Origin: a virus
Lineage: Duplodnaviria; Heunggongvirae; Uroviricota; Caudoviricetes
Strand: one strand, 5' to 3'
Length of the DNA: 64,000 bases
IMG/VR virus record: IMGVR_UViG_2690316068_000002
Shown: positions 1 through 64,000 of the stretch, piece by piece
Layout of the letters: each line of letters begins with the position of its first letter
Position numbering within the stretch: the first letter of the stretch is position 1
Position numbers and translations under genes: made by a program
The notes under the pieces: model-generated
Databases searched by the model: none
Told to the model about the DNA's origin: nothing
What the model saw: only the letters and a program-made list of their open reading frames with translations

Positions 1-937
1 TGCCTTCCAGCATGGCAGGCCAGAACAGGCTGTGGAAGTAAACAATATCTTTACCGATGAAGTGGTACAGCTCGGCGGTGGAGTCTTTCTTCCAGTATTC
101 ATCGAAGCTGGTGGTATCGCCGCGCTTGTCGCACAGATTCTTGAAGGAACCCATGTAGCCAATCGGCGCGTCCAGCCAGACGTAGAAATATTTGCCCGGC
201 GCGTTCGGAATTTCAAAACCGAAGTAAGGCGCATCTCGGGAGATATCCCACTGTTGCAGGCCGGATTCAAACCATTCCTGCATTTTGTTCGCCACCTGCT
301 CCTGCAACGCGCCGCTGCGGGTCCATGCCTGCAACATTTCGCTGAAAGAAGGCAGATCAAAGAAGAAGTGTTCGGAATCACGCATTACCGGGGTAGCGCC
401 AGAAACCACCGATTTCGGCTCGATCAATTCAGTCGGGCTATATGTTGCGCCGCAGACTTCACAGTTATCGCCGTATTGATCTGGCGCTTTACATTTCGGG
501 CAGGTGCCTTTTACAAAACGATCCGGCAGGAACATGCCTTTTTCCGGGTCGTACAACTGAGAGATAGTGCGGTTTTTAATAAAACCGTTCTCTTTCAGGC
601 GAGTATAGATAAGCTCAGACAACTGACGGTTCTCTTCGCTGTGCGTCGAGTGATAGTTGTCATAGCTGATGTTAAAGCCTGCGAAATCAGTCTGGTGTTC
701 CTGACTCATTTCGCCAATCATCTGCTCCGGTGTGATACCAAGCTGCTGTGCTTTCAGCATGATCGGCGTACCGTGGGCATCGTCGGCACAGATGAAATTA
801 ACCTCGTGGCCGCGCATTCGCTGGTAACGAACCCAGACATCAGCCTGGATGTGCTCCAGCATATGGCCGAGGTGGATTGAGCCGTTAGCGTACGGCAGCG
901 CGCACGTCACCAGAATTTTCTTCGCGACTTGGGTCAT
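1..937 (-). CDS. metG: Methionyl-tRNA synthetase, N-terminal part (3' end runs off the window start)
   Basis: Reverse-complement translation from ATG at 937 reads [19 protein letters not shown]..., matching the enterobacterial MetG N-terminus as recalled. Plus-strand ORF 32..880 is its antisense shadow. Divergent from mrp as in Enterobacteriaceae. Confidence 0.9.
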
Positions 938-1094
938 AGTAGGCATTACTTCTTTGTAGTGAAAAGGGGCTTGATAGTAACAAAATGGCCTTATGTCTGC
1001 CATGTGATAACAGCATTTCTCATAAATGATTAAATGTCGTAGCTGGAGTACACTACAAGGCGACAATTGCGCAAATTAAAATAAAGGAGACGGG

Positions 1095-2195
1095 ATGAGC
1101 GAGTCCAAATCGCCGGATGCCCTGAGAGCAATGGTAGCCGGTACGCTGGCTAATTTTCAGCACCCAACCCTGAAACACAACCTGACTACGCTTAAAGCGT
1201 TACACCATGTTGCGTTGATGGATGACACACTGCATGTCGAACTAATCATGCCTTTCGTGTGGAATAAGCCTTTTGAAGACCTGAAAGAGCAATGTAATGG
1301 TGATCTGCTCCGTATCACTGGCGCAAAGGCTATTGACTGGAAGCTGTCGTACAACATTGCCACGCTTAAGCGCGTCAAAAACCAACCAGGTATTAATGGC
1401 GTTAAGAACATTATCGCCGTCAGCTCAGGCAAGGGCGGCGTGGGTAAATCCTCCACGGCGGTAAACCTGGCACTGGCGTTGGCTGCTGAAGGTGCGAAAG
1501 TTGGTATTTTGGATGCCGATATCTATGGTCCATCAATTCCAACCATGCTGGGCGCGGAAAACCAACGTCCAACCTCACCTGACGGTACTCACATGGCACC
1601 TATCATGTCTCATGGCCTGGCAACCAACTCTATTGGTTATCTGGTCACCGACGACAATGCAATGGTGTGGCGTGGACCGATGGCCAGCAAGGCGCTGATG
1701 CAGATGTTGCAGGAAACTCTATGGCCTGATCTGGACTATCTCGTTCTCGATATGCCGCCGGGCACTGGTGATATTCAGTTGACGCTGGCGCAGAACATTC
1801 CTGTAACTGGTGCGGTTGTGGTAACTACGCCGCAAGACATCGCGCTGATCGATGCGAAGAAAGGCATTGTGATGTTCGAAAAAGTCGAAGTGCCGGTACT
1901 GGGTATCGTCGAAAACATGAGTGTGCATATTTGCAGTAACTGCGGTCATCACGAGCCAATTTTTGGCACCGGTGGCGCACAGAAACTGGCCGAGAAATAC
2001 AACACGCAGTTGTTAGGCCAAATGCCACTTCATATCTCTCTTCGTGAAGATCTGGATAACGGAACACCAACCGTTATTAGTCGTCCAGATAGCGAATTTA
2101 CGGCTATTTATCGTGACCTCGCAGATCGCGTTGCTGCCCAAATGTATTGGCAAGGTGAAGTAATACCTGGCGAAATCGCATTCCGCGCAGTGTGA
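1095..2195 (+). CDS. mrp: Fe-S cluster carrier ATPase Mrp/ApbC
   Basis: 366 aa; P-loop SSGKGGVGKSS; near-identical over most of its length to E. coli Mrp as recalled, with a different N-terminus. GGAG Shine-Dalgarno upstream. Confidence 0.93.
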   Translation: MSESKSPDALRAMVAGTLANFQHPTLKHNLTTLKALHHVALMDDTLHVELIMPFVWNKPFEDLKEQCNGDLLRITGAKAIDWKLSYNIATLKRVKNQPGINGVKNIIAVSSGKGGVGKSSTAVNLALALAAEGAKVGILDADIYGPSIPTMLGAENQRPTSPDGTHMAPIMSHGLATNSIGYLVTDDNAMVWRGPMASKALMQMLQETLWPDLDYLVLDMPPGTGDIQLTLAQNIPVTGAVVVTTPQDIALIDAKKGIVMFEKVEVPVLGIVENMSVHICSNCGHHEPIFGTGGAQKLAEKYNTQLLGQMPLHISLREDLDNGTPTVISRPDSEFTAIYRDLADRVAAQMYWQGEVIPGEIAFRAV

Positions 2196-2201
2196 TAAAA
2201 A

Positions 2202-2220
2202 GGCGGTGCATTGCACCGCC
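2202..2220. terminator. GC-rich hairpin between convergent mrp and the UmuD'-like gene; bidirectional terminator candidate
   Basis: ggcggtgcattgcaccgcc perfect stem-loop; T-run on the minus-strand side. Confidence 0.5.
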
Positions 2221-2232
2221 TAATCAGTTCTC

Positions 2233-2622
2233 CTACATCACGGGACAATCATCAAACTCGCCACTTCTTGCGTCGTTGATAATGTGAGTGATCACACCAA
2301 ACACGGCATTGCTGCCCGTGCATCCATCGTCATCCTTTGGCAATGCTTCCTTCTTACCGGTTCTTAAATCCTCCAGATGCTGACGTGGATACTTCCGGTA
2401 TCTTTTTACGCGATATTCCCCATCCAGAGCGCATACAAGCAGAGAACCATCAACCGGGGTAAGTGAGGAATCGACCACCAGCAATGCACCCTGTAATATT
2501 CCCTCACGATGATGACTATCAGCTGCCCTCATGAAGTAGGTCGCTGAAGGATGTCTAATTATCTGCTGATCAAGAGAAATACGGCTCTCAGCATAATCCG
2601 CCGCAGGAGAAGGGAAGCCCAT
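2233..2622 (-). CDS. UmuD'-like S24 peptidase (HumD-like, pre-truncated form)
   Basis: 129 aa; begins at GFPSPAADY, the position of the UmuD autocleavage site; Ser-Lys dyad context retained (DSH...VKRY). No umuC partner downstream. Confidence 0.8.
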   Translation of the reverse strand: MGFPSPAADYAESRISLDQQIIRHPSATYFMRAADSHHREGILQGALLVVDSSLTPVDGSLLVCALDGEYRVKRYRKYPRQHLEDLRTGKKEALPKDDDGCTGSNAVFGVITHIINDARSGEFDDCPVM

Positions 2623-2638
2623 AATACTCGCCTCTTAA

Positions 2639-2658
2639 TACTGTATATACATACAGTA
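2639..2658. promoter_or_regulatory. LexA (SOS) box upstream of the UmuD'-like gene
   Basis: TACTGTATATACATACAGTA: CTGT-N8-ACAG with AT-rich spacer, 17-36 nt upstream of the minus-strand ATG at 2622. Confidence 0.8.
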
Positions 2659-2958
2659 TATGTTGAAGCTATATATTTTTGAACTCTATCTCTTAAAAAA
2701 GATGTTAATAAGATGCTAACTATTGAAAGGCATAAATATATACAATTCCAACAAACGTTATTTTTAACAAATTTTTTCTCTCTGTTGACTTTTGCGAAAG
2801 CCTTGTCTGGCCTAAATTGCGCGGAAGCTACTTTTTCCTTCCTGAGTTATCCACAGAGTTATGCACTTGCATGCATAACCTATACACACTATCTTAATTC
2901 GCAAGACACTGATGTTGCGGTATTGAAGGTTCATTGGGTTAAAAATAGACATTAAAAA

Positions 2959-2984
2959 GCCCAGTTGACTAGGCTGGGCTTTTT
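2959..2984 (+). terminator. Rho-independent terminator-like hairpin
   Basis: gcccag-N-ctgggc stem followed by TTTTT; A-run on the other side. Confidence 0.45.
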
Positions 2985-3284
2985 AAAAGGAAACAGAGTT
3001 TGCGGCTCTGTTCCTGAGCCATAAGTATCTGGCGACTGAATTAAGATTAACCGAATGTACTGGATTCATCAAGAAACGTTGAGTGGTCATACCAGGTAAT
3101 AATGACCATTTACTAAACATCGTTGTTCTCAAAGAAGATTTAAGTCCAGGTTTTTGGTGACTCTAAAACCTTACCTTAACTCGAAATCGTGCCGTAAGTA
3201 TCTGGCGACTACAGATATTGCAACTGCAAAGGCAAGCCCAAAGGTATTTGCAGCTAGGCGCGATAAAACTAAGTGAGGCCTGTT

Positions 3285-3368
3285 ATGGTTAACTTACTGT
3301 TCAAAATCGTGCCGCCGATGTTCGCGATTATCAAAGCGATCATTGAGTACGTAAACCAGCGTCCATAA
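3285..3368 (+). CDS. Small hydrophobic peptide (27 aa), candidate membrane peptide
   Basis: ATG preceded by GAGG Shine-Dalgarno at about 6 nt; MVNLLFKIVPPMFAIIKAIIEYVNQRP; followed by a strong terminator hairpin. Below ORF-track size cutoff. Confidence 0.25.
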   Translation: MVNLLFKIVPPMFAIIKAIIEYVNQRP

Positions 3369-3381
3369 CGCTAGTTGCTAC

Positions 3382-3410
3382 AGGCCCCATCAAGAGCATG
3401 GGGCCTCTTT
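3382..3410 (+). terminator. Rho-independent terminator
   Basis: aggcccca/tggggcct 8-bp stem followed by CTTTAT. Confidence 0.5.
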
Positions 3411-3423
3411 ATCGTACTATTGC

Positions 3424-4050
3424 TTATTTTTTACGGACTGAGTTGTTCACTGCTCTGGCAATCTTCTCCCGCAATTGCTGCGTTCCGTGGTACTGAACCG
3501 CAATATCTCTCAACTCGTTCACCAGTTCTCGAATCTGGTGATCTTTAAGCTCATTATTTGGGTGATTGGTAACAACTCTGGTTAATTCACCCTTGTCTTT
3601 TGCTCTTACGTATGCAGCTCTTGTGCATTCGACCCATGTATTACCGCCTACATTAACTTCGTAGATTAGGCTGGACTTATCTGTCAATTCGGAACAAATA
3701 CGGGCCGTGGTCTGGCAACTAGAGCATTCGCAGTTATCGCGGAAACCGTGATCTACCGGTCGAGAAAGAGGTTTAACTTTTTCATCCAACTTCATCACAG
3801 CATCGTGATAAGCGTTCCAGCCGTCATCTTTACCAAGTTGATAAATCTCTGAAGGCTCCATGTAGTCTATATCGCAACCTTCTTCATCCGATCTATCTGG
3901 TCGCTTCCCTGGTAATCGCTCATAAAAACAATTTCTGTCTCGACGTTCGGCTCTCAGTGCTAACGCAAGAAGTTGCTCAAGCGAGGTATTTGCACCAGCA
4001 ATAATTTCATTGAGAATATCTTCTGTGAGATCTTTCGCTACCGTGCTCAT
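3424..4050 (-). CDS. Hypothetical protein (Cys-rich)
   Basis: 208-aa ORF; first of a tightly packed, overlapping minus-strand gene array. Confidence 0.5.
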   Translation of the reverse strand: MSTVAKDLTEDILNEIIAGANTSLEQLLALALRAERRDRNCFYERLPGKRPDRSDEEGCDIDYMEPSEIYQLGKDDGWNAYHDAVMKLDEKVKPLSRPVDHGFRDNCECSSCQTTARICSELTDKSSLIYEVNVGGNTWVECTRAAYVRAKDKGELTRVVTNHPNNELKDHQIRELVNELRDIAVQYHGTQQLREKIARAVNNSVRKK

Positions 4051-4430
4051 TTATCTCTCTCAGTATGTTGCGATGGCGTAAATTTGACGACATCAAATAT
4101 TTTGGATGGCATCAACTTTATCCGCGAGCTTAGTTCGGCTCTTCTCTGTAATGCGGTTAATAATGTTTTCGTTCTGACGCCTTCGTGTATCCTCATCCCT
4201 GGCACAAGAACTACATCGCAGGGGAGATGCTCAGGTGACAAATCATTTTGGGCATCGCTAATCAGTCGTGTAATCTCTCTTTCAAGCCGACCGCCTAGCT
4301 CTGTTTTAGTGCAATGTTCTGACCAATCGCCAGCCTCAAGCAGCGCGAGAATGCTTAAAATATCGTCCAATAGATCAGTGGTATTATCGACTTCCTTCTG
4401 AAACTCACCGGCTACTGATTTATGCATCAT
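4047..4430 (-). CDS. Hypothetical protein
   Basis: 127-aa ORF; 4-nt overlap with the downstream gene. Confidence 0.5.
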   Translation of the reverse strand: MMHKSVAGEFQKEVDNTTDLLDDILSILALLEAGDWSEHCTKTELGGRLEREITRLISDAQNDLSPEHLPCDVVLVPGMRIHEGVRTKTLLTALQRRAELSSRIKLMPSKIFDVVKFTPSQHTERDK

Positions 4431-5080
4431 TCGTCATCCTCATCCGAGTCATCCTCATCAAAGGATGAGAGTAGTGGGTTAGTCATTCGCCCTACTTGAG
4501 TGGCGTAGCCACGCCGACAGAGATTGCGCAGCACACTGTATATTTCGAACATCTCGGTTCGTTCATCGCCAACATCAAGCTCAGATGCTATAGCGTGGCA
4601 TTCAGTCGCGAGAGCCGATATTTTCTGAAATAACTCTGCATTATTCACTGTTCGACTCCTGCGGCGTTCTGGTAGTGGCATCCAGTGTGTGACATTGCTA
4701 ATCAGACCATATTCATTAGTTTGAGGATGGTTGCCGTTATCGTCTCCGTATTTAAGACTCTCCATAAAGCCATAATGCCTATCACCATTAACGCTCACAA
4801 AGCCGTAATAAGCAGGTATAACGCCGATCTCACACGTAACCAGTAAAGGAAAACTAGTTCTCCAATTTAGCTCGCCAATTACAGGCATTCGCTCACTACA
4901 GCTTATCCAACCATCCTTAGATGCGGCTGTATTGGCATAGGCCTTACGGTGCTTCTGTAGCTCTGCTGCAATCGCTCTCACGACTTCAACTGGTGCCCTT
5001 GCAGCAAACTCAATGTTGGTGATCAGCTCATTAAGATATTTCTCGCTTGGGTAGCATTTCTTATTGTTAACGGTGGTCAT
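4427..5080 (-). CDS. Hypothetical phage protein, DUF551-like
   Basis: 217 aa; ...THWMPLPE motif reminiscent of DUF551; acidic C-terminal tail. Confidence 0.45.
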   Translation of the reverse strand: MTTVNNKKCYPSEKYLNELITNIEFAARAPVEVVRAIAAELQKHRKAYANTAASKDGWISCSERMPVIGELNWRTSFPLLVTCEIGVIPAYYGFVSVNGDRHYGFMESLKYGDDNGNHPQTNEYGLISNVTHWMPLPERRRSRTVNNAELFQKISALATECHAIASELDVGDERTEMFEIYSVLRNLCRRGYATQVGRMTNPLLSSFDEDDSDEDDE

Positions 5081-5265
5081 TAGGCAGCTCTCTCAACAAC
5101 AAGCAATTCGTCGTAGTCATAATCAGTTTCGGAACCATCCGTACCGAACAGAGTCACTTTGTCATTTTCCATCCAAAAAGATTTAACCGCACATTGTTGA
5201 CCTTTAGATGTTATGAGCACATCACCAGGGATTACGTCTTCAGCGCGAACCTCTAGTGTTCTCAT
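5080..5265 (-). CDS. Hypothetical small protein
   Basis: 61-aa ORF, coupled to neighbours. Confidence 0.4.
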   Translation of the reverse strand: MRTLEVRAEDVIPGDVLITSKGQQCAVKSFWMENDKVTLFGTDGSETDYDYDELLVVERAA

Positions 5266-5792
5266 CGTGCTGCCCCCTCTTTGGTGAAAATGCCTGCTGC
5301 AATGCTGTTTATGATGCTGTCAGTGCATGGAGTAGAAAGCTGGGCATCTCCAGCAATTTTCATGACCTCAACATCCGCATATCGAATACCGAGGTGTATC
5401 AGACCGGCTATACCTGACTTAAGTCGAACATTTTCCATAAACAGATCTTTTTCCCGCTGTTTAGCGGCTTCCAACTCCATCGACAATTTTTCCAACTGCT
5501 CTTTATGCTTCTTGTATTCCTGATACGCGTGCCAAGACTGACCTTTGCGCACACTATCAGCGATATCAGCAACCTGCTCTGGTGTTAGCGTGGTCAGTGG
5601 CTGTGATGGAAAAATCATCACTTGCCCGGCATCCCAATCAAAACCCGCCTGAATTGACTGAACCTCAACTGATGGTGTTGAACCGATGCGACCAGGCGAA
5701 TGAACAACGATCGTTACATCCATATCGCGACGATGGCTGTGGTTGTTGGACAAAATACGATTCACCAACTCAGAAAATTTGGATAATTTCAT
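5262..5792 (-). CDS. Hypothetical protein
   Basis: ORF-track 5262..5921 trimmed to internal ATG at 5792, which overlaps the upstream stop (ATGA). Confidence 0.45.
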
Positions 5793-6112
5793 GCTGATCT
5801 CTCTTTCTCTCCCCGGATAATTCTGTTGCACACATCCACACACTCGTCGCAGATGAAAACGGCGTCCCCAGCAATTAACTTTTTGACGGCGTACTGGGAT
5901 TTGTTGCAGAAGCTGCAACAAAGTGTTCGCCTGACTGATAAGGATGGAGCGCCAGATGTCAGCCGCTCCATATCGTTCTTGCGACGCAATATCACACGGC
6001 TGAACTCAACCAGTTTCTCCGGGGATATCTCCTCCTCCGTAGCGAGCGTCTCTAGTCGTTCGAGTATGTTGAAGGCTTTTTCTTGGGTAATAGCAGAGTG
6101 CGATGTGGTCAT
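5789..6112 (-). CDS. ClpX-type zinc-finger domain protein
   Basis: 107 aa; C-terminus [35 protein letters not shown] matches the ClpX N-terminal C4 zinc-binding domain pattern. Confidence 0.55.
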
Positions 6113-6510
6113 TTTCTTTCACCTTCAATGTTCGTGGCGCTGGCAAGATTGTCCTTGCGAAGAAGAGCGGCTATGCGCTTACTTCCATCCGAGATAACGC
6201 CCTCGTAATACTCACGCTGCTCGTTGAGTTTTGATTTTGCCAACTCCAGTTGTTTTGTTAGTTCCGCAATACGGCAAACATCGTTGATACGCGTTTCCTC
6301 TAATGCGTTGATCTCATCCAGTAGTGCCAGCACGGTTTCTGGTCCGGCCAGAAATTTGAAGGCGTTGAGGGCATCAATATCAACACCGCTATCTTTAAGT
6401 TCCTGTTCGCATATCAGATCATCATCAACTGGCAACATTAACAGGCGTTCCATTGCCGGAATTGCACGCTCTGCCGCCTCACGCAGTGCCTGATAGTCAA
6501 TCTTGCTCAC
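6109..6510 (-). CDS. Hypothetical protein, Ead/Ea22-like
   Basis: 133 aa; N-terminus [14 protein letters not shown]... resembles lambdoid early-region Ea22-like proteins. Confidence 0.4.
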
Positions 6511-7007
6511 TGGATGACTCCTTTACGAAGCTGTTCAGCAATACTTACGCATATCTCTGCGCCTCTAATCAGCCCCGGAACGTTCTTGTTTGGCCCAACT
6601 TCACCATCAACAAAATCAATCATCGCGTTACGAGCCATATCCACGCCCTGCGCACGTACTTCAGCCAGAAAAGCATCGGTGGCTGGAGTCTCCGTTAATT
6701 CGCTAACCCAATTATCTCCGTGTTCCTCGGCACACATCGCATCGAATGCTCGCTCAGATTCTTTCAGGGCTGCATTCTCCGCCGCTAATGCGTCTCTCTG
6801 CGCTCGCAACTTCTCAATTTCGGCAGCCATGTAGTAACCAACCATAGCGAAAGTGGCGAAAGGGTAGTCAGAATCATCAGGAGATACGGAGGCCATTAGC
6901 AGACCATCGTGCATGTTCTGGCTTCCATCAGTGATGGATACCGCATAAGAATCGCTGGTTTCCCGTTTATACAATACGACGACCGGGTTCTTGATTTTCT
7001 CTCTCAT
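6507..7007 (-). CDS. Hypothetical protein
   Basis: 166-aa ORF, coupled. Confidence 0.45.
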   Translation of the reverse strand: MREKIKNPVVVLYKRETSDSYAVSITDGSQNMHDGLLMASVSPDDSDYPFATFAMVGYYMAAEIEKLRAQRDALAAENAALKESERAFDAMCAEEHGDNWVSELTETPATDAFLAEVRAQGVDMARNAMIDFVDGEVGPNKNVPGLIRGAEICVSIAEQLRKGVIQ

Positions 7008-7561
7008 TACGATGCCTCTAACTTATCTAACTCTTTCAGCCCTTCACGTACCGCGTTCACAATGCGTTCCAGATACTGGTATTTCGGGTTTGGTACCGTT
7101 GGCCAGTCGGCATACCACGGATCATCACCAAAGAGATTCAGCAGTTTGTTACCGACGCCGAAACAACAGCAGCTTTCTTTTACGTCATCGGTGTTTTCCG
7201 CCTCGTCCCACATTTCACGAGCCAGTACGGCGTCGATTTCTCTCTCTCTTCGTAACTTTATGATTTCTGACTTCACGAAAAGCAGATTTGCATCGTTGTC
7301 ATCGTCGACCGTGCTTCGCAGTTGAGAGTCGAAATAGCCGATTAGATACTCGTTGCTGACCCGCTTAATGAACGTCTGCACATCATCACCGCCCATAGCA
7401 AACCAAGCCGCAGTCCACGCTTTTCCGTAGCAGATGATGGTGATTCTTCCCTTACCAGGTTCGTAGTTTTCAATCATCACTCGAACCGGATCGAGGCGTT
7501 CCAGATCCGTCAGCACAAAGGAAAGAACATCTATTTTTTCGACCTTCATGCAGCCTCCCAC
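7007..7561 (-). CDS. Hypothetical protein
   Basis: 184-aa ORF. Confidence 0.45.
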   Translation of the reverse strand: MGGCMKVEKIDVLSFVLTDLERLDPVRVMIENYEPGKGRITIICYGKAWTAAWFAMGGDDVQTFIKRVSNEYLIGYFDSQLRSTVDDDNDANLLFVKSEIIKLRREREIDAVLAREMWDEAENTDDVKESCCCFGVGNKLLNLFGDDPWYADWPTVPNPKYQYLERIVNAVREGLKELDKLEAS

Positions 7562-8187
7562 GCGCTCCAGATCAGCGATTTGTGTTTTTCATAACGTTTG
7601 ATGTGTACCGGTTTCAGAAGCGCAATACCTTCAGTGACTTTCGCCATTGCGCTTAATAGCAACGGGTGTTCTATACCTATCCTCTCCATGTACTCGACAA
7701 CATCAGCGTTGGCACCAATCTCTTTGCCGTGAAAGAGTACGTCCAGCATCAGTTCTTTCTCTGCGAGGTAGACAGCTGAAAACTCGGGATCGCGACTCAC
7801 GATAGAAGAGGTATTGTCGAGCAGGTCAGCCAGCTTGATCATGCGCGTCTGCATGTCGAGATTTTGCTCCAGCTCCCGGACATTGATGATGAAACGCTGT
7901 ATTCGATTGCCGTCTTCTGGCCTTGCAATGTTGGTCAGAGCCTGAACCATTTCAGCTACGCGCTCACCGAAGTGATCACGAACCATCTCTATGGTTACAT
8001 GGGTGTCTTCGACCACATCATGCAGAAGCGCCGCGATTTGCATCTCCACGGTTCCGTCATGCAATGCAACAATCTCTCGGACAGCAACCGGGTGGTTGAT
8101 GTAGTCTTCGCCGGTATATTTTCTTTTCTGACCAACGCCACCATGAGCGCCAGCGGCGAACATATGAGCTTCGGAAATACTAGACAT
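7546..8187 (-). CDS. HD-domain phosphohydrolase, SpoT/Mesh1-like (p)ppGpp hydrolase family
   Basis: 213 aa; HPVAV...AALLHDVVEDT HD motif aligns with the SpoT hydrolase domain. Confidence 0.6.
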   Translation of the reverse strand: MSSISEAHMFAAGAHGGVGQKRKYTGEDYINHPVAVREIVALHDGTVEMQIAALLHDVVEDTHVTIEMVRDHFGERVAEMVQALTNIARPEDGNRIQRFIINVRELEQNLDMQTRMIKLADLLDNTSSIVSRDPEFSAVYLAEKELMLDVLFHGKEIGANADVVEYMERIGIEHPLLLSAMAKVTEGIALLKPVHIKRYEKHKSLIWSAWEAA

Positions 8188-8255
8188 TCTTAACTCCGTT
8201 GTTTTCTAGTTGTGGTTATTTTCACAAATAAGAAAAGGTAGAAAACAATTTATTT

Positions 8256-8280
8256 AAGGCCACAACTTATGGCCTTTATT
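8256..8280. terminator. Terminator-like hairpin
   Basis: aaggcc-N-ggcctt stem with T-rich 3' flank on the plus strand. Confidence 0.3.
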
Positions 8281-8306
8281 TATTCATGCCGAAGGATTTG
8301 TAGCGT

Positions 8307-8687
8307 CTAATTGCCGGATAAAATGGGGTGAGGTGCTTGCCAGTAGGCTCCACCGGTCCATGTGAACCCCATGCGAATAAGAGTGTTTATTGCGGCTTTG
8401 GTAGACTCCGATTCGACACTGGCTTTTCGAAACTCTTGAACCTCTTTCGCCAACTTGTATGTAATTGTGCAGGGGACGATTGCAGCCCAGCCTTTCTCAT
8501 GACTGTTAATGACCATCTGGATGTGACCATCCAGAATAGGTTGATTAGGCATGTTATTGAAAATGTCTGCCTGTTTTTGAATGTGAAGAAAAAGCCTTGC
8601 CAGCTCCATTTGCTCACTACGAGACAAGGGATTATCAAGAGGGCTTTTTGCAAAAGCGGCTATACGCTGTGCGTCAATGCCAAACAT
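8307..8687 (-). CDS. Hypothetical protein
   Basis: 126-aa ORF. Confidence 0.45.
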   Translation of the reverse strand: MFGIDAQRIAAFAKSPLDNPLSRSEQMELARLFLHIQKQADIFNNMPNQPILDGHIQMVINSHEKGWAAIVPCTITYKLAKEVQEFRKASVESESTKAAINTLIRMGFTWTGGAYWQAPHPILSGN

Positions 8688-9391
8688 CAGCGCACCTCAC
8701 CATCTTTATGGCTGGAGTTAACTTCCGCCATTAAATGTCTGACGTAATCGACAAGAGAGCCACCTGGTGGAATCTGGCATTCCTCAACTAACTGGAAGTA
8801 GATATCCGCTGCATTACGTGTATTGCTACCCGCACATATTCTTTCTTCCCGAAGTGCATGAAGCTCGTTGATCAAACGGTCACACTCTCCGTTACGCTGA
8901 TCCACAACGGCCTCAAGCTCTGCGACGCGTTCACCTGGCGTCTTACCTTCTTTGCGTTGGATGGTAACGACGAAATCGCCAATTGCAGGGACGTTGTAAT
9001 CCAGCTCAAGGTAGTTTTTGGCACCGCTGCGGACGAACTCACCCGCGAACATGGTGGCGAACATCGCAGAGGCCACTTCGCCGTTGAAAAGTGACTCCAG
9101 ATCTAACGGAGTCCCGGCATCAAGAGCCTCTTTTGCTGTATCCATTGCATCCATGAACCGATCAAACTCATTGGCGCGCTTTTCCAGGTTTTTCCATTGC
9201 TCGCTCCAACGTTTGGCAACGAAGTCTATGAATGTTTTCGCGGATTCATCAAAATCCCCCTCAAACTTAACGATGCCTTTATCAATAATGATCTGGCCTA
9301 CCGCATCCTCTGCATAACCTTTCAATGTAAACTTGAAAGGAAAATCAGAATGGCCTGTGACGTTAAAATGCTCTAACTGGAGGTTGTTCAT
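8687..9391 (-). CDS. Hypothetical protein
   Basis: 234-aa ORF; stereotyped ribosome-binding context upstream. Confidence 0.5.
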   Translation of the reverse strand: MNNLQLEHFNVTGHSDFPFKFTLKGYAEDAVGQIIIDKGIVKFEGDFDESAKTFIDFVAKRWSEQWKNLEKRANEFDRFMDAMDTAKEALDAGTPLDLESLFNGEVASAMFATMFAGEFVRSGAKNYLELDYNVPAIGDFVVTIQRKEGKTPGERVAELEAVVDQRNGECDRLINELHALREERICAGSNTRNAADIYFQLVEECQIPPGGSLVDYVRHLMAEVNSSHKDGEVR

Positions 9392-9452
9392 GTGTTTTTC
9401 TCTTATCGTTTAGTAACTACATTCTTACACAAATTAGGTAAGTATTTACCTA

Positions 9453-11138
9453 TCATTTAACGCGTTTGAAAACGTATACGCTGACTGTGATCCCTGTGTC
9501 TTCAAACTCGTTGGTAAACGACTTCCCTCTGGCATAAACGTAATTATCCATCGTCATCCAGTCCAGTATTGGCGCAGTGCCCGGCAATACTGCTACAAGA
9601 CGCCCGCCGACTTTCAGATGCCCCAGCGCAGCCAGCGTGTGCTCTCTATGACGACCAAGCGAGTACGGCGGGTTCATAACGATTTTGTCGAACTGATAAC
9701 CTACGTTGTCCTCAGACCACTTTATGAAGTCGCAGCAAATCGTGTTCGTATACCCTTTTCCGCGCAGGATATCAGCGAAGAGAGGTGCGATTTCTATGCA
9801 GGTAACATCTTCCAGATCGGCGTTGATATAGGCCAGAAGATCCCCACGTCCGGCTTGAGGCTCCAGCAGCTTCTCACCAGACTTCAATTCAGTGGCTCTG
9901 GCAACGTACTCAGCAATCAAGCGTGGGGTAGGGTAGAACTGGTGTGATTTTGTATCCGGTATTAATCCGGTAGCCACAATCGTATTTAGCGTATGGCCGA
10001 TCTCATACGGGAACTGCCAGTGCTTTTTCTCCTGCACGCCGCCAATGAAGCTCAGTGTGCGCTCAAGCTCTTCCACCTGCGACTTCTGGAGAGCTGAATC
10101 AGAGAAGTACCATACGCCTTTGTCTTTGCTTAATCGCCCGTCACGAAGCGCAGTGCGAACCGGCACGGAGATCGTCTTCTGGATTAACCCGAACTGCTTT
10201 GGTGCCCGTGTTTTTGGCGCGGTGCGACATGGCGCGGGGATTGCAGCAGGCATACTGTAAGCCAGCACCTCATTCAACTTCCAGGCCACGTCAGGATGTA
10301 TTTCAAAGTGAACGTTGCCGTTCTTGAACATCTTCACGCGCATTAGATTTCCATCGACGTTCATCCAGTCACCGGTCTGGCAGTCGTTTGCCCGATACGC
10401 AGCTGATAGCACCTCAGCAGTGCGGTTGATGGTAATAAATTCTTTGTGCGCGAAGAAATGAAGCAAGACACGCAGATCGTCGATATAGTCCTCTTTGCGA
10501 TAGTTCACACTAACGCTGTCCCGCCAGAAATCAGAAATGCAGTCAGCGATTATCAGACGTTCGCTGAAACCGTTTGTCTTATTTGTCTTGTGCGCAGGAC
10601 TCAGCGCCTTAAACAAGCCATACACGCGCTCAGAGAGATATTTGTGCCTGTCATTCAGCAAATTAAGCATCGTGGGTATGACCGTTTCTGCTTTGAACTC
10701 CGGTACACCAACGAACTCTTTAACCTTCATCTGGTAGCCGGTTCTGTCAGTTTTGATGACTTCCTGTTTGCCCTCTATAAACTGCTCGCGCCACTCATCT
10801 CGACGGGAAGCTGGCATGATCAGCAAAACGTTAGTCATGTCCGTGACCTTCCTCCAGTACTCGGCCCAAATATTCTGTTTCACCCATTCCAGATCGACTT
10901 TATCCAACCAACCTCGATTTAAACGCGAGCGATCTTCATCTGGTCGATGGTTTAGTCTCAGCAGGCGATTAATCATGTTGTGGCGTTCGTCGCCATAAAC
11001 GAAGTCGTGTACCTGATACATGAAGGCGATCTCTTTCTCGCACTCGGCCACAATTTCGTGGATGACGTTCATTTCCTGCCGATAGTCGATAGCAGTGTTT
11101 GAGTTGGCATCGTCGATGATGGAAAGGGCTGTATTCAT
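9453..11138 (-). CDS. DNA methyltransferase (N6A/N4C class) with large N-terminal domain of unknown function
   Basis: 561 aa; C-terminal FYPTP...LEPQAGRG...VMNPPY motifs. Confidence 0.65.
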   Translation of the reverse strand: MNTALSIIDDANSNTAIDYRQEMNVIHEIVAECEKEIAFMYQVHDFVYGDERHNMINRLLRLNHRPDEDRSRLNRGWLDKVDLEWVKQNIWAEYWRKVTDMTNVLLIMPASRRDEWREQFIEGKQEVIKTDRTGYQMKVKEFVGVPEFKAETVIPTMLNLLNDRHKYLSERVYGLFKALSPAHKTNKTNGFSERLIIADCISDFWRDSVSVNYRKEDYIDDLRVLLHFFAHKEFITINRTAEVLSAAYRANDCQTGDWMNVDGNLMRVKMFKNGNVHFEIHPDVAWKLNEVLAYSMPAAIPAPCRTAPKTRAPKQFGLIQKTISVPVRTALRDGRLSKDKGVWYFSDSALQKSQVEELERTLSFIGGVQEKKHWQFPYEIGHTLNTIVATGLIPDTKSHQFYPTPRLIAEYVARATELKSGEKLLEPQAGRGDLLAYINADLEDVTCIEIAPLFADILRGKGYTNTICCDFIKWSEDNVGYQFDKIVMNPPYSLGRHREHTLAALGHLKVGGRLVAVLPGTAPILDWMTMDNYVYARGKSFTNEFEDTGITVSVYVFKRVK

Positions 11139-11179
11139 AATTGCACCATTAAGAAGTGATTTGTTTAATGGTGCAATTA
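11139..11179. promoter_or_regulatory. Perfect 14-bp inverted repeat abutting the methyltransferase start codon
   Basis: aattgcaccattaa-N13-ttaatggtgcaatt. Confidence 0.4.
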
Positions 11180-11241
11180 TTTCAAAAATGAAAAGGTACT
11201 AAATAGAAATAAACAGGCAATCCTTCAAATAAAGGCATTGG

Positions 11242-11856
11242 CTAATCATACTTGGAGGTATTTATCACCAGAATTTTGTTTGTATAAATCTTCTTAATAT
11301 CCCATGTGACATTACCGGAATACCATTGACCGTTATATACTTGGTTTCCAGTTGCACCTGTCATTGTTACATAGACAGGTCTGTCGTAATCGGTTCGTCT
11401 ATAGTTATATACCCCAACCATAGCAGGCATTACCGCACATGGATACCCCATATCTATTGTAAATTGAGGGTCAGAAATAGTGATAAGTTTCGCATCAAGG
11501 GGCATCATCTCACCGTGATACACCATTGCGCCTGCGCTGTTATACATGGCAATGCCATAGCCAGAATGTGGTAACACCATATCAGAAAAAGCATAAACTG
11601 TTATTGTTCCGGGGCTACCATTTACCTGATGCAATCTGAGAGCATTGTATCCGTTACTATGCTCATGAATAAACATCATGTTCGCCTTATTACTGCTTTT
11701 TATGAAGAAAAAGCATGATTTGTTTGATGGGATTGATGTTTGAAAAACAGAACCTTTAGATGTAGACATTGTCCCTTTATTAATCAGATTTTGCGGAGTA
11801 AATTCTGGACTCATCCACAAACTTCCATCTGATTGAGTAATTGACATCCCGAACAT
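11242..11856 (-). CDS. Hypothetical protein (low-GC cassette, gene 2)
   Basis: ORF-track 11242..11913 trimmed to ATG at 11856, 2 nt after the upstream stop; AT-rich. Confidence 0.35.
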   Translation of the reverse strand: MFGMSITQSDGSLWMSPEFTPQNLINKGTMSTSKGSVFQTSIPSNKSCFFFIKSSNKANMMFIHEHSNGYNALRLHQVNGSPGTITVYAFSDMVLPHSGYGIAMYNSAGAMVYHGEMMPLDAKLITISDPQFTIDMGYPCAVMPAMVGVYNYRRTDYDRPVYVTMTGATGNQVYNGQWYSGNVTWDIKKIYTNKILVINTSKYD

Positions 11857-11858
11857 AA

Positions 11859-12140
11859 TTATCCCCAGTATGTGTATATGTAAGAACCAAGCCCCGTATA
11901 TAAATTTGACCAACTAACCGTATTTCCATTAATAGTAACTGTTGGAACAGGTAAATTAATGTAGTTGTCGTTGTTAAGAGGCATCAATGACCACACGGCA
12001 TGTAGCGATTTACCCGGTGGCGGATTGGAGTACGTCTTAGAGCCTGATGACGCAGTAAATCGATCAAGAAAAAAAATAGGAGTAAGGAAGCCAGTAACGT
12101 TAATTCCTTTATTGTTGTAAATCCCTGTACCGTATGCCAT
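11859..12140 (-). CDS. Hypothetical protein (low-GC cassette, gene 1)
   Basis: 93 aa; AAGGA Shine-Dalgarno before ATG at 12140. Confidence 0.35.
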   Translation of the reverse strand: MAYGTGIYNNKGINVTGFLTPIFFLDRFTASSGSKTYSNPPPGKSLHAVWSLMPLNNDNYINLPVPTVTINGNTVSWSNLYTGLGSYIYTYWG

Positions 12141-12195
12141 TTTTCATCCTTGTTTTTTATCAACACAATATGGCCGATCATGCGGCCATATCAGA

Positions 12196-12765
12196 TCAAT
12201 TAGAGCTTTGAAAGGCTTTGTGTGGCTGTGTTGCGAGGTTATGTCGATGGCTTAACTCACGCATCATGTCTTCAAGCCGACTCTTTGTGTCGTCGAGTTG
12301 GTCGGCCATTGCTCCCAAAAGCTGACGAACGGCCATCGGATCATCGCTGTTTAGTGATGGCATTTTATAACCCGCCTGAGAAGACATAAGATTGAACGCA
12401 GACATCAACATCGTTAGAGAGGATGTAAGCCCAGCAATTTCACGATCTTTGCTGGCAATAATCGCCTCACTCTTGTTAGTGTCATCAGTTCGTTGAGTCT
12501 CGCTCACCATATCCAAAGTCGCCTGCAACTTATCAGCGCGCTCTTTTTCAGCAAGATAATGAACACCGAAATGATGTGCTAAAGCTACAACCTGAGTTGG
12601 CTCTTCAAAGGTGGACTCAAAATTAAGTGCTGTAACCACTCTCTCAAATATGGAAACGTCTTCTATTCCTCGAAGAATGGCTAACATTTTGACCAGTTCA
12701 TTAGCATCCATTTCTTCGAATAAGGCGTTTTGTTCATCAGCTATCGCTTTGCATTTCTTGCACAT
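12196..12765 (-). CDS. Hypothetical protein
   Basis: 189-aa ORF; conserved upstream motif and ribosome-binding context. Confidence 0.5.
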   Translation of the reverse strand: MCKKCKAIADEQNALFEEMDANELVKMLAILRGIEDVSIFERVVTALNFESTFEEPTQVVALAHHFGVHYLAEKERADKLQATLDMVSETQRTDDTNKSEAIIASKDREIAGLTSSLTMLMSAFNLMSSQAGYKMPSLNSDDPMAVRQLLGAMADQLDDTKSRLEDMMRELSHRHNLATQPHKAFQSSN

Positions 12766-13062
12766 GTGTTTTTCCTAATGCTTAAACAAGTTGTTTTCTT
12801 ATTGGCTTTATTGTGATGTGGCATAAAAGGGGAGCAAGCTAAACGTAAAGGTGCAAACTCTCTATTTCGGTCAACGAAACACAAGGGCCATTTGGCCCTT
12901 GTCATTAACACGTTGCTTTACGGACTAGCGGATAAGCGAAGTAGATCGCCAGACCAATGAGGACGCCATCAGAAATGACAGACATCATCTTTCCCGTAAA
13001 ATCCACCAACACCGCCATCACCAGAAGAGCAATGACGGTCACAAGCCGGAATCTCTCAAGCA

Positions 13063-13488
13063 TTAGAGATAAGCATCCAGTGACAACTGAAGCGCCTGTG
13101 CGATCTTTTTCAGGGCCAGCTCTTCTTGTTCGCCAATACCGTCTTGGTCGGCAATATCAAGGCACAGACACAGTACATCTACTGCATCATTAGTCCCGGC
13201 CACATCAGCCAGCTCACGTAAAGCCTGGGCATTAGCGCGGCGCGGTGAGGCTTCGTATTGAGCACGGATATTGGCGCTCATTTGGGCAATCTCACCAGCA
13301 AACGGAGAAAACGCAGGCAGAGCTGCAATTGTTTTCTCAAGAATGGAAATTTCCTTTGCGTCGCATGTGCCATCGGCATAGGAGATCATGTACGCGCCCC
13401 ACACGGTGGCTTCAACCGCATCTCGGTTCTCCATTTTTTTGACCTCGATAACAGCTTTACGAGTTTTCTTTTTGAATAAACCTAACAT
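13063..13488 (-). CDS. Hypothetical protein, TerB-like fold suspected
   Basis: 141 aa; weak motif-level resemblance to TerB. Confidence 0.35.
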   Translation of the reverse strand: MLGLFKKKTRKAVIEVKKMENRDAVEATVWGAYMISYADGTCDAKEISILEKTIAALPAFSPFAGEIAQMSANIRAQYEASPRRANAQALRELADVAGTNDAVDVLCLCLDIADQDGIGEQEELALKKIAQALQLSLDAYL

Positions 13489-13581
13489 GTGCTTTCCTTT
13501 TGTTATTTGTTAAAACAAGTTGTTTTCTAGTTACATGAATTGCTTACGAAAAGACGGTCAATGCATATGCACTAACAACCG

Positions 13582-13779
13582 TCAGAAATAACCAAGTACC
13601 GAACCGACTGGAAAAACAAAAATCCCAACAACACGAGCCAAGGTCATACCAGCCTGAAACTGGAGATCACCAGAGCAAACGAGTTTTACAATGTTCGATA
13701 CCCAACCGGCGGCCATGAGAGCTATGAAAGCCAGAATCGCCAGCCAAGTTTTTCCAAAGTGATTTGAAAACCAGTTCAT
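13582..13779 (-). CDS. Small membrane protein (2 predicted TM helices)
   Basis: 65-aa hydrophobic ORF; 4-nt overlap with upstream ORF. Confidence 0.4.
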   Translation of the reverse strand: MNWFSNHFGKTWLAILAFIALMAAGWVSNIVKLVCSGDLQFQAGMTLARVVGIFVFPVGSVLGYF

Positions 13780-14027
13780 ACAACCGCCTTAGTCACAGCA
13801 TGATCCTGAGTAACTGGATGAACTTGAGGTATCGCATCCACCGTCATCCCATCCAGAGTGACAGGACGCTCTACTGGAGTGGTGGTAATTGTCGTCGACG
13901 GAGGTGTGGTGATGGATGAACCCGGCATCAAAAGGCTCTGGCCGGCTGGAACGGCTACCGTCGCCAGTGAAACTATAATGAGAACGTAGGCCATTGGTTT
14001 CAGCCTCTTTCTTTGAAAATTTTCCAT
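13776..14027 (-). CDS. Small Pro/Thr-rich protein with signal-peptide-like N-terminus (alternative frame)
   Basis: 83-aa ORF embedded out of frame in the 3' half of 13789..14283. Confidence 0.3.
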   Translation of the reverse strand: MENFQRKRLKPMAYVLIIVSLATVAVPAGQSLLMPGSSITTPPSTTITTTPVERPVTLDGMTVDAIPQVHPVTQDHAVTKAVV

Positions 14028-14283
14028 TCGAACTGTCCTTGTTGTTTTTCTCCTTCACTAAAGGCCGTGTACTTTTCGCTTCGCGTGAAGAACCAGAGGT
14101 AACAATCGCCCCCACGTTCGCAACAACTGACGCTTGCTTATCTAAACGTTCATTCAGCAACCGAACGGCAGTCTCTAGTTCATCAAGACGTGACAGAACA
14201 CGACCGCTAAATAATTCGGCCAAAATTTGACGTAGTGAACGAGGACGTTTAGTTGCAGAAGTGAAATAGGTTTGACGTGCCAT
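13789..14283 (-). CDS. Hypothetical protein (C-terminal half low-complexity)
   Basis: 164-aa ORF starting at ATG 14283; overlaps an alternative-frame ORF. Confidence 0.35.
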   Translation of the reverse strand: MARQTYFTSATKRPRSLRQILAELFSGRVLSRLDELETAVRLLNERLDKQASVVANVGAIVTSGSSREAKSTRPLVKEKNNKDSSNGKFSKKEAETNGLRSHYSFTGDGSRSSRPEPFDAGFIHHHTSVDDNYHHSSRASCHSGWDDGGCDTSSSSSYSGSCCD

Positions 14284-14428
14284 GTGGACTCCATCCAGTG
14301 TCAGAAAGAGTTGCGGCTGGCGATTGCCAGCCGCCTTTCTCGTTCCATCCTGGAACTGTGTCTTACCGACACATTGTCATCCTGACGCCGATAAGATACA
14401 TGATTTAAAATGATAGGTAAACACTTAC

Positions 14429-15073
14429 TTACTGCTTGTTGTAAACAAAACCAATATCTTTCTTGTGAGGCATATCTGCTGCGGAAAAAGCTGCGATCTT
14501 CGCGAGTCGATCACATATTTCATTTTCACGATGCCCGGCGTGACCTTTAACCCACTTCCAGCGAACATTATGTCGACTTGCAGCCTCATCCAGACGCTTC
14601 CACAGATCAACATTCTTTACCGGTTTTTTATCAGAAGTCATCCATCCATTACGTTTCCACCATTTCATCCACTGTGTCATGCCGTTTTTCAGATACTGGC
14701 TATCAGAGTACAAAATAACGTTGCATGGATATTTCAAACGCTCCAGCCCGATAAGTGCGCCCATCATCTCCATGCGGTTATTGGTGGTGCTATGAAAACC
14801 ATCTGAGAACTCGCGTTCCTCACCACGATACTGGAGAACGATACCGTAACCGCCCGGGCCACCCGGATTTTTAAGGCAAGAGCCATCACTAAAGATTTTC
14901 ACGGTTTTGAGCTGGGGATTGAACTCTACGACAGGCGTTGTGGGATTGGTGCGGGGAGATTTTTTGTTTTTGGCTTTTTTGCGAGTTTTTGCTTGCGATC
15001 GGGCTGGTGTCTTCGTCGTCATATAAACTCCTGAATCAAGCGCCGCGCCGATTTTTTCCTCGCGCGTGCGCAC
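14429..15073 (-). CDS. Ribonuclease HI with N-terminal basic extension
   Basis: [21 protein letters not shown]...[10 protein letters not shown]...[16 protein letters not shown] aligns to E. coli RNase HI catalytic residues. True start may be an internal Met. Confidence 0.8.
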
Positions 15074-15604
15074 ACGCGTGCGTGTTAATAATTATTAAAA
15101 TAAACAAATTACTTCCCAGAACAGGTTTTTATAAACCTGAACTGAACGAACGAAGTGAGTGAAGTTCACCTCGAACGAAGTGAGAGGTTGTCTTTTCAGG
15201 TAATACTCTCCCAGGGAGGTGAGTATAAAATTCCTCACCAACCTGGTCGTTTCATAACCTGAAAAGCTATGGTCTAAGTCTACTGCCAGCTTAGACTTGG
15301 GAAGTTATGGATGACAGCACCCCAGAACCGAGATCTTCCCACACTTTATGAAGGGGAGTACTGGATTCAACCTCTCGAAACACCCCAGACTCGACAATCA
15401 TAAAGTGACCCTTGTCTCTGCTCACTTTGGTTCCCCCTTCCCCGACACCTAAACGGCACCGGTTCTACGCTGGTAGTGAGCTTTTTTAAACCTGACGCCA
15501 GTGACGCTTACCCCCACCCATCAGGTCGAGTCTCCAGTCTACGACTGGAAACTATCAGATCTTAGCACTTACAATTCACTTTATAAATAGTTTGTACTTA
15601 TCTA

Positions 15605-15859
15605 TCATTGTGATTGATTATTTTCTCGACCATGTAGTTGAACATTCAAGGCAAACACCTCATTGATCAACTCACCTAAAAGCTGTTCAACAAGTTCGCG
15701 ATGCTCGCCAAGATGCAAGCACTTAATTGCCCACTCGTACAAGTTGAAAGCCTGCTCACGATCTTTCATCATTTCACGAGCCTGGGCCAGAAAATCGCTC
15801 TCTACGAGCGCAACGACATTAGTCGGGTATGACATGTTGGTTTCCTTAAAGTGGTTCAT
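15605..15859 (-). CDS. Hypothetical protein
   Basis: 84-aa ORF. Confidence 0.4.
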   Translation of the reverse strand: MNHFKETNMSYPTNVVALVESDFLAQAREMMKDREQAFNLYEWAIKCLHLGEHRELVEQLLGELINEVFALNVQLHGRENNQSQ

Positions 15860-15940
15860 AAAATCGATTTTAAAGCGTCTGGGAAGGGGTTCTAGTGGAT
15901 TCTGTAGTGATGTTCAGGTCTGGAGTCTCTGATACAAAAC

Positions 15941-15999
15941 AGCCTGCTTCCGTATATTAATAATTAATATGTAGTTATTTATATATACAGAAGCAGGCT
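15941..15999. repeat. Palindromic element, copy 1 (17-bp arms, AT-rich loop)
   Basis: agcctgcttccgtatat ... atatacagaagcaggct; near-identical arms recur at about 63013-63069. Confidence 0.6.
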
Positions 16000-16020
16000 A
16001 ATTACAGACGCCAGAACAAA

Positions 16021-16614
16021 CTAAGCAGCCTTCTTTGATGGTCTTTTTTTCCTGATCACATTCGCAGGATCATACCCTCCCAGACTTTTCATGACGTCCA
16101 AAGGGATCTTGCTTATAGAGTGCCCAGCGTCCTGACAGAATCCTCGAAAAACAACGAGCATACTGCCACCGGGGTTGATGTTTACTTCTACCTGACCCAA
16201 ATTGACGTCAGGCTCGACAAACGCTACGCGGCCACCAGACAGAATAATCGTCTCATTCGCATACTCTGTTGCACGCTCATACCACTTTGTATCGAGGGAT
16301 TGAGGAATTAGCATCACTGTTGTAACTCCGCGAGCCTGCTCACGTATAGCAGCATCAATCCAGGGGGAGATTTTGGAGTAGGGTGGATTGAGGAAGGCAA
16401 TTGTACCTGGCTGTCCCCATTCAGATTTCAAAGCATCACGCTCAATGCCTATGAAATTAGGCAGCTTTGCGTTGTCCTTGTTGCAGGCAACGTCAACATC
16501 AAATGTCACTCCAAGATAACGTTGAATGGCAGAAAACAGCCAATCAGGTGTTCTCCAGAGGTCACGAAGAGAGTTGTCGCGCTTTCGCTGTTTGATTTTT
16601 TCGGCTGCAATCAT
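16021..16614 (-). CDS. Phage Dam-family N6-adenine DNA methyltransferase
   Basis: 197 aa; NPPYS catalytic motif. Confidence 0.7.
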   Translation of the reverse strand: MIAAEKIKQRKRDNSLRDLWRTPDWLFSAIQRYLGVTFDVDVACNKDNAKLPNFIGIERDALKSEWGQPGTIAFLNPPYSKISPWIDAAIREQARGVTTVMLIPQSLDTKWYERATEYANETIILSGGRVAFVEPDVNLGQVEVNINPGGSMLVVFRGFCQDAGHSISKIPLDVMKSLGGYDPANVIRKKRPSKKAA

Positions 16615-16682
16615 CTTCTTTCTCGATAGGTAAGTGATTACCTATTTTTGCATTTGATTTTATGTCTGGCAATCAAATAAAA

Positions 16683-16723
16683 CGCGCCAGAAATGCAAAC
16701 GAGAAGCTCTCTGGCGCGTTTTT
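16683..16723. terminator. Rho-independent terminator (bidirectional candidate)
   Basis: cgcgccag-N20-ctggcgcg followed by TTTTT. Confidence 0.5.
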
Positions 16724-16797
16724 GTGGTGCTGGATATGTGATTGGCTTACCCAGCACTATAAAGCTCTCTATGGGCTTTATTTTCAGTAGGGGGACG

Positions 16798-17607
16798 TCA
16801 TCCAATAGTGTACTCCGCTACAAACTTCTTAACGATCGGTGATTCTTCGTTCAATGTTAGATTTCCACCGTCTCTAACGGCAACTCCTGTCGCTGGAAAT
16901 ACAGCCATCATTTGCCCAGCCTGAGTTGACGCAGTGTTAAGCGGATACGGTTTTTCTGGATTGCTCATTAAAGCAATCTTAATACTATTACTTGTAGCCT
17001 TCTTTTCTGTGAGAAGGTGTCTCATGGAAATTACCGTGTAAACACTAATATCTGGACCTCCGCTAAACCAATTAAGAAGGTTTAATATCTTATCCTTTGC
17101 TTTGACAGGCGCGTTTTCGTAAGCGTCTAAGAAAATATCTGTTTCTAATCCTGCTTTATTGAAAAACGAATCATCTTTATCACTTAAAGTAAAACGAGGA
17201 CCTCTTGCAGTACGCGCTTTTTTATTTGTGTTGCTATCATTTGACTGTTGAACTTTTAATTCATCATTAACATCAACACACTCTTCAACCTCAATCAATC
17301 CCAATTGTTCTGGCTCGTTTTCGGCAGATTCAACACTTTCAGCGTTAATTACGTTTATAGGCTCATGCGCTAACTCCAACTCATTTAAAGCAGAGCTGAA
17401 ATCACCTGCTTTTTCTTCATTGAACAGTTCTTCGGCAACATCATCAGAACTCATGGCTACGCCAGCATCGAGGCCGAGCAGCAGATCGTCAATATCATCA
17501 GTATTTTCAACCTGTGCGGCTTTTTTTACTGGTTCATCAAGTGATTGCAACATGGCTGTCAGCTCGTCCAGATCATCATTTGTCATTACATTTTCAACCG
17601 AACTCAT
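16798..17607 (-). CDS. Hypothetical acidic protein
   Basis: 269-aa ORF, Asp/Glu-rich. Confidence 0.5.
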   Translation of the reverse strand: MSSVENVMTNDDLDELTAMLQSLDEPVKKAAQVENTDDIDDLLLGLDAGVAMSSDDVAEELFNEEKAGDFSSALNELELAHEPINVINAESVESAENEPEQLGLIEVEECVDVNDELKVQQSNDSNTNKKARTARGPRFTLSDKDDSFFNKAGLETDIFLDAYENAPVKAKDKILNLLNWFSGGPDISVYTVISMRHLLTEKKATSNSIKIALMSNPEKPYPLNTASTQAGQMMAVFPATGVAVRDGGNLTLNEESPIVKKFVAEYTIG

Positions 17608-17767
17608 GTAAGTCTCCTTCTGCTTGGTTACATTTGCGTTTCGATAGCTACATTTTGACTAAACCTATCAGGCGGAAAAGTATTAAATACAGGCAGGAAA
17701 TGATTGAAAGGCGGCTGTTCTTTAAAAGAAAGCCTGCTTTAAACTCTCTTTAAAGCAGGCTTTTGTT

Positions 17768-18322
17768 TTACACAATTTCAGAGGGTAATTTAAAAAATCC
17801 GTACTTATTACGTGCCTTAAAGAAGCATTGCATCATTAAGTTTGTGTCATATAAGGCACTATGTGCTTTAGTATGATCGTACATAAAGCCAAGAGAGAAG
17901 GCCAACTCTTCAAGGCGGGGACGTTTACCGTCTTCTGTGGCCCACAGGGAAAATATAGTGTCAATCAATGGGATGTCTGGAAGCGAAAAACCGTAACTTT
18001 TCAGCTCATGCCTAATAAACGGAATATCGAACGCTTCGCCGTTGTGGGCTATCCAAATATCGGAAGAAGAGAGATACGAAGCGACAGATGAAGCGTGATC
18101 GGCTAGTAACGGCTCGGCGGCTAAATCTTCAAGACTGATGCCGTGTACCGCTTGCGCTTTCGGATCGATACTGCGACGCGGGTTGAACCGCATTACAAAA
18201 CTATCAACCATTGTCTGTGTCTCCAGTTCATAGCGGGTAATTGCGATTTCAATAATTTTATGACCAGCAAGGAAATCCAGTCCCGTAGACTCGATATCGA
18301 TGCCTGCAACAATCGTTGTCAT
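17768..18322 (-). CDS. DnaQ-like 3'-5' exonuclease (Pol III epsilon-like proofreader)
   Basis: 184 aa; GIDIESTG (Exo I), H-x4-D near C-terminus; DEDDh pattern. Confidence 0.75.
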   Translation of the reverse strand: MTTIVAGIDIESTGLDFLAGHKIIEIAITRYELETQTMVDSFVMRFNPRRSIDPKAQAVHGISLEDLAAEPLLADHASSVASYLSSSDIWIAHNGEAFDIPFIRHELKSYGFSLPDIPLIDTIFSLWATEDGKRPRLEELAFSLGFMYDHTKAHSALYDTNLMMQCFFKARNKYGFFKLPSEIV

Positions 18323-18331
18323 CAGAACTCC

Positions 18332-18751
18332 TTACAACTTCTTAGCGCCCTTAAGTAGTGCGCTACGTACAAATTGAGCCGCTTTTTTCAAAGTTTCTTC
18401 ACTGGTTTCACAGACAATCGGATCTTTCCACTTACCTGACGCAGTGTTGAGAATATTGATTTGGTTGCTATCCAGACAAACAGAGATATAAAGCACCGTG
18501 CCACCAGCCAGCATCAAATGCATAGGAAACAGAGGCTTTTTACTGTCTTCACTGAACTGAGACATGGCGATGTTAATGGCTTCACCTACTTGTGCGCCAA
18601 CAAGCCCTTGCGCAATTTCGAATACGGTACGAATAGCCAGACGAGCCTCTCGATCGCTCATAAGCGACCGGGAATGTTCGTCCGCTACACGAATCAAAGC
18701 CTCTGTTGTTTTCCGATCCAGTTCATCTTCAAGTAACATTTCACTAAACAT
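18332..18751 (-). CDS. Hypothetical protein
   Basis: 139-aa ORF. Confidence 0.5.
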   Translation of the reverse strand: MFSEMLLEDELDRKTTEALIRVADEHSRSLMSDREARLAIRTVFEIAQGLVGAQVGEAINIAMSQFSEDSKKPLFPMHLMLAGGTVLYISVCLDSNQINILNTASGKWKDPIVCETSEETLKKAAQFVRSALLKGAKKL

Positions 18752-18812
18752 TTTTTATCCTTAACCCATTTTGAGAGTTTTATTGTCGCAATGTCGAAGA
18801 GGCGAACAATTT

Positions 18813-19457
18813 CTAATGAACGGTTACTCGGCCACAGAACCGGTTTTCTATCTTTTCTACAGCGTTATCTAGCATTCTCATCACTGATCTGGCTCTTGCT
18901 TCAACCGTGCGATATCGGTTGGAAACGACGAAGGTTTGCAGATCTCCCCTTTGCGGATGCAGGTGAATTTTTGTCAGTTCCCCGCACATCAACGCATCAA
19001 TACGAGCGACATACAGACGGTCTAATGATGCTCGTTGTGATCGCAAGTAATCTCGCTCTGAGAGAGCGACCCCCGGGCGTAGGCCAGCAATGGCGTTAAA
19101 GTTTGAAATAGCAGTTTTGTGGCAAAACTTTTCGATATCGAGGGCTAACTCAATACACCGATCTTCATTTGTATGGCCAACCAAATCCAACGTGTAGGCC
19201 ATAACATCAGCAGGTGTGCGATCGATAACAAAGCCTTCAACACCACGTGTAAGTAGCTCTATATGCTTTGCTATTTCCATTTGAATCTGAAGCCGCTCAT
19301 ATAGAGGCATAGACTCACCTACTCGAACACCGAGGCGGCTCATCAAACTTCCGACACCAGCATCCACGTAAGGGATTCCGTAATGTTTGTCGATATATTT
19401 AGCCAGGGTTGTTTTCCCACTGCCCTGAGCACCAGTGATCCCAATCCGGTAATCCAT
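18813..19457 (-). CDS. P-loop nucleotide kinase, dNMP kinase-like
   Basis: 214 aa; Walker A GAQGSGKTT; 1-nt junction with DHFR gene. Confidence 0.5.
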   Translation of the reverse strand: MDYRIGITGAQGSGKTTLAKYIDKHYGIPYVDAGVGSLMSRLGVRVGESMPLYERLQIQMEIAKHIELLTRGVEGFVIDRTPADVMAYTLDLVGHTNEDRCIELALDIEKFCHKTAISNFNAIAGLRPGVALSERDYLRSQRASLDRLYVARIDALMCGELTKIHLHPQRGDLQTFVVSNRYRTVEARARSVMRMLDNAVEKIENRFCGRVTVH

Positions 19458-19933
19458 TACGACCTTCTGTATACGATCTGCGAAAAGCCAGGCTCTTCCT
19501 CGCTGGCTCGTTGGGTATAAGCTGTTTCAACAGGCACAAAGCCTAAGTTACGCATCATGCTTGCCGGGAAGAATGCATCGGCGTTTGGTACATCAACGCC
19601 GATGTGGGAGAGCCAAATCTCTTCAACATGCGGCATGAATAGCGAGTAAATTTGTTCCCCGCCAATCACCCACACAGGCTCTGGTAATCGCAACACATCA
19701 TCCACACCAGCAGGGTAGAATCCATTTGGTACAAAGCCATGAGAGCGCGTCAAAACGAGGTTATGACGCTCTGGAAGAGGGCGTTTGAGACTTTCCATCG
19801 TTTTACGCCCCATAACGACAGTGGCGTTTTTGGTGAGTCTCTTAAATAGCTTCAGATCGGTAGAACAACGCCAGGGCAGTTCGTTCGCTATGCCGATCTC
19901 ATAGTTACGGCCAACAGCAGCGATCATCTTCAT
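19457..19933 (-). CDS. Dihydrofolate reductase
   Basis: 158 aa; MIAAVGRNYEIG...LPW...VVMGRKT DHFR signature. Confidence 0.85.
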   Translation of the reverse strand: MKMIAAVGRNYEIGIANELPWRCSTDLKLFKRLTKNATVVMGRKTMESLKRPLPERHNLVLTRSHGFVPNGFYPAGVDDVLRLPEPVWVIGGEQIYSLFMPHVEEIWLSHIGVDVPNADAFFPASMMRNLGFVPVETAYTQRASEEEPGFSQIVYRRS

Positions 19934-20343
19934 TTGCTCACCTCATAGATGACCGGTCGATGGTGAGAGTCGGCTAAAGCGGCACGGAGTCGAGGATCGT
20001 GCACCAGCGCAGCGATAAGCAGATCGCCTTTATGCTCCGCTAATGTGCGCTTAATATGCTTCTCATAACTGGTGCCATTCGGTACGAGATGAAGCCAGTC
20101 ATAATCAACGCCAAAATCTTTCAGCCATCGTTTAGTTGGCGCTTCAAGAGTTTCAGAGCGGCTACTGATAAGCACCACTTCAGCCCCTGAGCGAGCAAAA
20201 CCACGCAACATACGGCTGGTGGGGAAAATGAGTTCATCACCGGCAATGAGCTGGCCTGCATCCGCGTCAGATACTGATTTACGATGGCTGGCATTTGCCA
20301 GCACACCTTCAATTTCGCATAAGACATACATACCTCTTGCCAT
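19930..20343 (-). CDS. Hypothetical protein
   Basis: ORF-track 19930..20391 trimmed to ATG 20343 to avoid overlap with thyA. Confidence 0.4.
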   Translation of the reverse strand: MARGMYVLCEIEGVLANASHRKSVSDADAGQLIAGDELIFPTSRMLRGFARSGAEVVLISSRSETLEAPTKRWLKDFGVDYDWLHLVPNGTSYEKHIKRTLAEHKGDLLIAALVHDPRLRAALADSHHRPVIYEVSK

Positions 20344-20344
20344 A

Positions 20345-21448
20345 TCACACCGCCACTGGAACCTTGATCCACGGTAGAGGGTCATAGCCAAGAATTAAAA
20401 CCTCGTCCCATTTGAAATCATCCAACTCTGACCATTCATGAGGGAAAATAACGACCGGATCTGAATGCTCTGGAGCCTGTCGTTTCATTAGCTCACACAC
20501 ACCTTCCATGTGGTTGTTGTACAAATGCACGTCAAAGCCAAAATGCACAAATGCACCGGCCATGTGACCCGTAATCTTCGCGAGAAAATGAGTGAGAATG
20601 CCATAGCCAGCAATATTGAATGGCATACCAACAAAAGTGTCTACGCTACGCTGTACGAGGCAGGAGTTGAGGATGCGTTTGGGGATTCCAAGTTCATCCA
20701 GTTCAGCTTCAGTAACACTGCCGTCCATCTCCAGATCGTATAGCATCTTGGTGTAGATAGACTCGTAACCGAGGCGACTGTGTTGAAGACCAATGTCAGT
20801 TGCCATCGTTAAACGGGTTTCAAAATCCAGCTCACGACTCCACAAAGAGAAGACAAAGTGGCAAGGTGGCAGTTTCATATCCTCAAGCTCGCCTACGTTC
20901 CATGCGTTAAGCATGATGCGACGATCGGTAGGGTTCGTGCGCAGTGTATCGACAATACGCTGTAGCTGATCGATTTCACGGGACAGCACTACGCGATCTT
21001 CACTGATACCCAGGTATCCCTCGACTTTGTACCCGCGTTCACGGAAAGTAGCGATCTTGCTCAGATATTCACTATGGCTCACGATGCGGGTATCTTCCCA
21101 TCGACGCCACTGCTTACCGTAAACCGGCCCCAAATCGCCATTCTCATCGGCCCATGCATCCCAAATCTTAACGCCGTTATCCTTGAGAAATTGGATGTTG
21201 CCCGTGCCTTTCAGATACCACTCAAGTTCGACAAGTAGTGGCTTAAGATTTACCGCCTTTCCAGAAATAAGCGGCACAGTCCCACCAGTAAGCATGTAGT
21301 AAGAGGGAACGTAGCAGGTGCTTAAAGTGCCAGTGCCTGTGCGATCATCAGCCTGCACGCCGCTTTTAAGCACCGTCTCAATAACTTTTGCATACGATGC
21401 GTTTGTTACCTGACCGTTCGTATGCTCTCGATTCAAAAGGAGTGACAC
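20345..21448 (-). CDS. thyA: Thymidylate synthase family protein with insertions
   Basis: 367 aa; DRTGTGT, WADENGDLGPVYGKQWR, LPPCH and PFNIAGY motifs. Confidence 0.8.
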   Translation of the reverse strand: MSLLLNREHTNGQVTNASYAKVIETVLKSGVQADDRTGTGTLSTCYVPSYYMLTGGTVPLISGKAVNLKPLLVELEWYLKGTGNIQFLKDNGVKIWDAWADENGDLGPVYGKQWRRWEDTRIVSHSEYLSKIATFRERGYKVEGYLGISEDRVVLSREIDQLQRIVDTLRTNPTDRRIMLNAWNVGELEDMKLPPCHFVFSLWSRELDFETRLTMATDIGLQHSRLGYESIYTKMLYDLEMDGSVTEAELDELGIPKRILNSCLVQRSVDTFVGMPFNIAGYGILTHFLAKITGHMAGAFVHFGFDVHLYNNHMEGVCELMKRQAPEHSDPVVIFPHEWSELDDFKWDEVLILGYDPLPWIKVPVAV

Positions 21449-21618
21449 AAAAACCTCACAAAGATAAGTAATTACTTATTCATCGTGTGAGTTTACATTC
21501 ATTGAGAGAACAAGACCAGACAGATAAAAAAATGGTGGCCATAGGCCACCAAAACGAATAGTCATTCCAGAGTTTTATTACGCATGTTAAATATACACAG
21601 ATAGATAACTACCTACAA

Positions 21619-22488
21619 TTATTTTTTGATCATTCCGTACATTGCTGAGGCTTTAGCTTGCTCAACAAAGGAGGATAAATCGACATCACTATAGGTTGGA
21701 GACTTCAGAATCTTTCCATCGGAAATTCGAAAACCGATCATCTTATCGGTGCCATCAGCATGGCGGAATCCCAGATCTGAAGAGTCGTATTTGCAGTTGG
21801 CCACAGCCTGGCGACGTTCCTCAACATCAGCAGGCCATAATTTTGTCATGTTAGACCGATGAATTTCGCCAACCAGCTCGACGACATTGATACCGAGGAA
21901 ATCAGCCAGTCGATAAGTCATCATGCACGCCACATAGATTTTGTTCATTACACGGCGCAGTTCCTGAATCAGCTCAGAATCCTTAACAGTCTTCTTCTCA
22001 AGTTTATCTGCCAGCTCTTCGAGCATACATGACGCCTCACGAGCTTCCTGAAATGGCATTGCCATATCATCGAAAACAGTGTTACCGGGCACAAAAATTG
22101 TCTGCATAAAGCGATCAATGCTCTGTTCCTGCGTGTAATAGGTCATGCCGGTAGAAATACCACCTTTGATGGAGACCATCGTACCAACACCAACGTATAA
22201 AAAGTCGGCCATTGCATCCAGCAGTTGCTCAATATCCCCATTCATTGCGGCTGGAATACCTTCCACTACAGCTTCTTCATGAATCAGGCTTGCACGGAGA
22301 CGAAGCAGCTCTGGTGTCGGCATAACGCGTCTCGGATGCTGGAAGAGTTCATGAAACTGATCGACCATCTTGTAAATACTTTCAGTGGCTACACCATGGC
22401 CTTCATGCAACTCATATGGTTCTGGCTTAAATCCAATGAGTCGATCGGTGGCAAGTTTCAGGTGGTCAGTCAGTTTGGTAAAGTTCAT
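21619..22488 (-). CDS. Hypothetical protein, possible MazG-like NTP pyrophosphohydrolase
   Basis: ORF trimmed to internal ATG 22488 with AAGGA Shine-Dalgarno; alpha-helical with EE-x-E-x-D-like acidic pattern. Confidence 0.35.
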   Translation of the reverse strand: MNFTKLTDHLKLATDRLIGFKPEPYELHEGHGVATESIYKMVDQFHELFQHPRRVMPTPELLRLRASLIHEEAVVEGIPAAMNGDIEQLLDAMADFLYVGVGTMVSIKGGISTGMTYYTQEQSIDRFMQTIFVPGNTVFDDMAMPFQEAREASCMLEELADKLEKKTVKDSELIQELRRVMNKIYVACMMTYRLADFLGINVVELVGEIHRSNMTKLWPADVEERRQAVANCKYDSSDLGFRHADGTDKMIGFRISDGKILKSPTYSDVDLSSFVEQAKASAMYGMIKK

Positions 22489-22565
22489 GCTAGTTTTGTT
22501 CCTTCTTAATTCTTGTGATCCATTGTGGCCCAGCGTTGCCAGGCCACATAATGCTTTGTATCGGT

Positions 22566-23708
22566 TTACAGGTCTGCAAACTGGCTTAGAGAAGCCTTGT
22601 CCACGGTAGAATCGATCTGACCTACCAGATATGTGCTTTGCTCTGCCTCTTGTGGTGCAATTTGCAGTGTGTCGGTTAACAACCACTTGTTCATCCAGAC
22701 CAGCGGATCAGTGGTAACTTCTGGAAATAAAGCCTTCAGGCCAAGACGATTCATAGCCAGATTGGTTCGGTATTTTACATAGGTCTTCAGAATATCCGCG
22801 TTTAAACCAATCATCGAACCGTCTTTGAAGAGATAGTCTGCCCAGTTCATTTCTTGTTCGGCGACTGATTTCATGGTGTCGTAAATGACGTTTTCTTCAT
22901 CAGCAGCAATCTCTTTCCACAATAAACCTTCGCGACCGGTACGCATGAAGCGGATCATGCGTTCAGTTCCTTCGCAATGCAGAGCTTCATCACGGGCAAT
23001 AAAGCGCATAATTTTGGTGTTACCCTCAAGCAACTTCCGTTCGCCAAAGGCAAACGTACATGCAAAACTTACATAGAAACGGATCGCCTCAAGCGCATTA
23101 ATGGACACTAACGTGCGGAAAAGCTGACGGTGCAAAGGATATGGCTCCCAGCCATATTCATTTACGTACAGACGCTCAAATTCCTTCTCGCCTAACGACT
23201 GGCGATCGCAGGTCATCCCATAAAGCCTGTCATATTCAGCAGAGATACTGATGGCTCGGTTGATGATTTCTTCATCCGTAACAATACCGTCAAAAACAAT
23301 ACTCGGATCGTCCACCATGCCACGAATAATGTGGGTGTAGCTGCGGCTATGGATAGTCTCAGAGAAAGACCACGTTTCAACCCACGTTTCCAGTTCAGGA
23401 ATAGAGATAAGCGGCAGCAGAGTTGCGTTTGGGCTACGTCCCTGAACTGAATCGAGCAACGTTTGATAACGGAGATTACTCAGGAAAATGTGGCGTTCGT
23501 GGTCCCGCAGCTTCGTATTGAAGTCGATGCGATCGCTCGAAATATCAACTTCTTCCGGCCGCCAGAAGAAAGACAATTGACGTTCAATCAACTTTTCAAA
23601 ATCACGGTATTTTTGTTGATCGTAACGAGCCACGTTGACAGATTGTCCGAGGAACATAGGCTCTTTGGTTGCATCATTAGCACCCAAACGGAACGTTGAA
23701 TATGACAT
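22566..23708 (-). CDS. nrdB: Ribonucleotide reductase class Ia beta subunit
   Basis: 380 aa; near-collinear with E. coli NrdB. Confidence 0.92.
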
Positions 23709-23808
23709 GTGTTTTTCCTTTTTTGATGTGTTTAAACAAGTTGTTATCTTATGTGTTTAAACAAGGCTTACAAATCAAAGATAAGGTGGGGATATACCCC
23801 ACCATATG

Positions 23809-26124
23809 TCAGATTTTGCAGGCTCCGTCGCACTCATCTTCTGGCTCGACGGCTACAGCTTGCGTAAGTGGATTCTGCGCTTCGTCGTCATCACGCTTTC
23901 CTGCACCATCTCTGGTGTTGTGGTAGTAAAGCGTTTTAACTCCCATCTTGTAGGCGAGAAGCAAATCTGACAGTAGCGTCATCATTGGGACTTTATCGCC
24001 TTCAAAGCGAGAAGGGTCATAGTTGGTATTAGCTGAAATAGCCTGGTCAAAGAACTTCTGGATGATCGCCACCTTTGTCAGATAGCCGCGGTTGTCCGGC
24101 ATATCCCACAGGTATTCATACTGTTCCTTCAGTTTTTCAAACTCAGGCACGACCATCTTAACGATGCCGTCCTTAGAAGATTTCACCGACACCGGGCCAC
24201 GAGGCGGTTCGATGCCGTTGGTGGAATTAGTGATCTGGCTGGAAGTCTCGCATGGCATTTGTGCCGTCAGAGTGGAGTTGCGAAGGCCGTATTTTGCAAT
24301 ACGTTCACGCAGTTCTTCCCACGGCATCTTTAACTCAAAGTTGGTTTCGCCGCTTTCGTCTAATGAAGAACGGTAATGGTCGATCGGCAACTGACCAATT
24401 GCGTATTTGGTCTGCTCAAACCAGTCACACTCACCTTTTGCTTCAGCAAGTCGGCAGCTGGCGTCAAGAAGGTAATACTGGATAGCTTCGAACGTTTCAT
24501 GCACCAGTTTATTGCCAGCGGTATCAGAATAACGAACGCCATTCTTTGCCAGGTAATAAGCAAAGTTGGTTACACCAATTCCCAGGCTACGACGAGCTTT
24601 GGCAGGCACTTCGGCTGCCTCCATCGGATAGTCTTGATAATCCAGTAACGAATCCAGTGCAGCAACGGCATAGAACGCCACCTCTTTAAGAGACTCCAGT
24701 GAACGGATGGCTCCGAGGTTAAAAGCGGATAAAGTGCATAGCGCGATCTCACCGTTCGGGTCGTCGGTAAATGCCAGTGGACGGGTGGGTAGAGTGATCT
24801 CCATGCACAGGTTTGACTGGCGAACAGGTGCAAGAGCAGGAATGAAAGCGCCATGCTCGTTAATATGATCGACGTTCGCAATATAAATTCGGCCCGTGGA
24901 CGCTCGTTCCTGCATCAGAGATGAGAACAGCTCAATGGCAGGTACTGACTTCTTGCGAATTGAATCATCGGCTTCGTATTTATGGTACAGCTTTTCAAAC
25001 AGATCCTGGTCTGTGAAGAAGGCTTCGTACATATCAGGCACATCATGCGGGCTGAACAGAGTGATGTTCTCGCTTCTGACGAGTCGACGGTACATTAGAC
25101 GGTTACTCATGACGCCGTAATCAAGATGGCGAACGCGGTTTTCATCAATACCACGGTTATTTTTCACCACCAGCAGACTTTCAACCTCAAGATGCCAAAT
25201 CGGGTAAAACGCTGTTGCTGCGCCACCACGAACACCACCTTGCGAACAAGATTTAACAGCCGTCTGGAAATGCTTCAGGAATGGAATAACTCCGGTATGG
25301 GTGGCTTCACCATTGCGGATCTCGCTGCCCAGCGCACGGATACGGCCAAAACCAATACCAATTCCAGCACGACGTGAAACGTAGTCGATAATTGCGGCTG
25401 AAGCTGCACTAATCCCTTTCAGACTATCGCCAGACTCAATCAGCACACAACTGGAGAACTGACGGGTTGGAGTACGGACGCCGGCCATGATTGGTGTGGG
25501 CAGAGACAGTTTGAACGTACTTGTAACGTCATAGAAACCTTTGACCATCTCCATACGTGTTTTGCCAGCGCAGTCGTCTTCCCAATTCTGGAACAGACAC
25601 ATGCCTACCAGCATATAGATATGTTGCGGCCCCTCATGAATCTCACCAGTAACACGGTTTTGAACGAGGTATTTGCTTTGCAACTGCACCGTAGCTGCAT
25701 AGCCAAAAAGATCGTCACGTTTCGGCTTAATGTAATTGCCGAGTTCTTCGATCTCTTCAAACGAATAATGTGTCAGCAAATCCTTGTCATAAACGCCCTT
25801 GTTAACGTTCTTGACAATGTGTTGGTAGAAGTTCGGATAGTCGTAACGACCGAAGGCATCTTTGCGGATTTTAAAAATGTTCAGGCGGGCAGCCACCTGT
25901 GAGTAATTTGGTGCTTCTGGTGAGATCAAATCAGCGGCAGATTTAACCAAAGCCTCATGCAACTGGCTGGTGGTAATCCCATCAAAAATGCTGGCCGCAG
26001 CTCCCATTGCTACAGCGGATGCGCTTACACCACGAATGCCTTCTACGCCATACATTACGACGCGGTTGTATTTTTCTTCGGATAACGGCTCTGTTTGGCC
26101 GTTACGTTTTACGATGCTTATCAT
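23809..26124 (-). CDS. nrdA: Ribonucleotide reductase class Ia alpha subunit
   Basis: 771 aa; collinear with E. coli NrdA including catalytic core. Confidence 0.95.
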   Translation of the reverse strand: MISIVKRNGQTEPLSEEKYNRVVMYGVEGIRGVSASAVAMGAAASIFDGITTSQLHEALVKSAADLISPEAPNYSQVAARLNIFKIRKDAFGRYDYPNFYQHIVKNVNKGVYDKDLLTHYSFEEIEELGNYIKPKRDDLFGYAATVQLQSKYLVQNRVTGEIHEGPQHIYMLVGMCLFQNWEDDCAGKTRMEMVKGFYDVTSTFKLSLPTPIMAGVRTPTRQFSSCVLIESGDSLKGISAASAAIIDYVSRRAGIGIGFGRIRALGSEIRNGEATHTGVIPFLKHFQTAVKSCSQGGVRGGAATAFYPIWHLEVESLLVVKNNRGIDENRVRHLDYGVMSNRLMYRRLVRSENITLFSPHDVPDMYEAFFTDQDLFEKLYHKYEADDSIRKKSVPAIELFSSLMQERASTGRIYIANVDHINEHGAFIPALAPVRQSNLCMEITLPTRPLAFTDDPNGEIALCTLSAFNLGAIRSLESLKEVAFYAVAALDSLLDYQDYPMEAAEVPAKARRSLGIGVTNFAYYLAKNGVRYSDTAGNKLVHETFEAIQYYLLDASCRLAEAKGECDWFEQTKYAIGQLPIDHYRSSLDESGETNFELKMPWEELRERIAKYGLRNSTLTAQMPCETSSQITNSTNGIEPPRGPVSVKSSKDGIVKMVVPEFEKLKEQYEYLWDMPDNRGYLTKVAIIQKFFDQAISANTNYDPSRFEGDKVPMMTLLSDLLLAYKMGVKTLYYHNTRDGAGKRDDDEAQNPLTQAVAVEPEDECDGACKI

Positions 26125-26197
26125 GTATCACCAAATAAAGAGGGCCACTAAATATAGTGGCCCATGTTAATAGATAAGCACTTACCTATCAATGAAA

Positions 26198-26767
26198 TCA
26201 AATGAGAGACTTAAGAACATCGCGCACCTGGCGGAACTGATCTGTTTGCATACCGGTATGGATGGCAGCCACCGCATCAGCCAAATGTTCGTTTTTGTTC
26301 ACGAGAACATCCTGTCCAGATTGCTTACGACGCAGCCACGGTGCTTTAGGGTGTTTTTTCGTAGCCCACTGGATAATCTCTTCTTTCGATGTAGTAAGTT
26401 TATTGCCGACAAAATGCTTGATTTCGTTTGGAGTAACCTGGATCAATGGCTTATCCACACACGCAAGTACACCGATACAAATACCGTAAGACGTCTGCGA
26501 ACGAGAGTTTTGGCTCCCAACCGGTAGCTCACAAAAAACCATATTTGCCTTATCAATGATTGGCTTCGCAACACGCCATATTTCACTGGCGCGGCGCAGA
26601 TCGTCACTGTTCACACGAACGGTCTTTTTGTTACTCCCCGCTTTAGTCTCAACAAGAGTAAGGCCGTGAATCTCAAGTTCGTCCGTCTCAAGGTCTAAAG
26701 TGCCCACAGCAAGCCCAAAGTTGCTCATTGAGGGATCAACACCAACTACGCTGATTTTTTTACTCAT
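26198..26767 (-). CDS. RuvC-like Holliday junction resolvase
   Basis: 189 aa; N-terminal VVGVDPS pattern typical of RuvC-fold resolvases. Confidence 0.5.
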   Translation of the reverse strand: MSKKISVVGVDPSMSNFGLAVGTLDLETDELEIHGLTLVETKAGSNKKTVRVNSDDLRRASEIWRVAKPIIDKANMVFCELPVGSQNSRSQTSYGICIGVLACVDKPLIQVTPNEIKHFVGNKLTTSKEEIIQWATKKHPKAPWLRRKQSGQDVLVNKNEHLADAVAAIHTGMQTDQFRQVRDVLKSLI

Positions 26768-26776
26768 ATAGTCTCC

Positions 26777-27520
26777 TTACCATGTTCCCCATATAGGGTT
26801 TTCCAATAATCTCGCCTCCAACGAATTGGCTACTATTGCCGTTTGCAACGTTGGTTGGGGATAGTTTGCAAAGTCTGAATACTCATTTTCCTGCGTGACA
26901 CGTTTATCTGCGGCATGTTTAACACCACTTGCTATGAAATGACGCATGATGCCCAATAGCCTCCGACTGTCTGCACTATCGTTTGCTAAAACATGAGGGA
27001 GCTGAAGTTCGATTTCTACCATTTCTCCATACTTACCAACAAACTGTAGTTTGTCCGCACTGTACTTTTTATCCCTCCTTTGGATAAGGAAACCAGTAAA
27101 AGCATCACCTGGCGATGCCAAACTATCCACCCGCTTATTGGCAAGTCGAATAAGGTTCGTGAAAGCCATACAGTGATGCGCACCCATTCCCCCAAAGAAC
27201 CCTTCGCTATTAATGTTAAGATCTTCAGTTTCATGGGATGCAATAAACCCAGGCCCGACGTTGGGAAGATATCCCCCCTCAACAAAAGGATTAATCAGGA
27301 TCGGCGCAATACATCCAGGTGGTAGTGATTTCAAACTTTGCATCAATGGCGTCTCGGATATTAGACCAAGCAACGCGGCGAATTGTACTCCGTCAATATT
27401 GTTGCTGCCCCACAGAATACGTGGAGCCGCACCATTGGAAGTATGCCCATTGATCAGTTTTATCGACTGCATCACTGCAAATACCTGCAAAAACTGCGAG
27501 CGGCTTAATTTAAACGACAT
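26777..27520 (-). CDS. Hypothetical protein
   Basis: 247-aa ORF. Confidence 0.5.
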   Translation of the reverse strand: MSFKLSRSQFLQVFAVMQSIKLINGHTSNGAAPRILWGSNNIDGVQFAALLGLISETPLMQSLKSLPPGCIAPILINPFVEGGYLPNVGPGFIASHETEDLNINSEGFFGGMGAHHCMAFTNLIRLANKRVDSLASPGDAFTGFLIQRRDKKYSADKLQFVGKYGEMVEIELQLPHVLANDSADSRRLLGIMRHFIASGVKHAADKRVTQENEYSDFANYPQPTLQTAIVANSLEARLLENPIWGTW

Positions 27521-29426
27521 AGCTGCGCCCCTCTTTAACTTCCAGCGTAATAGTTTCCCGGAACCATGACTTCATCTCTTTATGGGAGATAATCAGCACA
27601 GTACCTCGCTCGCGAGCTTTGGACTCCAGAATACCCATGAGACGTTCAAGACCGGCTGTATCGAGTGCATCGTCAATTTCGTCGCCGATAAACAAATCGA
27701 TGTTTTTACTCGCCCGGTTACTAACCAGATCCTGCAATGCCAAAGAACACGCAATGCGAACCTTCCGCTTCTCACCACCAGAGAGGGTTTGGAACGACTT
27801 ACTTGAACCTTTCTTCTGCACACTAATGTTGAATTTGTCGCGATACTCACCTTTTTTAGTGACATCCATCGTCGACCACTCAGCAGTAATATTCCCGTCA
27901 GACAACGTATTGAGATACTCGGCAGTGCGTGTATTCAGGAAAGGCGTAACAGACGTCAAAATATGAGAACGCACCCCGGCAGGAGAGTAGACCTGACGAG
28001 CTTTTTCCAATAGCAACGTTTGTTCCTGAATAGCCTTTAACTCATCTTTTAAGGACTTGAAGGTAGACTTACTGGATACCAAGTTATCTTCGTGTCTGGC
28101 GATAAGAGCAATAAACGGATTAATCTCTTTTGATATACGATCGACCTCAGTACGAGCACGAGTCACAAGAGACTCAATAGCAACAACCTCCTTCTCACGA
28201 TGACGCAAAGATGAGAGTTGTTTCGTAAGCTCTTCAATCCGGGCAATGATAGCCGTTACATCAGGTGTCGTTTTAACAAGGGCAGACTCAATGCTTAACG
28301 CTTTCTCAAGATTCGTTTTGTGTTTAGCCATTGCCTCTGCAAGTGTCTTCGCCTGACCAATTTCCTGACGTGCTTGTTCAATGAAATTCTCCTTCACCGT
28401 TGATAGATCTTCTTCGCAGTAGGCTTTGCCACAAGTAGGGCATGGTGATCCCACTTTAGTACCAACCTCTTCTGCTTTGGTCTTAAAATTACGCGCGCGG
28501 TTCATTGCATCAGCCTGACTATTTTCTGTAGCTTTGATGCTTGCCCGAATATCAGTTATCGCACCACGAACTTTGAGCAACTTGGCGTCATGTTCTTCTT
28601 TTGAGGCTAACTTTTTGCGCTCACTTTCGATTGCCTTCTCGGTATCACGTATCTGTTCGGGAAGAGTGCGGATCTCAAGTTCAACTTCCGTTAACTCAAC
28701 TTCGGCACTGGCCAGCCCAGCCAGGGCATCGTCATAACGTTTAGAACGCTCTTGCTCCCATGATTCAGAGGAGGCTTTCGCTGACTCAATTTCTGACTGT
28801 GTTGCCTCAATGGTCGAGATTGTCGACTCCAATTTGGTTTTAACCACATCCATACGTGCGGCAGCTGCATTAGCTCGCTCACGAGCAATAGCGTAGGCGC
28901 GTGTCAGTCTGTCAACGCCAGCGGCTTCTTCTACGATGGTTTTGAGGTTTTTGTCGGACATTCCAGGTAAATCTGGCATAGCTTCTTGGCTCGCATAGAT
29001 GGAAGCCATGAAAACCTCTTTAGATGCACCGATCAGACGCTCGACGAACTCCTGCGTCAGCGCATCTTTGCCTTTCGTCATATCGCCATCTTCACCACGA
29101 ACGATAAGACGATTTTTGAACTCTTTGTGTTTACGGTGACGAATGATTGCGTATCTCTTGCCTTCATCCTCGATGGTTACTGCAACACGACAGTTCTTTT
29201 CATGGTCGGTAGACAACACATCGTCACCCTTCACACCATGAGCTGTTTCGCCATAAAGACACCACATCAGGCTATTCATTAGAGTTGACTTTCCAGAGCC
29301 ATTACTTGATGCGGAACTATCATCACTATTAACACCCTGAATGAGCACTAAACCACGCTGATCTAACTCGACCTCCGCGCTGGCGATAGCCATAAAATTC
29401 TCAACCTGGAGTTTTAAAAACTTCAT
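27510..29426 (-). CDS. SbcC/Rad50-like ATPase (T4 gp46 analogue)
   Basis: 638 aa; N-terminal Walker A, long coiled-coil with CPTCG zinc hook, C-terminal signature/Walker B. Confidence 0.8.
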   Translation of the reverse strand: MKFLKLQVENFMAIASAEVELDQRGLVLIQGVNSDDSSASSNGSGKSTLMNSLMWCLYGETAHGVKGDDVLSTDHEKNCRVAVTIEDEGKRYAIIRHRKHKEFKNRLIVRGEDGDMTKGKDALTQEFVERLIGASKEVFMASIYASQEAMPDLPGMSDKNLKTIVEEAAGVDRLTRAYAIARERANAAAARMDVVKTKLESTISTIEATQSEIESAKASSESWEQERSKRYDDALAGLASAEVELTEVELEIRTLPEQIRDTEKAIESERKKLASKEEHDAKLLKVRGAITDIRASIKATENSQADAMNRARNFKTKAEEVGTKVGSPCPTCGKAYCEEDLSTVKENFIEQARQEIGQAKTLAEAMAKHKTNLEKALSIESALVKTTPDVTAIIARIEELTKQLSSLRHREKEVVAIESLVTRARTEVDRISKEINPFIALIARHEDNLVSSKSTFKSLKDELKAIQEQTLLLEKARQVYSPAGVRSHILTSVTPFLNTRTAEYLNTLSDGNITAEWSTMDVTKKGEYRDKFNISVQKKGSSKSFQTLSGGEKRKVRIACSLALQDLVSNRASKNIDLFIGDEIDDALDTAGLERLMGILESKARERGTVLIISHKEMKSWFRETITLEVKEGRSYVV

Positions 29427-29655
29427 ATAACACCTCTGATACCGTGTGTTAGTTTTTGGCCTTCTTTCAATCTGAACTCCGTATGCGCCGGGAAGGATCT
29501 GCGCCTCAATACGCCTTTTCTGGTTAACCTTCCAAGATAAAACGCTACGGGATTTCCTTGTGGCGGGTAGGGCTTGTGAAACATCACCGTCTGGCCTCGT
29601 TCAAGTCTTTTCATCGTGATGGCAAAGTCTCGAAAGCTCCCATAACGACTTTGCC

Positions 29656-30741
29656 TCACACAGCCTCCGAACTCTCCGCTTCGGTGAGGATTTCCTGACA
29701 CAAAATATCCAACTTGCTCAGATCAAATCCGCCGTCAGTATCGTGGACAATCTTGCAATAAGCAGATACCGACTCTCCCAGGCTATCGATTTTGCTGGTT
29801 TCCGTTGTGCTTGCTGTCCCTTCCATCATTGATGACTTACGGATGAAGTTGCACACAACACCTTTTGCACCCATTGTTTTGAGGATGTTCTGGTACTTAA
29901 TGCCTTCTTCGTCGTTCTCGATTACGGCGCGGAAACGCACGTAGTTGCCGCGAATTTGGTCATCAGCAACATAATCTTCCAGGTTAATGAATTTAGGCGC
30001 ACTAGTTTCGTAGTGACTAAAACTGCCGTCCGGGTTTACGATCATGTAACCAGCCAGAGAGCCAACATCCCCCCAATTTTGATGGGTCAGTGCACCGACA
30101 CTGATAACTCCAGGAATGACCTCTTTGTGGTTGTGGTAATGCCCACTAAGCACGAGACGAAAGCCGATATCCTTTAACTCCTGCGCATCAATACCGACGT
30201 CAGGCATTGTTGGAATGGCTTTGTTGATGGATGTATGGATAACAACGTCATGGTTATCACCTTCTACGCTCTTACGTAACGTTTTCAGATCGCTGATAAG
30301 CTCCGCATGATTGTTACGCCAGCTAATCAGGTGGACAGTGACATCACCAATTTTTATTGAGTGTGGGCGTTTTCCACATACGATTACCACGCCGATAGAA
30401 CTCAGCGATGCTGCTGCGTTGGCGCTATATACTGAATCGTTGGTTTCAAGATCGTGATTACCGGCCAGCATTACTACTGTCAGATCAAGCTCGTTGATAA
30501 TCCACTTGTACGTTTCAGTTACGTAATGCAGAACAGAAGGGGACACAGTTCCTCGGACGTGAAATGTATCACCGGCAACCAACATGTACTTACAACCAGC
30601 CTTCTTCATGGCGATGGCGGCTTCTTTCGTTGCTTCCAACTGTATTTCAAGTCTGGAGTTAAGCCCCTCAGCGTTCGTCGTGGAGAACGCATCCCATTTG
30701 TGGTAGTGGCAGTCAGAAATGACGCCGTATGGCAAAGTCAT
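29656..30741 (-). CDS. SbcD/Mre11-like nuclease (T4 gp47 analogue)
   Basis: Start moved to internal ATG 30741 with conserved ribosome-binding context; calcineurin-like phosphoesterase motifs. Confidence 0.8.
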   Translation of the reverse strand: MTLPYGVISDCHYHKWDAFSTTNAEGLNSRLEIQLEATKEAAIAMKKAGCKYMLVAGDTFHVRGTVSPSVLHYVTETYKWIINELDLTVVMLAGNHDLETNDSVYSANAAASLSSIGVVIVCGKRPHSIKIGDVTVHLISWRNNHAELISDLKTLRKSVEGDNHDVVIHTSINKAIPTMPDVGIDAQELKDIGFRLVLSGHYHNHKEVIPGVISVGALTHQNWGDVGSLAGYMIVNPDGSFSHYETSAPKFINLEDYVADDQIRGNYVRFRAVIENDEEGIKYQNILKTMGAKGVVCNFIRKSSMMEGTASTTETSKIDSLGESVSAYCKIVHDTDGGFDLSKLDILCQEILTEAESSEAV

Positions 30742-30967
30742 GTGTTTTTCCTTTGTGGTTATTTTGATACAGATATTAAGTGTGTTTGAGAGGCGAACAA
30801 TCCAGATAACACGGCCATTAAGAATGTTCACAGACACATGATTATGGCAAATTCATAGGTAAGTGAATACCTATTTTTATGGGCAGCAAAGATTTCTAGA
30901 TGTTACAAGCCACTCTATAATCGCAGTCACTTAATGATGACAACCAAACGAAAAAGGAGAACTGACG

Positions 30968-31471
30968 GTGAAACGCGTAATTATAGGGACGATGGCCATT
31001 GCTCTGATCGGATGCGTACCAAAACCACCTCAAGATGAAAAGTCAGCTGGCGGGTACGTTGATATTTACTCCACTTCAAGCGTAGCAATTGCCCAAGACA
31101 GAGCCGACAAATTGTGTGGAAGCCATGCCTATTATGTCTCTAACGACAATGATTTAACCAAAGTCATGGGTAGATACGCGCCTTCATTCCCAAAAATCAG
31201 GTTCAACTGTGATCTTGAAATGGCCGCTTATCTGGGCAGCAAAGAGGCAAAGGAGATCAAAATGAAACGCATAGAGGAAGCCTACAAGGAGATGTACAAG
31301 GCCCAATATGAGCTGAAAGAAGTGCGCCGTAAGAACGCTGATCCGAAGAAGCTGGAGTCTTACACAGAACGCGATCCGGACGGTACTATTCGCAGCTACA
31401 GCTTCTTGAATGGCAAGTCGTGCGAATCAATCGTGTACCCAGACGGCACGGGCAAAACGACTTGTGATTAA
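30968..31471 (+). CDS. Lipoprotein (plus-strand moron)
   Basis: 167 aa; GTG start after AGGAG; signal peptide with lipobox LIGC; terminator follows. Confidence 0.6.
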   Translation: MKRVIIGTMAIALIGCVPKPPQDEKSAGGYVDIYSTSSVAIAQDRADKLCGSHAYYVSNDNDLTKVMGRYAPSFPKIRFNCDLEMAAYLGSKEAKEIKMKRIEEAYKEMYKAQYELKEVRRKNADPKKLESYTERDPDGTIRSYSFLNGKSCESIVYPDGTGKTTCD

Positions 31472-31480
31472 TTCTTCAGG

Positions 31481-31509
31481 AGCACCTCGTATGGGGTGCT
31501 TTTTATTTT
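31481..31509 (+). terminator. Rho-independent terminator
   Basis: agcacc-N-ggtgct stem followed by TTTTATTTT. Confidence 0.6.
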
Positions 31510-31942
31510 GGGTCGCGAAACAGCATGTCGGCCATTTGCGAGGATTTGACGTAGCACTTTGCCATCATCGGCTGACTAGGGTTTGATGCGATCATGTCGG
31601 ACACCAGCATTGACCCATAGCCTTTTCCGCGAAGCTCTTTGACAATACTGACGGCACGGAGTTCAAGTCAAGGTGCGCCAGTCGGATCGAGTGCGGCACA
31701 GAACCAGATTAGTCCTACTTTTTGTCATCAGAACGATGCAGCAGGATGTAGATAAAATGCCCGGAGTATTGGCCCCGCTCGTTCGTCTTGATTGCCAGTC
31801 TGGTCTGCTGCTCAAAGGTTTTACCCCCCCTTTGATGTGAGGATCTCTTCGTAGAAGTGACCTTTGCGTGCGCCGTCCTCGAACTCAGCCATGATAAAAG
31901 GCATGTCTGTCACAGTTGCTGCCCTTGAATAAAATTCACTCA
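31505..31942 (-). pseudogene. Disrupted GNAT-like acetyltransferase remnant with poly-C tract
   Basis: ATG at about 31942; frame breaks at a C7 homopolymer (about 31824-31830); downstream fragment carries LRGKGYG motif in another frame. Confidence 0.35.
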
Positions 31943-32018
31943 TGTATTAATCCTAAAAGCCCTCAGTGTCTTTCTAATGCACCATATTTTATGCCTCGGT
32001 TAAACCCTGAGATTACGT

Positions 32019-32663
32019 TTAAAACGTCTCAGTGGGCTTTTTACGCGCTGCGTTTATGCTTATGACGCCAGCTTTTGGACGTGGGTCAACAAGGTTAAGC
32101 TCTTCTTCACTGTGGTATTCGAGGTCGAACTCACGTTTTACATGTCTGATGTAGATTGCGGTGAGCAGGCTATCTTTGGTCAGAAAGTGTCCGTAGGATT
32201 TGCGGATCACTTCTTCTACCTTCTCGATTTTCTCACCACCCATACAGAGATGATTAAACCGGCTGTGTTTCCGCAACATTTCGTCTACTGGGCCTGAGTA
32301 AACCTTGTCTACTTTCCCAAAACGGATGATTTTCCCTGTGTCTGCGGATACGAGGCAAATCAGCTTGTCTGGTGATAAACGATCTCGCCACGTCACACCT
32401 GAACGGAGTGTGTTGAAGTAGGGAGCATCCAATCCGATGATCGGTTTACGAAATGCGAGTAATGGAACGTACCTGATGCAACTGTTTAAATGAAAATTCA
32501 CACCAGCCTTATCAAGTTTAATTCTGGTTTCGTAGATCGGGCACTTCGCCGCTATACCGCAGATGTCACAAAGCAACTTCTGCTTATTCAGGTTGGAATT
32601 CGATTCGATAGTGTAGGAGCCGTCTTCAAGACGACGAACCCAGCGCGTGCGTTTTAGATCCAT
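32019..32663 (-). CDS. Hypothetical protein
   Basis: 214-aa ORF divergent from the rep gene. Confidence 0.5.
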   Translation of the reverse strand: MDLKRTRWVRRLEDGSYTIESNSNLNKQKLLCDICGIAAKCPIYETRIKLDKAGVNFHLNSCIRYVPLLAFRKPIIGLDAPYFNTLRSGVTWRDRLSPDKLICLVSADTGKIIRFGKVDKVYSGPVDEMLRKHSRFNHLCMGGEKIEKVEEVIRKSYGHFLTKDSLLTAIYIRHVKREFDLEYHSEEELNLVDPRPKAGVISINAARKKPTETF

Positions 32664-32750
32664 ATGTCATTTTTCTGTGATTGTTAGCCGAGGCAACGAT
32701 AACCCACCAGGTGCGCCGAAGGTAGTAAATGCCTGTTTTAATTATTCACA

Positions 32751-32759
32751 TTATCCACA
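32751..32759. promoter_or_regulatory. DnaA box (consensus 9-mer)
   Basis: TTATCCACA perfect match, just upstream of GATC cluster and iterons. Confidence 0.6.
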
Positions 32760-32764
32760 GGATA

Positions 32765-32823
32765 GATCCTAATAAAGAGATCCATAGATAGATCCTTGTA
32801 TAGATCAAATAAGATCCCCGATC
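32765..32823. promoter_or_regulatory. GATC (Dam-site) cluster in AT-rich origin region
   Basis: Six GATC sites within about 59 bp, several within AGATCC heptamers. Confidence 0.65.
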
Positions 32824-32864
32824 GCTGTAAGCCGCGCCACGACTGGTCTGAAGCCATGTTCATG

Positions 32865-32965
32865 TATGCTGTCAGCGGTAATTGATAGTCTGTCAGCGGT
32901 TCACCGTATGCTGCCAACTGTTTTTGGTATTCTGTCAGCGGCAAATCAAGTATGCTGTCAGCGGT
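32865..32965. repeat. Origin iterons, upstream set (5 direct repeats, about 21-bp periodicity)
   Basis: TATGCTGTCAGCGGT and variants starting at about 32865, 32886, 32907, 32928, 32951. Confidence 0.85.
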
Positions 32966-32985
32966 TGAATGACAAAGGTGTCCAC

Positions 32986-34080
32986 ATGTCCACAAAAAAT
33001 AAAAAAGGTAAAAATAACAAAGAAGTAGAAGATAACATCGACAACTTTGAAGAAGGTTCCCTTGAATTGTACACAGGGGAACTTGTCCCTAATAGCAACA
33101 ATACAGTCCAACCAATTGCGTTGATGCGACTGGGGTTGTTCGTCCCCACGCTTAAGGGAACAAAATACAGTAAACGTAACAAGCCAAATGAGATCGATGC
33201 TTCAAAGGAGCTTGTCCAGCTCGAAGTAGCCCGTTCTGAAGGCTATTCCGATATCAAGATAACCGGCCCTCGCCTGGACATGGATCATGATTTCAAAACG
33301 TGGGTGGGCGTTGTGCGTTCGCTGGCAGAATACGGCGAACCTAATGGTCGTGTCGAGTTAAGCATCACGAAATTTGCGAAGTTTTGTGGCTATCCATCGT
33401 CACAGATCCGCAAAACACTCCGCGACCGGCTTACAAACAGTCTTTTGAAGATCATGCGTACAACTCTGTCTTTCCAGAGAACGTATGAAGAAAAGAACGT
33501 CGACGGCTCTAACAAGATCTCGCTTCTGATGGTGCACCTCATCAATAGCGTGGACTACAACGAGCAGAAAGATACGGTGGTGTTCTATGCAGAACCGAAG
33601 CTGGCCGAACTATATCGCTTTGACCATAAGGTTCTTTTGCAGTTAAAGGTTATCAATAAGCTACCACGCAAAGAAACAGCACAGGCTCTGTACACCTTCA
33701 TCGAAAGTCTTCCAACCAAGCCTGCGCCGGTATCGCTTGCTCGATTGCGTGCGCGACTCAATTTGAGTAGCAGGAATGTCAGCTCGCAGAATCAGACTAT
33801 ACGTAACGGCTTAAAAGCTCTCCAAGATTTGGGCTATCTCGAATACAGCGAGATTAAGCGTGGGCGGTCGATCTATATCCAGATTCACAGCCGCAATCCA
33901 AAACTCAAAGTCGCACCGCCAAAACCTGAAGACATCGAACCCAAAAAACCAGATGAGAAAGCTGGGGAAATTGATGCCAAACAGAACATTATCAACAAGA
34001 TAACCGAACTTTCGCAGAATTTGACGCCTGAAAATATCAAGATGATTGAGATCCTTTCCAATAGTCTCAAACTGCTTTGA
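32986..34080 (+). CDS. repA: Plasmid-type replication initiator (iteron-binding Rep)
   Basis: 364 aa from internal ATG 32986; flanked by iteron sets, DnaA box and GATC cluster. Family assignment by architecture and recalled similarity. Confidence 0.75.
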   Translation: MSTKNKKGKNNKEVEDNIDNFEEGSLELYTGELVPNSNNTVQPIALMRLGLFVPTLKGTKYSKRNKPNEIDASKELVQLEVARSEGYSDIKITGPRLDMDHDFKTWVGVVRSLAEYGEPNGRVELSITKFAKFCGYPSSQIRKTLRDRLTNSLLKIMRTTLSFQRTYEEKNVDGSNKISLLMVHLINSVDYNEQKDTVVFYAEPKLAELYRFDHKVLLQLKVINKLPRKETAQALYTFIESLPTKPAPVSLARLRARLNLSSRNVSSQNQTIRNGLKALQDLGYLEYSEIKRGRSIYIQIHSRNPKLKVAPPKPEDIEPKKPDEKAGEIDAKQNIINKITELSQNLTPENIKMIEILSNSLKLL

Positions 34081-34197
34081 TATGCTGTCAGCGGTGAAAT
34101 GTATGCTATCAGCGGCTATTTTTCTGAAAAGTATGCTGTGAACGGTTAAAGATATGCTACCAGCGGTATAGTGAGATAAACGTATGCTGTGAGCGGT
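34081..34197. repeat. Iterons, downstream set A (5 copies)
   Basis: TATGCT(G/A)(T/C)(C/G)A(G/A)CGG(T/C) at about 34081, 34102, 34132, 34154, 34183. Confidence 0.85.
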
Positions 34198-34358
34198 AAA
34201 TCATCTATCACCACTCAATGCTCTGGCATACCTCCCCAGTGGTTACTAACCTCGAAGAGTGCATTCCATATAGGTTTGCGCTCACTAACATTCTATTGCC
34301 GTTGCGCTGATTGCTTGTAGTGAAAGGCATTTATTGCCTGCTGCTCCCTGATAGAACG

Positions 34359-34612
34359 TATGCTGTCAGCGGTGTTTTATTGAGGAATTTTTGTTTGGAT
34401 ATGCTATCAGCGGTAATTAATGGTATATGTCAGACCTTCGTATGCTGCCAGCGGTAATTTTGTTCTGGTTATACCCATACCGGTACACATTATTCATGCA
34501 ATGTCTTAAGTATGCTGTCAGCGGTAAAAAATCGAGTAAAGTATGCTGTGAGCGGTGAGATAAACTCTCGATATGCTATCAGCGGTAATTGATTGTGTAT
34601 GCTGTCAGCGGT
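34359..34612. repeat. Iterons, downstream set B (7-8 copies)
   Basis: Copies at about 34359, 34400, 34441, 34511, 34542, 34572, 34598 plus a degenerate copy near 34425. Confidence 0.85.
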
Positions 34613-34628
34613 GACGACTATGAAATAT

Positions 34629-34650
34629 GACTGCGGCACGTGCCGCAGTC
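34629..34650. promoter_or_regulatory. Perfect 22-bp palindrome bordering the iteron array
   Basis: gactgcggcac|gtgccgcagtc. Confidence 0.4.
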
Positions 34651-34659
34651 AGTTTGCAT

Positions 34660-34872
34660 TTAGTGTATTTTCTTTAACAGACCCCAAAGTGTTCCGGCTT
34701 TTGTAGTCAGTTTTCCTGTTTCTGGATCGTACATACGCCATTCACGCCGCTGGTGGACGATATACCCATCTTCACGTTCCAGACGCTCAAGAATGCCAGG
34801 CTGCTTGAAACCCTTAGCACGCCAGTAGCCGCTTGTTTTCTCGATTTCCAGACCTGCCAGTGTTAATGCCAT
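34660..34872 (-). CDS. Hypothetical protein
   Basis: 70-aa ORF. Confidence 0.4.
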   Translation of the reverse strand: MALTLAGLEIEKTSGYWRAKGFKQPGILERLEREDGYIVHQRREWRMYDPETGKLTTKAGTLWGLLKKIH

Positions 34873-35207
34873 TATCCAACCTCCTTGCAGTCATCGAAAA
34901 GGTAGCTTTGCTGAGAAGCGTGAACGCCATAGAAGCCCTTGTATTTGTTGTATACGAAGTGGTCTTCTCCTACGCCGGTTAATTTGCCATTACGGTTTGT
35001 GAGATATGGGGATGACAATACTCGATCGTCACGCACTACATAGAACTGGTCGCCGCTGTCTACGACCATCGCGCCATATGGTGCTTTTATGACGTCGGTA
35101 AAAGCGCCATTCTTAATGTCGGCTACAGACATTTCACACTGATAAACAGTGGTGTCGGCCACAACGATCGAAGAAAGGAACAACAGAGCGAATGGGATGG
35201 CCTTCAT
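34872..35207 (-). CDS. Secreted or periplasmic protein
   Basis: 111 aa; N-terminal signal peptide. Confidence 0.5.
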   Translation of the reverse strand: MKAIPFALLFLSSIVVADTTVYQCEMSVADIKNGAFTDVIKAPYGAMVVDSGDQFYVVRDDRVLSSPYLTNRNGKLTGVGEDHFVYNKYKGFYGVHASQQSYLFDDCKEVG

Positions 35208-35383
35208 GCTGCCACCTCTTTGATTACATCAAATGCTGAATTAAATACGAGCACGATAGCCAAAGCGTTTATGACTACTTCGTTCACCGGGGAAAAGACT
35301 TTACGAATGACACCAGTGAAAATGCAGTCGATGACAAAAGCTATTGACACGATGAGTAACAAGTATTCAATAAAAATCTTCAT
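35204..35383 (-). CDS. Small membrane protein (59 aa)
   Basis: Hand-translated; ATGA overlap with downstream gene; two hydrophobic segments. Below ORF-track cutoff. Confidence 0.3.
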   Translation of the reverse strand: MKIFIEYLLLIVSIAFVIDCIFTGVIRKVFSPVNEVVINALAIVLVFNSAFDVIKEVAA

Positions 35384-35422
35384 GATAGGTAGATACTAAC
35401 TTATATAAATTTTACTGTAAAC

Positions 35423-35698
35423 TCACTCAAAAGTGCTGATGCTTAAAATACGCTCAAGATGTGCGGCATCTTCATCACTGATTTGTTGAGTCTCTTCTAC
35501 GTACCAACAGTTGCCGTTATGCCAACAAACACCATCATCATCAACCATCACTGAATCAGCGTCATGACCTGTATATTCAACGAGAATGCGCTGGATCAGC
35601 GCGTCAGTTTCTTCGTCGTTAAGGCCATCGGCTTTGACCATAAAAAGCGGAAACACGTCATAGACAGTGCTGGTAACGATTCGAACTAAAACTCTCAT
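35423..35698 (-). CDS. Hypothetical protein
   Basis: 91-aa ORF with conserved ribosome-binding context. Confidence 0.45.
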   Translation of the reverse strand: MRVLVRIVTSTVYDVFPLFMVKADGLNDEETDALIQRILVEYTGHDADSVMVDDDGVCWHNGNCWYVEETQQISDEDAAHLERILSISTFE

Positions 35699-35753
35699 GT
35701 GTTTTTCCTTTTGTGGTTAGTGTTTACTTATTTTGTTAGTTATGAATAGGCGA

Positions 35754-36179
35754 TCAATCTTCTTGTTTAGGGAAAAACTGTTCAATAACTCTGTCAACGG
35801 CTGTGTCTATATGGAGTAGATGCCACACAACCATATCTTTGCTTCCCATGCCTTGTGTGAATATCACGTCATACTTACGCCATGCGCAGTGGAACCAATA
35901 TGCTGAGTCATCAATTGGTAAATCCTCTCCCGCCTCTTTGAAGTATTTCAGCAGCATTGCCTGCTCTGCCGTTGGCGTTGGACCTATTTCCTGAGCGTAC
36001 ATACGGATGAATCGCTGCCAGTCTGTCTCGTCGGGGGTTGGATCTGGTGGGGTCATTTCTGCGATAGCGTTTCGTAGCTGATGCGCCCAATCAGGTTCAG
36101 GAAAGCCTTTTGCTACTTCATCATCAATAACATCCAGAGCCACGTTTGCGGCATCGTAGAGTTTCTTAATAGCTGTCAT
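35754..36179 (-). CDS. Hypothetical protein
   Basis: 141-aa ORF with conserved upstream motif. Confidence 0.5.
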   Translation of the reverse strand: MTAIKKLYDAANVALDVIDDEVAKGFPEPDWAHQLRNAIAEMTPPDPTPDETDWQRFIRMYAQEIGPTPTAEQAMLLKYFKEAGEDLPIDDSAYWFHCAWRKYDVIFTQGMGSKDMVVWHLLHIDTAVDRVIEQFFPKQED

Positions 36180-36270
36180 GTTTTCTTATCCTTTTAAACA
36201 AATTGTTTTCTTAATAAGATAATTGCGATAAAAAAGGCGTCCAACTGGACGCCTGAACTTTTTAGGGGAG

Positions 36271-37101
36271 TTATTTCACTGTAATGAAAGGAGTGTTAGC
36301 CCCTTGAGTCATGTACTGCGGTAACTGGCCATTCCATTTATTGATGGCTTCCAGTTCCATAACGTTCGGGTTTTGACGCAGAGCTTCACCGCGCAGACGA
36401 ATGGCGTCTGCTTCTGCTTGCGCACGAGCACGGATAGCATCAGCTTCACCATTAGCCTGTTCACGTAGCATATTCGCCTCAGCTTTACGCTGTTCAACTT
36501 CCTGCTGACGTTGCAGAGTACGCTGGTTAGCCGTTACTTTGGCGTTAATAGATTCAATGACGGTTTTTGGGTAATCAGGCTTTCCAACCCATGACAGGCT
36601 CAGTACCTCAATACCAACCGGAGACATCTCTTTCTGAATATCTTTCAGTGCGTTGTCCAGCAATTGTGCCTTACCACCGTCGATAAATGAGTCAGTGGTC
36701 ATACGGCTGGCCAAACGGTTTAGAGAGTCGGCAATTTTCTGACGCAGATCTGATTCGGTGATATCGTCTACGCCTTTGCGATAGGTCTGGAACACCGTCG
36801 TTACCTTGTCACGATTAACCAGATACGCAACGCCAATTTTGTGACCAATAGCAGTACCGTCACTCATCTGGAATGTGAACGGCTCGTCGTAGGTCTTCAT
36901 TTGTTTGAAGGTCGGGAATACGTAAAGTTCGGTGTTAAGACCTGTCCATTGGCGACCAACGCCAACCACTTCACCAATCCCTTTGTCTTCACCTAATTTG
37001 TTTACTTTGATGCCAACGTATCCAGGCTCCACGCGATCACAGCCAGTAAGACCCATTGTGCAAATAGCCGCCAGAGCAACTGCAAGTAAACCTTTCTTCA
37101 T
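36271..37101 (-). CDS. SPFH/band-7 domain lipoprotein
   Basis: 276 aa; lipobox LTGC; Ala/Glu-rich coiled-coil C-terminus. Confidence 0.65.
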   Translation of the reverse strand: MKKGLLAVALAAICTMGLTGCDRVEPGYVGIKVNKLGEDKGIGEVVGVGRQWTGLNTELYVFPTFKQMKTYDEPFTFQMSDGTAIGHKIGVAYLVNRDKVTTVFQTYRKGVDDITESDLRQKIADSLNRLASRMTTDSFIDGGKAQLLDNALKDIQKEMSPVGIEVLSLSWVGKPDYPKTVIESINAKVTANQRTLQRQQEVEQRKAEANMLREQANGEADAIRARAQAEADAIRLRGEALRQNPNVMELEAINKWNGQLPQYMTQGANTPFITVK

Positions 37102-37104
37102 TAC

Positions 37105-37305
37105 TTATTTCCCCTTTGCTTTGATTAATGAGTTGATAAACTTACGACCAGCAATAAGACCGATTACAGGAGCACCAAAACCAACGATAACTCCAAACAT
37201 GACGGCTAAATCACTCTTGGTAGAAATCAGCGACGGAACCAGTAAACCGTAGATGAGAGCCACTGAAAGGCCTGTGGCTACTGCCAATAGATAGATTTTG
37301 ATCAT
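37105..37305 (-). CDS. Small membrane protein (2 TM)
   Basis: 66 aa, hydrophobic; 3-nt gap to SPFH gene. Confidence 0.5.
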   Translation of the reverse strand: MIKIYLLAVATGLSVALIYGLLVPSLISTKSDLAVMFGVIVGFGAPVIGLIAGRKFINSLIKAKGK

Positions 37306-37397
37306 GTGTTTTCCTATGTGGTTGTTATGCGAAAATAATAAGTAAGTGCTTATATATTTTCAAGAGATAAAAAAGGCGTCCTGTGGACGCCTTGTGT

Positions 37398-38471
37398 TTA
37401 CTCTTCTACTGACTCGGTGGGGTTGTCTTTTGCTCTTCGGTCGTCGATTGCCTGCAAAGCCGCAATGATTTCAGCCAGTGGCTTCTCCCGATACATCTCG
37501 ACGATCTGCGATTTGGTGTATTTCTTGTCACCAATTTCAACTCGCCCGCTGGCGTTCTTTGGCAGGTATCCTTCTTCCAGCATGTACTCGACGAGCGATT
37601 CGATAACGTCGAGGCCACGAGTAGGATCGAAGTAGAATTTCCAGGTGCATTTGCCATACGGTGGTGCAACTTTGTTTTTGATGCATTCTGCGCCTACGTC
37701 CTGGCCGATCTTCTCTTTACCATCCTTCATCACCGATGCACCAAGACGGATACGTACAGAAGCGTAGAACTTCGGTGAATCTCCACCTGGCGACGTAGTA
37801 GGGTCGCCAAACATTACACCGATTTTTGTGCGAACCTGATTCAAGAAGATGATGCAGGCGTTGTATTTGCGTGCCCACAAAGCCAGAGTAGGGAAGTTCG
37901 CACTCGTCGCACGAGCCAGTGCCGTATTGTCGTTCATGTTTAGCTGATCTTTGTCTTTGGCAGTGCCTTCAGCCATCTTTTCGAACTTCTCGGCTTTGGA
38001 GTTCGGAACCATAGACGCAAGAGAGTCAGCCACGATACAGATTGGTGCTGATTCGGGGATAAGCTCTTCATCACGAACCAATTTAAGTATTGTGCCGATC
38101 AACTCTACAGAGTCTTCGAAGGTATCTGGCTGCTTGTATACCCACTGACCGTCATCCTCATCTGCGTTCAGGCCATTGGCGACAGCCAGGCCAACGTCAA
38201 AACTGTTTTCATGATCGAGGAATACCGCCAGACCATCTTGTTTTTGAGCGGAGATCATCGCTGCTGTTGCAAGGAACGTTTTCCCTGCACTTGGAGGACC
38301 GAATACTTCGACGATACGACCACATGGGAAGCCGCCATCGTAACGACCAGAAATAGCTTTGTTTAACGGTGGAAAGCCTGTATCAATCCAATGAGTTACT
38401 TTCTGAATTTCGTCGTTGCTACCGATTTTCTTTTTCAGAGCAAGTGCCAGTGCGGATTTTCCTTTTGCCAT
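37398..38471 (-). CDS. RecA-family recombinase
   Basis: 357 aa; Walker A GPPSAGKT; FLNQVRTKIGVMFGDP...KFYASVRI aligns to the RecA core. Confidence 0.85.
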   Translation of the reverse strand: MAKGKSALALALKKKIGSNDEIQKVTHWIDTGFPPLNKAISGRYDGGFPCGRIVEVFGPPSAGKTFLATAAMISAQKQDGLAVFLDHENSFDVGLAVANGLNADEDDGQWVYKQPDTFEDSVELIGTILKLVRDEELIPESAPICIVADSLASMVPNSKAEKFEKMAEGTAKDKDQLNMNDNTALARATSANFPTLALWARKYNACIIFLNQVRTKIGVMFGDPTTSPGGDSPKFYASVRIRLGASVMKDGKEKIGQDVGAECIKNKVAPPYGKCTWKFYFDPTRGLDVIESLVEYMLEEGYLPKNASGRVEIGDKKYTKSQIVEMYREKPLAEIIAALQAIDDRRAKDNPTESVEE

Positions 38472-38473
38472 GA

Positions 38474-38746
38474 TCAGGCTCCTTTTGTTTCGTTGATTCG
38501 TTTTAAAGCGGCGGATTCATCGAATACAATCGCATCGTGGTTAAGGAGTCTGGATACACGAGCGAGGATTTTTACGACCTGCTCGCTGACTAATCCAAAC
38601 TCGCGATCTGTCGCTTTCATTCCGGCAGCGCCTAGAATTGACGGCAGTGCGATGACAGCGTACTCACCGTGATAAAAGACAATCTCTTTTGCCAGTTGGG
38701 CAGGGGTGGTTGTAGCGCCATTGATAATCGATTTAAGCATTAGCAA
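38474..38746 (-). CDS. Hypothetical protein
   Basis: 90-aa ORF. Confidence 0.45.
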   Translation of the reverse strand: MLMLKSIINGATTTPAQLAKEIVFYHGEYAVIALPSILGAAGMKATDREFGLVSEQVVKILARVSRLLNHDAIVFDESAALKRINETKGA

Positions 38747-39735
38747 TACCTTTCGAATGGAAGAACAAACACTTCAAGGTCTTCAAGGAACGAACGGAAA
38801 TTCAGCTCGTAGCACAGTTGCTCGAATGCTTTCACGTCACGATTGCCTTTGATTGTTTCGATTTCGGTAGGCGGAAACTTCGTCTCAATCAGGTTCATTA
38901 GCGTGATGTTTCTCTTGAACGCTTCGAGCATTCGACAGCCTGTTTTCTCGTTGAAGGCATTCTTCGCTAGTTTGTTGAAGGCGGTCTTATGACGCCCTTT
39001 ATTAACCACGATTGAGCCGTCGTTGATGCCGCGTACCATCGTTGCGACACTTCCCCATTCATGCAGCAGCTCTTTCGCACCGCCAGCACCAATGCCACCA
39101 ACACCGCTAATGTTGTCCGAGTTATCGCCTTGTAATGCTTTTGCTTCCAAAAATGCGCGAGGCGTGGCGAATCCTGTCAGCTCCGCAAATTGCTCAAAAT
39201 TAACCTGCTTGTTTTTGGCGTCTTCACGCAGGCTTACCCAGCTTACGTTTTCACGAACTAACTGAAGCCAGTCGCTATCGCCTGTTAACAGATAGATGTG
39301 TTCAACGGTTGGCTGCGGTGCCATGCGGGATACCAGCAGCCCGGCCAGATCATCCGCTTCTGCATCTTTTGCAATGAGTTGGGTAACTCCAAGCGCGGTC
39401 ATCATTTTGAGGATGTATGGCTTCTGGATAGCAAAGCCTTCCTTCATCTTTTTCATATCAGGATCGTCGTCGCGATTTGCTTTGTAGTCCGGGTAAAAGT
39501 CGCGACGCTTGTCACTAAATCCATCCCAAAGAATCATAGGTCGGGCATGGAGGATGGAGGCATAACGACGGACGTTCTTAACAAAGCCGAAAGCAGCCTG
39601 TACTTCCATTTCGCCGTTGTGCAATTTGTCAGATTGTTGATGGTAATAACCCAGGCTATTGCCATCTACGAAGAGATAATTCACCGGTACATTCCTTCCA
39701 AAAAGTAAGGCGTCCGTAGACGCCTTACTGGTCAC
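38740..39735 (-). CDS. 5'-3' exonuclease / flap endonuclease (T4 RNase H-like)
   Basis: 331 aa; N-terminal YLFVDGNSLGY motif and acidic clusters. Confidence 0.75.
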   Translation of the reverse strand: MTSKASTDALLFGRNVPVNYLFVDGNSLGYYHQQSDKLHNGEMEVQAAFGFVKNVRRYASILHARPMILWDGFSDKRRDFYPDYKANRDDDPDMKKMKEGFAIQKPYILKMMTALGVTQLIAKDAEADDLAGLLVSRMAPQPTVEHIYLLTGDSDWLQLVRENVSWVSLREDAKNKQVNFEQFAELTGFATPRAFLEAKALQGDNSDNISGVGGIGAGGAKELLHEWGSVATMVRGINDGSIVVNKGRHKTAFNKLAKNAFNEKTGCRMLEAFKRNITLMNLIETKFPPTEIETIKGNRDVKAFEQLCYELNFRSFLEDLEVFVLPFERYC

Positions 39736-39744
39736 GTAATGGGA

Positions 39745-40773
39745 TTACAGAGAGTCCAGCTCTCTCAGTAGGTCATCCAGACCTTCATCTTCCGTCGCAG
39801 ATGCGGTTGCTACAGATGTCGCTGCGACTGCTTCAGACTCTTTGACTGATACGGCAACGGCAGCGGAACTTGCCTCTGGTTTAAATTCAGTTTCAACGGC
39901 ACGGAGGATTTCTTCATCAACCAGACTGGTTGGTTCAGAAGCCGGTGTGTGCGCGGTTGCTACAGCCGTCGCTCCTTCTGTATGACCAGTGACAGAGCCA
40001 AATCCAGGTAGTGCCGCAGCCGATGTTTTCGCGGTTGAGGAAATTGCTGGTGCAGATGCTGCGGCAGTTGGTGCAGCGATGCCAATCAGACGACCCATAG
40101 TGCGAACTGTCGACAGAAGACGAGTTTCATCAGCCTGATTTGCGTATGCGATCAGATCATGCTGGGTGTTCCAGAATTTATCTTCGATATCGCCTTTGTA
40201 GACTTTACGCTTAGGCGAGACGTCATATTTGGTATCGCGACCAGAGCCAGTACGTTTAATCAGGAATGCGTAGCCTTCCTCTTTGCTCAGTGGATTGCCG
40301 ATATCATCAGCGATGTCTTCGGTGATTGCTTTGCAGATATCATCGAATACAGTAGACGGCAGCTCGATTAACTGGCATTTCTCAGCATCTGCGAAATCCT
40401 CACGAGCAGAAAGAATGCCGTTGACCAGGTAGCGAGGAGTGGCACGCATTTGACCGATGCGTTCTTCCATTGCTTTGTTACCCTTGTGACGAGCGCGACC
40501 TTCCATAACCATTTCGCATAGCTGACAAGCGCGACCGTGAGTATGTTGCTCACAAATATAAGCGTTGGTTGCTTCTTTACCTTCCTCGTTCTGATACTTA
40601 ACGTAGTGCATACCGAAAGTCTGGAAGAACTTACCGTTTGGGTCGTCTTTATTCGGGAAGATGCGGATATAGTTGACGCCGTCTTTTAAGCGAGTCAGAT
40701 CAACGTTGTTGCCACGTTTGGCGGCAATGTCTTCACGAGTTTTGTTAAGCAAATCAAGTAATGTCTTAGACAT
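39745..40773 (-). CDS. Single-stranded DNA-binding protein, gp32-like
   Basis: 342 aa; H-x-C-x-C-x2-C zinc site (HTHGRACQLCE), Ala/Ser-rich linker, acidic C-terminal tail DDLLRELDSL. Confidence 0.7.
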   Translation of the reverse strand: MSKTLLDLLNKTREDIAAKRGNNVDLTRLKDGVNYIRIFPNKDDPNGKFFQTFGMHYVKYQNEEGKEATNAYICEQHTHGRACQLCEMVMEGRARHKGNKAMEERIGQMRATPRYLVNGILSAREDFADAEKCQLIELPSTVFDDICKAITEDIADDIGNPLSKEEGYAFLIKRTGSGRDTKYDVSPKRKVYKGDIEDKFWNTQHDLIAYANQADETRLLSTVRTMGRLIGIAAPTAAASAPAISSTAKTSAAALPGFGSVTGHTEGATAVATAHTPASEPTSLVDEEILRAVETEFKPEASSAAVAVSVKESEAVAATSVATASATEDEGLDDLLRELDSL

Positions 40774-40890
40774 GTGTTTCTCCTTGTTGTGATTTGGCCG
40801 ATGGCGCTATGCGCGTTGGGCTTTCGTTCATTCGTGGCTCTTTCGAGCTGTTAAATGATAGATCAGTACTTACTTATTATCTATCAAAAA

Positions 40891-41322
40891 TCAACGGGGA
40901 GTAATAAAGCGTTCAGAGCCTAATCGCTCTAATTCAACGATGGCCATCTTTGACGCCTGAACGATCATGTCTCGGCGATGCGAAAAGGCGGCGACAGCAT
41001 GTTTGTATATGTCTGCGATGTGCCGTGCTTCATCCAACTTCTGCCGTTTAGACAGATACTGTGGGTTTGTTTTAACCTTAGCGTCCAGTACAGACTCGTT
41101 GAACTTAATGCCGTTCATACTCAAGTTCTTACGCTCTGTGTCGTATAGCTTTGCTTCAACAGCTTCAAGGTTAAGTTTTGCCTCTGCGACATCTCGATCT
41201 GCCTGCGCTAGTTTTGACCCATACTCCATTAAAAGCCGTGGCTGTTTACGCCATACTTCCTCAAGGTTGTCGCGGTCGAACTCCAGATCGGCCATGATTT
41301 TAGAAAAAATATCAGTGTTCAC
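40891..41322 (-). CDS. Hypothetical coiled-coil protein (UvsY-like mediator possible)
   Basis: 143 aa; adjacent to SSB and RecA-like genes. Confidence 0.35.
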   Translation of the reverse strand: MNTDIFSKIMADLEFDRDNLEEVWRKQPRLLMEYGSKLAQADRDVAEAKLNLEAVEAKLYDTERKNLSMNGIKFNESVLDAKVKTNPQYLSKRQKLDEARHIADIYKHAVAAFSHRRDMIVQASKMAIVELERLGSERFITPR

Positions 41323-41529
41323 TCTAATAGGTTCCTACTTATAAAATCTGTATCAATTATATCAAACAGAGAACGGGTTTATGGCGTCATGTCAACTTTG
41401 TTCAGGGGAAAATATTGAGATCACCGAAGATAATTAGTTGTCTTATTTTGGTAAGCTGTGCTGACCATCTTTAGGTCACATACATGAGATGGATGGGGGT
41501 GTGGCATGAACGGATGAAATTCAGTCGCC

Positions 41530-41559
41530 GTTGACAGATGTCAACACTGTGAATAGAAT
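41530..41559 (+). promoter_or_regulatory. Sigma70-type promoter with overlapping palindromic operator
   Basis: TTGACA-N17-TAGAAT; -35 lies inside palindrome GTTGACAGATGTCAAC; AGGCG Shine-Dalgarno and ATG at 41577 follow. Confidence 0.6.
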
Positions 41560-41576
41560 ACTATTATCGGAGGCGA

Positions 41577-41801
41577 ATGAAGCAACATCCGAATAAGCAT
41601 ATTCAAGCAGCCATTGACTATGCATTAAGTAAAGGCTGGATCTGGGTAGCTGCTGGTGGTGCTGCACATTGTTTTTGCAGACTGCGATGCGGTAATCCAG
41701 AAGGTGAACACAAAACTCACCAAATGAGCGTATGGTCGACTCCGGGTAATCCCGAAAACCATGCCAAACAGATCAAACGAATGGTTGATCGTTGTAAATG
41801 A
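41577..41801 (+). CDS. Small protein, possible HicA-like toxin
   Basis: 74 aa; GW...G-AH...IKRMV pattern loosely HicA-like; Cys-rich. Confidence 0.3.
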   Translation: MKQHPNKHIQAAIDYALSKGWIWVAAGGAAHCFCRLRCGNPEGEHKTHQMSVWSTPGNPENHAKQIKRMVDRCK

Positions 41802-41861
41802 TTTCAAGGCGGCATTAGCCGCCTTTTGCAGAAACTGTCCAACTATCTTCAAAGGAAAACT

Positions 41862-42425
41862 ATGGCGCTTTATAACTTCACTCTGACGCTCTCAGGCGTA
41901 TCGTATGAGACGGAAGGACTGGAAGACGCGCTGTACCAAAACGGCTGTGACGATGCGCTAATTTGCGCATATGGAAACTCCGTCTATGTAGAATTTGACC
42001 GCGAAGCACAATCACTTGATGCAGCTATCGCATCTGCGGTCGACAATATTGAATCAGCCGGTATCGGTGCAATTGTTGAATCCGTCGACTCGGCTCTTGT
42101 GGGCTTAAGCGATATCGCGGAACTGACAGACCTGTCTCGCCAGGCAGTGGCGTTGCTCAAAGACGGTAAGCGCGGAAGCGGCGACTTCCCTTGCCCTGTA
42201 CAACGCATAAAAGGCCAGTCTCCTCTCTGGGATTGGGCTGATGTGGCTGAATGGCTCATGAATAACGGACGACTTAAAGAGGGCGATCAAATTGTCCAAA
42301 ATGCCCGAACTTTGAGTAAATGGAATCTGGCGCTTCGAAACAGCGTCTCGAAAGATTTCAACGAAATAGAGCAAATTGCGGAGAAACTGATTAAACGCCG
42401 CAAAGATATTGCGAAATGCGCATAA
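41862..42425 (+). CDS. HTH-containing protein, possible antitoxin or regulator
   Basis: ATG at 41862 with AAGGA Shine-Dalgarno; C-terminal LSDIAELTDLSRQAVALL HTH-like segment. Confidence 0.4.
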   Translation: MALYNFTLTLSGVSYETEGLEDALYQNGCDDALICAYGNSVYVEFDREAQSLDAAIASAVDNIESAGIGAIVESVDSALVGLSDIAELTDLSRQAVALLKDGKRGSGDFPCPVQRIKGQSPLWDWADVAEWLMNNGRLKEGDQIVQNARTLSKWNLALRNSVSKDFNEIEQIAEKLIKRRKDIAKCA

Positions 42426-42428
42426 TGA

Positions 42429-42448
42429 TGCCCGCCAATTGGCGGGCA
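42429..42448 (+). terminator. Terminator-like hairpin
   Basis: gcccgcc-aatt-ggcgggc. Confidence 0.4.
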
Positions 42449-42754
42449 TCTGTTCTCTGTAAAGGTGTCTGGCATCGTCTGGTTCGTTAACGTTTACTAA
42501 ACCAATGGTGACAAAAATTAGTTATCTTTGAAAAATAAAGGTTGCATGAAAAGAAGGGGTATGCGTTAATAGCATCGTTGGTTTGCAAGACAGACCTTAT
42601 GTAAGCAGTTTTAGTAAAGCAGTCTCAGTTCAGTGTTATCTTCTGATTTCCCTTCTTCGTGAGTCTCCTCCTTAAGTGCCTAAGTAAGTCCCAATCTATA
42701 CAGATCAAATTCTCGCCGCACTATGTGGCTCACAAAATTAAGAAGGTAATATCT

Positions 42755-42970
42755 ATGTCTAATAAAATGACTGGTTTAGTAAAATGGTTTAACTCTGATA
42801 AAGGCTTTGGCTTTATTTCTCCTGCTGATGGCAGTAAAGATGTTTTTGTACATTTTTCGGCAATTCAGAGTAATAATTTCCGCACTTTGGAAGAAGGCCA
42901 GCAGGTCGAATTCTCTATCGAGAATGGGGCTAAAGGCCCAGCAGCAGCAAATGTCGTTGCTCTAAGTTGA
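42755..42970 (+). CDS. Cold-shock protein, CspA family
   Basis: 71 aa from ATG 42755; [13 protein letters not shown]...[13 protein letters not shown]-track start 42659 lies in the long leader. Confidence 0.9.
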
Positions 42971-43245
42971 TTCAACGCTGATGATCCTCATTTCTACAAT
43001 AACGAAGACGGTGTAAGCCTGAGTGGATAGATTTGTAGGATTGTACAAGTTGAATAAATTAGCATGGTAAGGCCATGCTAATTAAATCGACACAACGGCC
43101 AGTTTATTCCATAAAAGTGAATTGCCCATTGTGGCGAAATGCGGGGTTGCCGCATGAATAGTCAAAGGCAGAAGCTAACTGCCGGCATGGCAAAACAAAG
43201 TGCGTAAGAGGAGTGACTTCCTCAACAAGCGCCATAATTCTTTAT

Positions 43246-43272
43246 AAACCCGCCAACAGGCGGGTTTTCTTT
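43246..43272. terminator. Rho-independent terminator (bidirectional)
   Basis: aaacccgcc-aacag-gcgggtttt. Confidence 0.6.
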
Positions 43273-43273
43273 A

Positions 43274-46200
43274 TTACTTATTTATTGTCTCCGCGATATC
43301 AGCCAGAATGGCCTCCAGTCGCTCTCCTTCTTCCGGTCGGAAGTACAGGATATTCGGGTTAAATCCGTAGAAGACGGTTGCATCAAGCTCTGGGAAGTAC
43401 TCCTTACGACCAATCAGATCTGATGGTTTACTCTTATTGTTAAATAGTGCGGTTGAACGACTACCACACGTCAAAATGTAGGTCGGACGCACCAGATTGA
43501 TCTCTTCACGCATAAAGTCGGTGAACTGGCCGATCTCGTCTTTGGTGTAGTCTTTTTCTTTGTCTTTAACCTTCTTGCAAACGCCTGTGACATAGAGATC
43601 GCCCATGCGTAAATCTCCAGCCGTCAATAGCTTGGCCTTAAAGTCGTCGTATCCGTTCTCCATGAAGTAACCGGTTCGAGCATCATTGCCGTTCGCATTG
43701 TCCAGAATGATCATGATTTTCGGCTTAATACCAATGTTGGGGCGGATTAGTTCATCACCTAAGCCCATTTCAGCCGCCATCCGTGTCATGAGCACGTTAA
43801 TCTCAGCCGAACGTTTGGGGTTCATCTCAAACGGACGTGAGGCTTTAACTGCGTCTATGACAAGGTTTCCCATCAATTCAGCCTGGTCGCGTAGGCGCTC
43901 TGGATCAGTTGCTGGCAGACTACCTGGCTCGATGGATGCAAACGCCCCTACTTTTTGCAGCGATTCGCGCACTCGACTATTACAGGCACGTTTCTCGACA
44001 GCTTCTTCGAATTGCGCCAGTGACTCGAATTTGCCGCCAACTTTTTCTCGCGCTCTCATGATGGCTTGGCAGCCATTCTCAGAACACCCCTTCACAGCAG
44101 AGAAGGGCGCATACAGCACCTGGCTGCCATCTTCAAGCGTGCGGATCTCGATTCGGTTAGATGACACGTTAACGTCTGGTGGCAATACGCGAATACCATA
44201 GGTCAGCGCATCTTTAACCAGCCCCTGGTGTTTATCTTCGCCAAGAATAGTGAGAGCAGCAGCGAAAAACTCTGCGGGATAATGAGTTTTCAACCACATA
44301 GATTGATAACTGATTAAGGAGTAGGCAACAGAGTGTGATTTATTGAACTGGTAGGCACCATTTTTTTCGAATGCGGTCCAGATCTCCTTCGCTTTCATCT
44401 CTGATAGCCCTGGATGTGACGCTGTAACGCGTACTGCGTTTATAGGTAGTTTTGCGCCGTGCTCAAGTGCCTCTTCGACAGTTTTCAGAGTTCCGTCTTC
44501 GCATTTAAAATGTTCCGCACGGTGAATGCGCTGTGTAGTGCCATCTTCCAGCTCAACGTCTATCCAGCCAGCTTGAGCCTGAACGATGAACTTCTCGCCC
44601 ATGCTCTTCATTTTTTCCATGTTCTTCTTACCGATTGCGGAACGCACACCGTCAGCTTCAGCCATTGTGAAGCCGGCAAGCAATCGAGTCGCGTTCATCG
44701 TCTGTTCCTGATAGAGAATCACGCCATTTGTTTCCGCGGTAAGTTCATCAAGAACGGGGTGTAATGATTCCGGCGTCATAAAGCCTTTGGCGACAGAAAC
44801 ATAGTCGTCCAACATGCCGGATTGGATCGGGCCAGGTCGGAAGAGTGCGGTCGTGGCGACAACGGTTTTAAAGCTCATTGGCTCAATGCCACCGCCTAGA
44901 TCTTTAAGCAGCTTGCGCATGGGGCCGGACTCCAGCTGGAATACGCCCTGTGTATACCCTGCAGCAAAACCATCCAGCACCTTGCGATCTTCAAGAGAAA
45001 TGGCATCAAGATTGATATCTTCACCTGTGTTCTCTTTTATGTAGCGTTTTGCACTATCGAGCAAATCGAGAGTTGCCAGGCCAAGCACGTCCAGCTTAAT
45101 TAGGCCCATAGCCTCGCAGTAACGCTTGTCAAATGCGATACAACGCGCGTCACCACGGCGCTCAACCGGTGTACGTTCTGTCAGAGGAACACCTGCTACA
45201 ATCATCCCTGCCGCATGTCTACCAAAGCCACGCATAAGGCTTTGTAACTTGCAGGCTGCATTGAATGCATCAGGATATTTTGTTGCGTATTTGTCGAGAC
45301 TTGCCAGTTGTTCGCGCAGCTCTTCCAATGGAAGGCTATCATCCTCGACGTTCTTCAGTTCTTTTGATACCGCCATATCTGCGGACTCCACACCATAAAT
45401 ACGAGCGGTGTCACGTAGTGCAGAGGCTGCGCCCAGGTAGGTGAAGTTCGGAATGCCTGCAACGTAATCTTCGCCGTAGCGTTCATTCAGATACTCGATC
45501 ACCTCATGGCGACGTGCCTGGCTGAAGTCCAAGTCCGCATCCGGCAAGTCGAGACGCTCAGGGTTGATGAAACGCTCAAACAGAAGACCGTGACGGATTG
45601 GGTCGACGTTGGTTATGCCTATGCACCACGCCACCAGAGAACCGGCAGAGGAACCACGACCAGGCCCGACAGGAATGCCAGTTTCACGGCTGTGATTCAT
45701 CAGATCGCGTACCATCAGGAAGTAACCACAAAATCCCAGGCGAGTCAGCGTGTTCATTTCGTACTTTAGCCGCTCAACATAAACCCTGTTCTCAGAAGCA
45801 GGTGGTGTGTATCCAAACTCTTTTGTGGTAAGACGTTTACGCAGCCCTGCAACAGCCAGTTTCATCAGCGTTGCAGGTTCGTCGTCTGCCATCTTGGGCA
45901 GTGCTGGTGGCAATTCATGCCAGCGCCATGTGCAGGCATCGATAATGGAGTCCTGCGTTGTTGAGGCCATTGCAGCTGTTACCGGCACATCCATGCGAAC
46001 GGAGAAGGCTTTAAGCGCCTCAAGGAGATGGCGACGACCATTGATGGCGTTATCTCGCTGGTGGGGGATACGCAGACGATGCGGCTGGTCGATTTTTATG
46101 TTGTTCGTAACCATGTGCGCAATGTCTTTAATGTCTGCATCGTCGATCGATTCGTAATAAGCGGGATAGAACGCTACTGGCTCTATTTTCAGTGCGCTGG

Positions 46201-46792
46201 CTACTTTCATCGCTCGGACGTTAATCTGGTCGTAGAATGGGGTAGGGTGCGGATAAACCACGCTATAGAAGTTGTCTTTCCCGCCCGCTGTAATCAGTGA
46301 GCTTATGATTTTTGCAAAATCGTTGCGTTGGAACACGCTACCGATGTCGGAAGTGAGCAGGATGATGTTGCCTTTGGCATATGTAGAAACCAACTGTTCG
46401 AGCGAGAGACGCGGTACAAAGTAGAACTGTTCTCGTGTGTTGGCCACCGTCATTAGTTCGCAGATGTCGCGATATCCTTGCTCATTTTTAATTAGAGCGG
46501 TAAACGAGTAGTTACGTCCCCGCTCTAATGATTCCATACATCTCATAGATTCTTTAGCAAGTTTAGCCCGGTGCTCGTATGTGGGATCATCAACGATATT
46601 TAGTTTCACACCACAAATAACCGCCATGTCGTCACCAGCGGCACGTTGTAGTGGAATAACGCTCGCAATATTCATGCTATCTGCTGAAATTACAGCGGTG
46701 TAGCCAGCTTCTCTGGCAATCTTCACCGCGTTTTCTGCTTTTAGAGCCGACTCCCCAAGTGAGAAGTCAGTTCGAACCATCAGTGCCTTCAT
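43274..46792 (-). CDS. DNA polymerase III alpha-type (DnaE family) replicative polymerase
   Basis: 1172 aa; N-terminal PHP domain; GPGRGSSAGSLVAWCIGITNVDP motif; conserved ribosome-binding context. Confidence 0.9.
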   Translation of the reverse strand: MKALMVRTDFSLGESALKAENAVKIAREAGYTAVISADSMNIASVIPLQRAAGDDMAVICGVKLNIVDDPTYEHRAKLAKESMRCMESLERGRNYSFTALIKNEQGYRDICELMTVANTREQFYFVPRLSLEQLVSTYAKGNIILLTSDIGSVFQRNDFAKIISSLITAGGKDNFYSVVYPHPTPFYDQINVRAMKVASALKIEPVAFYPAYYESIDDADIKDIAHMVTNNIKIDQPHRLRIPHQRDNAINGRRHLLEALKAFSVRMDVPVTAAMASTTQDSIIDACTWRWHELPPALPKMADDEPATLMKLAVAGLRKRLTTKEFGYTPPASENRVYVERLKYEMNTLTRLGFCGYFLMVRDLMNHSRETGIPVGPGRGSSAGSLVAWCIGITNVDPIRHGLLFERFINPERLDLPDADLDFSQARRHEVIEYLNERYGEDYVAGIPNFTYLGAASALRDTARIYGVESADMAVSKELKNVEDDSLPLEELREQLASLDKYATKYPDAFNAACKLQSLMRGFGRHAAGMIVAGVPLTERTPVERRGDARCIAFDKRYCEAMGLIKLDVLGLATLDLLDSAKRYIKENTGEDINLDAISLEDRKVLDGFAAGYTQGVFQLESGPMRKLLKDLGGGIEPMSFKTVVATTALFRPGPIQSGMLDDYVSVAKGFMTPESLHPVLDELTAETNGVILYQEQTMNATRLLAGFTMAEADGVRSAIGKKNMEKMKSMGEKFIVQAQAGWIDVELEDGTTQRIHRAEHFKCEDGTLKTVEEALEHGAKLPINAVRVTASHPGLSEMKAKEIWTAFEKNGAYQFNKSHSVAYSLISYQSMWLKTHYPAEFFAAALTILGEDKHQGLVKDALTYGIRVLPPDVNVSSNRIEIRTLEDGSQVLYAPFSAVKGCSENGCQAIMRAREKVGGKFESLAQFEEAVEKRACNSRVRESLQKVGAFASIEPGSLPATDPERLRDQAELMGNLVIDAVKASRPFEMNPKRSAEINVLMTRMAAEMGLGDELIRPNIGIKPKIMIILDNANGNDARTGYFMENGYDDFKAKLLTAGDLRMGDLYVTGVCKKVKDKEKDYTKDEIGQFTDFMREEINLVRPTYILTCGSRSTALFNNKSKPSDLIGRKEYFPELDATVFYGFNPNILYFRPEEGERLEAILADIAETINK

Positions 46793-46976
46793 GTGTTTTT
46801 ACCTTTCTGGTTTTTTTGATTTTGTCATTTGGGAAGCCTACGAACTTCCCATGCATCGAAATCGCAACTTCTTTTGCTGATTGGTGACAATCGGGCTTGT
46901 CTGGACACACCAGACAAGCCTTACCAGTTTCAGAAGCAGCGATAAGAGAGCCGAAACATCCTTTACGCACGATCAA
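46767..46976 (-). CDS. Small Cys-containing protein (possible zinc ribbon)
   Basis: 69-aa ORF between CobS-like and DnaE genes; overlaps DnaE start by 26 nt. Confidence 0.25.
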   Translation of the reverse strand: MIVRKGCFGSLIAASETGKACLVCPDKPDCHQSAKEVAISMHGKFVGFPNDKIKKTRKVKTHEGTDGSN

Positions 46977-48208
46977 CCAAATATTTTTTGAACAACTTCA
47001 CGAGCCGCTTGTGCAGAAGCTGAAGGGAGTTTGTTAATGAAAGAACGCTCAATACCTGTCACAAAGTCGCCTCGCATCATTCCAATCTTGGCCGACAACA
47101 AAAGTTCACGAGGGCCAATTGGCTGACTGATAAGGTGTTCTTCGTATCCATCGCGAACGATACCGGCAAACTTAACCATCTTTTCTGCGTATTCATCCAC
47201 GATACCGGCATTTATCAACATGTTGATCTCTGCCTCTTTGCTCATGTATTTCACATTCGAAACGATGCCAAAACGCGAAAAGTTCGCGGCGTTCTGGATG
47301 TTTGTACCCTGGTACAAGCCGGTTTCATCACCAGATCCGTTCGTGTTGCCAGTGCCAATGAAAGCAAACCGTTCATGCGGAGTAATGCGACGCCATTCTG
47401 GAGTCGCCTCTTTGATGACCAACGCTTCACCTTCCAGCACTGGCTGATACACGCCAAGAATCTGTGGAAACGCAAAGTCGTATTCATCCGCGAGGTAAAC
47501 CCAGCCATGCTTCATTGCGAGCGCAAGCAAGCCAGGCTCGAAATACGTAGAGCCATCACGCGCCAGAATTTGTCCCGTAACATGAGCCTCTTCCATTGAT
47601 GCTGTATGTTGGGCACGGATTAACGGACGATTGAGCAAAGCACATAGTTGTGTAGGCAATGAAGATTTGCCTGTTCCTGCATGACCCCACAAATAGCCAG
47701 GTATGCCAAGTTCAAGCATCATGAAAATGTCTTTGATCAGTTCGAAGTCGCCATATACGTATCCCTTCTTCACTTCTGGAACGAACTCTGGAAACGGCGT
47801 ATTGACGTTGACGCTAACCATGAGCGGCGTCCCACGTTTTGTTCCGAGTTCTTTCACCGTTACATTTAGCAGTTCGTGAGCTGCGACCAGATCTGTCTTG
47901 TACTCAACTGTGCCTGTGTAGCCTGGGCTACTGGTCACGCCAGATGATTTGGCCATTTCGCTTTTTTGCTCGGCACGTTTAGCTTGAATTGCATCAAGTG
48001 CCTTTTTCGATAGCGTTGGCTCATCTGGAAACTGTGTTGTGTACATTTTCAGTACGGTGTCAGGATCGGCATCTTTTACTGACTCAGGAATGCCCTCGCA
48101 ATTACCATTGGCAACATGGGACTTAAAATAGTGAAATGATTTTCCGCACCACTTGCAAACAAGGTAATCAGAAGGATTTTTTTCATTTTGCAGTGCAGTA
48201 GTAGTCAT
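46973..48208 (-). CDS. AAA+ ATPase, CobS/MoxR-like
   Basis: 411 aa; Walker A GHAGTGKSS; FAFIGTGNTNGSGDETGLYQGT CobS-like motif. Confidence 0.6.
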   Translation of the reverse strand: MTTTALQNEKNPSDYLVCKWCGKSFHYFKSHVANGNCEGIPESVKDADPDTVLKMYTTQFPDEPTLSKKALDAIQAKRAEQKSEMAKSSGVTSSPGYTGTVEYKTDLVAAHELLNVTVKELGTKRGTPLMVSVNVNTPFPEFVPEVKKGYVYGDFELIKDIFMMLELGIPGYLWGHAGTGKSSLPTQLCALLNRPLIRAQHTASMEEAHVTGQILARDGSTYFEPGLLALAMKHGWVYLADEYDFAFPQILGVYQPVLEGEALVIKEATPEWRRITPHERFAFIGTGNTNGSGDETGLYQGTNIQNAANFSRFGIVSNVKYMSKEAEINMLINAGIVDEYAEKMVKFAGIVRDGYEEHLISQPIGPRELLLSAKIGMMRGDFVTGIERSFINKLPSASAQAAREVVQKIFG

Positions 48209-48303
48209 GCGTTTTTCCTTTGTTTTCTAATGAGCGTTCAACTTCTTATATAAATATATCATTATCTATCGTAAGTGGTTACTTATCATTAAGGCTGTTT
48301 TAT

Positions 48304-50412
48304 TCACTTCAAAATGATACGAGATAGTTCAGTAACTACAGATGAACCAAGACTATCAACGCTCGTTACCAGGGCATGATTTGAGTAAAATCTCTCCGGT
48401 GCGTCAGTCATGATGCCAATTGCCATCAAATCAATGTCAGTCTGCGTTTCAATTTGCTTCGCAACCGAACGCAAATGAGCGTCAAAACCTCTCCCAACAG
48501 CCCACGGCTCGCCATCGCTCAGAACAAGCATGATCTTCCTGTCCTCCATGCGACCGGAAAATAACGATGCAAGGCTGGCTATGCTTTCACCATCCACGTT
48601 ATTAAGAAGTGGGAATGTGTAGCCTACGCACCCCATACGTGAGCGAACTTCGCGAGAATTTACCTTTTCATTCCAATTTTTGATGATAGGTAGCATTAAA
48701 GATTCAAAGCGAGAGAACTCATACTTGACAGCCTTAAGTTCTCCTGCCGCCATATGACTACCAAATGTAGTGAAGCCGGTGATAATGTTGGGAACATTTA
48801 TTCGATCAAGGGCATCGGCGATGGTATATGCACTTGCAAGAGCCAATTGTATCGTTATACCCCTCATTGAACCTGATAAATCAATCACTTGTTGAACACA
48901 GGCGTTAACGGCTTTAGATTCTTCTTTTTTACGAAACACGCGATCATCATTCATTGCTAATCTGTAGATACTAGAACCATGAATGCGCCCCCGACGCTGG
49001 CCCGGTATAAACTGAACTCTGTTTCTGCTTGCTATTGCTCGCTCCAGGTCTTTTGCCAGCGTCGACGAAACACCTGACGAAAGATGCTTTTCAATATATT
49101 TGTCGAAGAGCTGGTTGCCTTCAGGAACGATGCGATAGCGGCTGATTGGACATCCTCCTAAATCAATATCGGAGAATGTTTTAATAAGCCGTTTGATATG
49201 GGCTTCTGCCTGATCAATCGAGCCGATGAAGTCGTATGAGCGATTGTATGGCCTGTATTCGCTTTTCGAGCTTTCTGTTAACTCGCTTTTAATCGTTTCG
49301 GATAGAGCATCTTCTGTCATGCCTCCGACTTCATCTTCTATGCTATCCAGCTCCTCTAAAGCCTCTTCCAGACTCATTTTTGACGGAGTTGGAATATCTG
49401 AAGAGCCGTCTTCTGTCGTTTTTCTTTTTTCGTGGTCAGCGGTTAATGATTCTGACGCCGCGTTATCAGAAGCATCAGAATCTGATACCTCTTTATCATT
49501 TTCTGTATCATCGAATATTGTTTCTGATGATTCAGAATTATCTGAATCATCACTGTCGTTATTATCATGTTTGTGCTTACTGTGTGATTCTGATTTGATA
49601 GATTTGTGATTATCTAACGATGAGGGTGTCTCATGATCTTCGTTGTCTTCATTGTTTTCTCCAGAGGCATCCGTCTGGTCAGCGTCTGAAGGATCGGAAG
49701 TTTTTCCCGGAGCTGACTCCTTACCTTTGCTTTCACTTTCAGTGTCTTTGAGGATCTTAGCTATGGTCGCAGCCACCTTTACACAATCCTCGGTGCAAGA
49801 CATGTTACGCACGGCCACATCGATACCATGTTCTTTTAATAATGAAATTGGTTTCTCAATGACAGGCCAGTATTCATCCATGAAATCTACGAACGGTGCT
49901 TGGCCATCCCAGGCTCTTACAACCGGACAGAGAAAGAAGTTTAGAAAAAGCGCGCGCTGATCTTTGCCACAATAAGCAATAGCCTCTGAAGCCTTTGGTT
50001 TAAAGACTTTTTCGATTATAAGGCGCTGAGTTGCCATCAGATTACGTCTTGTTCCGTTAAAGACCTGACCCATTTTTCGCTCGATGAACACGTCTTCTAA
50101 GGCATTCCATAGCGACCAGGAAGGAACGCGTCCTTTTTCTCTCATTTTGTTGGACACACGAATATCGGTAAACAAAATGTGAGCAACCTCATGATCGAGA
50201 AATCCGCGCACAGCATTCATCAATGCCGGTGTTGCGTTATCCGGGATTGATGGGATGTTTACGAGAATTGGCTCTCCATCATCGTTATAGCGTACATAAG
50301 CGTCGTCCCCTCGTTCTGCAACAGGGATGTTTTTACCTGAAAGGAGAGCGACTACTCGTTTTACACTGTCACGGAAGTCCTGAACCTCTTTGATGGAACG
50401 TTTTTTAGACAT
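48304..50412 (-). CDS. von Willebrand factor A domain protein, CobT-like
   Basis: 702 aa; MIDAS motif DLSGSM; long Asp/Ser/Glu-rich region. Confidence 0.6.
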   Translation of the reverse strand: MSKKRSIKEVQDFRDSVKRVVALLSGKNIPVAERGDDAYVRYNDDGEPILVNIPSIPDNATPALMNAVRGFLDHEVAHILFTDIRVSNKMREKGRVPSWSLWNALEDVFIERKMGQVFNGTRRNLMATQRLIIEKVFKPKASEAIAYCGKDQRALFLNFFLCPVVRAWDGQAPFVDFMDEYWPVIEKPISLLKEHGIDVAVRNMSCTEDCVKVAATIAKILKDTESESKGKESAPGKTSDPSDADQTDASGENNEDNEDHETPSSLDNHKSIKSESHSKHKHDNNDSDDSDNSESSETIFDDTENDKEVSDSDASDNAASESLTADHEKRKTTEDGSSDIPTPSKMSLEEALEELDSIEDEVGGMTEDALSETIKSELTESSKSEYRPYNRSYDFIGSIDQAEAHIKRLIKTFSDIDLGGCPISRYRIVPEGNQLFDKYIEKHLSSGVSSTLAKDLERAIASRNRVQFIPGQRRGRIHGSSIYRLAMNDDRVFRKKEESKAVNACVQQVIDLSGSMRGITIQLALASAYTIADALDRINVPNIITGFTTFGSHMAAGELKAVKYEFSRFESLMLPIIKNWNEKVNSREVRSRMGCVGYTFPLLNNVDGESIASLASLFSGRMEDRKIMLVLSDGEPWAVGRGFDAHLRSVAKQIETQTDIDLMAIGIMTDAPERFYSNHALVTSVDSLGSSVVTELSRIILK

Positions 50413-50510
50413 GGCTAATCCTTTGTTATGAAAACAAATTATTTACTAGTGTGTTTAATGTAGCACTGCGCGAACAGGGAACTAAGCCATTCGCGCAGGG
50501 AGAAGAGGGG

Positions 50511-50723
50511 TTAACAGATTCTGACGGCTAAAGACCAGGAGCCGGTATTGAGAAGCGTGAAGCGTTTGTTGTTAAGTTCGAATATAAAGCCAGTTGTGTC
50601 ATTCACACCAACCTGAATCTGCTCATTCGGTAGATCGGTGAGGATGTCAGCTACACACTCATCAGCTAATTTCTGTACGTGTCCGATCTCAAGAGCGATT
50701 AGGCTGGAAATAGTGGTGTTCAT
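50511..50723 (-). CDS. Hypothetical protein
   Basis: 70-aa ORF. Confidence 0.4.
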   Translation of the reverse strand: MNTTISSLIALEIGHVQKLADECVADILTDLPNEQIQVGVNDTTGFIFELNNKRFTLLNTGSWSLAVRIC

Positions 50724-50974
50724 TCAATCAATCCATTCTAACTTATACTATGGTAAGGAATACTACTAAAATTTGTATCAATACTGAATACATTCATATC
50801 ATATGCAAGTTGATTTTCTTACCTGTTTTGGGCTAATTTTTCTCCGTGCAATGGCCTTTAACCGGTCTTTTAAGTGCCTATCGAAAAAAATGATAATAGC
50901 TTTACAACCCTAACCTTTGATGTAATATCGGTAAGCACTTACCAGAGAGAATTGAACGCGCAAAGGTTGTAACC

Positions 50975-51361
50975 ATGTCTGATAACAAGATTGAATTTAT
51001 AGAAAGTCGCTACGCTGCTTTTATCGCAGGGTTGATTGAATCCTCACCTATGAGCCAGGCCCAGATAGCCAAAACAATTGGGTATAAAAACGCCAACAAC
51101 CTTTCTTTAATTAAAAGCGGCAAAATTCCTTTGCCTATCGATAAGGTTCGTCCGCTGGCGCTGGCACTGGGCATTGAGCCAAGTCGTCTTATGATGATGG
51201 TGCTGGAAGAACGCCAACCCGAACTCGCAGCATTTTTATACAAAGAAGGCACTGCTCCTCTTAACGAGGACGAAAAACAGGTTCTTGCTGCATATAACGA
51301 GCGATTCGGTAAAGAGAAAGGCGCATCACAAAAGGTTGTTGAGGCCATAAAGTCTCTATGA
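50975..51361 (+). CDS. HTH (XRE/Cro-CI family) transcriptional regulator
   Basis: 128 aa; SQAQIAKTIGYKNANNLSLIKSGK HTH; convergent with integrase. Confidence 0.6.
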   Translation: MSDNKIEFIESRYAAFIAGLIESSPMSQAQIAKTIGYKNANNLSLIKSGKIPLPIDKVRPLALALGIEPSRLMMMVLEERQPELAAFLYKEGTAPLNEDEKQVLAAYNERFGKEKGASQKVVEAIKSL

Positions 51362-52459
51362 AAAATTTACACGAATAAGCTCTGTTGATAGACGATCTCC
51401 CTTAAATTTGTGGTCAATTTCGTCTAAATCCGGTTGCTCTACGATTGATGCGATGTACGTCGAGAAACTTTCTAAGGCGTCTCGCATCTCGTCCATATAA
51501 TCGTGCCGGTCGTAGACCCGATCTATCCCCTCAAGACTGTGGTTCATGATTTTACGTGATACCTCCTGGCTTATGCCTAATGCTGGGAAGTAACTACGCG
51601 CAGTACGGCGCAAATCTCGGGGTGTAAATGGCTCAAGCTCCATCAGTTCTGGTCGTTCCAGAATACGACGTAATGCCTGGGCTATTGCCACTTTAGACAT
51701 AGGAAGGTCTTTCCCGATTTTTTTATTCGAAGGCACGAGCCACTGGCTGTCTTTACCATATTCGAACAACTCTTCAATACAAGTGCGCATTAATGAGCTT
51801 AAAGGCAGAGAATGCTCACGGGCAGATTTGTTCCTCTTGCCTTGATTCCAAACCCCACGCTTAAGATTGAACTCACTTTTTTTAGCCCGCAGTACTTCGT
51901 CAGGTCGTCTTGCGGATACAAGACATAGCCTGGCCGCCCATTTTGTACCAGCACACACATTGAAGTAGTCCCATATATTCCAGAACACCCATACCTCTGC
52001 GTCGGTCAGCTTCCGCTCGCGAGGTGTGGGCTTTGCGCCACCGGCAACTTTGTTAAGTGACATATCGTTTAACGGTGACACGTCTATCATCCCCTGGAAG
52101 GCGCACCAGCTAAGGAACTGCTTCATCAGAGAGAAAACGCGGCGGCCCATAACAATTTTGCCATCCAGTATTAGTGGGTTGACCAGTTGGTTCACCATGA
52201 ACCTATTAATGTCACTTACTTTTACATCGGCAATGTGCGGCAAAACATGTATCAAAATACAATGAACAGCGATCTCTGGCCGACGTCTGGTTATCAGCAG
52301 AGATAAGCGAGTGAATAACATGAATGCGTCCGAGAATCTCATGTCATTGCTGACCTGGGAGATCATAACGGCCTGCATTTGAGATGCTCTTTCGAGATAC
52401 TCTATCGCCTCTTTTGAGGTGTTCTCCGCAGCGCGTGCTCTGTCAAAGCTATTTTTCAT
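51356..52459 (-). CDS. Tyrosine recombinase / phage integrase family
   Basis: 367 aa; C-terminal RDLRRTARSY...NHS...VYDRHDY catalytic motifs. Confidence 0.8.
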   Translation of the reverse strand: MKNSFDRARAAENTSKEAIEYLERASQMQAVMISQVSNDMRFSDAFMLFTRLSLLITRRRPEIAVHCILIHVLPHIADVKVSDINRFMVNQLVNPLILDGKIVMGRRVFSLMKQFLSWCAFQGMIDVSPLNDMSLNKVAGGAKPTPRERKLTDAEVWVFWNIWDYFNVCAGTKWAARLCLVSARRPDEVLRAKKSEFNLKRGVWNQGKRNKSAREHSLPLSSLMRTCIEELFEYGKDSQWLVPSNKKIGKDLPMSKVAIAQALRRILERPELMELEPFTPRDLRRTARSYFPALGISQEVSRKIMNHSLEGIDRVYDRHDYMDEMRDALESFSTYIASIVEQPDLDEIDHKFKGDRLSTELIRVNFS

Positions 52460-52557
52460 ATGACAATCACCGAGTTACGCCGATGCACTGTATAAGTAAA
52501 CAGTATATTAGGCATAGATTCTTATAGGATCAAGAGTAAAAGTAACTCATTTTCAGC

Positions 52558-52590
52558 AATGATTCCATACATAGTAGGTATGGAATCATT
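52558..52590. promoter_or_regulatory. Palindrome upstream of integrase: inverted GTATGGAATCATT
   Basis: aatgattccatac-N7-gtatggaatcatt; single copies of the 13-mer recur near 55402 and 56414. Confidence 0.5.
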
Positions 52591-52671
52591 TAGACGTCGT
52601 TTTTTAAATTTTAAGGTAAACAGGAGTGAGTTTGGTGGGGAATAAAAAACGGCTCCTGTGAGCCGTTAAAA

Positions 52672-52920
52672 TCAGAGGGTGCTGACGTATGCAGCCAGTT
52701 CTGTGTATCCGCCAATCGGCTGGCCATCGATCAGCACCTGGGGGATAGTCTCTACCGGTTTATCAACAATTTCACTTAGTTTTTCCTTGTCGATACCGGC
52801 AGTGGTGATGTCGATGTACTCATAATCACCGTAGCCATGTCCCTTTAGTTGCTTCGCCAGCTCAACCGCACGTTTGCAGTATGAGCAGTTATCTCGTCCG
52901 TAGATAACGACTTTCATCAC
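52672..52920 (-). CDS. Glutaredoxin (Grx1-like)
   Basis: 82 aa; VVIYGRDNCSYCKRA CxxC site; aligns with E. coli GrxA. Confidence 0.85.
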   Translation of the reverse strand: MMKVVIYGRDNCSYCKRAVELAKQLKGHGYGDYEYIDITTAGIDKEKLSEIVDKPVETIPQVLIDGQPIGGYTELAAYVSTL

Positions 52921-53102
52921 TTCACCTCGTGCAACTGCTGTTCATTAACGATGATTGTGTCAATTTCGTAGCCGTGGATGCGTGGCTTTGGCTTCACTGC
53001 CTGACGAGCTGCGCGACGCGCCTGTTTACGTTTGTTTCCCATATAGAGTCCTTTCAAGTGAGTAAGTGTCGTGACTATAGCTAAAATGAATAGGTGAGTC
53101 AT
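52917..53102 (-). CDS. Hypothetical small basic protein
   Basis: 61-aa ORF, 4-nt overlap with grx. Confidence 0.3.
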   Translation of the reverse strand: MTHLFILAIVTTLTHLKGLYMGNKRKQARRAARQAVKPKPRIHGYEIDTIIVNEQQLHEVK

Positions 53103-53191
53103 TACCTATTTAATGTGTTTGGTTACTAAGCAGAAATGGCTTTGTGAGGTTGACACATTAGAAACGGCAAGACAGCTTTAAACTAGCTGAA

Positions 53192-54481
53192 ATGGTATGG
53201 TCGATTAGGTATCATTCAGTTTCAAAATTAACCAAAGACACTGATAAAATGCCTGTTTTGTTAATCCTCATACTTGGGACAGTGATGATTATTTTCTGGG
53301 ATACCGTCAAGGAAAACGTAGAGGTCATAGGTACACTTGCCACTTCACTTGCATTTTTCGCCACAGCATGGGCCGCTTACGAGGCAAGGCATAGTGCAAA
53401 GGCAGCAATGAGGGCCACTAGGCTGACGGCAGCTTCACTCCTTGAAATGAAAAAAGCCTCTTTTAAGGAATGGTACGGCATATTACTTGAACAGCATAAT
53501 AGATTACTTGAGGATGTTAACAAGACCTTGCAGGATGATAGGGAACTTAATGCAAAACTGGGAACGAATCTCATCAAGGCTATTTATTACCATGTAACCA
53601 AAAACTCCGTTTACATTAAATATATTAACCACATAGTTTTAATTCTTGATTATTTAGATAAAGACTTCTATTCGCCGTCATCAGCCGATTATGAAAAGAG
53701 AGCTTACATAGAACAGCTGCGCAACAGCATTAGTCCTAATGTAAGCCTGCTGATAGCTACATTCGGCCTTAATATTGACACTAATAAAACCTATGACGCA
53801 AAGAGGCTTTACAGCCTGCTAAGCAAGTATAACTTCTTCGAAGGCCAACTTTTTTTTGAAGAAGCAATATCGAAAGTTCATTATTTGGACTCTTATGCTG
53901 CTGTGATATTTGATAACGAATACCGAAAAGATGTAGAGTTTTATGTTGAAGAAATGGTTCGAGGTCGTGAGACCCCTAAAATCGATTCAAGATATCGTCA
54001 TTTAAGGGCTACGTTCGCAATTCTGTGGTCTTACAACAACCCCTGCCGACAACATTTGCTTCAAAGATTTAATGACCTACCTATGCATATGCGAAACAGC
54101 ATTGAGCTGAGGATGGAAAATGCAGCCGATAAAGTAGCTGAGTTCAACTCTTTGTTACTTGGTTTTATAGGCTGGGAGCTTAGAATCGCAGGTAATAAAG
54201 TGAGGGTGATCAAGGATGAAAAACATTTAAAGAGGCTAATAAAACTCAACGATAAGTATCCAATTCCCCCCCGAGAGAAAGGTATTCTGTTAACCAATGG
54301 TTTCACCAATAGATTCGCTGATGAGATTAAAAATAGTCTGTCTATGTATAAGTTAGAAAATGCCTATTTAGCACTCAACTCTAATCAACACAAAGAAAAG
54401 GTGATTGATGAAATTGTTGTTGAAGTTGAGAAAATTGTCGATAAATTTAAAGCAGAACTTGATTCTTTGGATTTCAACTAA
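53192..54481 (+). CDS. Hypothetical membrane-anchored protein (AT-rich, plus strand)
   Basis: 429 aa; N-terminal hydrophobic helix; lower GC than neighbours; own terminator. Confidence 0.5.
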   Translation: MVWSIRYHSVSKLTKDTDKMPVLLILILGTVMIIFWDTVKENVEVIGTLATSLAFFATAWAAYEARHSAKAAMRATRLTAASLLEMKKASFKEWYGILLEQHNRLLEDVNKTLQDDRELNAKLGTNLIKAIYYHVTKNSVYIKYINHIVLILDYLDKDFYSPSSADYEKRAYIEQLRNSISPNVSLLIATFGLNIDTNKTYDAKRLYSLLSKYNFFEGQLFFEEAISKVHYLDSYAAVIFDNEYRKDVEFYVEEMVRGRETPKIDSRYRHLRATFAILWSYNNPCRQHLLQRFNDLPMHMRNSIELRMENAADKVAEFNSLLLGFIGWELRIAGNKVRVIKDEKHLKRLIKLNDKYPIPPREKGILLTNGFTNRFADEIKNSLSMYKLENAYLALNSNQHKEKVIDEIVVEVEKIVDKFKAELDSLDFN

Positions 54482-54485
54482 GCAA

Positions 54486-54510
54486 AAAGGGGCCGAAGCC
54501 CCTTTAATTA
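54486..54510 (+). terminator. Rho-independent terminator
   Basis: aaaggggc-cgaa-gcccctt followed by T-rich tract. Confidence 0.6.
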
Positions 54511-54580
54511 TTTGCGCTGAAAAAAGTGTTGCTAGGATGTTAGCAAGCTATGGTTAAGAACGTCTGCCGCAATTGTCTAT

Positions 54581-54658
54581 CACAGCGTTGAGCGGTCTGG
54601 TTTATGTTAGCGGAGTCTTAATCTGGGTGATTAAAAGGCCAAACCGCTCAACGCTGTG
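54581..54658. repeat. Long inverted repeat (20-bp arms, 1 mismatch) abutting the 3' end of tRNA-Ser
   Basis: cacagcgttgagcggtctgg ... ccaaaccgctcaacgctgtg. Confidence 0.6.
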
Positions 54659-54660
54659 TC

Positions 54661-54747
54661 TGGCGGAGAGTAATGGAATCGAACCATCATCGCTTGCGCA
54701 ATGGGACGGTTTTCAAGACCGCTTGAGCACCATGCTCCCTACTCTCC
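54661..54747 (-). tRNA. tRNA-Ser (anticodon UGA), type II
   Basis: Hand-folded: GGAGAGT/ACTCTCC acceptor, G discriminator, encoded CCA, anticodon loop CUUGAAA, long variable arm, TTCGATT T-loop. Confidence 0.75.
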
Positions 54748-54960
54748 AGTTGTTGTGGTGCCGGGGGCTTCCCGGTGTCCTTTGGCTGGTTATCCACCGT
54801 GGACGGAGCCAATAGTCATCACAAAGGATCAATATAACCATTTCCCCGCGTGCGCTTAGCCGCATTCACCACAACGAAAAGAGCACTGTATGACGTTTGC
54901 ACGGACTTACGCTTAAAACAGGGCAGTCTCGGCGGTTCTCAATGCTCTTTCCTGTTGTGT

Positions 54961-55036
54961 TGGTGCCGGTTAACGGATTCGAACCGCCGACCATTCGCTT
55001 ACAAGGCGACTGCTCTACCAACTGAGCTAAACCGGC
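54961..55036 (-). tRNA. tRNA-Thr (anticodon UGU)
   Basis: GCCGGTT/AACCGGC acceptor, encoded CCA, anticodon loop CUUGUAA, TTCGAAT T-loop. Confidence 0.75.
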
Positions 55037-55040
55037 AATT

Positions 55041-55127
55041 TGGTGGGGAGTGATGGAGTCGAACCACCCGAGTCGCAATGACAGTAGATTTACAGTCTAC
55101 ACCGCTACCTCTACGGACTAACTCCCC
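55041..55127 (-). tRNA. tRNA-Tyr (anticodon GUA), type II
   Basis: GGGGAGT/ACTCCCC acceptor, encoded CCA, anticodon stem-loop GACUGUAAAUC, long variable arm. Confidence 0.75.
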
Positions 55128-55132
55128 TAAAT

Positions 55133-55207
55133 TGGCGATGGTGGGTGGATTCGAACCACCGACCAGTTGGTTAACAGCCAACTGCTCTACCGCTGAGCTA
55201 CACCATC
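55133..55207 (-). tRNA. tRNA-Asn (anticodon GUU)
   Basis: GATGGTG/CACCATC acceptor, encoded CCA, anticodon loop CUGUUAA, TTCGAAT T-loop. Confidence 0.75.
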
Positions 55208-55473
55208 AATTCGGCACTGCCAGTATTTATTACTCAACAGTGCCAATCGCGACGGTTTAGTTTCTGCCAGGAAACGCACCGCTACTTGCACTTTTCGTTA
55301 GTGCCAGACGCTTTCGACTTCGCTCAATAGTAGAAGGCAAAATCTTTAAGTAGATGATGTTTCTGAGGACAGCACCTACTTTGTAATTTATACAATGTGA
55401 TGTATGGAATCATTTGTTGTGAAAACAGGCACCAATGGCAACAGTGGTTAAACCTACACAACAATCCTGTCTT

Positions 55474-55595
55474 CACAACGTTGAGGCCACTACTCCGATT
55501 GAATGTTTGCCCAACATGTTACATATCAACGCTCGCCGGTATCTCTGTGAATAGAACCTTAGAATTGATAAAAATGTAATGGCCTCAACGTTGTG
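55474..55595. repeat. Long inverted repeat (15-bp perfect arms, about 92-bp loop) upstream of the tRNA cluster
   Basis: cacaacgttgaggcc ... ggcctcaacgttgtg; arm related to the 54581 repeat. Confidence 0.55.
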
Positions 55596-55985
55596 TGCTG
55601 GCTAACCATACCAGCCGGGCTACGTCGCCGCTTTTTAACCCAGTATAAACGACATAATTGAACAAAATGACGTAACAGGATGGGCGGTCAGTGGCTAAGA
55701 ATCCGGGAGTCATATGGAGTTGAAAATATACCAACCGCCCATTCTGTTACTTCATCGGAGGGAACATGAATGTTCCCTCCTGCGTTCTGCAATCACACTC
55801 GCTCAGTGTGTCCCATTTCGGTAACGAGGCTGGAAACTGACCTCGCTGGTGTTTGGCTTATTAGGCTACTGCCAGATAGACTTCTTCGTTTGCACTTGTA
55901 TTTAAGTTCAAACAGTCGCGTCTCAACGAAAACAAAGTCATCTTATACATAAAAGATAAGTAAGTAAATACTTATTATTGTATTT

Positions 55986-56276
55986 TTATTCGGTTGTGAC
56001 TTTTTTGATCAAGGCCACTCTACGACTAGGTGTTCTTGTGATGGTGGCAGTGAATCGTTTCGCTTGGATAGTAATGGTTTCGTTCTCCTTAAGTTGCCCG
56101 TAGCGAGTTTCCACCAGGGTGCCAAGACGCCACAGACCATCATCGATACGTTTATGACTAGCAAATTTAATCAGCAACAGTTTTACGACTAACTGACCTA
56201 CGTAAAAGGCGAATGCGACTCCGGCCGCTAAGCAATAGGTGGCCAACCACCAGTCCCAAGAAGTTAAATTGCTCAT
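55986..56276 (-). CDS. Hypothetical membrane protein
   Basis: 96 aa; N-terminal TM segment. Confidence 0.4.
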   Translation of the reverse strand: MSNLTSWDWWLATYCLAAGVAFAFYVGQLVVKLLLIKFASHKRIDDGLWRLGTLVETRYGQLKENETITIQAKRFTATITRTPSRRVALIKKVTTE

Positions 56277-56421
56277 TTTCTAACCTTTGTTTCATGAACT
56301 ACCCGATACACACGCTTTCCGATGCACAGTGTTTTGGTTTTAAGTTCCTGCTTAATTAAATCACGACAGATGCCGAAGCCGATAAGGAAGCCACTCATAA
56401 AAGCTAATGAGATGTATGGAA

Positions 56422-56637
56422 TCATTTTAACACTCCTGATTCTACTAATTGCTGTAGCAATACTTTCCCTTTATCAGTTAACTGGTAGTTGGCCGAACAC
56501 TTCGTTTCAGAAACGTTTGCAACCAACCCTAACCGCTCTAACTTAGCCCGCGTTTTAGGCTTCCAGTACTCAGGGAACTCTGACCACTTACTGATTTCAT
56601 GAAGCGTTTCCTTCTCCCGCTTACTTAATACGATCAT
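56422..56637 (-). CDS. Hypothetical protein
   Basis: 71-aa ORF overlapping the stop of the upstream small ORF. Confidence 0.4.
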   Translation of the reverse strand: MIVLSKREKETLHEISKWSEFPEYWKPKTRAKLERLGLVANVSETKCSANYQLTDKGKVLLQQLVESGVLK

Positions 56638-56800
56638 CCTTAATCTCCTTCACTGTGTGGGTTATTTCTACAATGCGATAAATACGACCGCGTCGTTCTA
56701 TAACACCGCTTTTAATGTAGTCATTGATGCAACTGGACATCACCACAATACCGATTAAAAAACCAACCGCTAAAAATGCAATCATCCAGCCGAGCATCAT
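56621..56800 (-). CDS. Small membrane peptide (59 aa)
   Basis: Hand-translated; ATGA overlap with ligase stop; single TM. Below ORF-track cutoff. Confidence 0.3.
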   Translation of the reverse strand: MMLGWMIAFLAVGFLIGIVVMSSCINDYIKSGVIERRGRIYRIVEITHTVKEIKDDRIK

Positions 56801-58119
56801 TCTTTATCTCCGATTCGATCTTCTGTATCGCGTAAGCAACGCGGCCATTTCAGTCGTGGGTGGCGTAAGCTGCCGTCCGGTGTTTTCTCGTGACAATGAA
56901 CCTCGACAATACGACCACGGTACTTCTCTTTGTTGTTCCAGATCTCGTCCAGATATTTATGCTTAATGCCGCTCGCACGAACGATGACGCCGTTTTCAAG
57001 ACGAATAACAATTTTTCCAAGTGTGTTGGCAAAACCAGAGTCCGGGTCGCCCGGCTCAAAGTCGATAATTTCACCATCTTCTGAATCTTCGTCTTTTAAC
57101 TTCCACCAGCTGCGGGTACGTTTAAACTCGTAAACAGAGTTCGGATCTTTGCCCATCTCCCCTTCTTCGTTATCGTCCAGGCGTTTCATGAAGCGTTCGA
57201 TGAAGTCTTCGTGGCTATGGATGATGTAGAACGGATGTAGGTGAATGTCTTGCGCGTAGTCTTCACTGCGATCGTTTTTGAACAACGCCACGAGAATAGC
57301 CAGGCGCTCTTTCAGCTTCATACCTGTCTTTGCATACTCTTTGGATTTAGCCTGTGCCCGCCATTCCGGTAGGAAGAAGTCGAAAACATGATAAATAGCG
57401 CCAATTGCCTGCACGTTCTTTTTGCGCAATGCAGATACGGACTGGTTAAATGAACCGGCTGTTCCTTCACCATCGAAGAAGATGTGTTTGTGGCCTGAAA
57501 GTTTGCCTAATTCGAGCATGGCTGGCTTTAGGTGATCGAGAGACGTGATTGGATTACCAGTACGAGAAAGGAAGTTCACCTCTTCCTCGTCAACAATAAC
57601 CTCACAAATTACTCGCAAACCATCGAGCTTAAGGCTGCCAATCATCGGCCATTTGGCTTTAGGATTTGGCTTGAAGGGGTATTTGTCGCCTTTTTCTTTA
57701 TACGGTGACGCCAGCTGCACCTCAAATTTCGGAATGGGATTTTCAAAAACCTTGTTGCATAGGCTAATCCCAACGCCAGCTTTCGGATCTTTTAAGAGGA
57801 AACGACGGAACACGTCCTGCCCATCGGCGCACATTGACGCCACGATAGACTCAACAGCAGCTATTGCTGCGTTCCCCGTCAGCTCGCGAGAGGCCAGCTT
57901 ATTCAGTATATCAATGGCTTTTTCGTCACTTGGGACGGACTCACTAAGCGGCTCTGCCACTTTGTATTTCTTTACCCCAAAACGGATGAAAGGGTTGAGC
58001 ATCAATGAAACCATGCTTTGCTCGAAGTCATCCATGTTGGCCAATGCCTCTTTTTTTGCATTGGTTCCCATAGCTTTCATTTCGTCCAGCTTATGCTTAA
58101 GTGCGATCAACTTTTTCAT
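56797..58119 (-). CDS. ATP-dependent DNA ligase
   Basis: 440 aa; adenylation motif I KLDGLR. Confidence 0.8.
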   Translation of the reverse strand: MKKLIALKHKLDEMKAMGTNAKKEALANMDDFEQSMVSLMLNPFIRFGVKKYKVAEPLSESVPSDEKAIDILNKLASRELTGNAAIAAVESIVASMCADGQDVFRRFLLKDPKAGVGISLCNKVFENPIPKFEVQLASPYKEKGDKYPFKPNPKAKWPMIGSLKLDGLRVICEVIVDEEEVNFLSRTGNPITSLDHLKPAMLELGKLSGHKHIFFDGEGTAGSFNQSVSALRKKNVQAIGAIYHVFDFFLPEWRAQAKSKEYAKTGMKLKERLAILVALFKNDRSEDYAQDIHLHPFYIIHSHEDFIERFMKRLDDNEEGEMGKDPNSVYEFKRTRSWWKLKDEDSEDGEIIDFEPGDPDSGFANTLGKIVIRLENGVIVRASGIKHKYLDEIWNNKEKYRGRIVEVHCHEKTPDGSLRHPRLKWPRCLRDTEDRIGDKE

Positions 58120-58598
58120 TGTTGTTTTGCCTCCATATGTTGATCGATTTGCTCATGTGTTTCTTTTGTTGTTTCTTCAAGCAACGCCGCATACACGTCA
58201 GTGATCGCTGTTTGTGATGTGGTGCTCTTCTTAACCATGCCATTAATCGTTACACTGTCACGTTTTCGTTTTATAGTTCTGGCTTGTTTATTCCGTTCTT
58301 CAACCTCCTTAATGAGCGCGGTCATATCTTCGAAATACAGAGATTCTCCTTTACGAATCTCTTCAACCATCATTTTTAACGCCTTGCATTTGCCTGCTTT
58401 GATAGCGGTTGCGCACGACTGGAATGAAGTTCGAGGAAGACGGTTTTCTTTGAAGGCAAGAATGGTGTGCTGGCAAACGGAGTAGCTGCAATATGCCGAC
58501 TCACCGTTTATCTTTACTTCCTCACAACGAAGTGAATAACCATTATTTCCTGAAATAGAGGGGATTTTTGACAAATCAGCTTTCACAACTACCGCCAT
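58116..58598 (-). CDS. Hypothetical protein
   Basis: 160-aa ORF, 4-nt overlap with ligase. Confidence 0.5.
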   Translation of the reverse strand: MAVVVKADLSKIPSISGNNGYSLRCEEVKINGESAYCSYSVCQHTILAFKENRLPRTSFQSCATAIKAGKCKALKMMVEEIRKGESLYFEDMTALIKEVEERNKQARTIKRKRDSVTINGMVKKSTTSQTAITDVYAALLEETTKETHEQIDQHMEAKQQ

Positions 58599-58652
58599 AA
58601 ATAATCTTGTACTTACCTATCGTTATTTGCGTAAAAACGACGCACGGAGAGA

Positions 58653-59435
58653 TTACCAACTTCCCCAGCTAACCATCTTGCGCTGATTGCTTTCTAAGCG
58701 ATAGGGGACAAGAAGCTCTGTGACATGATTGGTGGCGTATGATTTAGCCTCTTGCTCTATCATCGGTAATTCGTTAGCAATCCTGACCATCTTCCCAGCA
58801 AATTCCGCCATTACGCCATCACATGCCTTCCCAGCATCAATAACGATATGCACCAGATCCAACTGGCTTTTGCACATGTCGCAAAGAGACGCATACTCAC
58901 TCTCTCTGATTACATTTACGGCATCATTAGCCCCTTTATTAAGCAAGACTTCCAACAGGTTTGTCGGGGTAACGAAATCGGCTTTAAGTGACAATGTTCT
59001 CTCACCTTTTATCGACCGTAAGTACTCTTCGTAGTTTTGCTTGTCTTCCAGCAAAACTAAGCTATGCATAGTTAGAAGTGATTCCTGAATAGCCTCTTCA
59101 ATAATACTGTCGTTTGGCGCACAAAAAACGGTATTTGTGTAGATCACTTTGCCATCCATCCATGCACCAACCTGCACTTTAAGACTGAGCGGGTTTTCTT
59201 TGCTAATAAAAACAACTAATGCAGAACGCCGTGCACAAGAAGGTTCACCCCATACGTGTAACTCAACTTTCAGATAAGGTAGCCCTGGTAGCGGGATCTC
59301 AACCAAACGAGTGGCGATATGATCCATTGCTGTTTTTACCGCTTTTTCAATGATGTCTAGTCGATTGCTCTCGCTGATTTCTAAACCAGTTTTATCAATG
59401 ATGTCGCAGGCTAATTTCTGAATTTCGTCTTTCAT
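58653..59435 (-). CDS. Hypothetical protein
   Basis: 260-aa ORF. Confidence 0.5.
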   Translation of the reverse strand: MKDEIQKLACDIIDKTGLEISESNRLDIIEKAVKTAMDHIATRLVEIPLPGLPYLKVELHVWGEPSCARRSALVVFISKENPLSLKVQVGAWMDGKVIYTNTVFCAPNDSIIEEAIQESLLTMHSLVLLEDKQNYEEYLRSIKGERTLSLKADFVTPTNLLEVLLNKGANDAVNVIRESEYASLCDMCKSQLDLVHIVIDAGKACDGVMAEFAGKMVRIANELPMIEQEAKSYATNHVTELLVPYRLESNQRKMVSWGSW

Positions 59436-59510
59436 ACCAACTCCTAGCTAACAGATGAAAGTATTCTCACAGAAAGATAAGTAATCATCTACTTATTTTA
59501 AAGGTGATTG

Positions 59511-60692
59511 TTATGATAGAGCCTTAATGCCCAAAACCTTGCTTTGCAACTCCAACTGTTTGGTATACGGTTTTGCCCGATAATAGGCTTTGATAATTTG
59601 TTCTGGCGTTGCACCGCCCGGGTCGAGTCCTTCCTCACCCAAACACGCAACTTTGACATTAAGACCGATACTGGTCAGTCGCCTGGCTGCGGCCATAGTG
59701 TTGCGTATAGCTTGCTTTTCACTATCCCACATCATGATCACATTACGTAACCCACGCGCCTTGAGCGTCAGGAACGCGCCTAACTGATCTTCTGCATCCT
59801 GAGTGGTGTTACCAGATAGATGCATCCCGAACGTTCCTATTGGTTCCACGTAATCACGTAATGTTTCTTCGTCAAAAATAGCTCGTTTAACCCCCATAAC
59901 ATCGAACGCCCCCTCACAGACAACTACAGTCTGTTTGCCGACTGCATTATGGCCGTTGTAGAGAAACTTACCTGAAGCTGGAAGTTGCATAGGAAAGAGG
60001 TAGCGGCGTTCTGCTGTACCGGTAATGTCTCGTCCCTGAAATGTCTTCATTACCCCATCCAGATCGTAAACCGGTATCAGTATTCGCATATCGAATATCT
60101 GTCCTTTAACCTGATCTGTATACGGATCTACATAAGCGTGCTTGCCTTCGACGCAGTATCGTAGGTCAAAATACTTTGCCATTTCAGGTGATATGTTTCG
60201 TTCAACCAGATAGTCTGGAAGACGGCCATCTATAGGAAGTTCGTAATGACGAGGGAGTGCAAGTGGTCCCTCTAACTCGACTGTGCTTGCAAGCACTATC
60301 TCTTCTTTCTTTGGTGCCCACCCCTGGGAAAGAAGGGCGTTCTGCACATATTCCTCGAACTGTCGTCGTGATTTGCCGCTGTAGTGCTTGAGGAAGACCA
60401 GCTTATTGAACTGAATCTCTTCGGGATGATCACCAGCAAAGCATTTGCCGACGCCACTGGTCAGATTGAAATATACCTTCCAGTTGGAGCTGCCGCATAC
60501 CGGACATTCCTTGATATTCACTTCACGACCGCGAGCACTCACGCCTCCACGTCGATAAACGATACCTTCAGTATCCAACCATTGTTCAAAATCTAATTCG
60601 GCAATTAGCTCTTTCAGCTCGCTCACGATAATTCCACTTTTAACAGGCAATATTGTGACCAACCTAAATGTTGATATAACATAAAGGCTCAT
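59511..60692 (-). CDS. DNA primase (zinc ribbon + TOPRIM)
   Basis: Start moved to ATG 60692 with conserved ribosome-binding context; CPVCGSS...C zinc ribbon; VVVCEGAFDVMG TOPRIM. Confidence 0.8.
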   Translation of the reverse strand: MSLYVISTFRLVTILPVKSGIIVSELKELIAELDFEQWLDTEGIVYRRGGVSARGREVNIKECPVCGSSNWKVYFNLTSGVGKCFAGDHPEEIQFNKLVFLKHYSGKSRRQFEEYVQNALLSQGWAPKKEEIVLASTVELEGPLALPRHYELPIDGRLPDYLVERNISPEMAKYFDLRYCVEGKHAYVDPYTDQVKGQIFDMRILIPVYDLDGVMKTFQGRDITGTAERRYLFPMQLPASGKFLYNGHNAVGKQTVVVCEGAFDVMGVKRAIFDEETLRDYVEPIGTFGMHLSGNTTQDAEDQLGAFLTLKARGLRNVIMMWDSEKQAIRNTMAAARRLTSIGLNVKVACLGEEGLDPGGATPEQIIKAYYRAKPYTKQLELQSKVLGIKALS

Positions 60693-60773
60693 GTGTTTTT
60701 CTTTTGTGGTTTGGCAAAAGAAAAGTTGTTTCACAAATGAATCAAGCGTGGAGGTGTTCTCCACGCTTATTTT

Positions 60774-62114
60774 TTAGGTAACGTCTAAGATTCGCTCAAT
60801 GAAACGCATTTGTTCGAGGTTTTGTTTAACGCGAATGCTGATCCCACCCTGCTGGTTACGTGAACCAGCAAAGTAGAGACGAGCCTCTCCTTTCGCTTCT
60901 TCTTCTTCGGTTTTGTTGATCGTTATTACCAGGTCAGCAATACGTACTTTTTCGATGTTATCGGCGGCGTGCATCATTGTGGCAACTTCTGACGCGCCAC
61001 CTTCACGGTTTGTCTGCGATGCCGTGATCCCAGCAACGTTATGCTTGTCATAAAGAGCACGTAAATCGGTGTAGATACTACGAATGTTGGCGCGATCATC
61101 ACGAAGGTCATAACTGGCACGCATCAAATCTGCGTAGTCGACAACAACCATGTCAGGCACCATGCCGTTGGCTTTCATGCTGTTAAGCATACGGTCCAGA
61201 TCTGCCGGTGACATACTTCCTGACGGACGCTCAACAACCCACAAACTACCAATCCCCTTAGAGGCTCCCAACTCTGCCAACTTACGATGAACTTCATCGC
61301 GCCGTTCCACCAACTTGGACATTTCCGTCTCCGACAATCTTGCATCAAAACGGTCGGACAAAATGTTGGTGTGAACCTCCAGCGAGAGATACAGAACATT
61401 GTAGCCAGCAAGCGTTGCGTTTATGGAAAACTCACCCATTGCGGTCGATTTACCGGATTTAGCGAACCCCATGAAGAGCACCATTTCACGCTTCGCCCAG
61501 CCTTTTTGGTACAGCAACCTATCGAGCAGAGGGAGTCCAGTTGTAATGCTGTTTGGCACATACTCCTCTGAGGCCTCATATTCACGCGCTTTCAGTCGCT
61601 CACTTGCTGAGGTGTAGTAGTCATAGATTCCGGTTGCTTCGTTCGAGCCTATCTGCTGAACCTTGGCCATGATTGCCATCGCCCCCTGAAAGTCGCCCTT
61701 CTCTTTCAGTTCAGCAGCCTTAATCAGAGCATCATCAAACGCTACGCTTTTTGCGAAGGTTGATACCTGGTCAACCATGTACGAGGTATCGGACAATTTT
61801 TCTGCAAGGATGCGCTTAAACGCAGCAACAACATCGGCGAATAGTTCCTCACGGATAGTCTTATCGCGTTTCGCACGCTTAAGCATATCCAGAATTGCAG
61901 ATGAAGAGGGCGCGCTCTTGTACATACGGTAATAGCCCGAAACCATATTAACCAATATGGCATTGGCCGCATTGGCAAATTGGTTAGGCACAACCAGATC
62001 TCCCGCACGAGTAAGAAACTCGTGATCACGACAAAAATATGCCGTCAGTCTGTTCTGGAAATCTTCATCAAACTCTTCGGACAGCCCGCGTCCTGTATGG
62101 CAAAGTTCGGTCAT
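60774..62114 (-). CDS. DnaB-like replicative helicase
   Basis: 446 aa; Walker A GFAKSGKS, Walker B VVVDY, ASQTNREG H3 motif. Confidence 0.85.
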   Translation of the reverse strand: MTELCHTGRGLSEEFDEDFQNRLTAYFCRDHEFLTRAGDLVVPNQFANAANAILVNMVSGYYRMYKSAPSSSAILDMLKRAKRDKTIREELFADVVAAFKRILAEKLSDTSYMVDQVSTFAKSVAFDDALIKAAELKEKGDFQGAMAIMAKVQQIGSNEATGIYDYYTSASERLKAREYEASEEYVPNSITTGLPLLDRLLYQKGWAKREMVLFMGFAKSGKSTAMGEFSINATLAGYNVLYLSLEVHTNILSDRFDARLSETEMSKLVERRDEVHRKLAELGASKGIGSLWVVERPSGSMSPADLDRMLNSMKANGMVPDMVVVDYADLMRASYDLRDDRANIRSIYTDLRALYDKHNVAGITASQTNREGGASEVATMMHAADNIEKVRIADLVITINKTEEEEAKGEARLYFAGSRNQQGGISIRVKQNLEQMRFIERILDVT

Positions 62115-62157
62115 GTGCTTTCCTTTGTTTTTTAAACAAATTGTTTTCTAGTATTAG

Positions 62158-62907
62158 TTAATTAGATAGGGGATCAATAAACCGCCGTGCTTCTTCCAGT
62201 TCTTCTGGAAAGTGGGCGGAAATAAGGCGTTCTGGAACGATTTCCATTAGCCAGATAGCGGAGAAAATTGCGCGTATGCGCTTGCTGCGAGGGATGGTGC
62301 GCAAACGCTCCAGAATCCACTCAAAATAGCTTTCCTGAATCGGGTTGAACTGCATGTCTCCCATATGCTTAAAGCTAACCAGAGAGTCATCCAGACGGGT
62401 TGTTGCGCGTCTGGCTAATTTCTCTTCAAATATCTCAATCAGTTCTGGCTGCCACAAATGCTGTGGGCGCGGCAGCTTGTCCCACAGCCGTCGTGCAGCT
62501 GCGGAAAGAACGGTGGAGATAAAGTAGTCGTATGAGCAGCAATAGCGATCCGCAAACTGGCGTGCTTTCCATAGCGACGTTTTATTGGCAGTCGACAACT
62601 CCTGATAAGGCAGGCGTTTTAACCCGGTGGTGAACGGAGCTGTTTCAAAGTGTTCGCGACCGTGCGTCAGCATGATATTTGAGTACTGACGTTTGTATGC
62701 CTCCGTAAAAAGACAGGTGGCCATGAGAGGATGCATGTCGCGGTAATCAAACCACTTCGTCTCGAAGAGTTCAGCCTCGTCTTTACAGCGCGACAAACCA
62801 ATGTTTTCAGCGACCCACTTGTCCATAACAGCGGTATTCCACTCTGTCATGAAGTCGTACTGGTCGTTGTCGATGGTATCGAAAAAGATTTGGCTCATGT
62901 GGCTCAC
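62158..62907 (-). CDS. Hypothetical protein
   Basis: 249-aa ORF with GTG start. Confidence 0.5.
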   Translation of the reverse strand: MSHMSQIFFDTIDNDQYDFMTEWNTAVMDKWVAENIGLSRCKDEAELFETKWFDYRDMHPLMATCLFTEAYKRQYSNIMLTHGREHFETAPFTTGLKRLPYQELSTANKTSLWKARQFADRYCCSYDYFISTVLSAAARRLWDKLPRPQHLWQPELIEIFEEKLARRATTRLDDSLVSFKHMGDMQFNPIQESYFEWILERLRTIPRSKRIRAIFSAIWLMEIVPERLISAHFPEELEEARRFIDPLSN

Positions 62908-63012
62908 CTGGTAGGTAGTTACTTACTTATCACAATGAGCGGATGATAGCGACTGGTGGCAGTTTTTGGAAGTGGAAACGGAAGGGACTTGTTCTGGTGG
63001 GTGTCTTTAAAA

Positions 63013-63069
63013 GACCTGCTTCTGTATATATATAAATACTAATTTACTTATTATATACAGAAGCAGGTC
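63013..63069. repeat. Palindromic element, copy 2 (18-bp perfect arms)
   Basis: gacctgcttctgtatata ... tatatacagaagcaggtc; related to copy at about 15941-15999. Confidence 0.6.
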
Positions 63070-63091
63070 ATAATTGTTGATACTACCAATA

Positions 63092-63847
63092 CTAGTATCC
63101 AAGAAAATCAGTATCTTTCTCTAATCTTATTTTTTCCAGCTTATACGATCCTGGAGGGCACTTCATTTTGTAGATTTCGATACCTGAATCAAATAGTTGA
63201 TGAACATAATTTTGAAGTTGACTGCTAGCCTTACAACCTATTGTTATTTCCTTAATTAAGGATTTATCAAATAATTTCACGCCACAATTCTCGGTTACGA
63301 TTCTAACCTCCTCTTCATATTCCCAGACATCGCTTTTATTTAGGCAAAGAGCCGCTGCAATCTCTTTATCTGAGTCGGTAAAAAAATTTACAACCGGAAC
63401 ATCAGAGGAATATTTGACCTCACCGCGAACAAAAAAACCATCATCAAACGCATTTATAAAACCATCATCAAATCCGATGCAAAAACCAGAGTGAGAATGC
63501 GCATAATGCGACCACATAAGATAATTATCTGGTCTTTTTGTCAAACAAATAACTCCCCGACACTGCAGAAAAGTTGTTCTAATCATATAGTTATCAAAAC
63601 TGCGACTATGTTCTGTTTGACTCAATAACCAGCGTTCAAATTCATCATTGTGATGATTAGGCCAAAGCTCAAAAAATCTTTTCTTAATGGCGTCTATATC
63701 AGCATCATAATCAAAATTAACTTTAAACTCGGCAGGATCGTTGAAATCATTCGGACGAGTTGCTCGAATTTTCCCATCTTCTAAGTAATACTTTAAATAC
63801 TTTATTGTGTCTTCCGGGACGCTACTTCCAACATATTTGTAAAGCAT
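63092..63847 (-). CDS. DUF2971-like protein (AT-rich accessory gene)
   Basis: Start moved to ATG 63847 (MLYKYVGS...); LYKY...FNDP.EF N-terminal pattern and MWSHYA..HSGFCIGF core resemble DUF2971 as recalled. Confidence 0.45.
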   Translation of the reverse strand: MLYKYVGSSVPEDTIKYLKYYLEDGKIRATRPNDFNDPAEFKVNFDYDADIDAIKKRFFELWPNHHNDEFERWLLSQTEHSRSFDNYMIRTTFLQCRGVICLTKRPDNYLMWSHYAHSHSGFCIGFDDGFINAFDDGFFVRGEVKYSSDVPVVNFFTDSDKEIAAALCLNKSDVWEYEEEVRIVTENCGVKLFDKSLIKEITIGCKASSQLQNYVHQLFDSGIEIYKMKCPPGSYKLEKIRLEKDTDFLGY

Positions 63848-63891
63848 AAATATACCTTTTAAGAGAAGGCGTCTAATCACGCCTTCTCTTA

Positions 63892-64000
63892 TCAACCTTT
63901 CTTCATCAACTCGCGTTTGATTTCATCGGTACGCATCGTTACGTCGGCAGCTGTGATCGCCTCGTTAAGTTTCACGATGTCCTCGATTTCCTGCGGTGAC
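63892..64000 (-). CDS. Hypothetical protein, C-terminal fragment (5' end beyond window)
   Basis: Open frame to window edge ending ...IKRELMKKG-stop. Confidence 0.35.
   Translation of the reverse strand, partial: SPQEIEDIVKLNEAITAADVTMRTDEIKRELMKKG

Follow-up and report, generated by a model that had tools for sequence, protein, structure and literature searches.

Whether a tailed phage is maintained in its host as a plasmid, and by what kind of replicon, is the question raised by a short locus within 64,000 nucleotides of caudoviricete DNA (hereafter the window, meaning this whole stretch). Here a candidate initiator gene, embedded in a block of phage genes, is bracketed by short repeats. 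The original prediction read the locus as an iteron-controlled replicon of the P1 or RepFIB type, and the element that carries it as a phage-plasmid. The architecture of the locus, its initiator protein, the identity of the element and the readings that compete with plasmid maintenance are considered in turn below.

Architecture of the origin and the iteron arrays

The iteron TATGCTGTCAGCGGT was searched over the whole 64-kb window with up to three mismatches allowed, and the result was compared with 100 shuffles. It matches 19 times against 1.33 expected, a count reached by 0 of the 100 shuffles, and 17 of the 19 matches fall within 32865-34612, every one of them on the plus strand. A position-weight scan of the window recovers the same 17 iterons at 18.9-33 bits, and no degenerate iterons score above 14.5 bits elsewhere in it. 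They are arranged into one group upstream of the initiator gene and two groups downstream (Table 1).

The upstream group agrees with the prediction in number (five) and in its spacing of about 21 bp. The two downstream clusters had also been foreseen, but they hold 12 iterons (5 + 7, at 34081-34612, all direct) instead of about 13; the higher figure may stem from two decayed iteron-like relics that can be recognized by eye at about 34423-34437 and 34470-34484. The first iteron of cluster A abuts the rep stop codon, and copy 9 of P1 incA likewise adjoins the end of repA. Between the two clusters lies a 157-bp spacer with no iteron, GATC site, Rfam match or convincing ORF. The size of the control array differs between relatives, which possess 8, 9 or 12 iterons, and phage PhiR41_1 has lost exactly 87 bp, from iteron to iteron (34511 to 34598), and with them three iterons of cluster B.

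Table 1. Features of the locus (window coordinates; a point marks features given without strand)
Feature	Position	Strand	Remarks
Two abutting DnaA boxes, TTATTCACA (32742-32750) and TTATCCACA (32751-32759)	32742..32759	+	Left end of origin; regex scan
A+T-rich block with six GATC (Dam) sites and (A/T)AGATCC heptamer-like repeats, ending in GATCCCCGATCG	32761..32823	.	
GC-rich spacer GCCGCGCCACGACTGG between GATC block and iterons	32831..32846	.	15/16 bases as in P1 oriR; kept in Klebsiella relative
Origin iterons, five, direct, incC-like	32864..32968	+	Starts 32865, 32886, 32907, 32928, 32951; spacing 21/21/21/23 bp
Putative rep promoter: -35 TTGGTA, 18-nt spacer (= iteron 4), -10 AAGTAT	32924..32953	+	
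Tandem TGTCCACA TGTCCACA over the rep start codon	32979..32994	+	Read from sequence
rep, 364 aa, dual winged-helix initiator, P1 RepA homologue	32986..34080	+	Pfam, BLASTP, AF2/Foldseek
Control-iteron cluster A, five, direct, incA-like	34080..34200	+	Starts 34081, 34102, 34132, 34153, 34183
Iteron-free spacer, 157 bp	34201..34357	.	Between clusters A and B
Control-iteron cluster B, seven, direct, with two decayed relics	34358..34615	+	Starts 34359, 34400, 34441, 34511, 34542, 34572, 34598
Perfect GC-rich hairpin, 10-bp stem, terminator-like on both strands	34628..34651	.	Closes the module

At the left end of the origin the perfect DnaA box that had been pointed out is present, and a second box, which had gone unmentioned, adjoins it immediately to the left. 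Since the window contains three perfect boxes, a lone one would be unremarkable; the pair lines up with the 18-bp DnaA site annotated in P1 oriR and is kept both in a Klebsiella relative and in copy 1 of the SSU5 origin core. The predicted run of six GATC sites within about 59 bp is found at 32765-32823. This is the densest GATC cluster of the window, in which the next densest has three sites per 70 bp and the average is 4.3 per kb. In the alignment with P1 oriR, the cluster falls opposite the five Dam sites annotated there. By analogy, the A+T-rich GATC block is the predicted site of unwinding and would be subject to control by methylation and SeqA.

The putative rep promoter shares its alignment columns with PrepA of P1 (TTGCTA-18-TAGGAT). 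Binding of Rep to the iterons would occlude this promoter, so that the gene may be autorepressed; since a sigma-70 consensus scan returned no promoter within the origin iterons, this role is assigned by positional analogy with P1. The tandem repeat that overlies the start codon might conceivably provide weak right-hand DnaA boxes, and the Klebsiella relative displays GTATCCACA abutting its ATG, while P1 has CTATCCACA about 20 bp upstream of its own. Identity to P1 differs by part: it amounts to 73.8% in the origin core (over 107 bp), 57.4% in the rep coding DNA and 41% in the iteron block. The host-factor part of the origin is thus under the strongest constraint, which is what a working origin would lead one to expect.

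Beyond the hairpin that closes the module lies a convergent 70-aa gene on the minus strand (34660-34872). An Rfam scan of 32300-35000 gave no match at E<=1, and therefore no known antisense or regulatory RNA is recognized in this interval. The GC skew shifts its slope near 30 kb, but almost all genes lie on one strand, which makes the shift uninterpretable.

The Rep initiator

The initiator gene of the original prediction corresponds to the plus-strand ORF that ends at 34080. The HMM search that had been recommended for its product gives a match to Pfam PF01051 (Rep_3; Rep3_N) at 37.5 bits, above the gathering cut-off of 22.4 (E 3.9e-9), and this domain is present in all 120 Rep homologues listed; NCBIfam contains no match for Rep. 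Its BLASTP alignment with P1 RepA extends over 278 aa at 46% identity (E 3e-86) and takes in P1 residues 20-284 of 286; tblastn recovers the same relationship at E 2e-64. Identity to SSU5 RepA is 49%.

Sequence searches of the PDB, with the single Rep protein and with a four-sequence profile, returned nothing meaningful, and for this reason the fold was tested through a predicted model. The AF2 model (pLDDT 73.8 overall, 80-93 over the core) is composed of two winged-helix modules (WH1-WH2), and its best Foldseek matches are domains 2-3 of RctB (E 4e-8), RepE-iteron complexes (E ~1e-4), a Rep WH1 domain, Pi and TrfA. The model thus supports placing Rep in the fold class of dual winged-helix iteron initiators. 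Residues 310-364 form an extra C-terminal tail of 55 aa, in which a disordered linker leads to a helical hairpin (aa 329-363). The hairpin is confident in the model and is absent from P1 RepA.

Both the phage record and many rotated assemblies start the gene at the ATG at 32986, which is preceded by an AGGTG Shine-Dalgarno sequence. PGAP alternatively begins the protein inside iteron 1, and the resulting 404-aa Rep probably includes 40 surplus codons. The intact ORF is conserved at 98-100% across more than 100 plasmids.

The phage-plasmid and the role of its replicon

Circular plasmids of about 110 kb from E. coli and Shigella match the window at 97-99.8% identity, and they contain tail, capsid, portal and terminase genes together with a single Rep. 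One of them, pG749_2 (109.9 kb, circular, non-mobilizable), is 99.8% identical at the replicon; it carries virion genes (tail, capsid, portal, terminase) as well as nrdAB and dnaE, and only one Rep. The window maps to it at 97-99.3% identity and differs by accessory insertions outside the replicon. What the window covers is the DNA-metabolism half of the element, with the virion genes lying outside, and the element encodes its own DnaE (Pol III alpha), DnaB-like helicase and primase. A ParA/MinD-type ATPase with a 117-aa partner is located at the right edge of the window, about 31 kb from the replicon; the genes just downstream of the replicon are small hypotheticals on the opposite strand, with no parA-parB-parS among them.

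Among 5,426 complete E. coli genomes, 120 contain the replicon, in 185 places, 0 of which are chromosomal: it occurs exclusively in plasmid records, and its Rep is the sole plasmid-type Rep of the element. PhiR41_1, which is 99.3% identical, is a phage record that names E. coli K-12 MG1655 as the host. The forecast of a phage-plasmid is supported by these occurrences and by the circular relatives that combine virion genes with one Rep.

Taken by itself, the replicon shows 98-99.8% identity to plasmids of about 110 kb from E. coli and Shigella, among them p47258-4 (strain 47258, 110,844 bp) and p48956-3 (strain 48956, 110,850 bp). These two are 99.0% identical to it and have been typed as IncFIB(H89-PhagePlasmid) (PMC12838234). 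Sequence identity to them indirectly assigns the present replicon to this PlasmidFinder type. The E. coli phage-plasmids of the pECOH89-like or pSLy3 group, within the SSU5 supergroup, have been described (PMC7969092; bioRxiv 2025.09.12.675607), and Cyrano, a related phage-plasmid, produces virions and is kept at about 5.5 copies (PMC9928086). Searches of the open-access literature found no paper that dissects the origin anatomy of the IncFIB(H89-PhagePlasmid)/pSLy3 lineage; on the iterons of the pHCM2/SSU5/H89 lineage they yielded no more than a count in the Klebsiella pKPHS1 group, for which four iterons downstream and the lack of a known Rep domain were reported (PMC6735626).

Region 32742-34651 is very probably the plasmid-prophage maintenance replicon of a pSLy3/H89-type phage-plasmid of the SSU5 supergroup, most likely working in the manner of P1 oriR-repA-incA. 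By analogy with P1 and related systems, monomers of the 364-aa winged-helix Rep would bind the five origin iterons and, together with host DnaA at the paired boxes, open the adjacent A+T-rich block. The six GATC sites would link initiation to Dam methylation and to sequestration by SeqA, and Rep bound at the origin iterons would repress its own promoter. The 12 downstream iterons would in turn bind Rep and pair with the origin iterons, so that handcuffing and titration hold the copy number low and render the element incompatible with relatives that bear the same iterons.

The same module could instead, or in addition, be the lytic (vegetative) origin, at which Rep loads the helicase, primase and DnaE of the element after induction. 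The element does possess its own DnaB-like helicase, primase and Pol III alpha, no other initiator is annotated, and the C-terminal hairpin missing from P1 RepA could be a docking surface; in some phage-plasmids, such as N15, one RepA serves both modes, which provides a precedent. However, Rep and the origin core are homologous to the plasmid-mode replicon of P1 and not to its lytic repL/oriL, and a negative-control array of 12 iterons is a low-copy device that would run counter to runaway lytic replication, which leaves a lytic role unlikely. A more elaborate proposal, in which the hairpin docks the helicase, primase and DnaE of the element, one origin serves both the plasmid and the lytic mode, and the variable array sets the copy number or the threshold of induction, appears very improbable.

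The function of the downstream arrays can also be read differently, namely as a device for incompatibility or exclusion towards related phage-plasmids, or as a centromere-like site, and not mainly as a governor of copy number. Compared with SSU5 and Cyrano, Rep is only 49% identical and the iterons are unrelated while the flanking proteins are 73-94% identical, a pattern expected if compatibility is under selection, and the variation in array size between relatives points in the same direction. Yet a single array fulfils both functions in P1, so exclusion is no separate mechanism, and the ParA-type ATPase and its partner gene sit elsewhere in the element, which makes a centromere role of the iterons unnecessary; taken as the main function, either role is quite unlikely. 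As for the repeats being attachment or terminal repeats of a prophage, or a decayed remnant, with Rep not being what maintains the element, the record of Klebsiella phage pJN2-26 does mark two equivalent repeats as attL and attR. But the repeats number 17 and not two, they form three phased arrays on either side of a RepA homologue, and the ORF is intact, conserved as stated above, the only Rep in the 110-kb record and never chromosomal, which reduces this reading to a negligible chance. The att labels of pJN2-26 were rejected as an annotation artefact.

In practice these results are useful for annotation: precise labels can be given to an oriR-like origin, rep and an incA-like array. The att-site labels placed on the same repeats are wrong in at least one public phage record. 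The elements also have clinical relevance, since members of the same replicon type carry blaCTX-M-15.

Comparison with known replicons

Mini-F RepE/oriS (RepFIA), R6K Pi and RctB of V. cholerae share the dual winged-helix initiator fold class, and their logic is likewise one of origin iterons with separate control iterons. Their origin organisation is different, however, they are not phage-borne, and similarity to PDB chains is not detectable at the sequence level.

Much closer is the Klebsiella pKPHS1 type (IncpKPHS1 or pKpn group), whose Rep is 85-87% identical and which shares the iteron core, the origin core and the five origin iterons at the same spacing. By contrast, its downstream iterons number 8 and form a single block that lacks the 157-bp spacer. 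The IncFIB(H89-PhagePlasmid) replicon of the pECOH89-like or pSLy3 group is the identical thing, with no substantive difference.

In the SSU5, Cyrano (pLF82) and pHCM2-type elements the replicon occupies the same position in the genome and is flanked by the same genes (proteins 87%, 94% and 73% identical). The comparison with SSU5, pHCM2 and P1 that had been suggested gives Rep identities of 48-49% for the SSU5 type and 46% for P1, with a similar origin core. The SSU5-type Rep belongs to the same family, with the same kind of origin core and with iterons on both sides of rep. The SSU5 iterons, AACCACTGTAGAGAG, are nevertheless unrelated to TATGCTGTCAGCGGT, its origin core is duplicated and its downstream iterons occur in both orientations. 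Because these replicons fall into separate PlasmidFinder types, they are presumably compatible with the present one. A known theme among SSU5-type phage-plasmids is a conserved backbone in which one fixed locus carries Rep/iteron cassettes that have diverged sharply, and such divergence plausibly allows different members, and P1-like elements, to reside together in one cell.

The closest architectural match is P1 (oriR-repA-incA; IncY), as had been proposed: RepA is 46% identical, the oriR core 74%, and the curated part order is the same, running from paired DnaA boxes, GATC heptamers and a GC spacer through five iterons and rep to a control array. Both sets of origin iterons comprise five members (incC in P1, spaced 21-22 bp; here 21/21/21/23), and both replicons belong to a temperate phage whose lysogenic form is a plasmid. 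The two differ in iteron sequence (TATGCTGTCAGCGGT here, GATGTGTGCTGGAGGGAAA in P1), in the number of GATC sites (six against five) and in the control iterons, of which P1 has nine (3 direct and 6 inverted) and the present replicon 12, all direct and divided 5 + 7 around the 157-bp spacer. Rep is longer than P1 RepA by 12 N-terminal and 55 C-terminal residues; parAB follows immediately downstream of incA in P1, whereas the ParA-type locus here is about 31 kb away; and the phage itself is an SSU5-type siphovirus, P1 being a myovirus. The lineage-specific details (all-direct control iterons, varying array size, the Rep tail and distant partition genes) are minor, and the replicon, already catalogued together with its phage-plasmid group, is built almost exactly like that of P1.

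Origin core and iteron arrays

The replicon opens on a pair of DnaA boxes and is closed by a terminator-like hairpin; its components are collected in the table. Allowing up to three mismatches, the iteron TATGCTGTCAGCGGT has 19 matches in the window, where 1.33 are expected and none of 100 shuffles reaches this number, and 17 of the 19 fall within 32865-34612, all on the + strand. A position-weight matrix built from these 17 iterons scores them at 18.9-33 bits and finds no site above 14.5 bits in the rest of the 64-kb window. The original prediction placed five iterons 5' of rep at about 21-bp spacing, as they indeed lie, and about 13 downstream in two clusters. The two clusters stand, kept apart by a 157-bp spacer without iterons, but the downstream count is 12 (5 + 7); two decayed relics, recognized by eye near ~34423 and ~34470, may explain the higher figure.

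Replicon features and their window coordinates
Feature	Position	Strand	Remarks
Second DnaA box, TTATTCACA	32742		abuts perfect box on its 5' side
Perfect DnaA box, TTATCCACA	32751		directly 3' of second box
Upstream iterons (n=5)	32865, 32886, 32907, 32928, 32951	+	spacing 21/21/21/23; 5' of rep
rep ORF	32986 (ATG) to 34080	+	364 aa
Rep C-terminal extension	33913-34080	+	residues 310-364; absent in P1 RepA
Control cluster A (n=5 iterons)	34081-34197	+	downstream
Control cluster B (n=7 iterons)	34359-34612	+	downstream
Hairpin, terminator-like	34628-34651		perfect 10-bp stem; closes module against convergent gene

The perfect DnaA box and the six GATC sites in 59 bp (32765-32823) are likewise present as anticipated, the latter forming the densest such cluster in a window that averages 4.3 per kb. 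Direct alignment of window 32742-32848 with the P1 origin core gives 73.8% identity, with the DnaA pair, the GATAGATCC heptamers, GATCCCyGATCG and the spacer GCCGCGCCACGnCTGG in common, and the same core is kept in the Klebsiella relative (phage pJN2-26) and in Salmonella phage SSU5. This alignment shows that the origin and P1 oriR are homologous, beyond a mere likeness in layout. The rep coding DNA is 57.4% identical to that of P1 and the iteron block 41%, so that the part read by host factors is the most conserved and the iterons have co-diverged with Rep, a pattern to be expected of a functioning origin. The curated P1 annotation comprises an 18-bp DnaA site, five Dam sites, five incC iterons containing the PrepA promoter, repA, and nine incA iterons, the first of which adjoins the repA end. 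PrepA (TTGCTA-18-TAGGAT) aligns by column with TTGGTA-18-AAGTAT at 32924-32953, where the spacer is iteron 4. A consensus scan called no promoter at this site, and autorepression by Rep is therefore a step that we infer.

The Rep initiator

The phage record starts Rep at the ATG at 32986, to which many assemblies are also rotated and which is preceded by an AGGTG ribosome-binding site. The 404-aa Rep of PGAP begins at an ATG within iteron 1. Since every iteron holds an ATG, and the forty codons between the two starts (32866-32985) are stop-free, the long frame is open by accident of the iteron arrangement; the PGAP start is probably 40 codons too long, and the start that gives 364 aa, which has a Shine-Dalgarno sequence, is the more plausible one.

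The 364-aa protein matches Pfam Rep3_N (PF01051) with 37.5 bits (cut-off 22.4), which confirms its assignment to an initiator family. It is 46% identical to P1 RepA across residues 20-284 of 286 (E 3e-86), 49% to SSU5 RepA and 85-87% to the Rep of Klebsiella SSU5-like elements. A database search gave 477 homologues with E<=1e-5; PF01051 is found in all 120 of those listed, named at source as RepB-family, RepFIB or RepA initiators. Sequence searches of PDB chains gave no match to Rep, and its fold was therefore examined through an AlphaFold2 model (40-sequence alignment; pLDDT 73.8 overall, 80-93 across residues 70-305), which displays two winged-helix modules in succession. A Foldseek search with this model gave as its best matches RctB domains 2-3 (E 4e-8), RepE-iteron complexes, a Rep WH1 domain, Pi and TrfA. 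In the C-terminal extension, a predicted disordered, Pro/Lys-rich linker (residues 309-328) leads into a confidently predicted helical hairpin (residues 329-363; LTPENIKMIEILSNSLKLL), which P1 RepA lacks. SSU5 RepA has an analogous acidic tail, poorly alignable with this one.

The host element and its distribution

Across the 2.1-kb replicon region, identity to plasmid pG749_2 of E. coli is 99.8%. At >=80% coverage the region matches 121 plasmid records from Escherichia and Shigella, mostly ~110 kb and non-mobilizable. The replicon occurs in 120 of 5,426 complete E. coli genomes, in 185 places, none of them chromosomal. pG749_2 carries virion genes (tail, capsid, portal, terminase), together with nrdAB, thyA, dfr, dnaE, primase, DnaB-like helicase, ligase and integrase genes, and exactly one plasmid-type Rep. 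PhiR41_1, 99.3% identical, was deposited as a phage with host E. coli K-12 MG1655. The proposed phage-plasmid nature of the element is thus supported.

The replicon itself is already known as a named replicon type of a published phage-plasmid group, and Rep is annotated as a plasmid initiator in >100 public records. The 110.8-kb plasmids of strains 47258 and 48956, which are among the matches in complete E. coli genomes, have been typed IncFIB(H89-PhagePlasmid) and called phage-plasmid hybrids (PMC12838234). The SSU5 supergroup comprises the pSLy3, pKpn, SSU5_pHCM2 and pMT1 groups (PMC7969092), the SSU5 (IncFIB) replication genes are already in typing tools (2025 preprint), and the related Cyrano, whose RepA is different, makes virions and is kept at ~5.5 copies in each cell (PMC9928086). 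The present analysis adds a precise part list, the homology of the origin core with P1 oriR and a few details specific to this lineage that are open to test.

The window corresponds to the non-structural half of pG749_2 (97-99.3% identity) plus three accessory insertions; segments 5478-6804, 30772-32028 and 41302-43283 are missing or replaced in that plasmid. The second, immediately to the left of the gene next to the replicon, includes a 167-aa lipoprotein-like ORF (30968-31471) with no Pfam match, and the third substitutes for a DUF4365 gene and carries two ORFs, one of 199 aa and one of the CspA-like cold-shock type (42659-42970). When the window is mapped to annotated pG749_2 (record 52295-55586), metG (minus strand, cut at the window start) and divergent apbC/mrp, chromosome-type housekeeping genes, fall at 1-~2200. 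Four tRNA genes (Ser-tga, Thr-tgt, Tyr-gta, Asn-gtt) lie on the minus strand at 54661-55207. The cumulative GC skew declines at a steady rate over the first ~30 kb and hardly changes from there to ~56 kb, a slope change near the replicon that is confounded by gene strand bias.

Replication control and comparison with P1 and SSU5

The anatomy, homologies, fold, extrachromosomal distribution and sole Rep, all demonstrated in this analysis, are best explained by a P1-like plasmid-prophage replicon, very probably the correct reading; Rep homology, origin-core identity and matching layout all uphold the P1-type architecture originally proposed. The regulatory steps are established for P1 and related iteron plasmids, from which we infer them here. 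Rep monomers at the five origin iterons and DnaA at the paired boxes would open the GATC-rich A+T block, re-initiation would be gated by Dam methylation and SeqA, and Rep would repress its own promoter. The downstream array would titrate Rep and handcuff the origin, setting a low copy number and determining incompatibility.

The replisome genes encoded by the element and the extra tail on Rep could also suit a lytic or dual-use origin, but a 12-iteron brake and homology specifically to the plasmid-mode replicon of P1 make this unlikely. That the downstream arrays serve mainly as an incompatibility or centromere device is quite improbable, and such a role is not truly distinct from the P1 mechanism. 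That the repeats are att sites or a relic is effectively refuted.

Among relatives of this P1-like replicon, the origin set is constant at five iterons and the control array varies in size, with 8 iterons in the Klebsiella relative and 9 in PhiR41_1, the latter through a precise 87-bp iteron-to-iteron deletion. Full-length E. coli matches all span the same length as the window replicon and so presumably share its 12. In pJN2-26 (MZ779062), Rep iterons at 1378-1397 and 2648-2667 are labelled attR and attL, almost certainly an annotation artefact of a repeat-based prophage tool. In SSU5 (JQ965645), the origin core is in tandem duplicate 5' of repA (1755-2440), each copy followed by its own iteron set, with the GATC heptamers intact in copy 1 and degraded in copy 2; downstream iterons (3500-4110) occur in both orientations. 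The proteins flanking the replicon are 87%, 94% and 73% identical to those of SSU5, whereas Rep is only 49% identical and the iterons are unrelated, making the replicon a cassette that diverges while its locus stays fixed. A parallel pattern is reported for the replicases of P1-like elements, IncY and p0111 (PMC7969092).

By contrast with the 3 direct and 6 inverted control iterons of P1, all 12 here are direct. Also unlike P1, the likely partition locus is not adjacent to the replicon; ~31 kb separate the two, and the locus is at the right end of the window (63891-64000 and beyond; pG749_2 record 6290-7317). It consists of a 222-aa ParA/MinD/MipZ-type ATPase and a 117-aa partner, which has no Pfam match and within whose gene the window ends. 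The element shares with P1 an N-6-adenine methyltransferase of its own (~16000-16600; pG749_2 record 68328-68921), known here from annotation alone, by which the six GATC sites of the origin could stay methylated without host Dam.

What the first reader, a model, noticed from the sequence alone, without database searches (positions are those of the whole stretch)
41500..42450. Plus-strand two-gene cassette with palindrome-overlapped consensus promoter (toxin-antitoxin-like)
In an otherwise minus-strand region, a 74-aa protein (loosely HicA-like) and an HTH-containing protein sit behind a textbook sigma70 promoter (TTGACA-N17-TAGAAT) whose -35 lies inside the perfect palindrome GTTGACAGATGTCAAC, and end at their own terminator. 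The autoregulation-style operator and two-gene layout fit a TA or addiction module. The protein family calls are weak.
Basis: partly seen in the sequence, partly recalled or inferred. Interest (0 to 1): 0.5.

Follow-up and report, generated by a model that had tools for sequence, protein, structure and literature searches.

The report
Uncharacterised toxin-antitoxin-like cassette on phage-plasmid
A self-contained two-gene cassette on an SSU5-type E. coli phage-plasmid has the comparative-genomic signature of a toxin-antitoxin module that represses its own promoter, but its proteins belong to no characterised family (the "HicA/HicB" label in a sister genome is not borne out) and nobody has tested it.

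Summary
Gene A (41577-41801, 74 aa) and gene B (41862-42425, 187 aa) lie on the + strand behind TTGACA-N17-TAGAAT, with a terminator at 42427-42450. The "perfect palindrome" is really two 7-bp arms around a 2-nt centre.

Comparison across genomes makes the cassette meaningful. A family relatives occur in many phyla, and A is almost always followed by a relative of B's N-terminal domain. GTTGAC-N4-GTCAAC or a symmetric variant lies over the -35 in 49 of 54 loci where B carries the DNA-binding domain. It is absent from all 19 loci where B lacks that domain. A is often broken or deleted while B survives. The reverse was seen once, in a metagenome contig. This asymmetry fits A as toxin and B as antitoxin and autorepressor.

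Both proteins match PADLOC's untested defence candidate PDC-M06. The cassette is transcribed in lysogens of the near-identical phage-plasmid Cyrano. I rate it a new variant of a known kind, of moderate interest.

The parts
41530..41545 (+). Operator: inverted repeat GTTGACA-GA-TGTCAAC (core GTTGAC-N4-GTCAAC) overlapping the -35 hexamer. Inferred binding site of a B dimer.
   Evidence: Sequence read. The core motif or its symmetric variant GTTGTCA-N2-TGACAAC occurs within 110 nt upstream of A in 49 of 54 loci with a long B (43 exact) and in 0 of 19 loci with a short B. There is one copy in the window and one in the whole 108-kb Cyrano genome.
41531..41559 (+). Sigma-70-type promoter: -35 TTGACA (41531-41536), 17-nt spacer, -10 TAGAAT (41554-41559).
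   Evidence: Matches 11 of 12 positions and is the only such site in the window. -10-like hexamers lie at the same distance in orthologous loci. The genes are expressed in lysogens of the near-identical Cyrano.
41569..41573 (+). Shine-Dalgarno GGAGG of gene A, about 3 nt from the expected transcript start, which implies a very short leader.
   Evidence: Sequence read. GGAGG or GGAG is conserved upstream of A in Enterobacterales loci. The transcript start itself is inferred, not mapped.
41577..41801 (+). Gene A, 74 aa: the candidate toxin. It is a small alpha-beta-beta-(alpha)-beta-alpha protein. H4 and P56 are invariant, and H31, C38, C73, W21 and T55 are nearly so. Position 48 is Cys or His.
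   Evidence: PADLOC PDC-M06A E = 1.2e-19. PHROG 5923, function unknown. No Pfam or NCBIfam family.
41806..41827 (+). Intergenic stem-loop AAGGCGGC-ATTA-GCCGCCTT followed by TT. Possibly a partial terminator, attenuator or RNA-stability element between A and B.
   Evidence: 8-bp stem; the 71-nt region folds at -16.7 kcal/mol, z = -1.9. About 20 Enterobacterales loci carry a GC-rich hairpin of different sequence at this position, whereas compact versions have overlapping stop and start codons. Lysogen RNA levels are A 30x and B 14x above background.
41862..42425 (+). Gene B, 187 aa: the candidate antitoxin and autorepressor. Residues 1-75 form a ferredoxin-like beta-alpha-beta-beta-alpha-beta domain (41862-42086). 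Residues about 79-135 form a MerR/AlpA/excisionase-type winged helix-turn-helix (42096-42266). Residues 143-186 form a helical hairpin (42288-42419).
   Evidence: PADLOC PDC-M06B E = 1.3e-32. PHROG 2620 'excisionase and transcriptional regulator' E = 2.4e-105. No Pfam or NCBIfam family. No similarity to E. coli HicB.
42427..42460 (+). Intrinsic terminator of the cassette: GATGCCCGCC-AATT-GGCGGGCATC followed by a T-rich tail.
   Evidence: 10-bp stem, 8 G-C pairs.

Best explanation
I propose that this is an autonomous type II toxin-antitoxin-like module carried as an accessory gene set (a 'moron') by an SSU5-type phage-plasmid.

One sigma-70 promoter transcribes A and then B. B is a modular antitoxin and repressor. 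Its winged helix-turn-helix, probably dimerised through the C-terminal helical hairpin, binds the inverted repeat GTTGAC-N4-GTCAAC over the -35 hexamer and shuts off its own promoter. Its N-terminal ferredoxin-like domain binds and neutralises A.

A is a roughly 8-kDa alpha/beta protein whose fold most resembles HicA. It has two invariant or nearly invariant histidines and a Cys/His set that looks like a structural zinc site. When free it is harmful to the cell, possibly acting as a ribonuclease as HicA does.

If the plasmid is lost, or if host gene expression is shut off (for example by an infecting phage), B would no longer be replenished and A would be released. That would give post-segregational killing, abortive infection, or both.

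What is shown: the anatomy, the conservation patterns, and transcription in lysogens. What is inferred: B binding to the operator, the A-B interaction, A's toxicity and chemistry, and B's instability.
For: Module integrity:
- A relatives form 740 clusters at 50% identity and were found in 74 species-level genomes from Enterobacterales to Planctomycetota, Cyanobacteria and Bacteroidota.
- A B relative lies directly downstream in 67 of 74 loci by tblastn.
- An HMM of B residues 1-80 detects the downstream ORF in 71 loci, including 17 of the 19 short partners.
- Compact versions have overlapping stop and start codons.

Modular antitoxin:
- In Planctomycetota, Nitrospinota and related groups the partner is only 80-118 aa, which is the N-terminal domain alone.
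- That domain is therefore the part tied to A.

Operator:
- It is present in 49 of 54 loci with a long B and 0 of 19 with a short B.
- Its centre and flanks vary freely.
- Three clade-specific variants change both arms symmetrically: TTGACA/TGTCAA, TTTACA/TGTAAA and TTGTCA/TGACAA. Each goes with a different putative recognition helix: SRQAxAxLK, TRAAxSNYA and SRQNIxKL.
- Only one copy exists in the window and in the whole Cyrano genome.

Asymmetric decay:
- A is frameshifted, stopped or truncated in 11 of 74 loci found through A, and B is intact in 10 of those.
- Among 65 viral loci found through B, A has a stop in 1. It is cleanly deleted in 3, where the promoter and operator now drive B. In 5 more it is deleted together with the promoter and the first ~21 codons of B.

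Mobility:
- The pair sits in phage-plasmids, including Y. pestis pMT1-size plasmids.
- It also sits inside an ICE conjugation operon.
- In Morganella it is a lone two-gene insert in the core chromosome.
- In E. coli it occurs in 110 of 5426 complete genomes, always on plasmids.

Folds:

Other support:
- PADLOC PDC-M06A/B match at 1.2e-19 and 1.3e-32.
- In LF82 lysogens the Cyrano orthologues are transcribed 30x (A) and 14x (B) above the prophage background (PMC9928086).
Against: - No experiment exists for any member of either family. PDC-M06 appears in no paper text in the library, and PDC systems are unpublished candidates.
- One B-seeded metagenome contig (L129) has an intact A while B has lost its first ~15 codons and its ribosome-binding site.
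- A hairpin between the genes, and roughly twice as much A as B RNA, is an unusual balance if A is a toxin.
- Neither the promoter match nor the palindrome is individually beyond chance within the window.
- The loci are phylogenetically related, so counts such as 49/54 against 0/19 are not independent events.
- The zinc site and the A-B contact are inferred from conservation only.
Confidence: 0.62

Rival explanations
1. The cassette is primarily an anti-phage defence or superinfection-exclusion system (PADLOC candidate PDC-M06), not a plasmid-addiction module. The resident phage-plasmid would use it to abort infection by competing phages. A would be the effector and B the sensor and inhibitor. 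This shares the molecular mechanism with the best explanation and differs only in the selected function.
For: Both proteins match the PDC-M06 models and are adjacent, as the model requires. The cassette is an expressed moron of a prophage-like element. It lies in a variable spot between the uvsY-like gene and dnaE, where sister plasmids carry a different or decayed insert. It also occurs in an ICE. The element carries other toxin-antitoxin modules (KacT and RelE/ParE types) and a ParA-type partition system elsewhere, so addiction is already provided for.
Against: PDC systems are unpublished and untested candidates. No paper in the library mentions PDC-M06. A DefenseFinder-based survey of SSU5-type phage-plasmids does not mention this cassette among the defence systems it reports. 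The lone chromosomal copy in Morganella lies between housekeeping genes, not in a defence island.
Confidence: 0.3
2. This is a genuine, merely divergent HicA-HicB system, as annotated in the Cyrano record. A would be a ribosome-independent mRNA interferase using the HicA catalytic histidine, and B would be a HicB.
Confidence: 0.1
3. This is a non-toxic regulatory pair. B is a transcription factor, and A is a small zinc-binding co-regulator, anti-repressor or nucleic-acid-binding protein that modulates B or a host process. Nothing kills the cell.
For: A's conservation pattern (H4, H31, C38, C/H48, C73, and often C-x-H at the C-terminus) fits a small zinc-binding domain. No sequence family assigns a toxic activity. 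The L129 contig has an intact A with a damaged B. A's RNA is more abundant than B's.
Against: B's operator occurs once in the whole element, so B regulates only its own promoter. Short-partner versions have no DNA-binding domain at all yet keep the pairing, so the core function is an A to B-N-domain protein relationship, not transcription. A repeatedly decays while B is retained, and A was never found without a partner gene, with L129 the only intact A whose partner is damaged. The patchy, mobile, stand-alone distribution is typical of selfish or defence modules.
Confidence: 0.15
4. The promoter and palindrome are a chance juxtaposition, and the two ORFs have no joint function.
For: An 11 of 12 promoter match is expected about 1.3 times per window by chance, and inverted repeats with 7-bp arms are common (54 in the window).
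Against: The motif sits at the same position upstream of A in dozens of genera with unrelated flanks. Gene order and adjacency are conserved across phyla. Both genes are transcribed in lysogens.
Confidence: 0.01

Closest known systems
HicAB type II toxin-antitoxin systems (E. coli K-12 hicAB; solved complexes 5yrz, 6g26, 4p78)
   Different: No sequence-level membership can be shown. A has conserved Cys/His positions suggesting a metal site and an invariant N-terminal His-Pro that are absent from the E. coli HicA family. B's N-terminal domain is ferredoxin-like, not HicB-like. Its DNA-binding domain is a MerR/AlpA/excisionase-type winged helix, not the ribbon-helix-helix or Xre type known for HicB from the literature.
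PADLOC phage-defence candidate PDC-M06 (models PDLC04382-04388)
   Same: A matches all six PDC-M06A models (best 1.2e-19). B matches PDC-M06B (1.3e-32 over residues 3-161). The two genes are adjacent. By these models this is the same family.
   Different: PDC-M06 is only a computational candidate with no published description, mechanism or test. The operator, the domain anatomy, the short-partner forms and the asymmetric decay described here are not part of that entry.
AlpA/excisionase/MerR-type winged helix-turn-helix regulators (for example 8c3t GIsul2 excisionase, 5d8c HiNmlR, TerS N-domains 7lxs and 6hn7)
   Different: No Pfam HTH_17 or MerR match was found. The domain is embedded between a ferredoxin-like domain and a helical hairpin. 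There is no link to recombination or to metal or drug sensing. The site overlaps the -35, which suggests repression rather than MerR-style spacer remodelling.
Other toxin-first type II modules (higBA, mqsRA)
   Same: The toxin gene lies upstream of the antitoxin, and the antitoxin carries the DNA-binding domain. This comparison rests on my background knowledge of these systems.

Membership tests
HicA toxin family (Pfam PF07927) | Significant match to the HicA_toxin sequence profile | tested here: not met
   No hit for A at E <= 1. None of 109 diverse family members hits HicA_toxin. Genuine E. coli-type HicA proteins in the same database do carry PF07927.
HicA toxin family (Pfam PF07927) | dsRBD-like alpha1-beta1-beta2-beta3-alpha2 fold superposable on solved HicA | tested here: inconclusive
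HicA toxin family (Pfam PF07927) | Conserved catalytic histidine at the start of strand beta-2 | tested here: inconclusive
   H31 is conserved in 104 of 109 members and lies immediately before beta-2. E. coli-type HicA has an invariant H23 in the same topological place. No residue-level superposition was available. hhalign instead aligned A's N-terminal HPNK-helix with HicA's PRHP-helix.
HicA toxin family (Pfam PF07927) | Ribosome-independent RNase activity and toxicity neutralised by the partner | not testable with these tools
   Needs expression and biochemical assays.
HicB antitoxin family | Sequence match to HicB profiles or to E. coli HicB | tested here: not met
   No Pfam or NCBIfam hit. 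BLASTP against E. coli K-12 HicB gives E = 0.51.
HicB antitoxin family | HicB-type N-terminal domain with a ribbon-helix-helix or Xre-type DNA-binding domain (features as I know them from the literature) | tested here: not met
Type II toxin-antitoxin module (generic) | Two small adjacent co-oriented genes forming one transcription unit | tested here: met
   One promoter and one terminal terminator. Adjacency is conserved in 71-73 of 74 loci. Compact versions have overlapping stop and start codons. Both genes are transcribed in lysogens. An intergenic hairpin may cause partial termination.
Type II toxin-antitoxin module (generic) | Antitoxin carries a DNA-binding domain and autoregulates through an inverted repeat at the promoter | tested here: inconclusive
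   The sequence evidence is strong. The operator overlaps the -35, is conserved in 49 of 54 long-B loci and 0 of 19 short-B loci, changes symmetrically on both arms, and has a single genomic copy. Binding and repression themselves were not testable.
Type II toxin-antitoxin module (generic) | Toxin not found without antitoxin, while orphan or surviving antitoxins occur | tested here: met
   No A-seeded locus has an intact A without a partner ORF. A is disrupted with B intact in 10 loci. A has a stop or is deleted with B kept in 9 of 65 B-seeded viral loci. There is one exception, L129.
Type II toxin-antitoxin module (generic) | Toxicity of one product, neutralisation by direct binding of the other, labile antitoxin | not testable with these tools
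These properties need wet-lab assays.
PADLOC PDC-M06 candidate system | Adjacent genes matching the PDC-M06A and PDC-M06B models | tested here: met
   A: 1.2e-19 to 2.7e-08 on six models. B: 1.3e-32. The genes are 60 nt apart.
PADLOC PDC-M06 candidate system | Protection against phage infection | not testable with these tools
   No published test was found.

The most novel reading that the evidence does not exclude
A may not be a HicA-type RNase at all. It may found a new family of small zinc-stabilised effectors with invariant His4 and His31 and a Cys38 / Cys-or-His48 / Cys73 metal site. Its dedicated inhibitor would be a previously undescribed ferredoxin-like antitoxin domain. On this reading the pair (PADLOC PDC-M06) is a widespread abortive-infection system that phage-plasmids, ICEs and chromosomes use against competing phages, and the ferredoxin-like domain is the element that senses the trigger.
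Probability: 0.2. Interest if true: 0.65.

Novelty: new variant of a known kind. Interest (0 to 1): 0.42.

Why it matters
If confirmed, this would add a new toxin-antitoxin or defence family that is already widespread. A family relatives form 740 clusters at 50% identity and occur from Enterobacterales to Planctomycetota and Cyanobacteria. The cassette is carried by about 2% of complete E. coli genomes on SSU5-type phage-plasmids and by Yersinia pestis pMT1-size plasmids.

It would correct an annotation ('HicA/HicB') that is not supported for B and only weakly for A. It would give PADLOC's anonymous candidate PDC-M06 a concrete, testable mechanism: a defined operator, a defined neutralising domain and candidate catalytic and metal-binding residues. 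It would also provide a clean natural example of modular antitoxin evolution, in which the same toxin-binding domain occurs with or without a DNA-binding domain and the operator appears only in the former case.

For phage-plasmid biology it bears on how these elements persist and compete in clinical Enterobacteriaceae. It is not a new principle, so the interest is moderate.

Tried and rejected
- Pfam and NCBIfam scans of A and B gave nothing usable. The RuBisCO_small and CagE/TrbE hits are below threshold and I treat them as noise. The RuBisCO_small hit recurs weakly in 19 of 109 family members and probably explains one NCBI misnaming.
- A profile search of all PDB sequences with the A family returned only a spurious thioredoxin-glutathione reductase match.
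- hhalign of the A family against an E. coli-type HicA alignment gave only a 17-19 column local match that is not colinear with the fold. I therefore rejected it as proof of homology. The HicA alignment was narrow (67-98% identity), which limits this test.
- Foldseek against the PDB for A gave nothing significant.
- The afdb50 library was unavailable.
- I searched for extra operator copies that would make B a wider regulator. There are none at up to 1 mismatch in the window or in the 108-kb Cyrano genome. The few 2-mismatch sites look like chance.
- Literature searches for PDC-M06, for phage Cyrano and for SSU5 phage-plasmid toxin-antitoxin systems, plus a read of an SSU5 phage-plasmid defence survey, found only the Cyrano annotation and RNA-seq table and no functional work.
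- I first assumed the window is Cyrano itself. I rejected this because Cyrano's recA carries a LAGLIDADG intein that is absent here.
- I considered reading B as the toxin and A as the antitoxin. I rejected it because A is the gene that decays while B persists, and because the DNA-binding domain is on B.
Full report
WHAT IS THERE

The region contains two + strand genes in a run of - strand replication and recombination genes (RecA-like, 5'-3' exonuclease, gp32-like SSB, UvsY-like, then dnaE). Gene A is 41577-41801 (74 aa). Gene B is 41862-42425 (187 aa from the ATG at 41862, preceded by AGGA).

Upstream lies TTGACA (41531-41536), 17 nt, TAGAAT (41554-41559), which matches 11 of 12 consensus positions. 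The -35 lies in the left arm of GTTGACA-GA-TGTCAAC (41530-41545). This is an inverted repeat with 7-bp arms and a 2-nt centre.

A strong hairpin terminator follows B at 42427-42450. A second GC-rich hairpin with a short T-run lies between A and B at 41806-41827.

Within the window alone these signals are not statistically remarkable. The promoter is the only 11/12 site, but shuffles yield 1.3 such sites. There are 54 inverted repeats with arms of at least 7 bp.

The + strand island continues with a separate, complete cspA-type gene and its thermoregulator leader (Rfam RF01766, 187 bits, 42577-42994; Pfam CSD 1.4e-33).

WHERE THE WINDOW COMES FROM

The cassette is 99.8% identical to Escherichia phage Cyrano (pLF82), an SSU5-type phage-plasmid of E. 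coli LF82. It is 100% identical to several E. coli plasmids of about 95-150 kb. The window is not Cyrano itself, because Cyrano's recA carries a LAGLIDADG intein that is absent here.

In Cyrano the two genes are annotated 'HicA toxin protein' and 'putative antitoxin HicB'. RefSeq calls them 'hypothetical protein' and 'helix-turn-helix transcriptional regulator'.

The paper describing Cyrano reports RNA-seq of the lysogen. CYRAN_51 (A) is 30-fold and CYRAN_50 (B) 14-fold above the prophage background, and they are listed as an expressed moron. No functional test was done (PMC9928086).

In E. coli the cassette occurs in 110 of 5426 complete genomes, always on a plasmid and always in one copy. 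In PLSDB it occurs in 313 plasmids, mostly non-mobilizable and about 100-115 kb. These come from Escherichia, Enterobacter, Yersinia (including pMT1-size Y. pestis plasmids), Citrobacter, Klebsiella and Cronobacter.

FAMILY ASSIGNMENTS

Neither protein matches any Pfam or NCBIfam family. PHROGs places A in phrog_5923 (unknown function) and B in phrog_2620 ('excisionase and transcriptional regulator').

PADLOC recognises both. A matches PDC-M06A (best 1.2e-19) and B matches PDC-M06B (1.3e-32). PDC systems are unpublished computational candidates, and no paper text in the library mentions PDC-M06.

PROTEIN A

The word-indexed search found 55 relatives. A profile search of 1.84 billion representatives found 740 clusters at E <= 1e-3.

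No other test confirms a HicA relationship:
- Foldseek finds nothing significant and no HicA.
- None of 109 diverse members hits Pfam HicA_toxin.
- A profile search of PDB sequences finds no HicA.
- hhalign against an E. coli-type HicA alignment gives only a local match (probability 71%) between A's N-terminal 'RHPNKeIeaAIxyA' and HicA's 'MPRHPxxEIkexLrkaI'. That match is not colinear with the fold superposition.

Conservation across 109 members is informative:

| Position | Conservation (of 109) |
|---|---|
| H4 | 109 |
| P56 | 109 |
| H31 | 104 |
| C38 | 108 |
| C73 | 108 |
| W21 | 107 |
| T55 | 105 |
| 48 | Cys in 78, His in 24 |

Many members end in C-x-H, and one subgroup has an extra CxC...C insert. 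A Cys/His interchange at one position, together with invariant Cys residues, is what a structural zinc site looks like. That is my inference, and I could not measure distances in the model. E. coli-type HicA has no such residues. H31 lies just before strand beta-2, topologically where HicA has its essential histidine.

My conclusion is that A works like, and may be distantly related to, HicA, but membership is not established.

PROTEIN B

The model (pLDDT 88.8) has three parts:
- Residues 1-75 form a beta-alpha-beta-beta-alpha-beta domain.
- Residues about 79-135 form a winged helix-turn-helix.
- Residues 143-186 form a helical hairpin.

COMPARATIVE GENOMICS: THE DECISIVE EVIDENCE

(1) Pairing. 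A scan seeded on A recovered 74 species-level loci. They come from Enterobacterales, Pasteurellaceae, Neisseria, Pseudoalteromonas, Planctomycetota, Verrucomicrobiota, Cyanobacteria, Bacteroidota, Nitrospinota and Acidobacteria.
- tblastn finds B directly downstream in 67 of them.
- An HMM of B residues 1-80, built only from enterobacterial sequences, detects the downstream ORF in 71.
- Two more loci have an ORF of the same size and position.
- The last is a decayed remnant (L053).

(2) Modularity. In 19 loci, mostly Planctomycetota and other non-proteobacterial phyla, the partner is only 80-118 aa. It is the ferredoxin-like domain with no DNA-binding part. That domain is therefore what is functionally tied to A.

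(3) Operator. GTTGAC-N4-GTCAAC or GTTGTCA-N2-TGACAAC (up to 2 mismatches) lies within 110 nt upstream of A in 49 of 54 loci with a long B, and 43 of those are exact. It is absent from all 19 loci with a short B.
- The 4 central bases and the flanks vary freely between genera.
- Three clade-specific variants change both arms symmetrically, and the putative recognition helix differs in step:

| Clade | Operator arms | Putative recognition helix |
|---|---|---|
| Enterobacterales | TTGACA/TGTCAA | SRQAxAxLK |
| Pasteurellaceae | TTTACA/TGTAAA | TRAAxSNYA |
| Cyanobacteria and Marinospirillum | TTGTCA/TGACAA | SRQNIxKL |

- In each case the repeat includes a -35-like hexamer, with a -10-like hexamer about 17 nt downstream.
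- The operator occurs once in the window and once in the 108-kb Cyrano genome. B therefore looks like a dedicated autoregulator.

(4) Asymmetric decay.
- In the A-seeded set, A is frameshifted, prematurely stopped or truncated in 11 of 74 loci. B is intact in 10 of these.
- In a B-seeded scan of viral contigs (65 loci), A is intact in 50 and carries a stop codon in 1.
- In 3 of these loci A is cleanly deleted, so the promoter and operator now drive B directly.
- In 5 loci A is deleted together with the promoter and B's first ~21 codons. This last type is also seen in plasmid pTB212 at the same uvsY-dnaE position.
- The remaining 7 loci hold distant proteins with only the N-terminal domain and no A.
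- No A-seeded locus has an intact A without a partner.
- The single exception overall is L129, a metagenome contig with an intact A and a B that lacks its first ~15 codons and ribosome-binding site.

(5) Mobility. The same pair sits inside an ICE type IV secretion operon in Yersiniaceae. It also occurs as a lone two-gene insert between the opp operon and cls in the Morganella core chromosome.

HOW IT MOST LIKELY WORKS

The promoter gives a bicistronic A-B transcript. Transcription in lysogens is shown. The transcript start, predicted near 41566, would leave a leader of only about 10 nt and is inferred.

The proposed steps are all inferred:
1. A B dimer binds the inverted repeat over the -35 and represses.
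2. B's N-terminal domain binds and neutralises A.
3. Free A harms the cell, possibly as a His-dependent RNase on a zinc-stabilised HicA-like scaffold. This is a weak inference.
4. Loss of the plasmid, or shut-off of host expression by an invading phage, depletes B and frees A.

The intergenic hairpin is found in about 20 enterobacterial loci with unrelated sequences and is absent from compact versions. It may attenuate read-through, which would fit the roughly 2:1 A:B RNA ratio. How that balance is compatible with a toxin is unexplained. A's very short leader, and TTG start codons in some lineages, might limit its translation.

Whether the selected role is plasmid addiction or phage exclusion cannot be decided here. 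The element already carries ParA-type partition genes and KacT-type and RelE/ParE-type modules. PADLOC lists the pair as a defence candidate.

VERDICT

The toxin-antitoxin-like interpretation is supported by strong comparative evidence but is untested.

The cassette belongs to PADLOC's uncharacterised PDC-M06. It resembles HicAB in layout and in the toxin's fold. It fails the membership tests for HicB, and for HicA it fails the sequence-profile test while the fold and catalytic-histidine tests are inconclusive.

I rate it a new variant of a known kind. Interest is moderate (0.42). Confidence is 0.62 in the mechanism as a whole, about 0.8 for autorepression at the operator and about 0.3 for HicA-like RNase chemistry.

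Noticed in passing
window 42577-42994 (CDS 42755-42970); terminator-like hairpin 43246-43267: A complete cspA-type cold-shock gene with its thermoregulator leader lies just downstream on the + strand (Rfam RF01766 at 187 bits; Pfam CSD 1.4e-33). It is not annotated in the Cyrano record and is absent from the sister plasmid pTB212. It looks like a second, independent moron in the same insertion spot.
   Followed up: partly
window 41806-41827: A GC-rich hairpin with a short T-run lies between genes A and B. About 20 enterobacterial orthologous loci have a hairpin there with unrelated sequences, while other clades have overlapping stop and start codons. It may explain the 30x versus 14x RNA levels reported for Cyrano.
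   Followed up: partly
window 37398-38471 versus L001 2833-5172: The RecA-like gene here is 357 aa and uninterrupted. In phage Cyrano it is 779 aa because of a LAGLIDADG intein (Pfam Intein_splicing and LAGLIDADG_3). The window is therefore a close relative of Cyrano, not Cyrano itself.
   Followed up: yes
protein A residues 1-17 (window 41577-41627): hhalign aligns A's N-terminal 'HPNKHIQAAIDYA' with HicA's C-terminal 'PRHPxxEIkexLrkaI' (strand beta-3 to helix alpha-2) at 71% probability. This is out of register with the fold superposition. It could be a convergent motif, a trace of circular permutation or chance.
   Followed up: partly
protein A residues 4, 31, 38, 48, 73 (window 41586-41795): The conservation pattern suggests a structural zinc site that canonical HicA lacks: C38 and C73 are nearly invariant, position 48 is Cys or His, and H4 and H31 are conserved. 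Many homologues end in C-x-H, and one subgroup has an extra CxC..C insert.
   Followed up: partly
L072 6001-6675 (Pectobacterium versatile): A deletion has fused the first ~36 codons of A in frame to B. The result is an A'-B fusion ORF of about 224 aa behind an intact operator.
   Followed up: no
L126, L130, L131 (IMG/VR contigs), about 2940-3560: In these loci A is precisely missing and the operator and promoter sit directly in front of a full-length B. In L126 a PrlF-antitoxin-like 60-aa ORF follows (Pfam 4.1e-08).
   Followed up: partly
L144-L150 (three IMG/VR contigs, two copies each), about 2974-3246: Stand-alone 84-90 aa proteins resembling B's N-terminal domain (41-45% identity) occur without any A. 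Each lies next to a Cys-rich 141-156 aa ORF. The ferredoxin-like domain may pair with other partners.
   Followed up: no
L129 2650-3060 (IMG/VR metagenome contig): This is the only locus seen with an intact A, all conserved residues present and an apparent TTG start, but a B that lacks its first ~15 codons and its ribosome-binding site. It could be a real exception, a case where B is supplied in trans, or an assembly artefact.
   Followed up: partly
L013 (Yersinia pestis NCTC5923 contig) about 5950-6890; also L114-L117 and L142: The Y. pestis-type version has a degenerate operator (GTTGACACGCGCTCAC) and an A extended to 83 aa, while B is intact. Autoregulation may be relaxed in that lineage.
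   Followed up: no
A-family homologues (P0039 and others): Weak sub-threshold Pfam RuBisCO_small hits recur in 19 of 109 family members. One Shewanella homologue is named 'ribulose bisphosphate carboxylase small subunit' at NCBI, which is probably an annotation artefact.
   Followed up: no
L034 8394-8735 (Mannheimia indoligenes): A second, partial B-like match (39% identity, query residues 37-152) lies about 2 kb downstream of the main cassette in the same locus.
   Followed up: no

Follow-up and report, generated by a model that had tools for sequence, protein, structure and literature searches.

A UDG-tailed DnaE-type polymerase and a candidate trans-acting proofreader encoded by an SSU5-type E. 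coli phage-plasmid

The 64-kb window analysed here (the whole stretch of DNA, 64,000 nucleotides) derives from an SSU5-type phage-plasmid of E. coli. The best explanation for its replication genes, which we favor with moderate confidence, is an element-encoded replication module in which a DnaE-type polymerase is served by a proofreader in trans and by the clamp of the host. The gene set and the polymerase architecture are already annotated or published, and an earlier note on this DNA, made from the letters alone, describes a known system accurately. Its novelty was overstated, as the SSU5-type element is well known and heavily sequenced and the DnaE-UDG architecture was published in 2014 by Timinskas et al. 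in NAR (PMC3919608), citing Aravind & Koonin 2000.

The element and its relatives

Nucleotide similarity and synteny with SSU5, together with a plasmid replicon alongside phage genes, place the window in the SSU5 type. The polymerase gene is 85% identical at the nucleotide level to that of SSU5 and 96% to that of PhiR41_1, and falls within 85-96%, with gene order kept, across SSU5, Escherichia CMS-2020a, PhiR41_1, Cyrano and Klebsiella pJN2-26. The remainder of the complete genome of PhiR41_1 (96% identical) carries phage structural genes and ParA. Among 5426 complete E. coli genomes, the polymerase gene was present in 244 (4.5%) and on plasmids only, with all 250 matches plasmid-borne and no chromosomal copy.

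The SSU5-type relatives show mosaic differences from the window. RecA is intein-less in the window and intein-bearing in PhiR41_1, the exonucleases are only 83% identical, and the window holds ~1.9 kb more than PhiR41_1 downstream of the polymerase gene, in which a cold-shock-like gene and a 199-aa ORF, uncharacterised so far, are found. A cold-shock gene likewise lies downstream of the polymerase in Klebsiella pJN2-26. SSU5-type phage-plasmids are common in clinical Enterobacteriaceae, with resistance genes aboard, and the literature that we searched yielded no study on their replication; Pfeifer et al. 2021 did not discuss the polymerase, and a 2026 preprint on phage-plasmid copy number deals with a different family.

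A DnaE-type polymerase distant from host DnaE

The polymerase gene and its recognized parts are as follows.

43274..46792, minus strand: dnaE-type DNA polymerase, 1172 aa, with a C-terminal UDG-like domain (ORF with ATG start; Pfam; PDB phmmer)
46268..46777, minus strand: PHP domain with degenerate metal site, Pfam aa 6-175 (Pfam PHP, E 6e-13)
45080..45868, minus strand: palm/nucleotidyltransferase core, aa 309-571 (PF07733, DNA_pol3_alpha, E 1e-73)
44573..45073, minus strand: fingers domain, aa 574-740 (PF17657, DNA_pol3_finger, E 1e-43)
44411..44569, minus strand: 53-aa in-frame insertion, aa 742-794, a non-splicing split-intein relic (profile, BLASTP, Foldseek)
43928..44197, minus strand: (HhH)2/beta-binding-domain region, aa 866-955 (PF14579, HHH_6, E 2e-16)
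43871..43885, minus strand: clamp-binding-like motif Q970-A-E-L-M974, QAELM (family alignment)
43277..43825, minus strand: UDG family-4-fold domain, aa ~990-1172 (family profile, AF2, Foldseek)

The earlier note had read this ORF, with exactly these ends, as a Pol III alpha-type polymerase with a PHP domain, and Pfam and structure matches agree. Among solved structures, the best matches were to the Pol III alpha subunits from Thermus aquaticus, M. tuberculosis and E. coli (PDB phmmer, E 1e-122 to 1e-109), and the catalytic Asp triad is intact, with D418/D420/D568 aligned to D401/D403/D555 of the E. coli enzyme. An N-terminal PHP domain without an inserted exonuclease, the fingers and the (HhH)2 region are all present, and these domains and motifs identify the 1172-aa product as a C-family polymerase of DnaE type. 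The PolC type was ruled out because the PHP domain holds no exonuclease insertion and PolC structures matched weakly (E 1e-11).

Identity to DnaE of E. coli K-12 is 30% over aa 4-956, and the alignment contains no similarity to E. coli alpha past aa 956. E. coli DnaE is no closer than Thermus DnaE; the Thermus and Mycobacterium proteins score higher than that of E. coli. For a recent copy of host dnaE, the origin that the earlier note had said would overturn its reading, nothing speaks beyond membership in one family. Given the 30% identity to host DnaE and the confinement of all 250 E. coli matches to plasmids, the polymerase is not a recent host copy, and we give that origin next to no probability. 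The note had called the split polymerase and proofreader uncommon. Among phages, DnaE-type polymerases are in the minority, with DnaE homologues in 1332 of 50,697 phage records, 31 of these Escherichia, and a published survey agrees (PMC4889955).

A degenerate PHP domain

The polymerase was aligned to M. tuberculosis DnaE1, whose PHP metal site has nine ligands. Eight of the nine ligands are lost: H14/H16/D23/H48/E73/H107/C158/D226/H228 correspond to M5/R7/E14/S39/K63/gap/S148/P210/Y212, with E14 the single conservative replacement. The HxH motif is missing from nearly the whole UDG-tailed polymerase family in the family alignment. The nine metal-binding residues of the proofreading PHP domains of Thermus and Mycobacterium type are thus not retained, and the degeneracy exceeds that of the E. 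coli PHP domain. With the PHP domain dead, the polymerase presumably cannot proofread by itself, and faithful copying of the ~108-kb genome would call for a proofreader in trans.

A UDG fold in place of the OB fold and tau-binding domain

The C terminus of the polymerase lacks the OB fold and tau-binding domain that characterize DnaE1, and a UDG fold stands where these would be in bacterial DnaE. The loss of the tau-binding domain suggests that the polymerase is not wired into the host holoenzyme. While the Pfam UDG match for the polymerase of the window by itself is weak (E 0.006), the family profile matches family-4 UDG structures (4zbx, 1e-20; 1vk2, 4e-18; 1ui0, 8e-15), and an AF2 model of the domain (pLDDT 93.7) gave 1l9g/4zbx/1ui0 as its best Foldseek matches (TM 0.69-0.80). 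A PF03167-type UDG domain instead of the OB fold and C-terminal domain defines the DnaE-UDG variant, to which the polymerase belongs; the UDG-like domain was found in 976 plasmid records.

Active family-4 UDGs carry motif A GE(A/G)PG, a stacking Phe, a uracil-reading Asn, motif B HPS and four 4Fe-4S Cys. In the window these motifs read LDNAN, Met, Thr and NPN with the cluster cysteines absent, and in relatives FDCPN, Leu, Thr and NP(G/A), with CxxC kept by many. The uracil-reading and catalytic residues are thus substituted and the Fe-S cysteines are lost in the clade of the window; every member of the UDG-tailed family has the fold, and conservation extends to the substituted positions (invariant T, P, G, E). 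On the strength of the substituted motifs, an active family-4 UDG was rejected as the probable state of the domain. Asn in motif B also occurs in some UDG families that are enzymatically active, so glycosylase activity may not have been lost. The domain most likely acts as a DNA-binding or template-sensing module, not as a glycosylase.

A candidate proofreader encoded 25 kb away

17768..18322, minus strand: DEDDh 3'-5' exonuclease, 184 aa, candidate trans-acting proofreader (Pfam RNase_T, E 5e-23)

A standalone epsilon-like exonuclease had been noticed previously, and we recovered it as an ORF of exactly this extent; over the exonuclease domain, its product shares 31% identity with DnaQ of E. 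coli. All DEDDh residues are in place, with D9 and E11 in Exo I (DxE), D99 in Exo II (D) and H154 and D159 in Exo III (H-x4-D). The protein, 184 aa long, aligns to DnaQ no further than DnaQ residue 176; the C-terminal clamp motif and the alpha (PHP)-binding tail of E. coli-type epsilon are absent, and the exonuclease has a conserved C-terminal tail of its own, GFFKLPSEI. Since it lacks the PHP-binding segment of epsilon, contact with the polymerase would need another mode.

The phage records with this exonuclease subfamily are precisely those with the UDG-tailed DnaE, 31 of 50,697 and from seven host genera, and the subfamily is missing from the other ~1300 DnaE-encoding phages. The 31/31 co-occurrence supports a presumed pairing in which the exonuclease would work in trans as the proofreader of the UDG-tailed DnaE, although shared ancestry of the entire module, instead of physical coupling, could also account for the pattern. 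The exonuclease could instead be a stand-alone nuclease of recombination, DNA-end processing or RNA/oligonucleotide turnover, with the polymerase then lacking proofreading or borrowing host epsilon. The 25 kb between the two genes, the missing epsilon segment and clamp motif, and the many non-replicative nucleases that share the RNase_T fold are in keeping with such a role. We find it unlikely in view of the co-occurrence, of the requirement for a trans proofreader that a dead PHP domain imposes, and of the 41% identity to the exonuclease of ZY21, which extends over the full length, C-terminal tail included, between enterobacterial and Pseudomonas elements.

Replication genes of the module

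60774..62114, minus strand: DnaB-like replicative helicase (PF03796, DnaB_C, E 3.5e-13)
59511..60764, minus strand: DnaG/Toprim-like primase (weak Pfam DNAG_N and Toprim_2; annotated primase in PhiR41_1 and ZY21)
56797..58119, minus strand: ATP-dependent DNA ligase (PF01068, E 4e-13)
48304..50412, minus strand: CobT-like VWA/MIDAS protein, partner of the CobS-like ATPase (PF06213, PF11775)
46973..48208, minus strand: CobS-like AAA+ (AAA_5) ATPase, immediately upstream of the polymerase (Pfam)
40891..41322: UvsY-like, weak match (PHROGs)
39745..40773, minus strand: gp32-type ssDNA-binding protein (PF08804, E 2e-66)
38740..39735, minus strand: flap endonuclease (FEN)/5'-3' exonuclease (PF02739, PF01367)
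32866..34080, plus strand: Rep3-type plasmid replication initiator (PF01051, E 5e-9)
26198..26767: RuvC-like (PHROGs)
14429..15073, minus strand: RNase H (PF00075, E 1e-45)

Every other replication protein that the earlier note had listed was found by Pfam, the primase by a weak match, and the polymerase would work with this helicase, primase, gp32-type SSB, FEN, RNase H and ligase of the element. Ten proteins of unassigned function in and around the module were searched with PHROGs, which assigned two (the RuvC-like and UvsY-like proteins) and gave no function for the other eight. Pseudomonas phage ZY21, which is lytic, and Rhizobium phage RHEph10 keep the whole order of the module; Xanthomonas phage JGB6, a fragmented record, was left out of the synteny comparison.

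The Rep3-type initiator presumably drives plasmid-mode replication with host enzymes. Its presence, a UmuD-like gene carried by the element and the predominance of DnaE2 among plasmid-borne C-family polymerases (PMC3919608) would fit a polymerase that is an accessory repair or translesion (DnaE2-like) enzyme, with host Pol III replicating both the plasmid and the lytic modes. This is very unlikely in our judgment. The polymerase forms part of a full replisome and nucleotide-supply module. ZY21 (genus Nickievirus) has this module as well, and over the 100 kb examined its record showed neither an integrase nor a plasmid-type replication initiator. The DnaE-UDG variant was not assigned to DnaE2 by Timinskas et al. 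(PMC3919608), and no ImuA/ImuB-like partners were seen.

The CobS-like gene adjoins the UDG-tailed dnaE in L009, L012, L017, ZY21 and RHEph10, and the CobT-like gene shows the same synteny except in L017, where a 688-aa ORF has no Pfam match on record. We found no literature linking cobS/cobT to a phage Pol III alpha, and the conserved proximity of cobST to dnaE is relevant to what cobST genes do in viruses.

Processivity and the host clamp

No clamp or clamp-loader family was matched by Pfam or PHROGs among ~75 proteins scanned from the window and the remainder of PhiR41_1 together, and neither PhiR41_1 nor ZY21 carries such an annotation. The absence reported for the window is thereby borne out, and it extends to the rest of a 96%-identical complete genome, where the earlier note had proposed to look. 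A divergent clamp could escape Pfam and PHROGs, several proteins of 190-270 aa having no assigned function.

The QAELM motif sits precisely where the HhH region gives way to the UDG-like domain, inside the conserved stretch R-L-R-D-Q-x-E-L-M, and 77 of the 94 family segments have Q-x-x-[LMFIV]-[LMFIVW] there. It resembles QADMF of E. coli alpha. On the basis of this short motif we infer binding to the host clamp: the host beta clamp, loaded by the host loader, would be captured through QAELM and confer processivity.

Processivity might instead be independent of the host clamp, with the UDG-fold domain as a built-in DNA-tracking module and/or the CobS/CobT-like proteins as an accessory or loader. 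The universal UDG fold with its conserved substitutions, the lack of a detectable clamp or loader on the element, the CobT-CobS-dnaE adjacency kept at 35-54% polymerase identity across host genera and the vaccinia D4-A20 precedent (PMC4889955) are consistent with this. The conserved clamp-binding-like motif argues against it, cobST pairs are widespread in tailed viruses lacking the UDG-tailed polymerase (PMC8651126); we consider clamp-independent processivity improbable and prefer capture of the host clamp.

An intein relic and two-piece dnaE genes

Neither E. coli nor Thermus DnaE has the 53-aa insertion, and every other unsplit relative in the alignments lacks it too. It consists of an IntN-like part (aa 742-782) and an IntC-like part (aa 783-794). 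When its profile was compared with the whole PDB, DnaE inteins ranked first (7qil, E 1.4e-4), and BLASTP against the Npu intein gave E 4e-4. With a 60-aa model of the relic (pLDDT 70), the top 13 Foldseek matches were all inteins at E 0.06-0.3, values that are not significant alone. Homology is limited to intein residues ~60-104. No Pfam intein family matched the insertion even at E<=10, and the sole recurrent weak Pfam match, Myosin_N SH3-like, was considered spurious.

Splicing-competent inteins have a block A Cys/Ser1, a block B TxxH and a block G HN followed by a Cys/Ser/Thr nucleophile. A functional intein was rejected, as the insertion starts with G742-W743, TxxH is replaced (H757..E760) and HN is absent; missing Cys1, TxxH, HN and the downstream nucleophile, the relic cannot splice. 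In the window both polymerase halves are fused in frame.

Many relatives have dnaE broken into two ORFs. Some of these pairs are separated by a free-standing homing endonuclease and others are not, and intein-derived sequence is found at the break. The nearest known counterparts of this arrangement are the 'fractured genes' of Dassa et al. 2009 in NAR (PMC2677866) and the split DnaE inteins of cyanobacteria. In contrast to these, the relic parts are truncated to ~41 and 12 aa, and the relic site is ~20 residues upstream of the cyanobacterial one. Together with the recurrent splitting of dnaE, the relic is relevant to the survival of essential genes that mobile elements have broken.

Comparison with known systems

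The alpha-epsilon core of E. coli Pol III, with its beta clamp, similarly has a C-family polymerase whose PHP domain is catalytically inactive, a DEDDh exonuclease as a protein of its own and, past the HhH region, an internal motif of clamp-binding type. The phage-plasmid system differs in having no OB fold, tau-binding domain or theta subunit, no clamp motif or alpha-binding tail on the exonuclease, an extra UDG-fold domain on the polymerase, and a clamp and loader that are not element-encoded. The label 'bacterial-style' given previously is only partly apt: the C terminus is a UDG fold, the PHP domain is more degenerate than that of E. coli, and the exonuclease is without the epsilon C-terminal segment. 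The polymerase offers a natural experiment in a C-family replicase without OB fold, tau link, own clamp or epsilon-type tether, and could reveal the role of a UDG fold fused to a polymerase.

Vaccinia E9 with A20-D4 (UDG) may be analogous, with a UDG-fold protein on a replicative polymerase and no ring clamp of its own. However, E9 belongs to family B and the phage-plasmid polymerase to family C, and D4 is a separate, active, family-1-like UDG, whereas the phage-plasmid domain is fused, family 4 and rewired in its motifs; the analogy is functional speculation. A doubtful, more far-reaching proposal would make the UDG-tailed DnaE the core of a distinct, minimal C-family replicase, with four parts taken jointly. 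The rewired UDG fold could be a template-base sensor or D4-like tracking element replacing the OB/tau modules; the tail-anchored DEDDh exonuclease could take the place of epsilon; the invariably adjacent CobS/CobT-like pair could be a polymerase assembly or loading factor, not a cobalt chelatase; and in two-piece dnaE the intein relic could be a non-covalent clasp between the halves.

Timinskas et al. assigned no function to the UDG domain, and their paper is silent on the co-occurring exonuclease, the motif resembling a clamp-binding site, the intein relic and the split forms (PMC3919608). On Yersinia pestis pMT1 and on plasmids of Salmonella pHCM2 type, the DnaE-UDG variant ('DnaEX') has the same PHP domain, Pol3 core, (HhH)2 and archaeal-type (family-4) UDG (PMC3919608); nothing substantive differs, and the window holds the E. 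coli member. The C-domain of the same gene family on Yersinia and Salmonella plasmids is 90-93% identical.

A C-family polymerase core with a degenerate PHP site

An earlier note, made from the sequence alone, described a Pol III alpha-type polymerase with a PHP domain and a standalone epsilon-like exonuclease. Both were recovered. The polymerase ORF begins with ATG and encodes 1172 aa with matching Pfam domains, and the exonuclease is a 184-aa protein of the RNase_T family.

Polymerase (with its Pfam domains) and exonuclease in the window
43274..46792, minus strand: DnaE-type polymerase
aa 6-175, minus strand: PHP domain
aa 309-571, minus strand: DNA_pol3_alpha (E 1e-73)
aa 574-740, minus strand: DNA_pol3_finger
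aa 866-955, minus strand: HHH_6
17768..18322, minus strand: epsilon-like exonuclease

The nearest solved structures in the PDB were Pol III alpha of Thermus aquaticus (E 7e-122), M. tuberculosis DnaE1 (2e-113) and the E. coli enzyme (8e-109), with PolC structures matching only marginally. The catalytic aspartates are retained, D418, D420 and D568 aligning with E. coli D401, D403 and D555. Over aa 4-956 the protein shares 30% identity with E. coli K-12 DnaE, and the alignment goes no further; E. coli DnaE scores below the Thermus and Mycobacterium proteins. The low identity and this ranking show that the gene is not a recent copy of host dnaE, the alternative origin that the note had raised. 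Its view that such polymerases are uncommon in phages also holds, though they are not rare: tblastn detected homologues of DnaE in 1332 of the 50,697 phage records, chiefly from Pseudomonas, Mycobacterium, Streptomyces and Gordonia phages, with 31 from Escherichia phages. The count fits the published statement that C-family polymerases are rare among viruses and occur in phages only (PMC4889955). An NCBI protein 99% identical to the window polymerase is already named 'DNA polymerase III subunit alpha'.

The PHP domain was compared with M. tuberculosis DnaE1, whose nine metal ligands we take to be H14, H16, D23, H48, E73, H107, C158, D226 and H228. At these positions the window polymerase has M5, R7, E14, S39, K63, a gap, S148, P210 and Y212. 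Because eight of the nine ligands are lost, proofreading by the polymerase's own PHP domain appears implausible, and the protein differs in this respect from DnaE enzymes with a proofreading PHP. The HxH motif is gone from nearly the whole UDG-tailed family, that is, DnaE polymerases with a C-terminal family-4 UDG-fold domain. The term 'bacterial-style', used in the note for the split polymerase and proofreader, suits the C-family core and its catalytic aspartates but not the PHP domain, whose metal site is lost, nor the C-terminal region, where a UDG fold replaces the OB fold and C-terminal domain. The system is similar in outline to the Pol III alpha-epsilon core of E. coli, and the polymerase differs from DnaE1 in having neither an OB fold nor a tau-binding domain.

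A UDG fold at the C terminus and a candidate clamp-binding motif

E. coli alpha has nothing corresponding to polymerase residues ~957-1172. A profile of this domain from 38 family members matched family-4 UDG structures (4zbx, 1e-20; 1vk2, 4e-18; 1ui0, 8e-15) and UdgX at about 1e-12, and an AlphaFold2 model (pLDDT 93.7) gave TM scores of 0.69-0.80 on the same UDG structures. Timinskas et al. (2014, PMC3919608) described an exchange of the OB fold and C-terminal domain for an archaeal-type UDG in the extra polymerase that some strains of Y. pestis and S. enterica possess, and the GenBank note of the Rhizobium phage RHEph10 also mentions this architecture. The closest known system is the DnaE-UDG variant of pMT1/pHCM2-type plasmids and SSU5-type phage-plasmids, and the window gene is a member of that family. 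The finding of the earlier note is therefore correct but was already known from annotation and the architecture literature.

The window domain lacks the motifs of an active family-4 UDG. Across the fused family FDCPN stands in place of GE(A/G)PG (the window has LDNAN), Leu or Met takes the position of the stacking Phe, an invariant Thr replaces the uracil-reading Asn, and HPS is changed to NP(N/G/A). The Fe-S CxxC is kept by many relatives, and the cluster cysteines are gone in the SSU5 clade. Since the canonical residues are replaced family-wide on a conserved UDG fold, the alignments indicate selection for something besides canonical uracil excision.

The linker from the HhH region to the UDG-like domain contains the family's most strongly conserved linker motif, R-x-[KR]-D-Q-x-E-L-[ML]-P-G, which reads RLRDQAELMGNL in the window and has its core at Q970-M974. 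Of 94 family segments, 77 have a Q-x-x-[LMFIV]-[LMFIVW] pattern here. E. coli alpha carries the internal clamp-binding motif QADMF, which the window motif resembles at an equivalent place. QAELM is therefore a candidate motif for binding the host beta clamp.

The exonuclease and its co-occurrence with the UDG-like domain

The exonuclease is 31% identical to E. coli DnaQ across the exonuclease domain and contains all five DEDDh residues (D9, E11, D99, H154 and D159). In E. coli epsilon the clamp motif and the PHP-binding tail are located in a C-terminal segment. The alignment stops at DnaQ residue 176, so the window protein differs from an E. coli-type epsilon in being without this segment. It has a conserved C-terminal tail of its own, GFFKLPSEI in the window and GLYKSPADI in the distantly related Pseudomonas phage ZY21, whose exonuclease is 41% identical overall.

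In the set of 50,697 phage records, exactly 31 encode a homologue of the exonuclease (E<=1e-10) and exactly 31 encode the UDG-like domain (E<=1e-5); the two accession lists are identical. The hosts are Rhizobium (10), Klebsiella (6), Pseudomonas (6), Escherichia (4), Salmonella (2), Stenotrophomonas (2) and Xanthomonas (1), and all 31 genomes are 84-122 kb. Among the same phage records, the exonuclease subfamily was not found in the other ~1300 that encode DnaE. This phyletic co-occurrence is the strongest evidence for a functional link between polymerase and exonuclease. These phages also have a module order in common (DnaB, primase, ligase, CobT, CobS, DnaE-UDG, FEN, RecA, SbcD/C, RNR, ThyA, DHFR, exonuclease), and because the whole order is shared, the co-occurrence is compatible with physical coupling of the two proteins rather than proof of it. 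The element is mosaic, with an exonuclease 83% identical to that of PhiR41_1, a complete Escherichia phage genome, and 87% to those of Klebsiella GArcari elements, and a polymerase 98% identical to that of PhiR41_1.

An intein-like insertion and two-piece polymerases

The polymerase contains a 53-aa in-frame insertion at aa 742-794 (window 44411..44569, minus strand) that is confined to the SSU5 clade and is not in E. coli DnaE, Thermus DnaE or any other unsplit UDG-tailed relative. In many relatives dnaE lies in two ORFs, and the break falls exactly at this site. In Klebsiella phage vB_KpnS_p4727 an HNH/NUMOD4 homing endonuclease gene separates a 787-aa N piece from a 389-aa C piece; in the 107-kb contig L017 the pieces follow one another 84 bp apart, without an endonuclease; in a third contig an ORF of 184 aa intervenes. 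Split genes come from Klebsiella, Enterobacter, Acinetobacter and metagenomes.

Split dnaE loci (pieces of ~787 and ~389 aa)
L006:2944-7196
L017:3988-7611
L018:1295-5407
Proteins listed with split dnaE: P0099, P0111, P0114, P0121-P0255

Among 1.84 billion representative proteins only 144 match the UDG-like domain, ~40 as full-length fusions and at least 26 as C pieces (~380-410 aa). These C pieces form diverged clusters that all start with a conserved MK[IV]xx[IV]xxxxDG[ML] head, implying that the two-piece polymerase is functional in the relatives.

The window insertion corresponds to the N-piece tail and C-piece head fused in frame. When a profile of the tail was searched against all PDB sequences, the top real matches were cyanobacterial-type split DnaE inteins (7qil, E 1.4e-4; Npu DnaE, ~1e-3; Ssp, 0.3), with the alignment spanning intein residues ~60-104, and the insertion matched the Npu intein by BLASTP at E 4e-4. 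For a modest AlphaFold2 model (pLDDT 70) the best 13 Foldseek matches were all inteins, at E values (0.06-0.3) that are not significant. Because Cys1, TxxH, and HN with the downstream nucleophile are all missing from the insertion, it looks like a non-splicing relic of a split intein. The cyanobacterial DnaE intein site is ~20 residues further downstream. The relatives show the 'fractured gene' arrangement of Dassa et al. (2009, PMC2677866), differing in that their intein parts are truncated. The most parsimonious history would be that the gene fractured long ago and was fused again in the SSU5 clade; the reverse order, with fusion preceding fracture, is a less economical but conceivable course.

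Active inteins occur in this phage group: in PhiR41_1 RecA (L019:99-2438) a 422-aa intein with LAGLIDADG-like sequence interrupts the P-loop (GK|CVTADT...SNGIISHN|TF), whereas the 357-aa window RecA (37398..38471, minus strand) is without it and otherwise 100% identical. Three database proteins (P0097, P0103 and P0118) begin as the dnaE N piece, break off within the intein relic and continue with the final residues of the RecA intein followed by the RecA C-extein; either real deletions of ~5 kb between intein-derived sequences or chimeric assemblies could account for them.

Distribution of the element and linkage to cobST

The polymerase gene is 96% identical to those of Escherichia phages CMS-2020a and PhiR41_1; identity falls to 93% for Cyrano, 85% for Salmonella phage SSU5 and 80% for Klebsiella phage-plasmids. 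The window follows the PhiR41_1 gene order throughout. The gene was found in 244 of 5426 complete E. coli genomes at 250 places, all on plasmids and none on the chromosome. The C-terminal domain is in 976 of 72,556 plasmid records (Klebsiella 346, Escherichia 220, Acinetobacter 137, Enterobacter 91, Yersinia 63, Salmonella 49), 862 of them non-mobilizable, and nearly all of those listed are ~100-120 kb. Gene identity, gene order and plasmid-only distribution therefore place the window in the well-known SSU5/pHCM2/pMT1-type phage-plasmid group. In one E. coli plasmid (NZ_JBWDPU010000001.1) IS100 lies inside dnaE-UDG, and PGAP calls the downstream fragment 'uracil-DNA glycosylase family protein'.

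A CobT-like and CobS-like pair (Pfam) lies directly upstream of the polymerase.

48304..50412, minus strand: CobT-like VWA protein
46973..48208, minus strand: CobS-like AAA_5 ATPase

This adjacency is kept at 35-54% polymerase identity in enterobacterial, Pseudomonas (ZY21), Rhizobium (RHEph10) and metagenomic relatives; L017 has the CobS-like gene, with an ORF at the CobT position for which no Pfam match is on record. E. coli is without the aerobic cobalamin pathway, the RNR of the element is class Ia, and CobN is not present in the element. For these reasons a cobalamin role, as in the published idea that viral cobST hijacks host CobN and raises cobalamin (PMC8651126), is doubtful here. A replication-related role is possible.

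Other replication genes and a model for the replisome

The helicase, primase, gp32-like SSB, ligase, RNase H and FEN listed in the earlier note were all located.

60774..62114, minus strand: DnaB-like helicase
59511..60764, minus strand: DnaG/Toprim-like primase (weak Pfam match; annotated primase in relatives)
56797..58119, minus strand: ATP-dependent ligase
39745..40773, minus strand: gp32-type SSB
38740..39735, minus strand: FEN
14429..15073, minus strand: RNase H

The window also has RecA, SbcC/SbcD-like proteins and a Rep3-type initiator (Pfam), a RuvC-like resolvase (PHROGs), and class Ia RNR, ThyA and DHFR, the last three assigned by length and synteny with an annotated relative. The note had seen no clamp or clamp loader in the window, and had proposed a search of the rest of the element. 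No match to beta clamp, PCNA, gp45, delta, delta', gamma or RFC families was found by Pfam or PHROGs among ~75 proteins that covered the window and the 45 kb of PhiR41_1 outside it, a result limited by the difficulty of detecting clamps by sequence and by several 190-270-aa replication-region proteins without function assignment. Neither PhiR41_1 nor ZY21 has an annotated clamp or loader.

Collectively, the gene content suggests that during lytic growth the element would build its own replisome from the DnaB-like helicase, primase, gp32-type SSB, DnaE-UDG polymerase, a DEDDh proofreader acting in trans, FEN, RNase H and ligase, with FEN and RNase H removing primers. The host beta clamp may confer processivity through the putative QAELM motif. 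Because the tau-binding domain is missing, coupling to the host clamp-loader-helicase hub would not be expected. The UDG-fold domain takes the chain position of the OB fold and probably binds DNA as a template-strand sensor or tracking module. Replication in plasmid mode is probably begun by the Rep3-type initiator with host enzymes. A bolder reading, a distinct minimal replicase comprising a UDG-fold processivity or sensor module, the cobST accessory pair and an intein-relic clasp, seems to us unlikely.

Several further genes were noted. A 69-aa Cys-rich ORF (CLVCPDKPDC; 46767..46976, minus strand) sits in the interval from the CobS-like gene to the polymerase and shares 26 nt with the polymerase start; the ORF is a member of the conserved phrog_6337 and is annotated as hypothetical in SSU5. 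Between the polymerase and a downstream 143-aa, weakly UvsY-like gene, ~1.9 kb holds two plus-strand ORFs (41826..42970, plus strand), a 199-aa protein and, judged by eye, a CspA-like cold-shock protein; this stretch is missing at the same position in PhiR41_1, and Klebsiella pJN2-26 has a cold-shock gene there. Two genes at the window edge lie outside the replisome module.

1095..2195, plus strand: Mrp/NUBPL-type P-loop NTPase (Pfam ParA/NUBPL, E 2e-102; ORF assigned by PhiR41_1 annotation)
2233..2622, minus strand: UmuD-like gene (by PhiR41_1 annotation)
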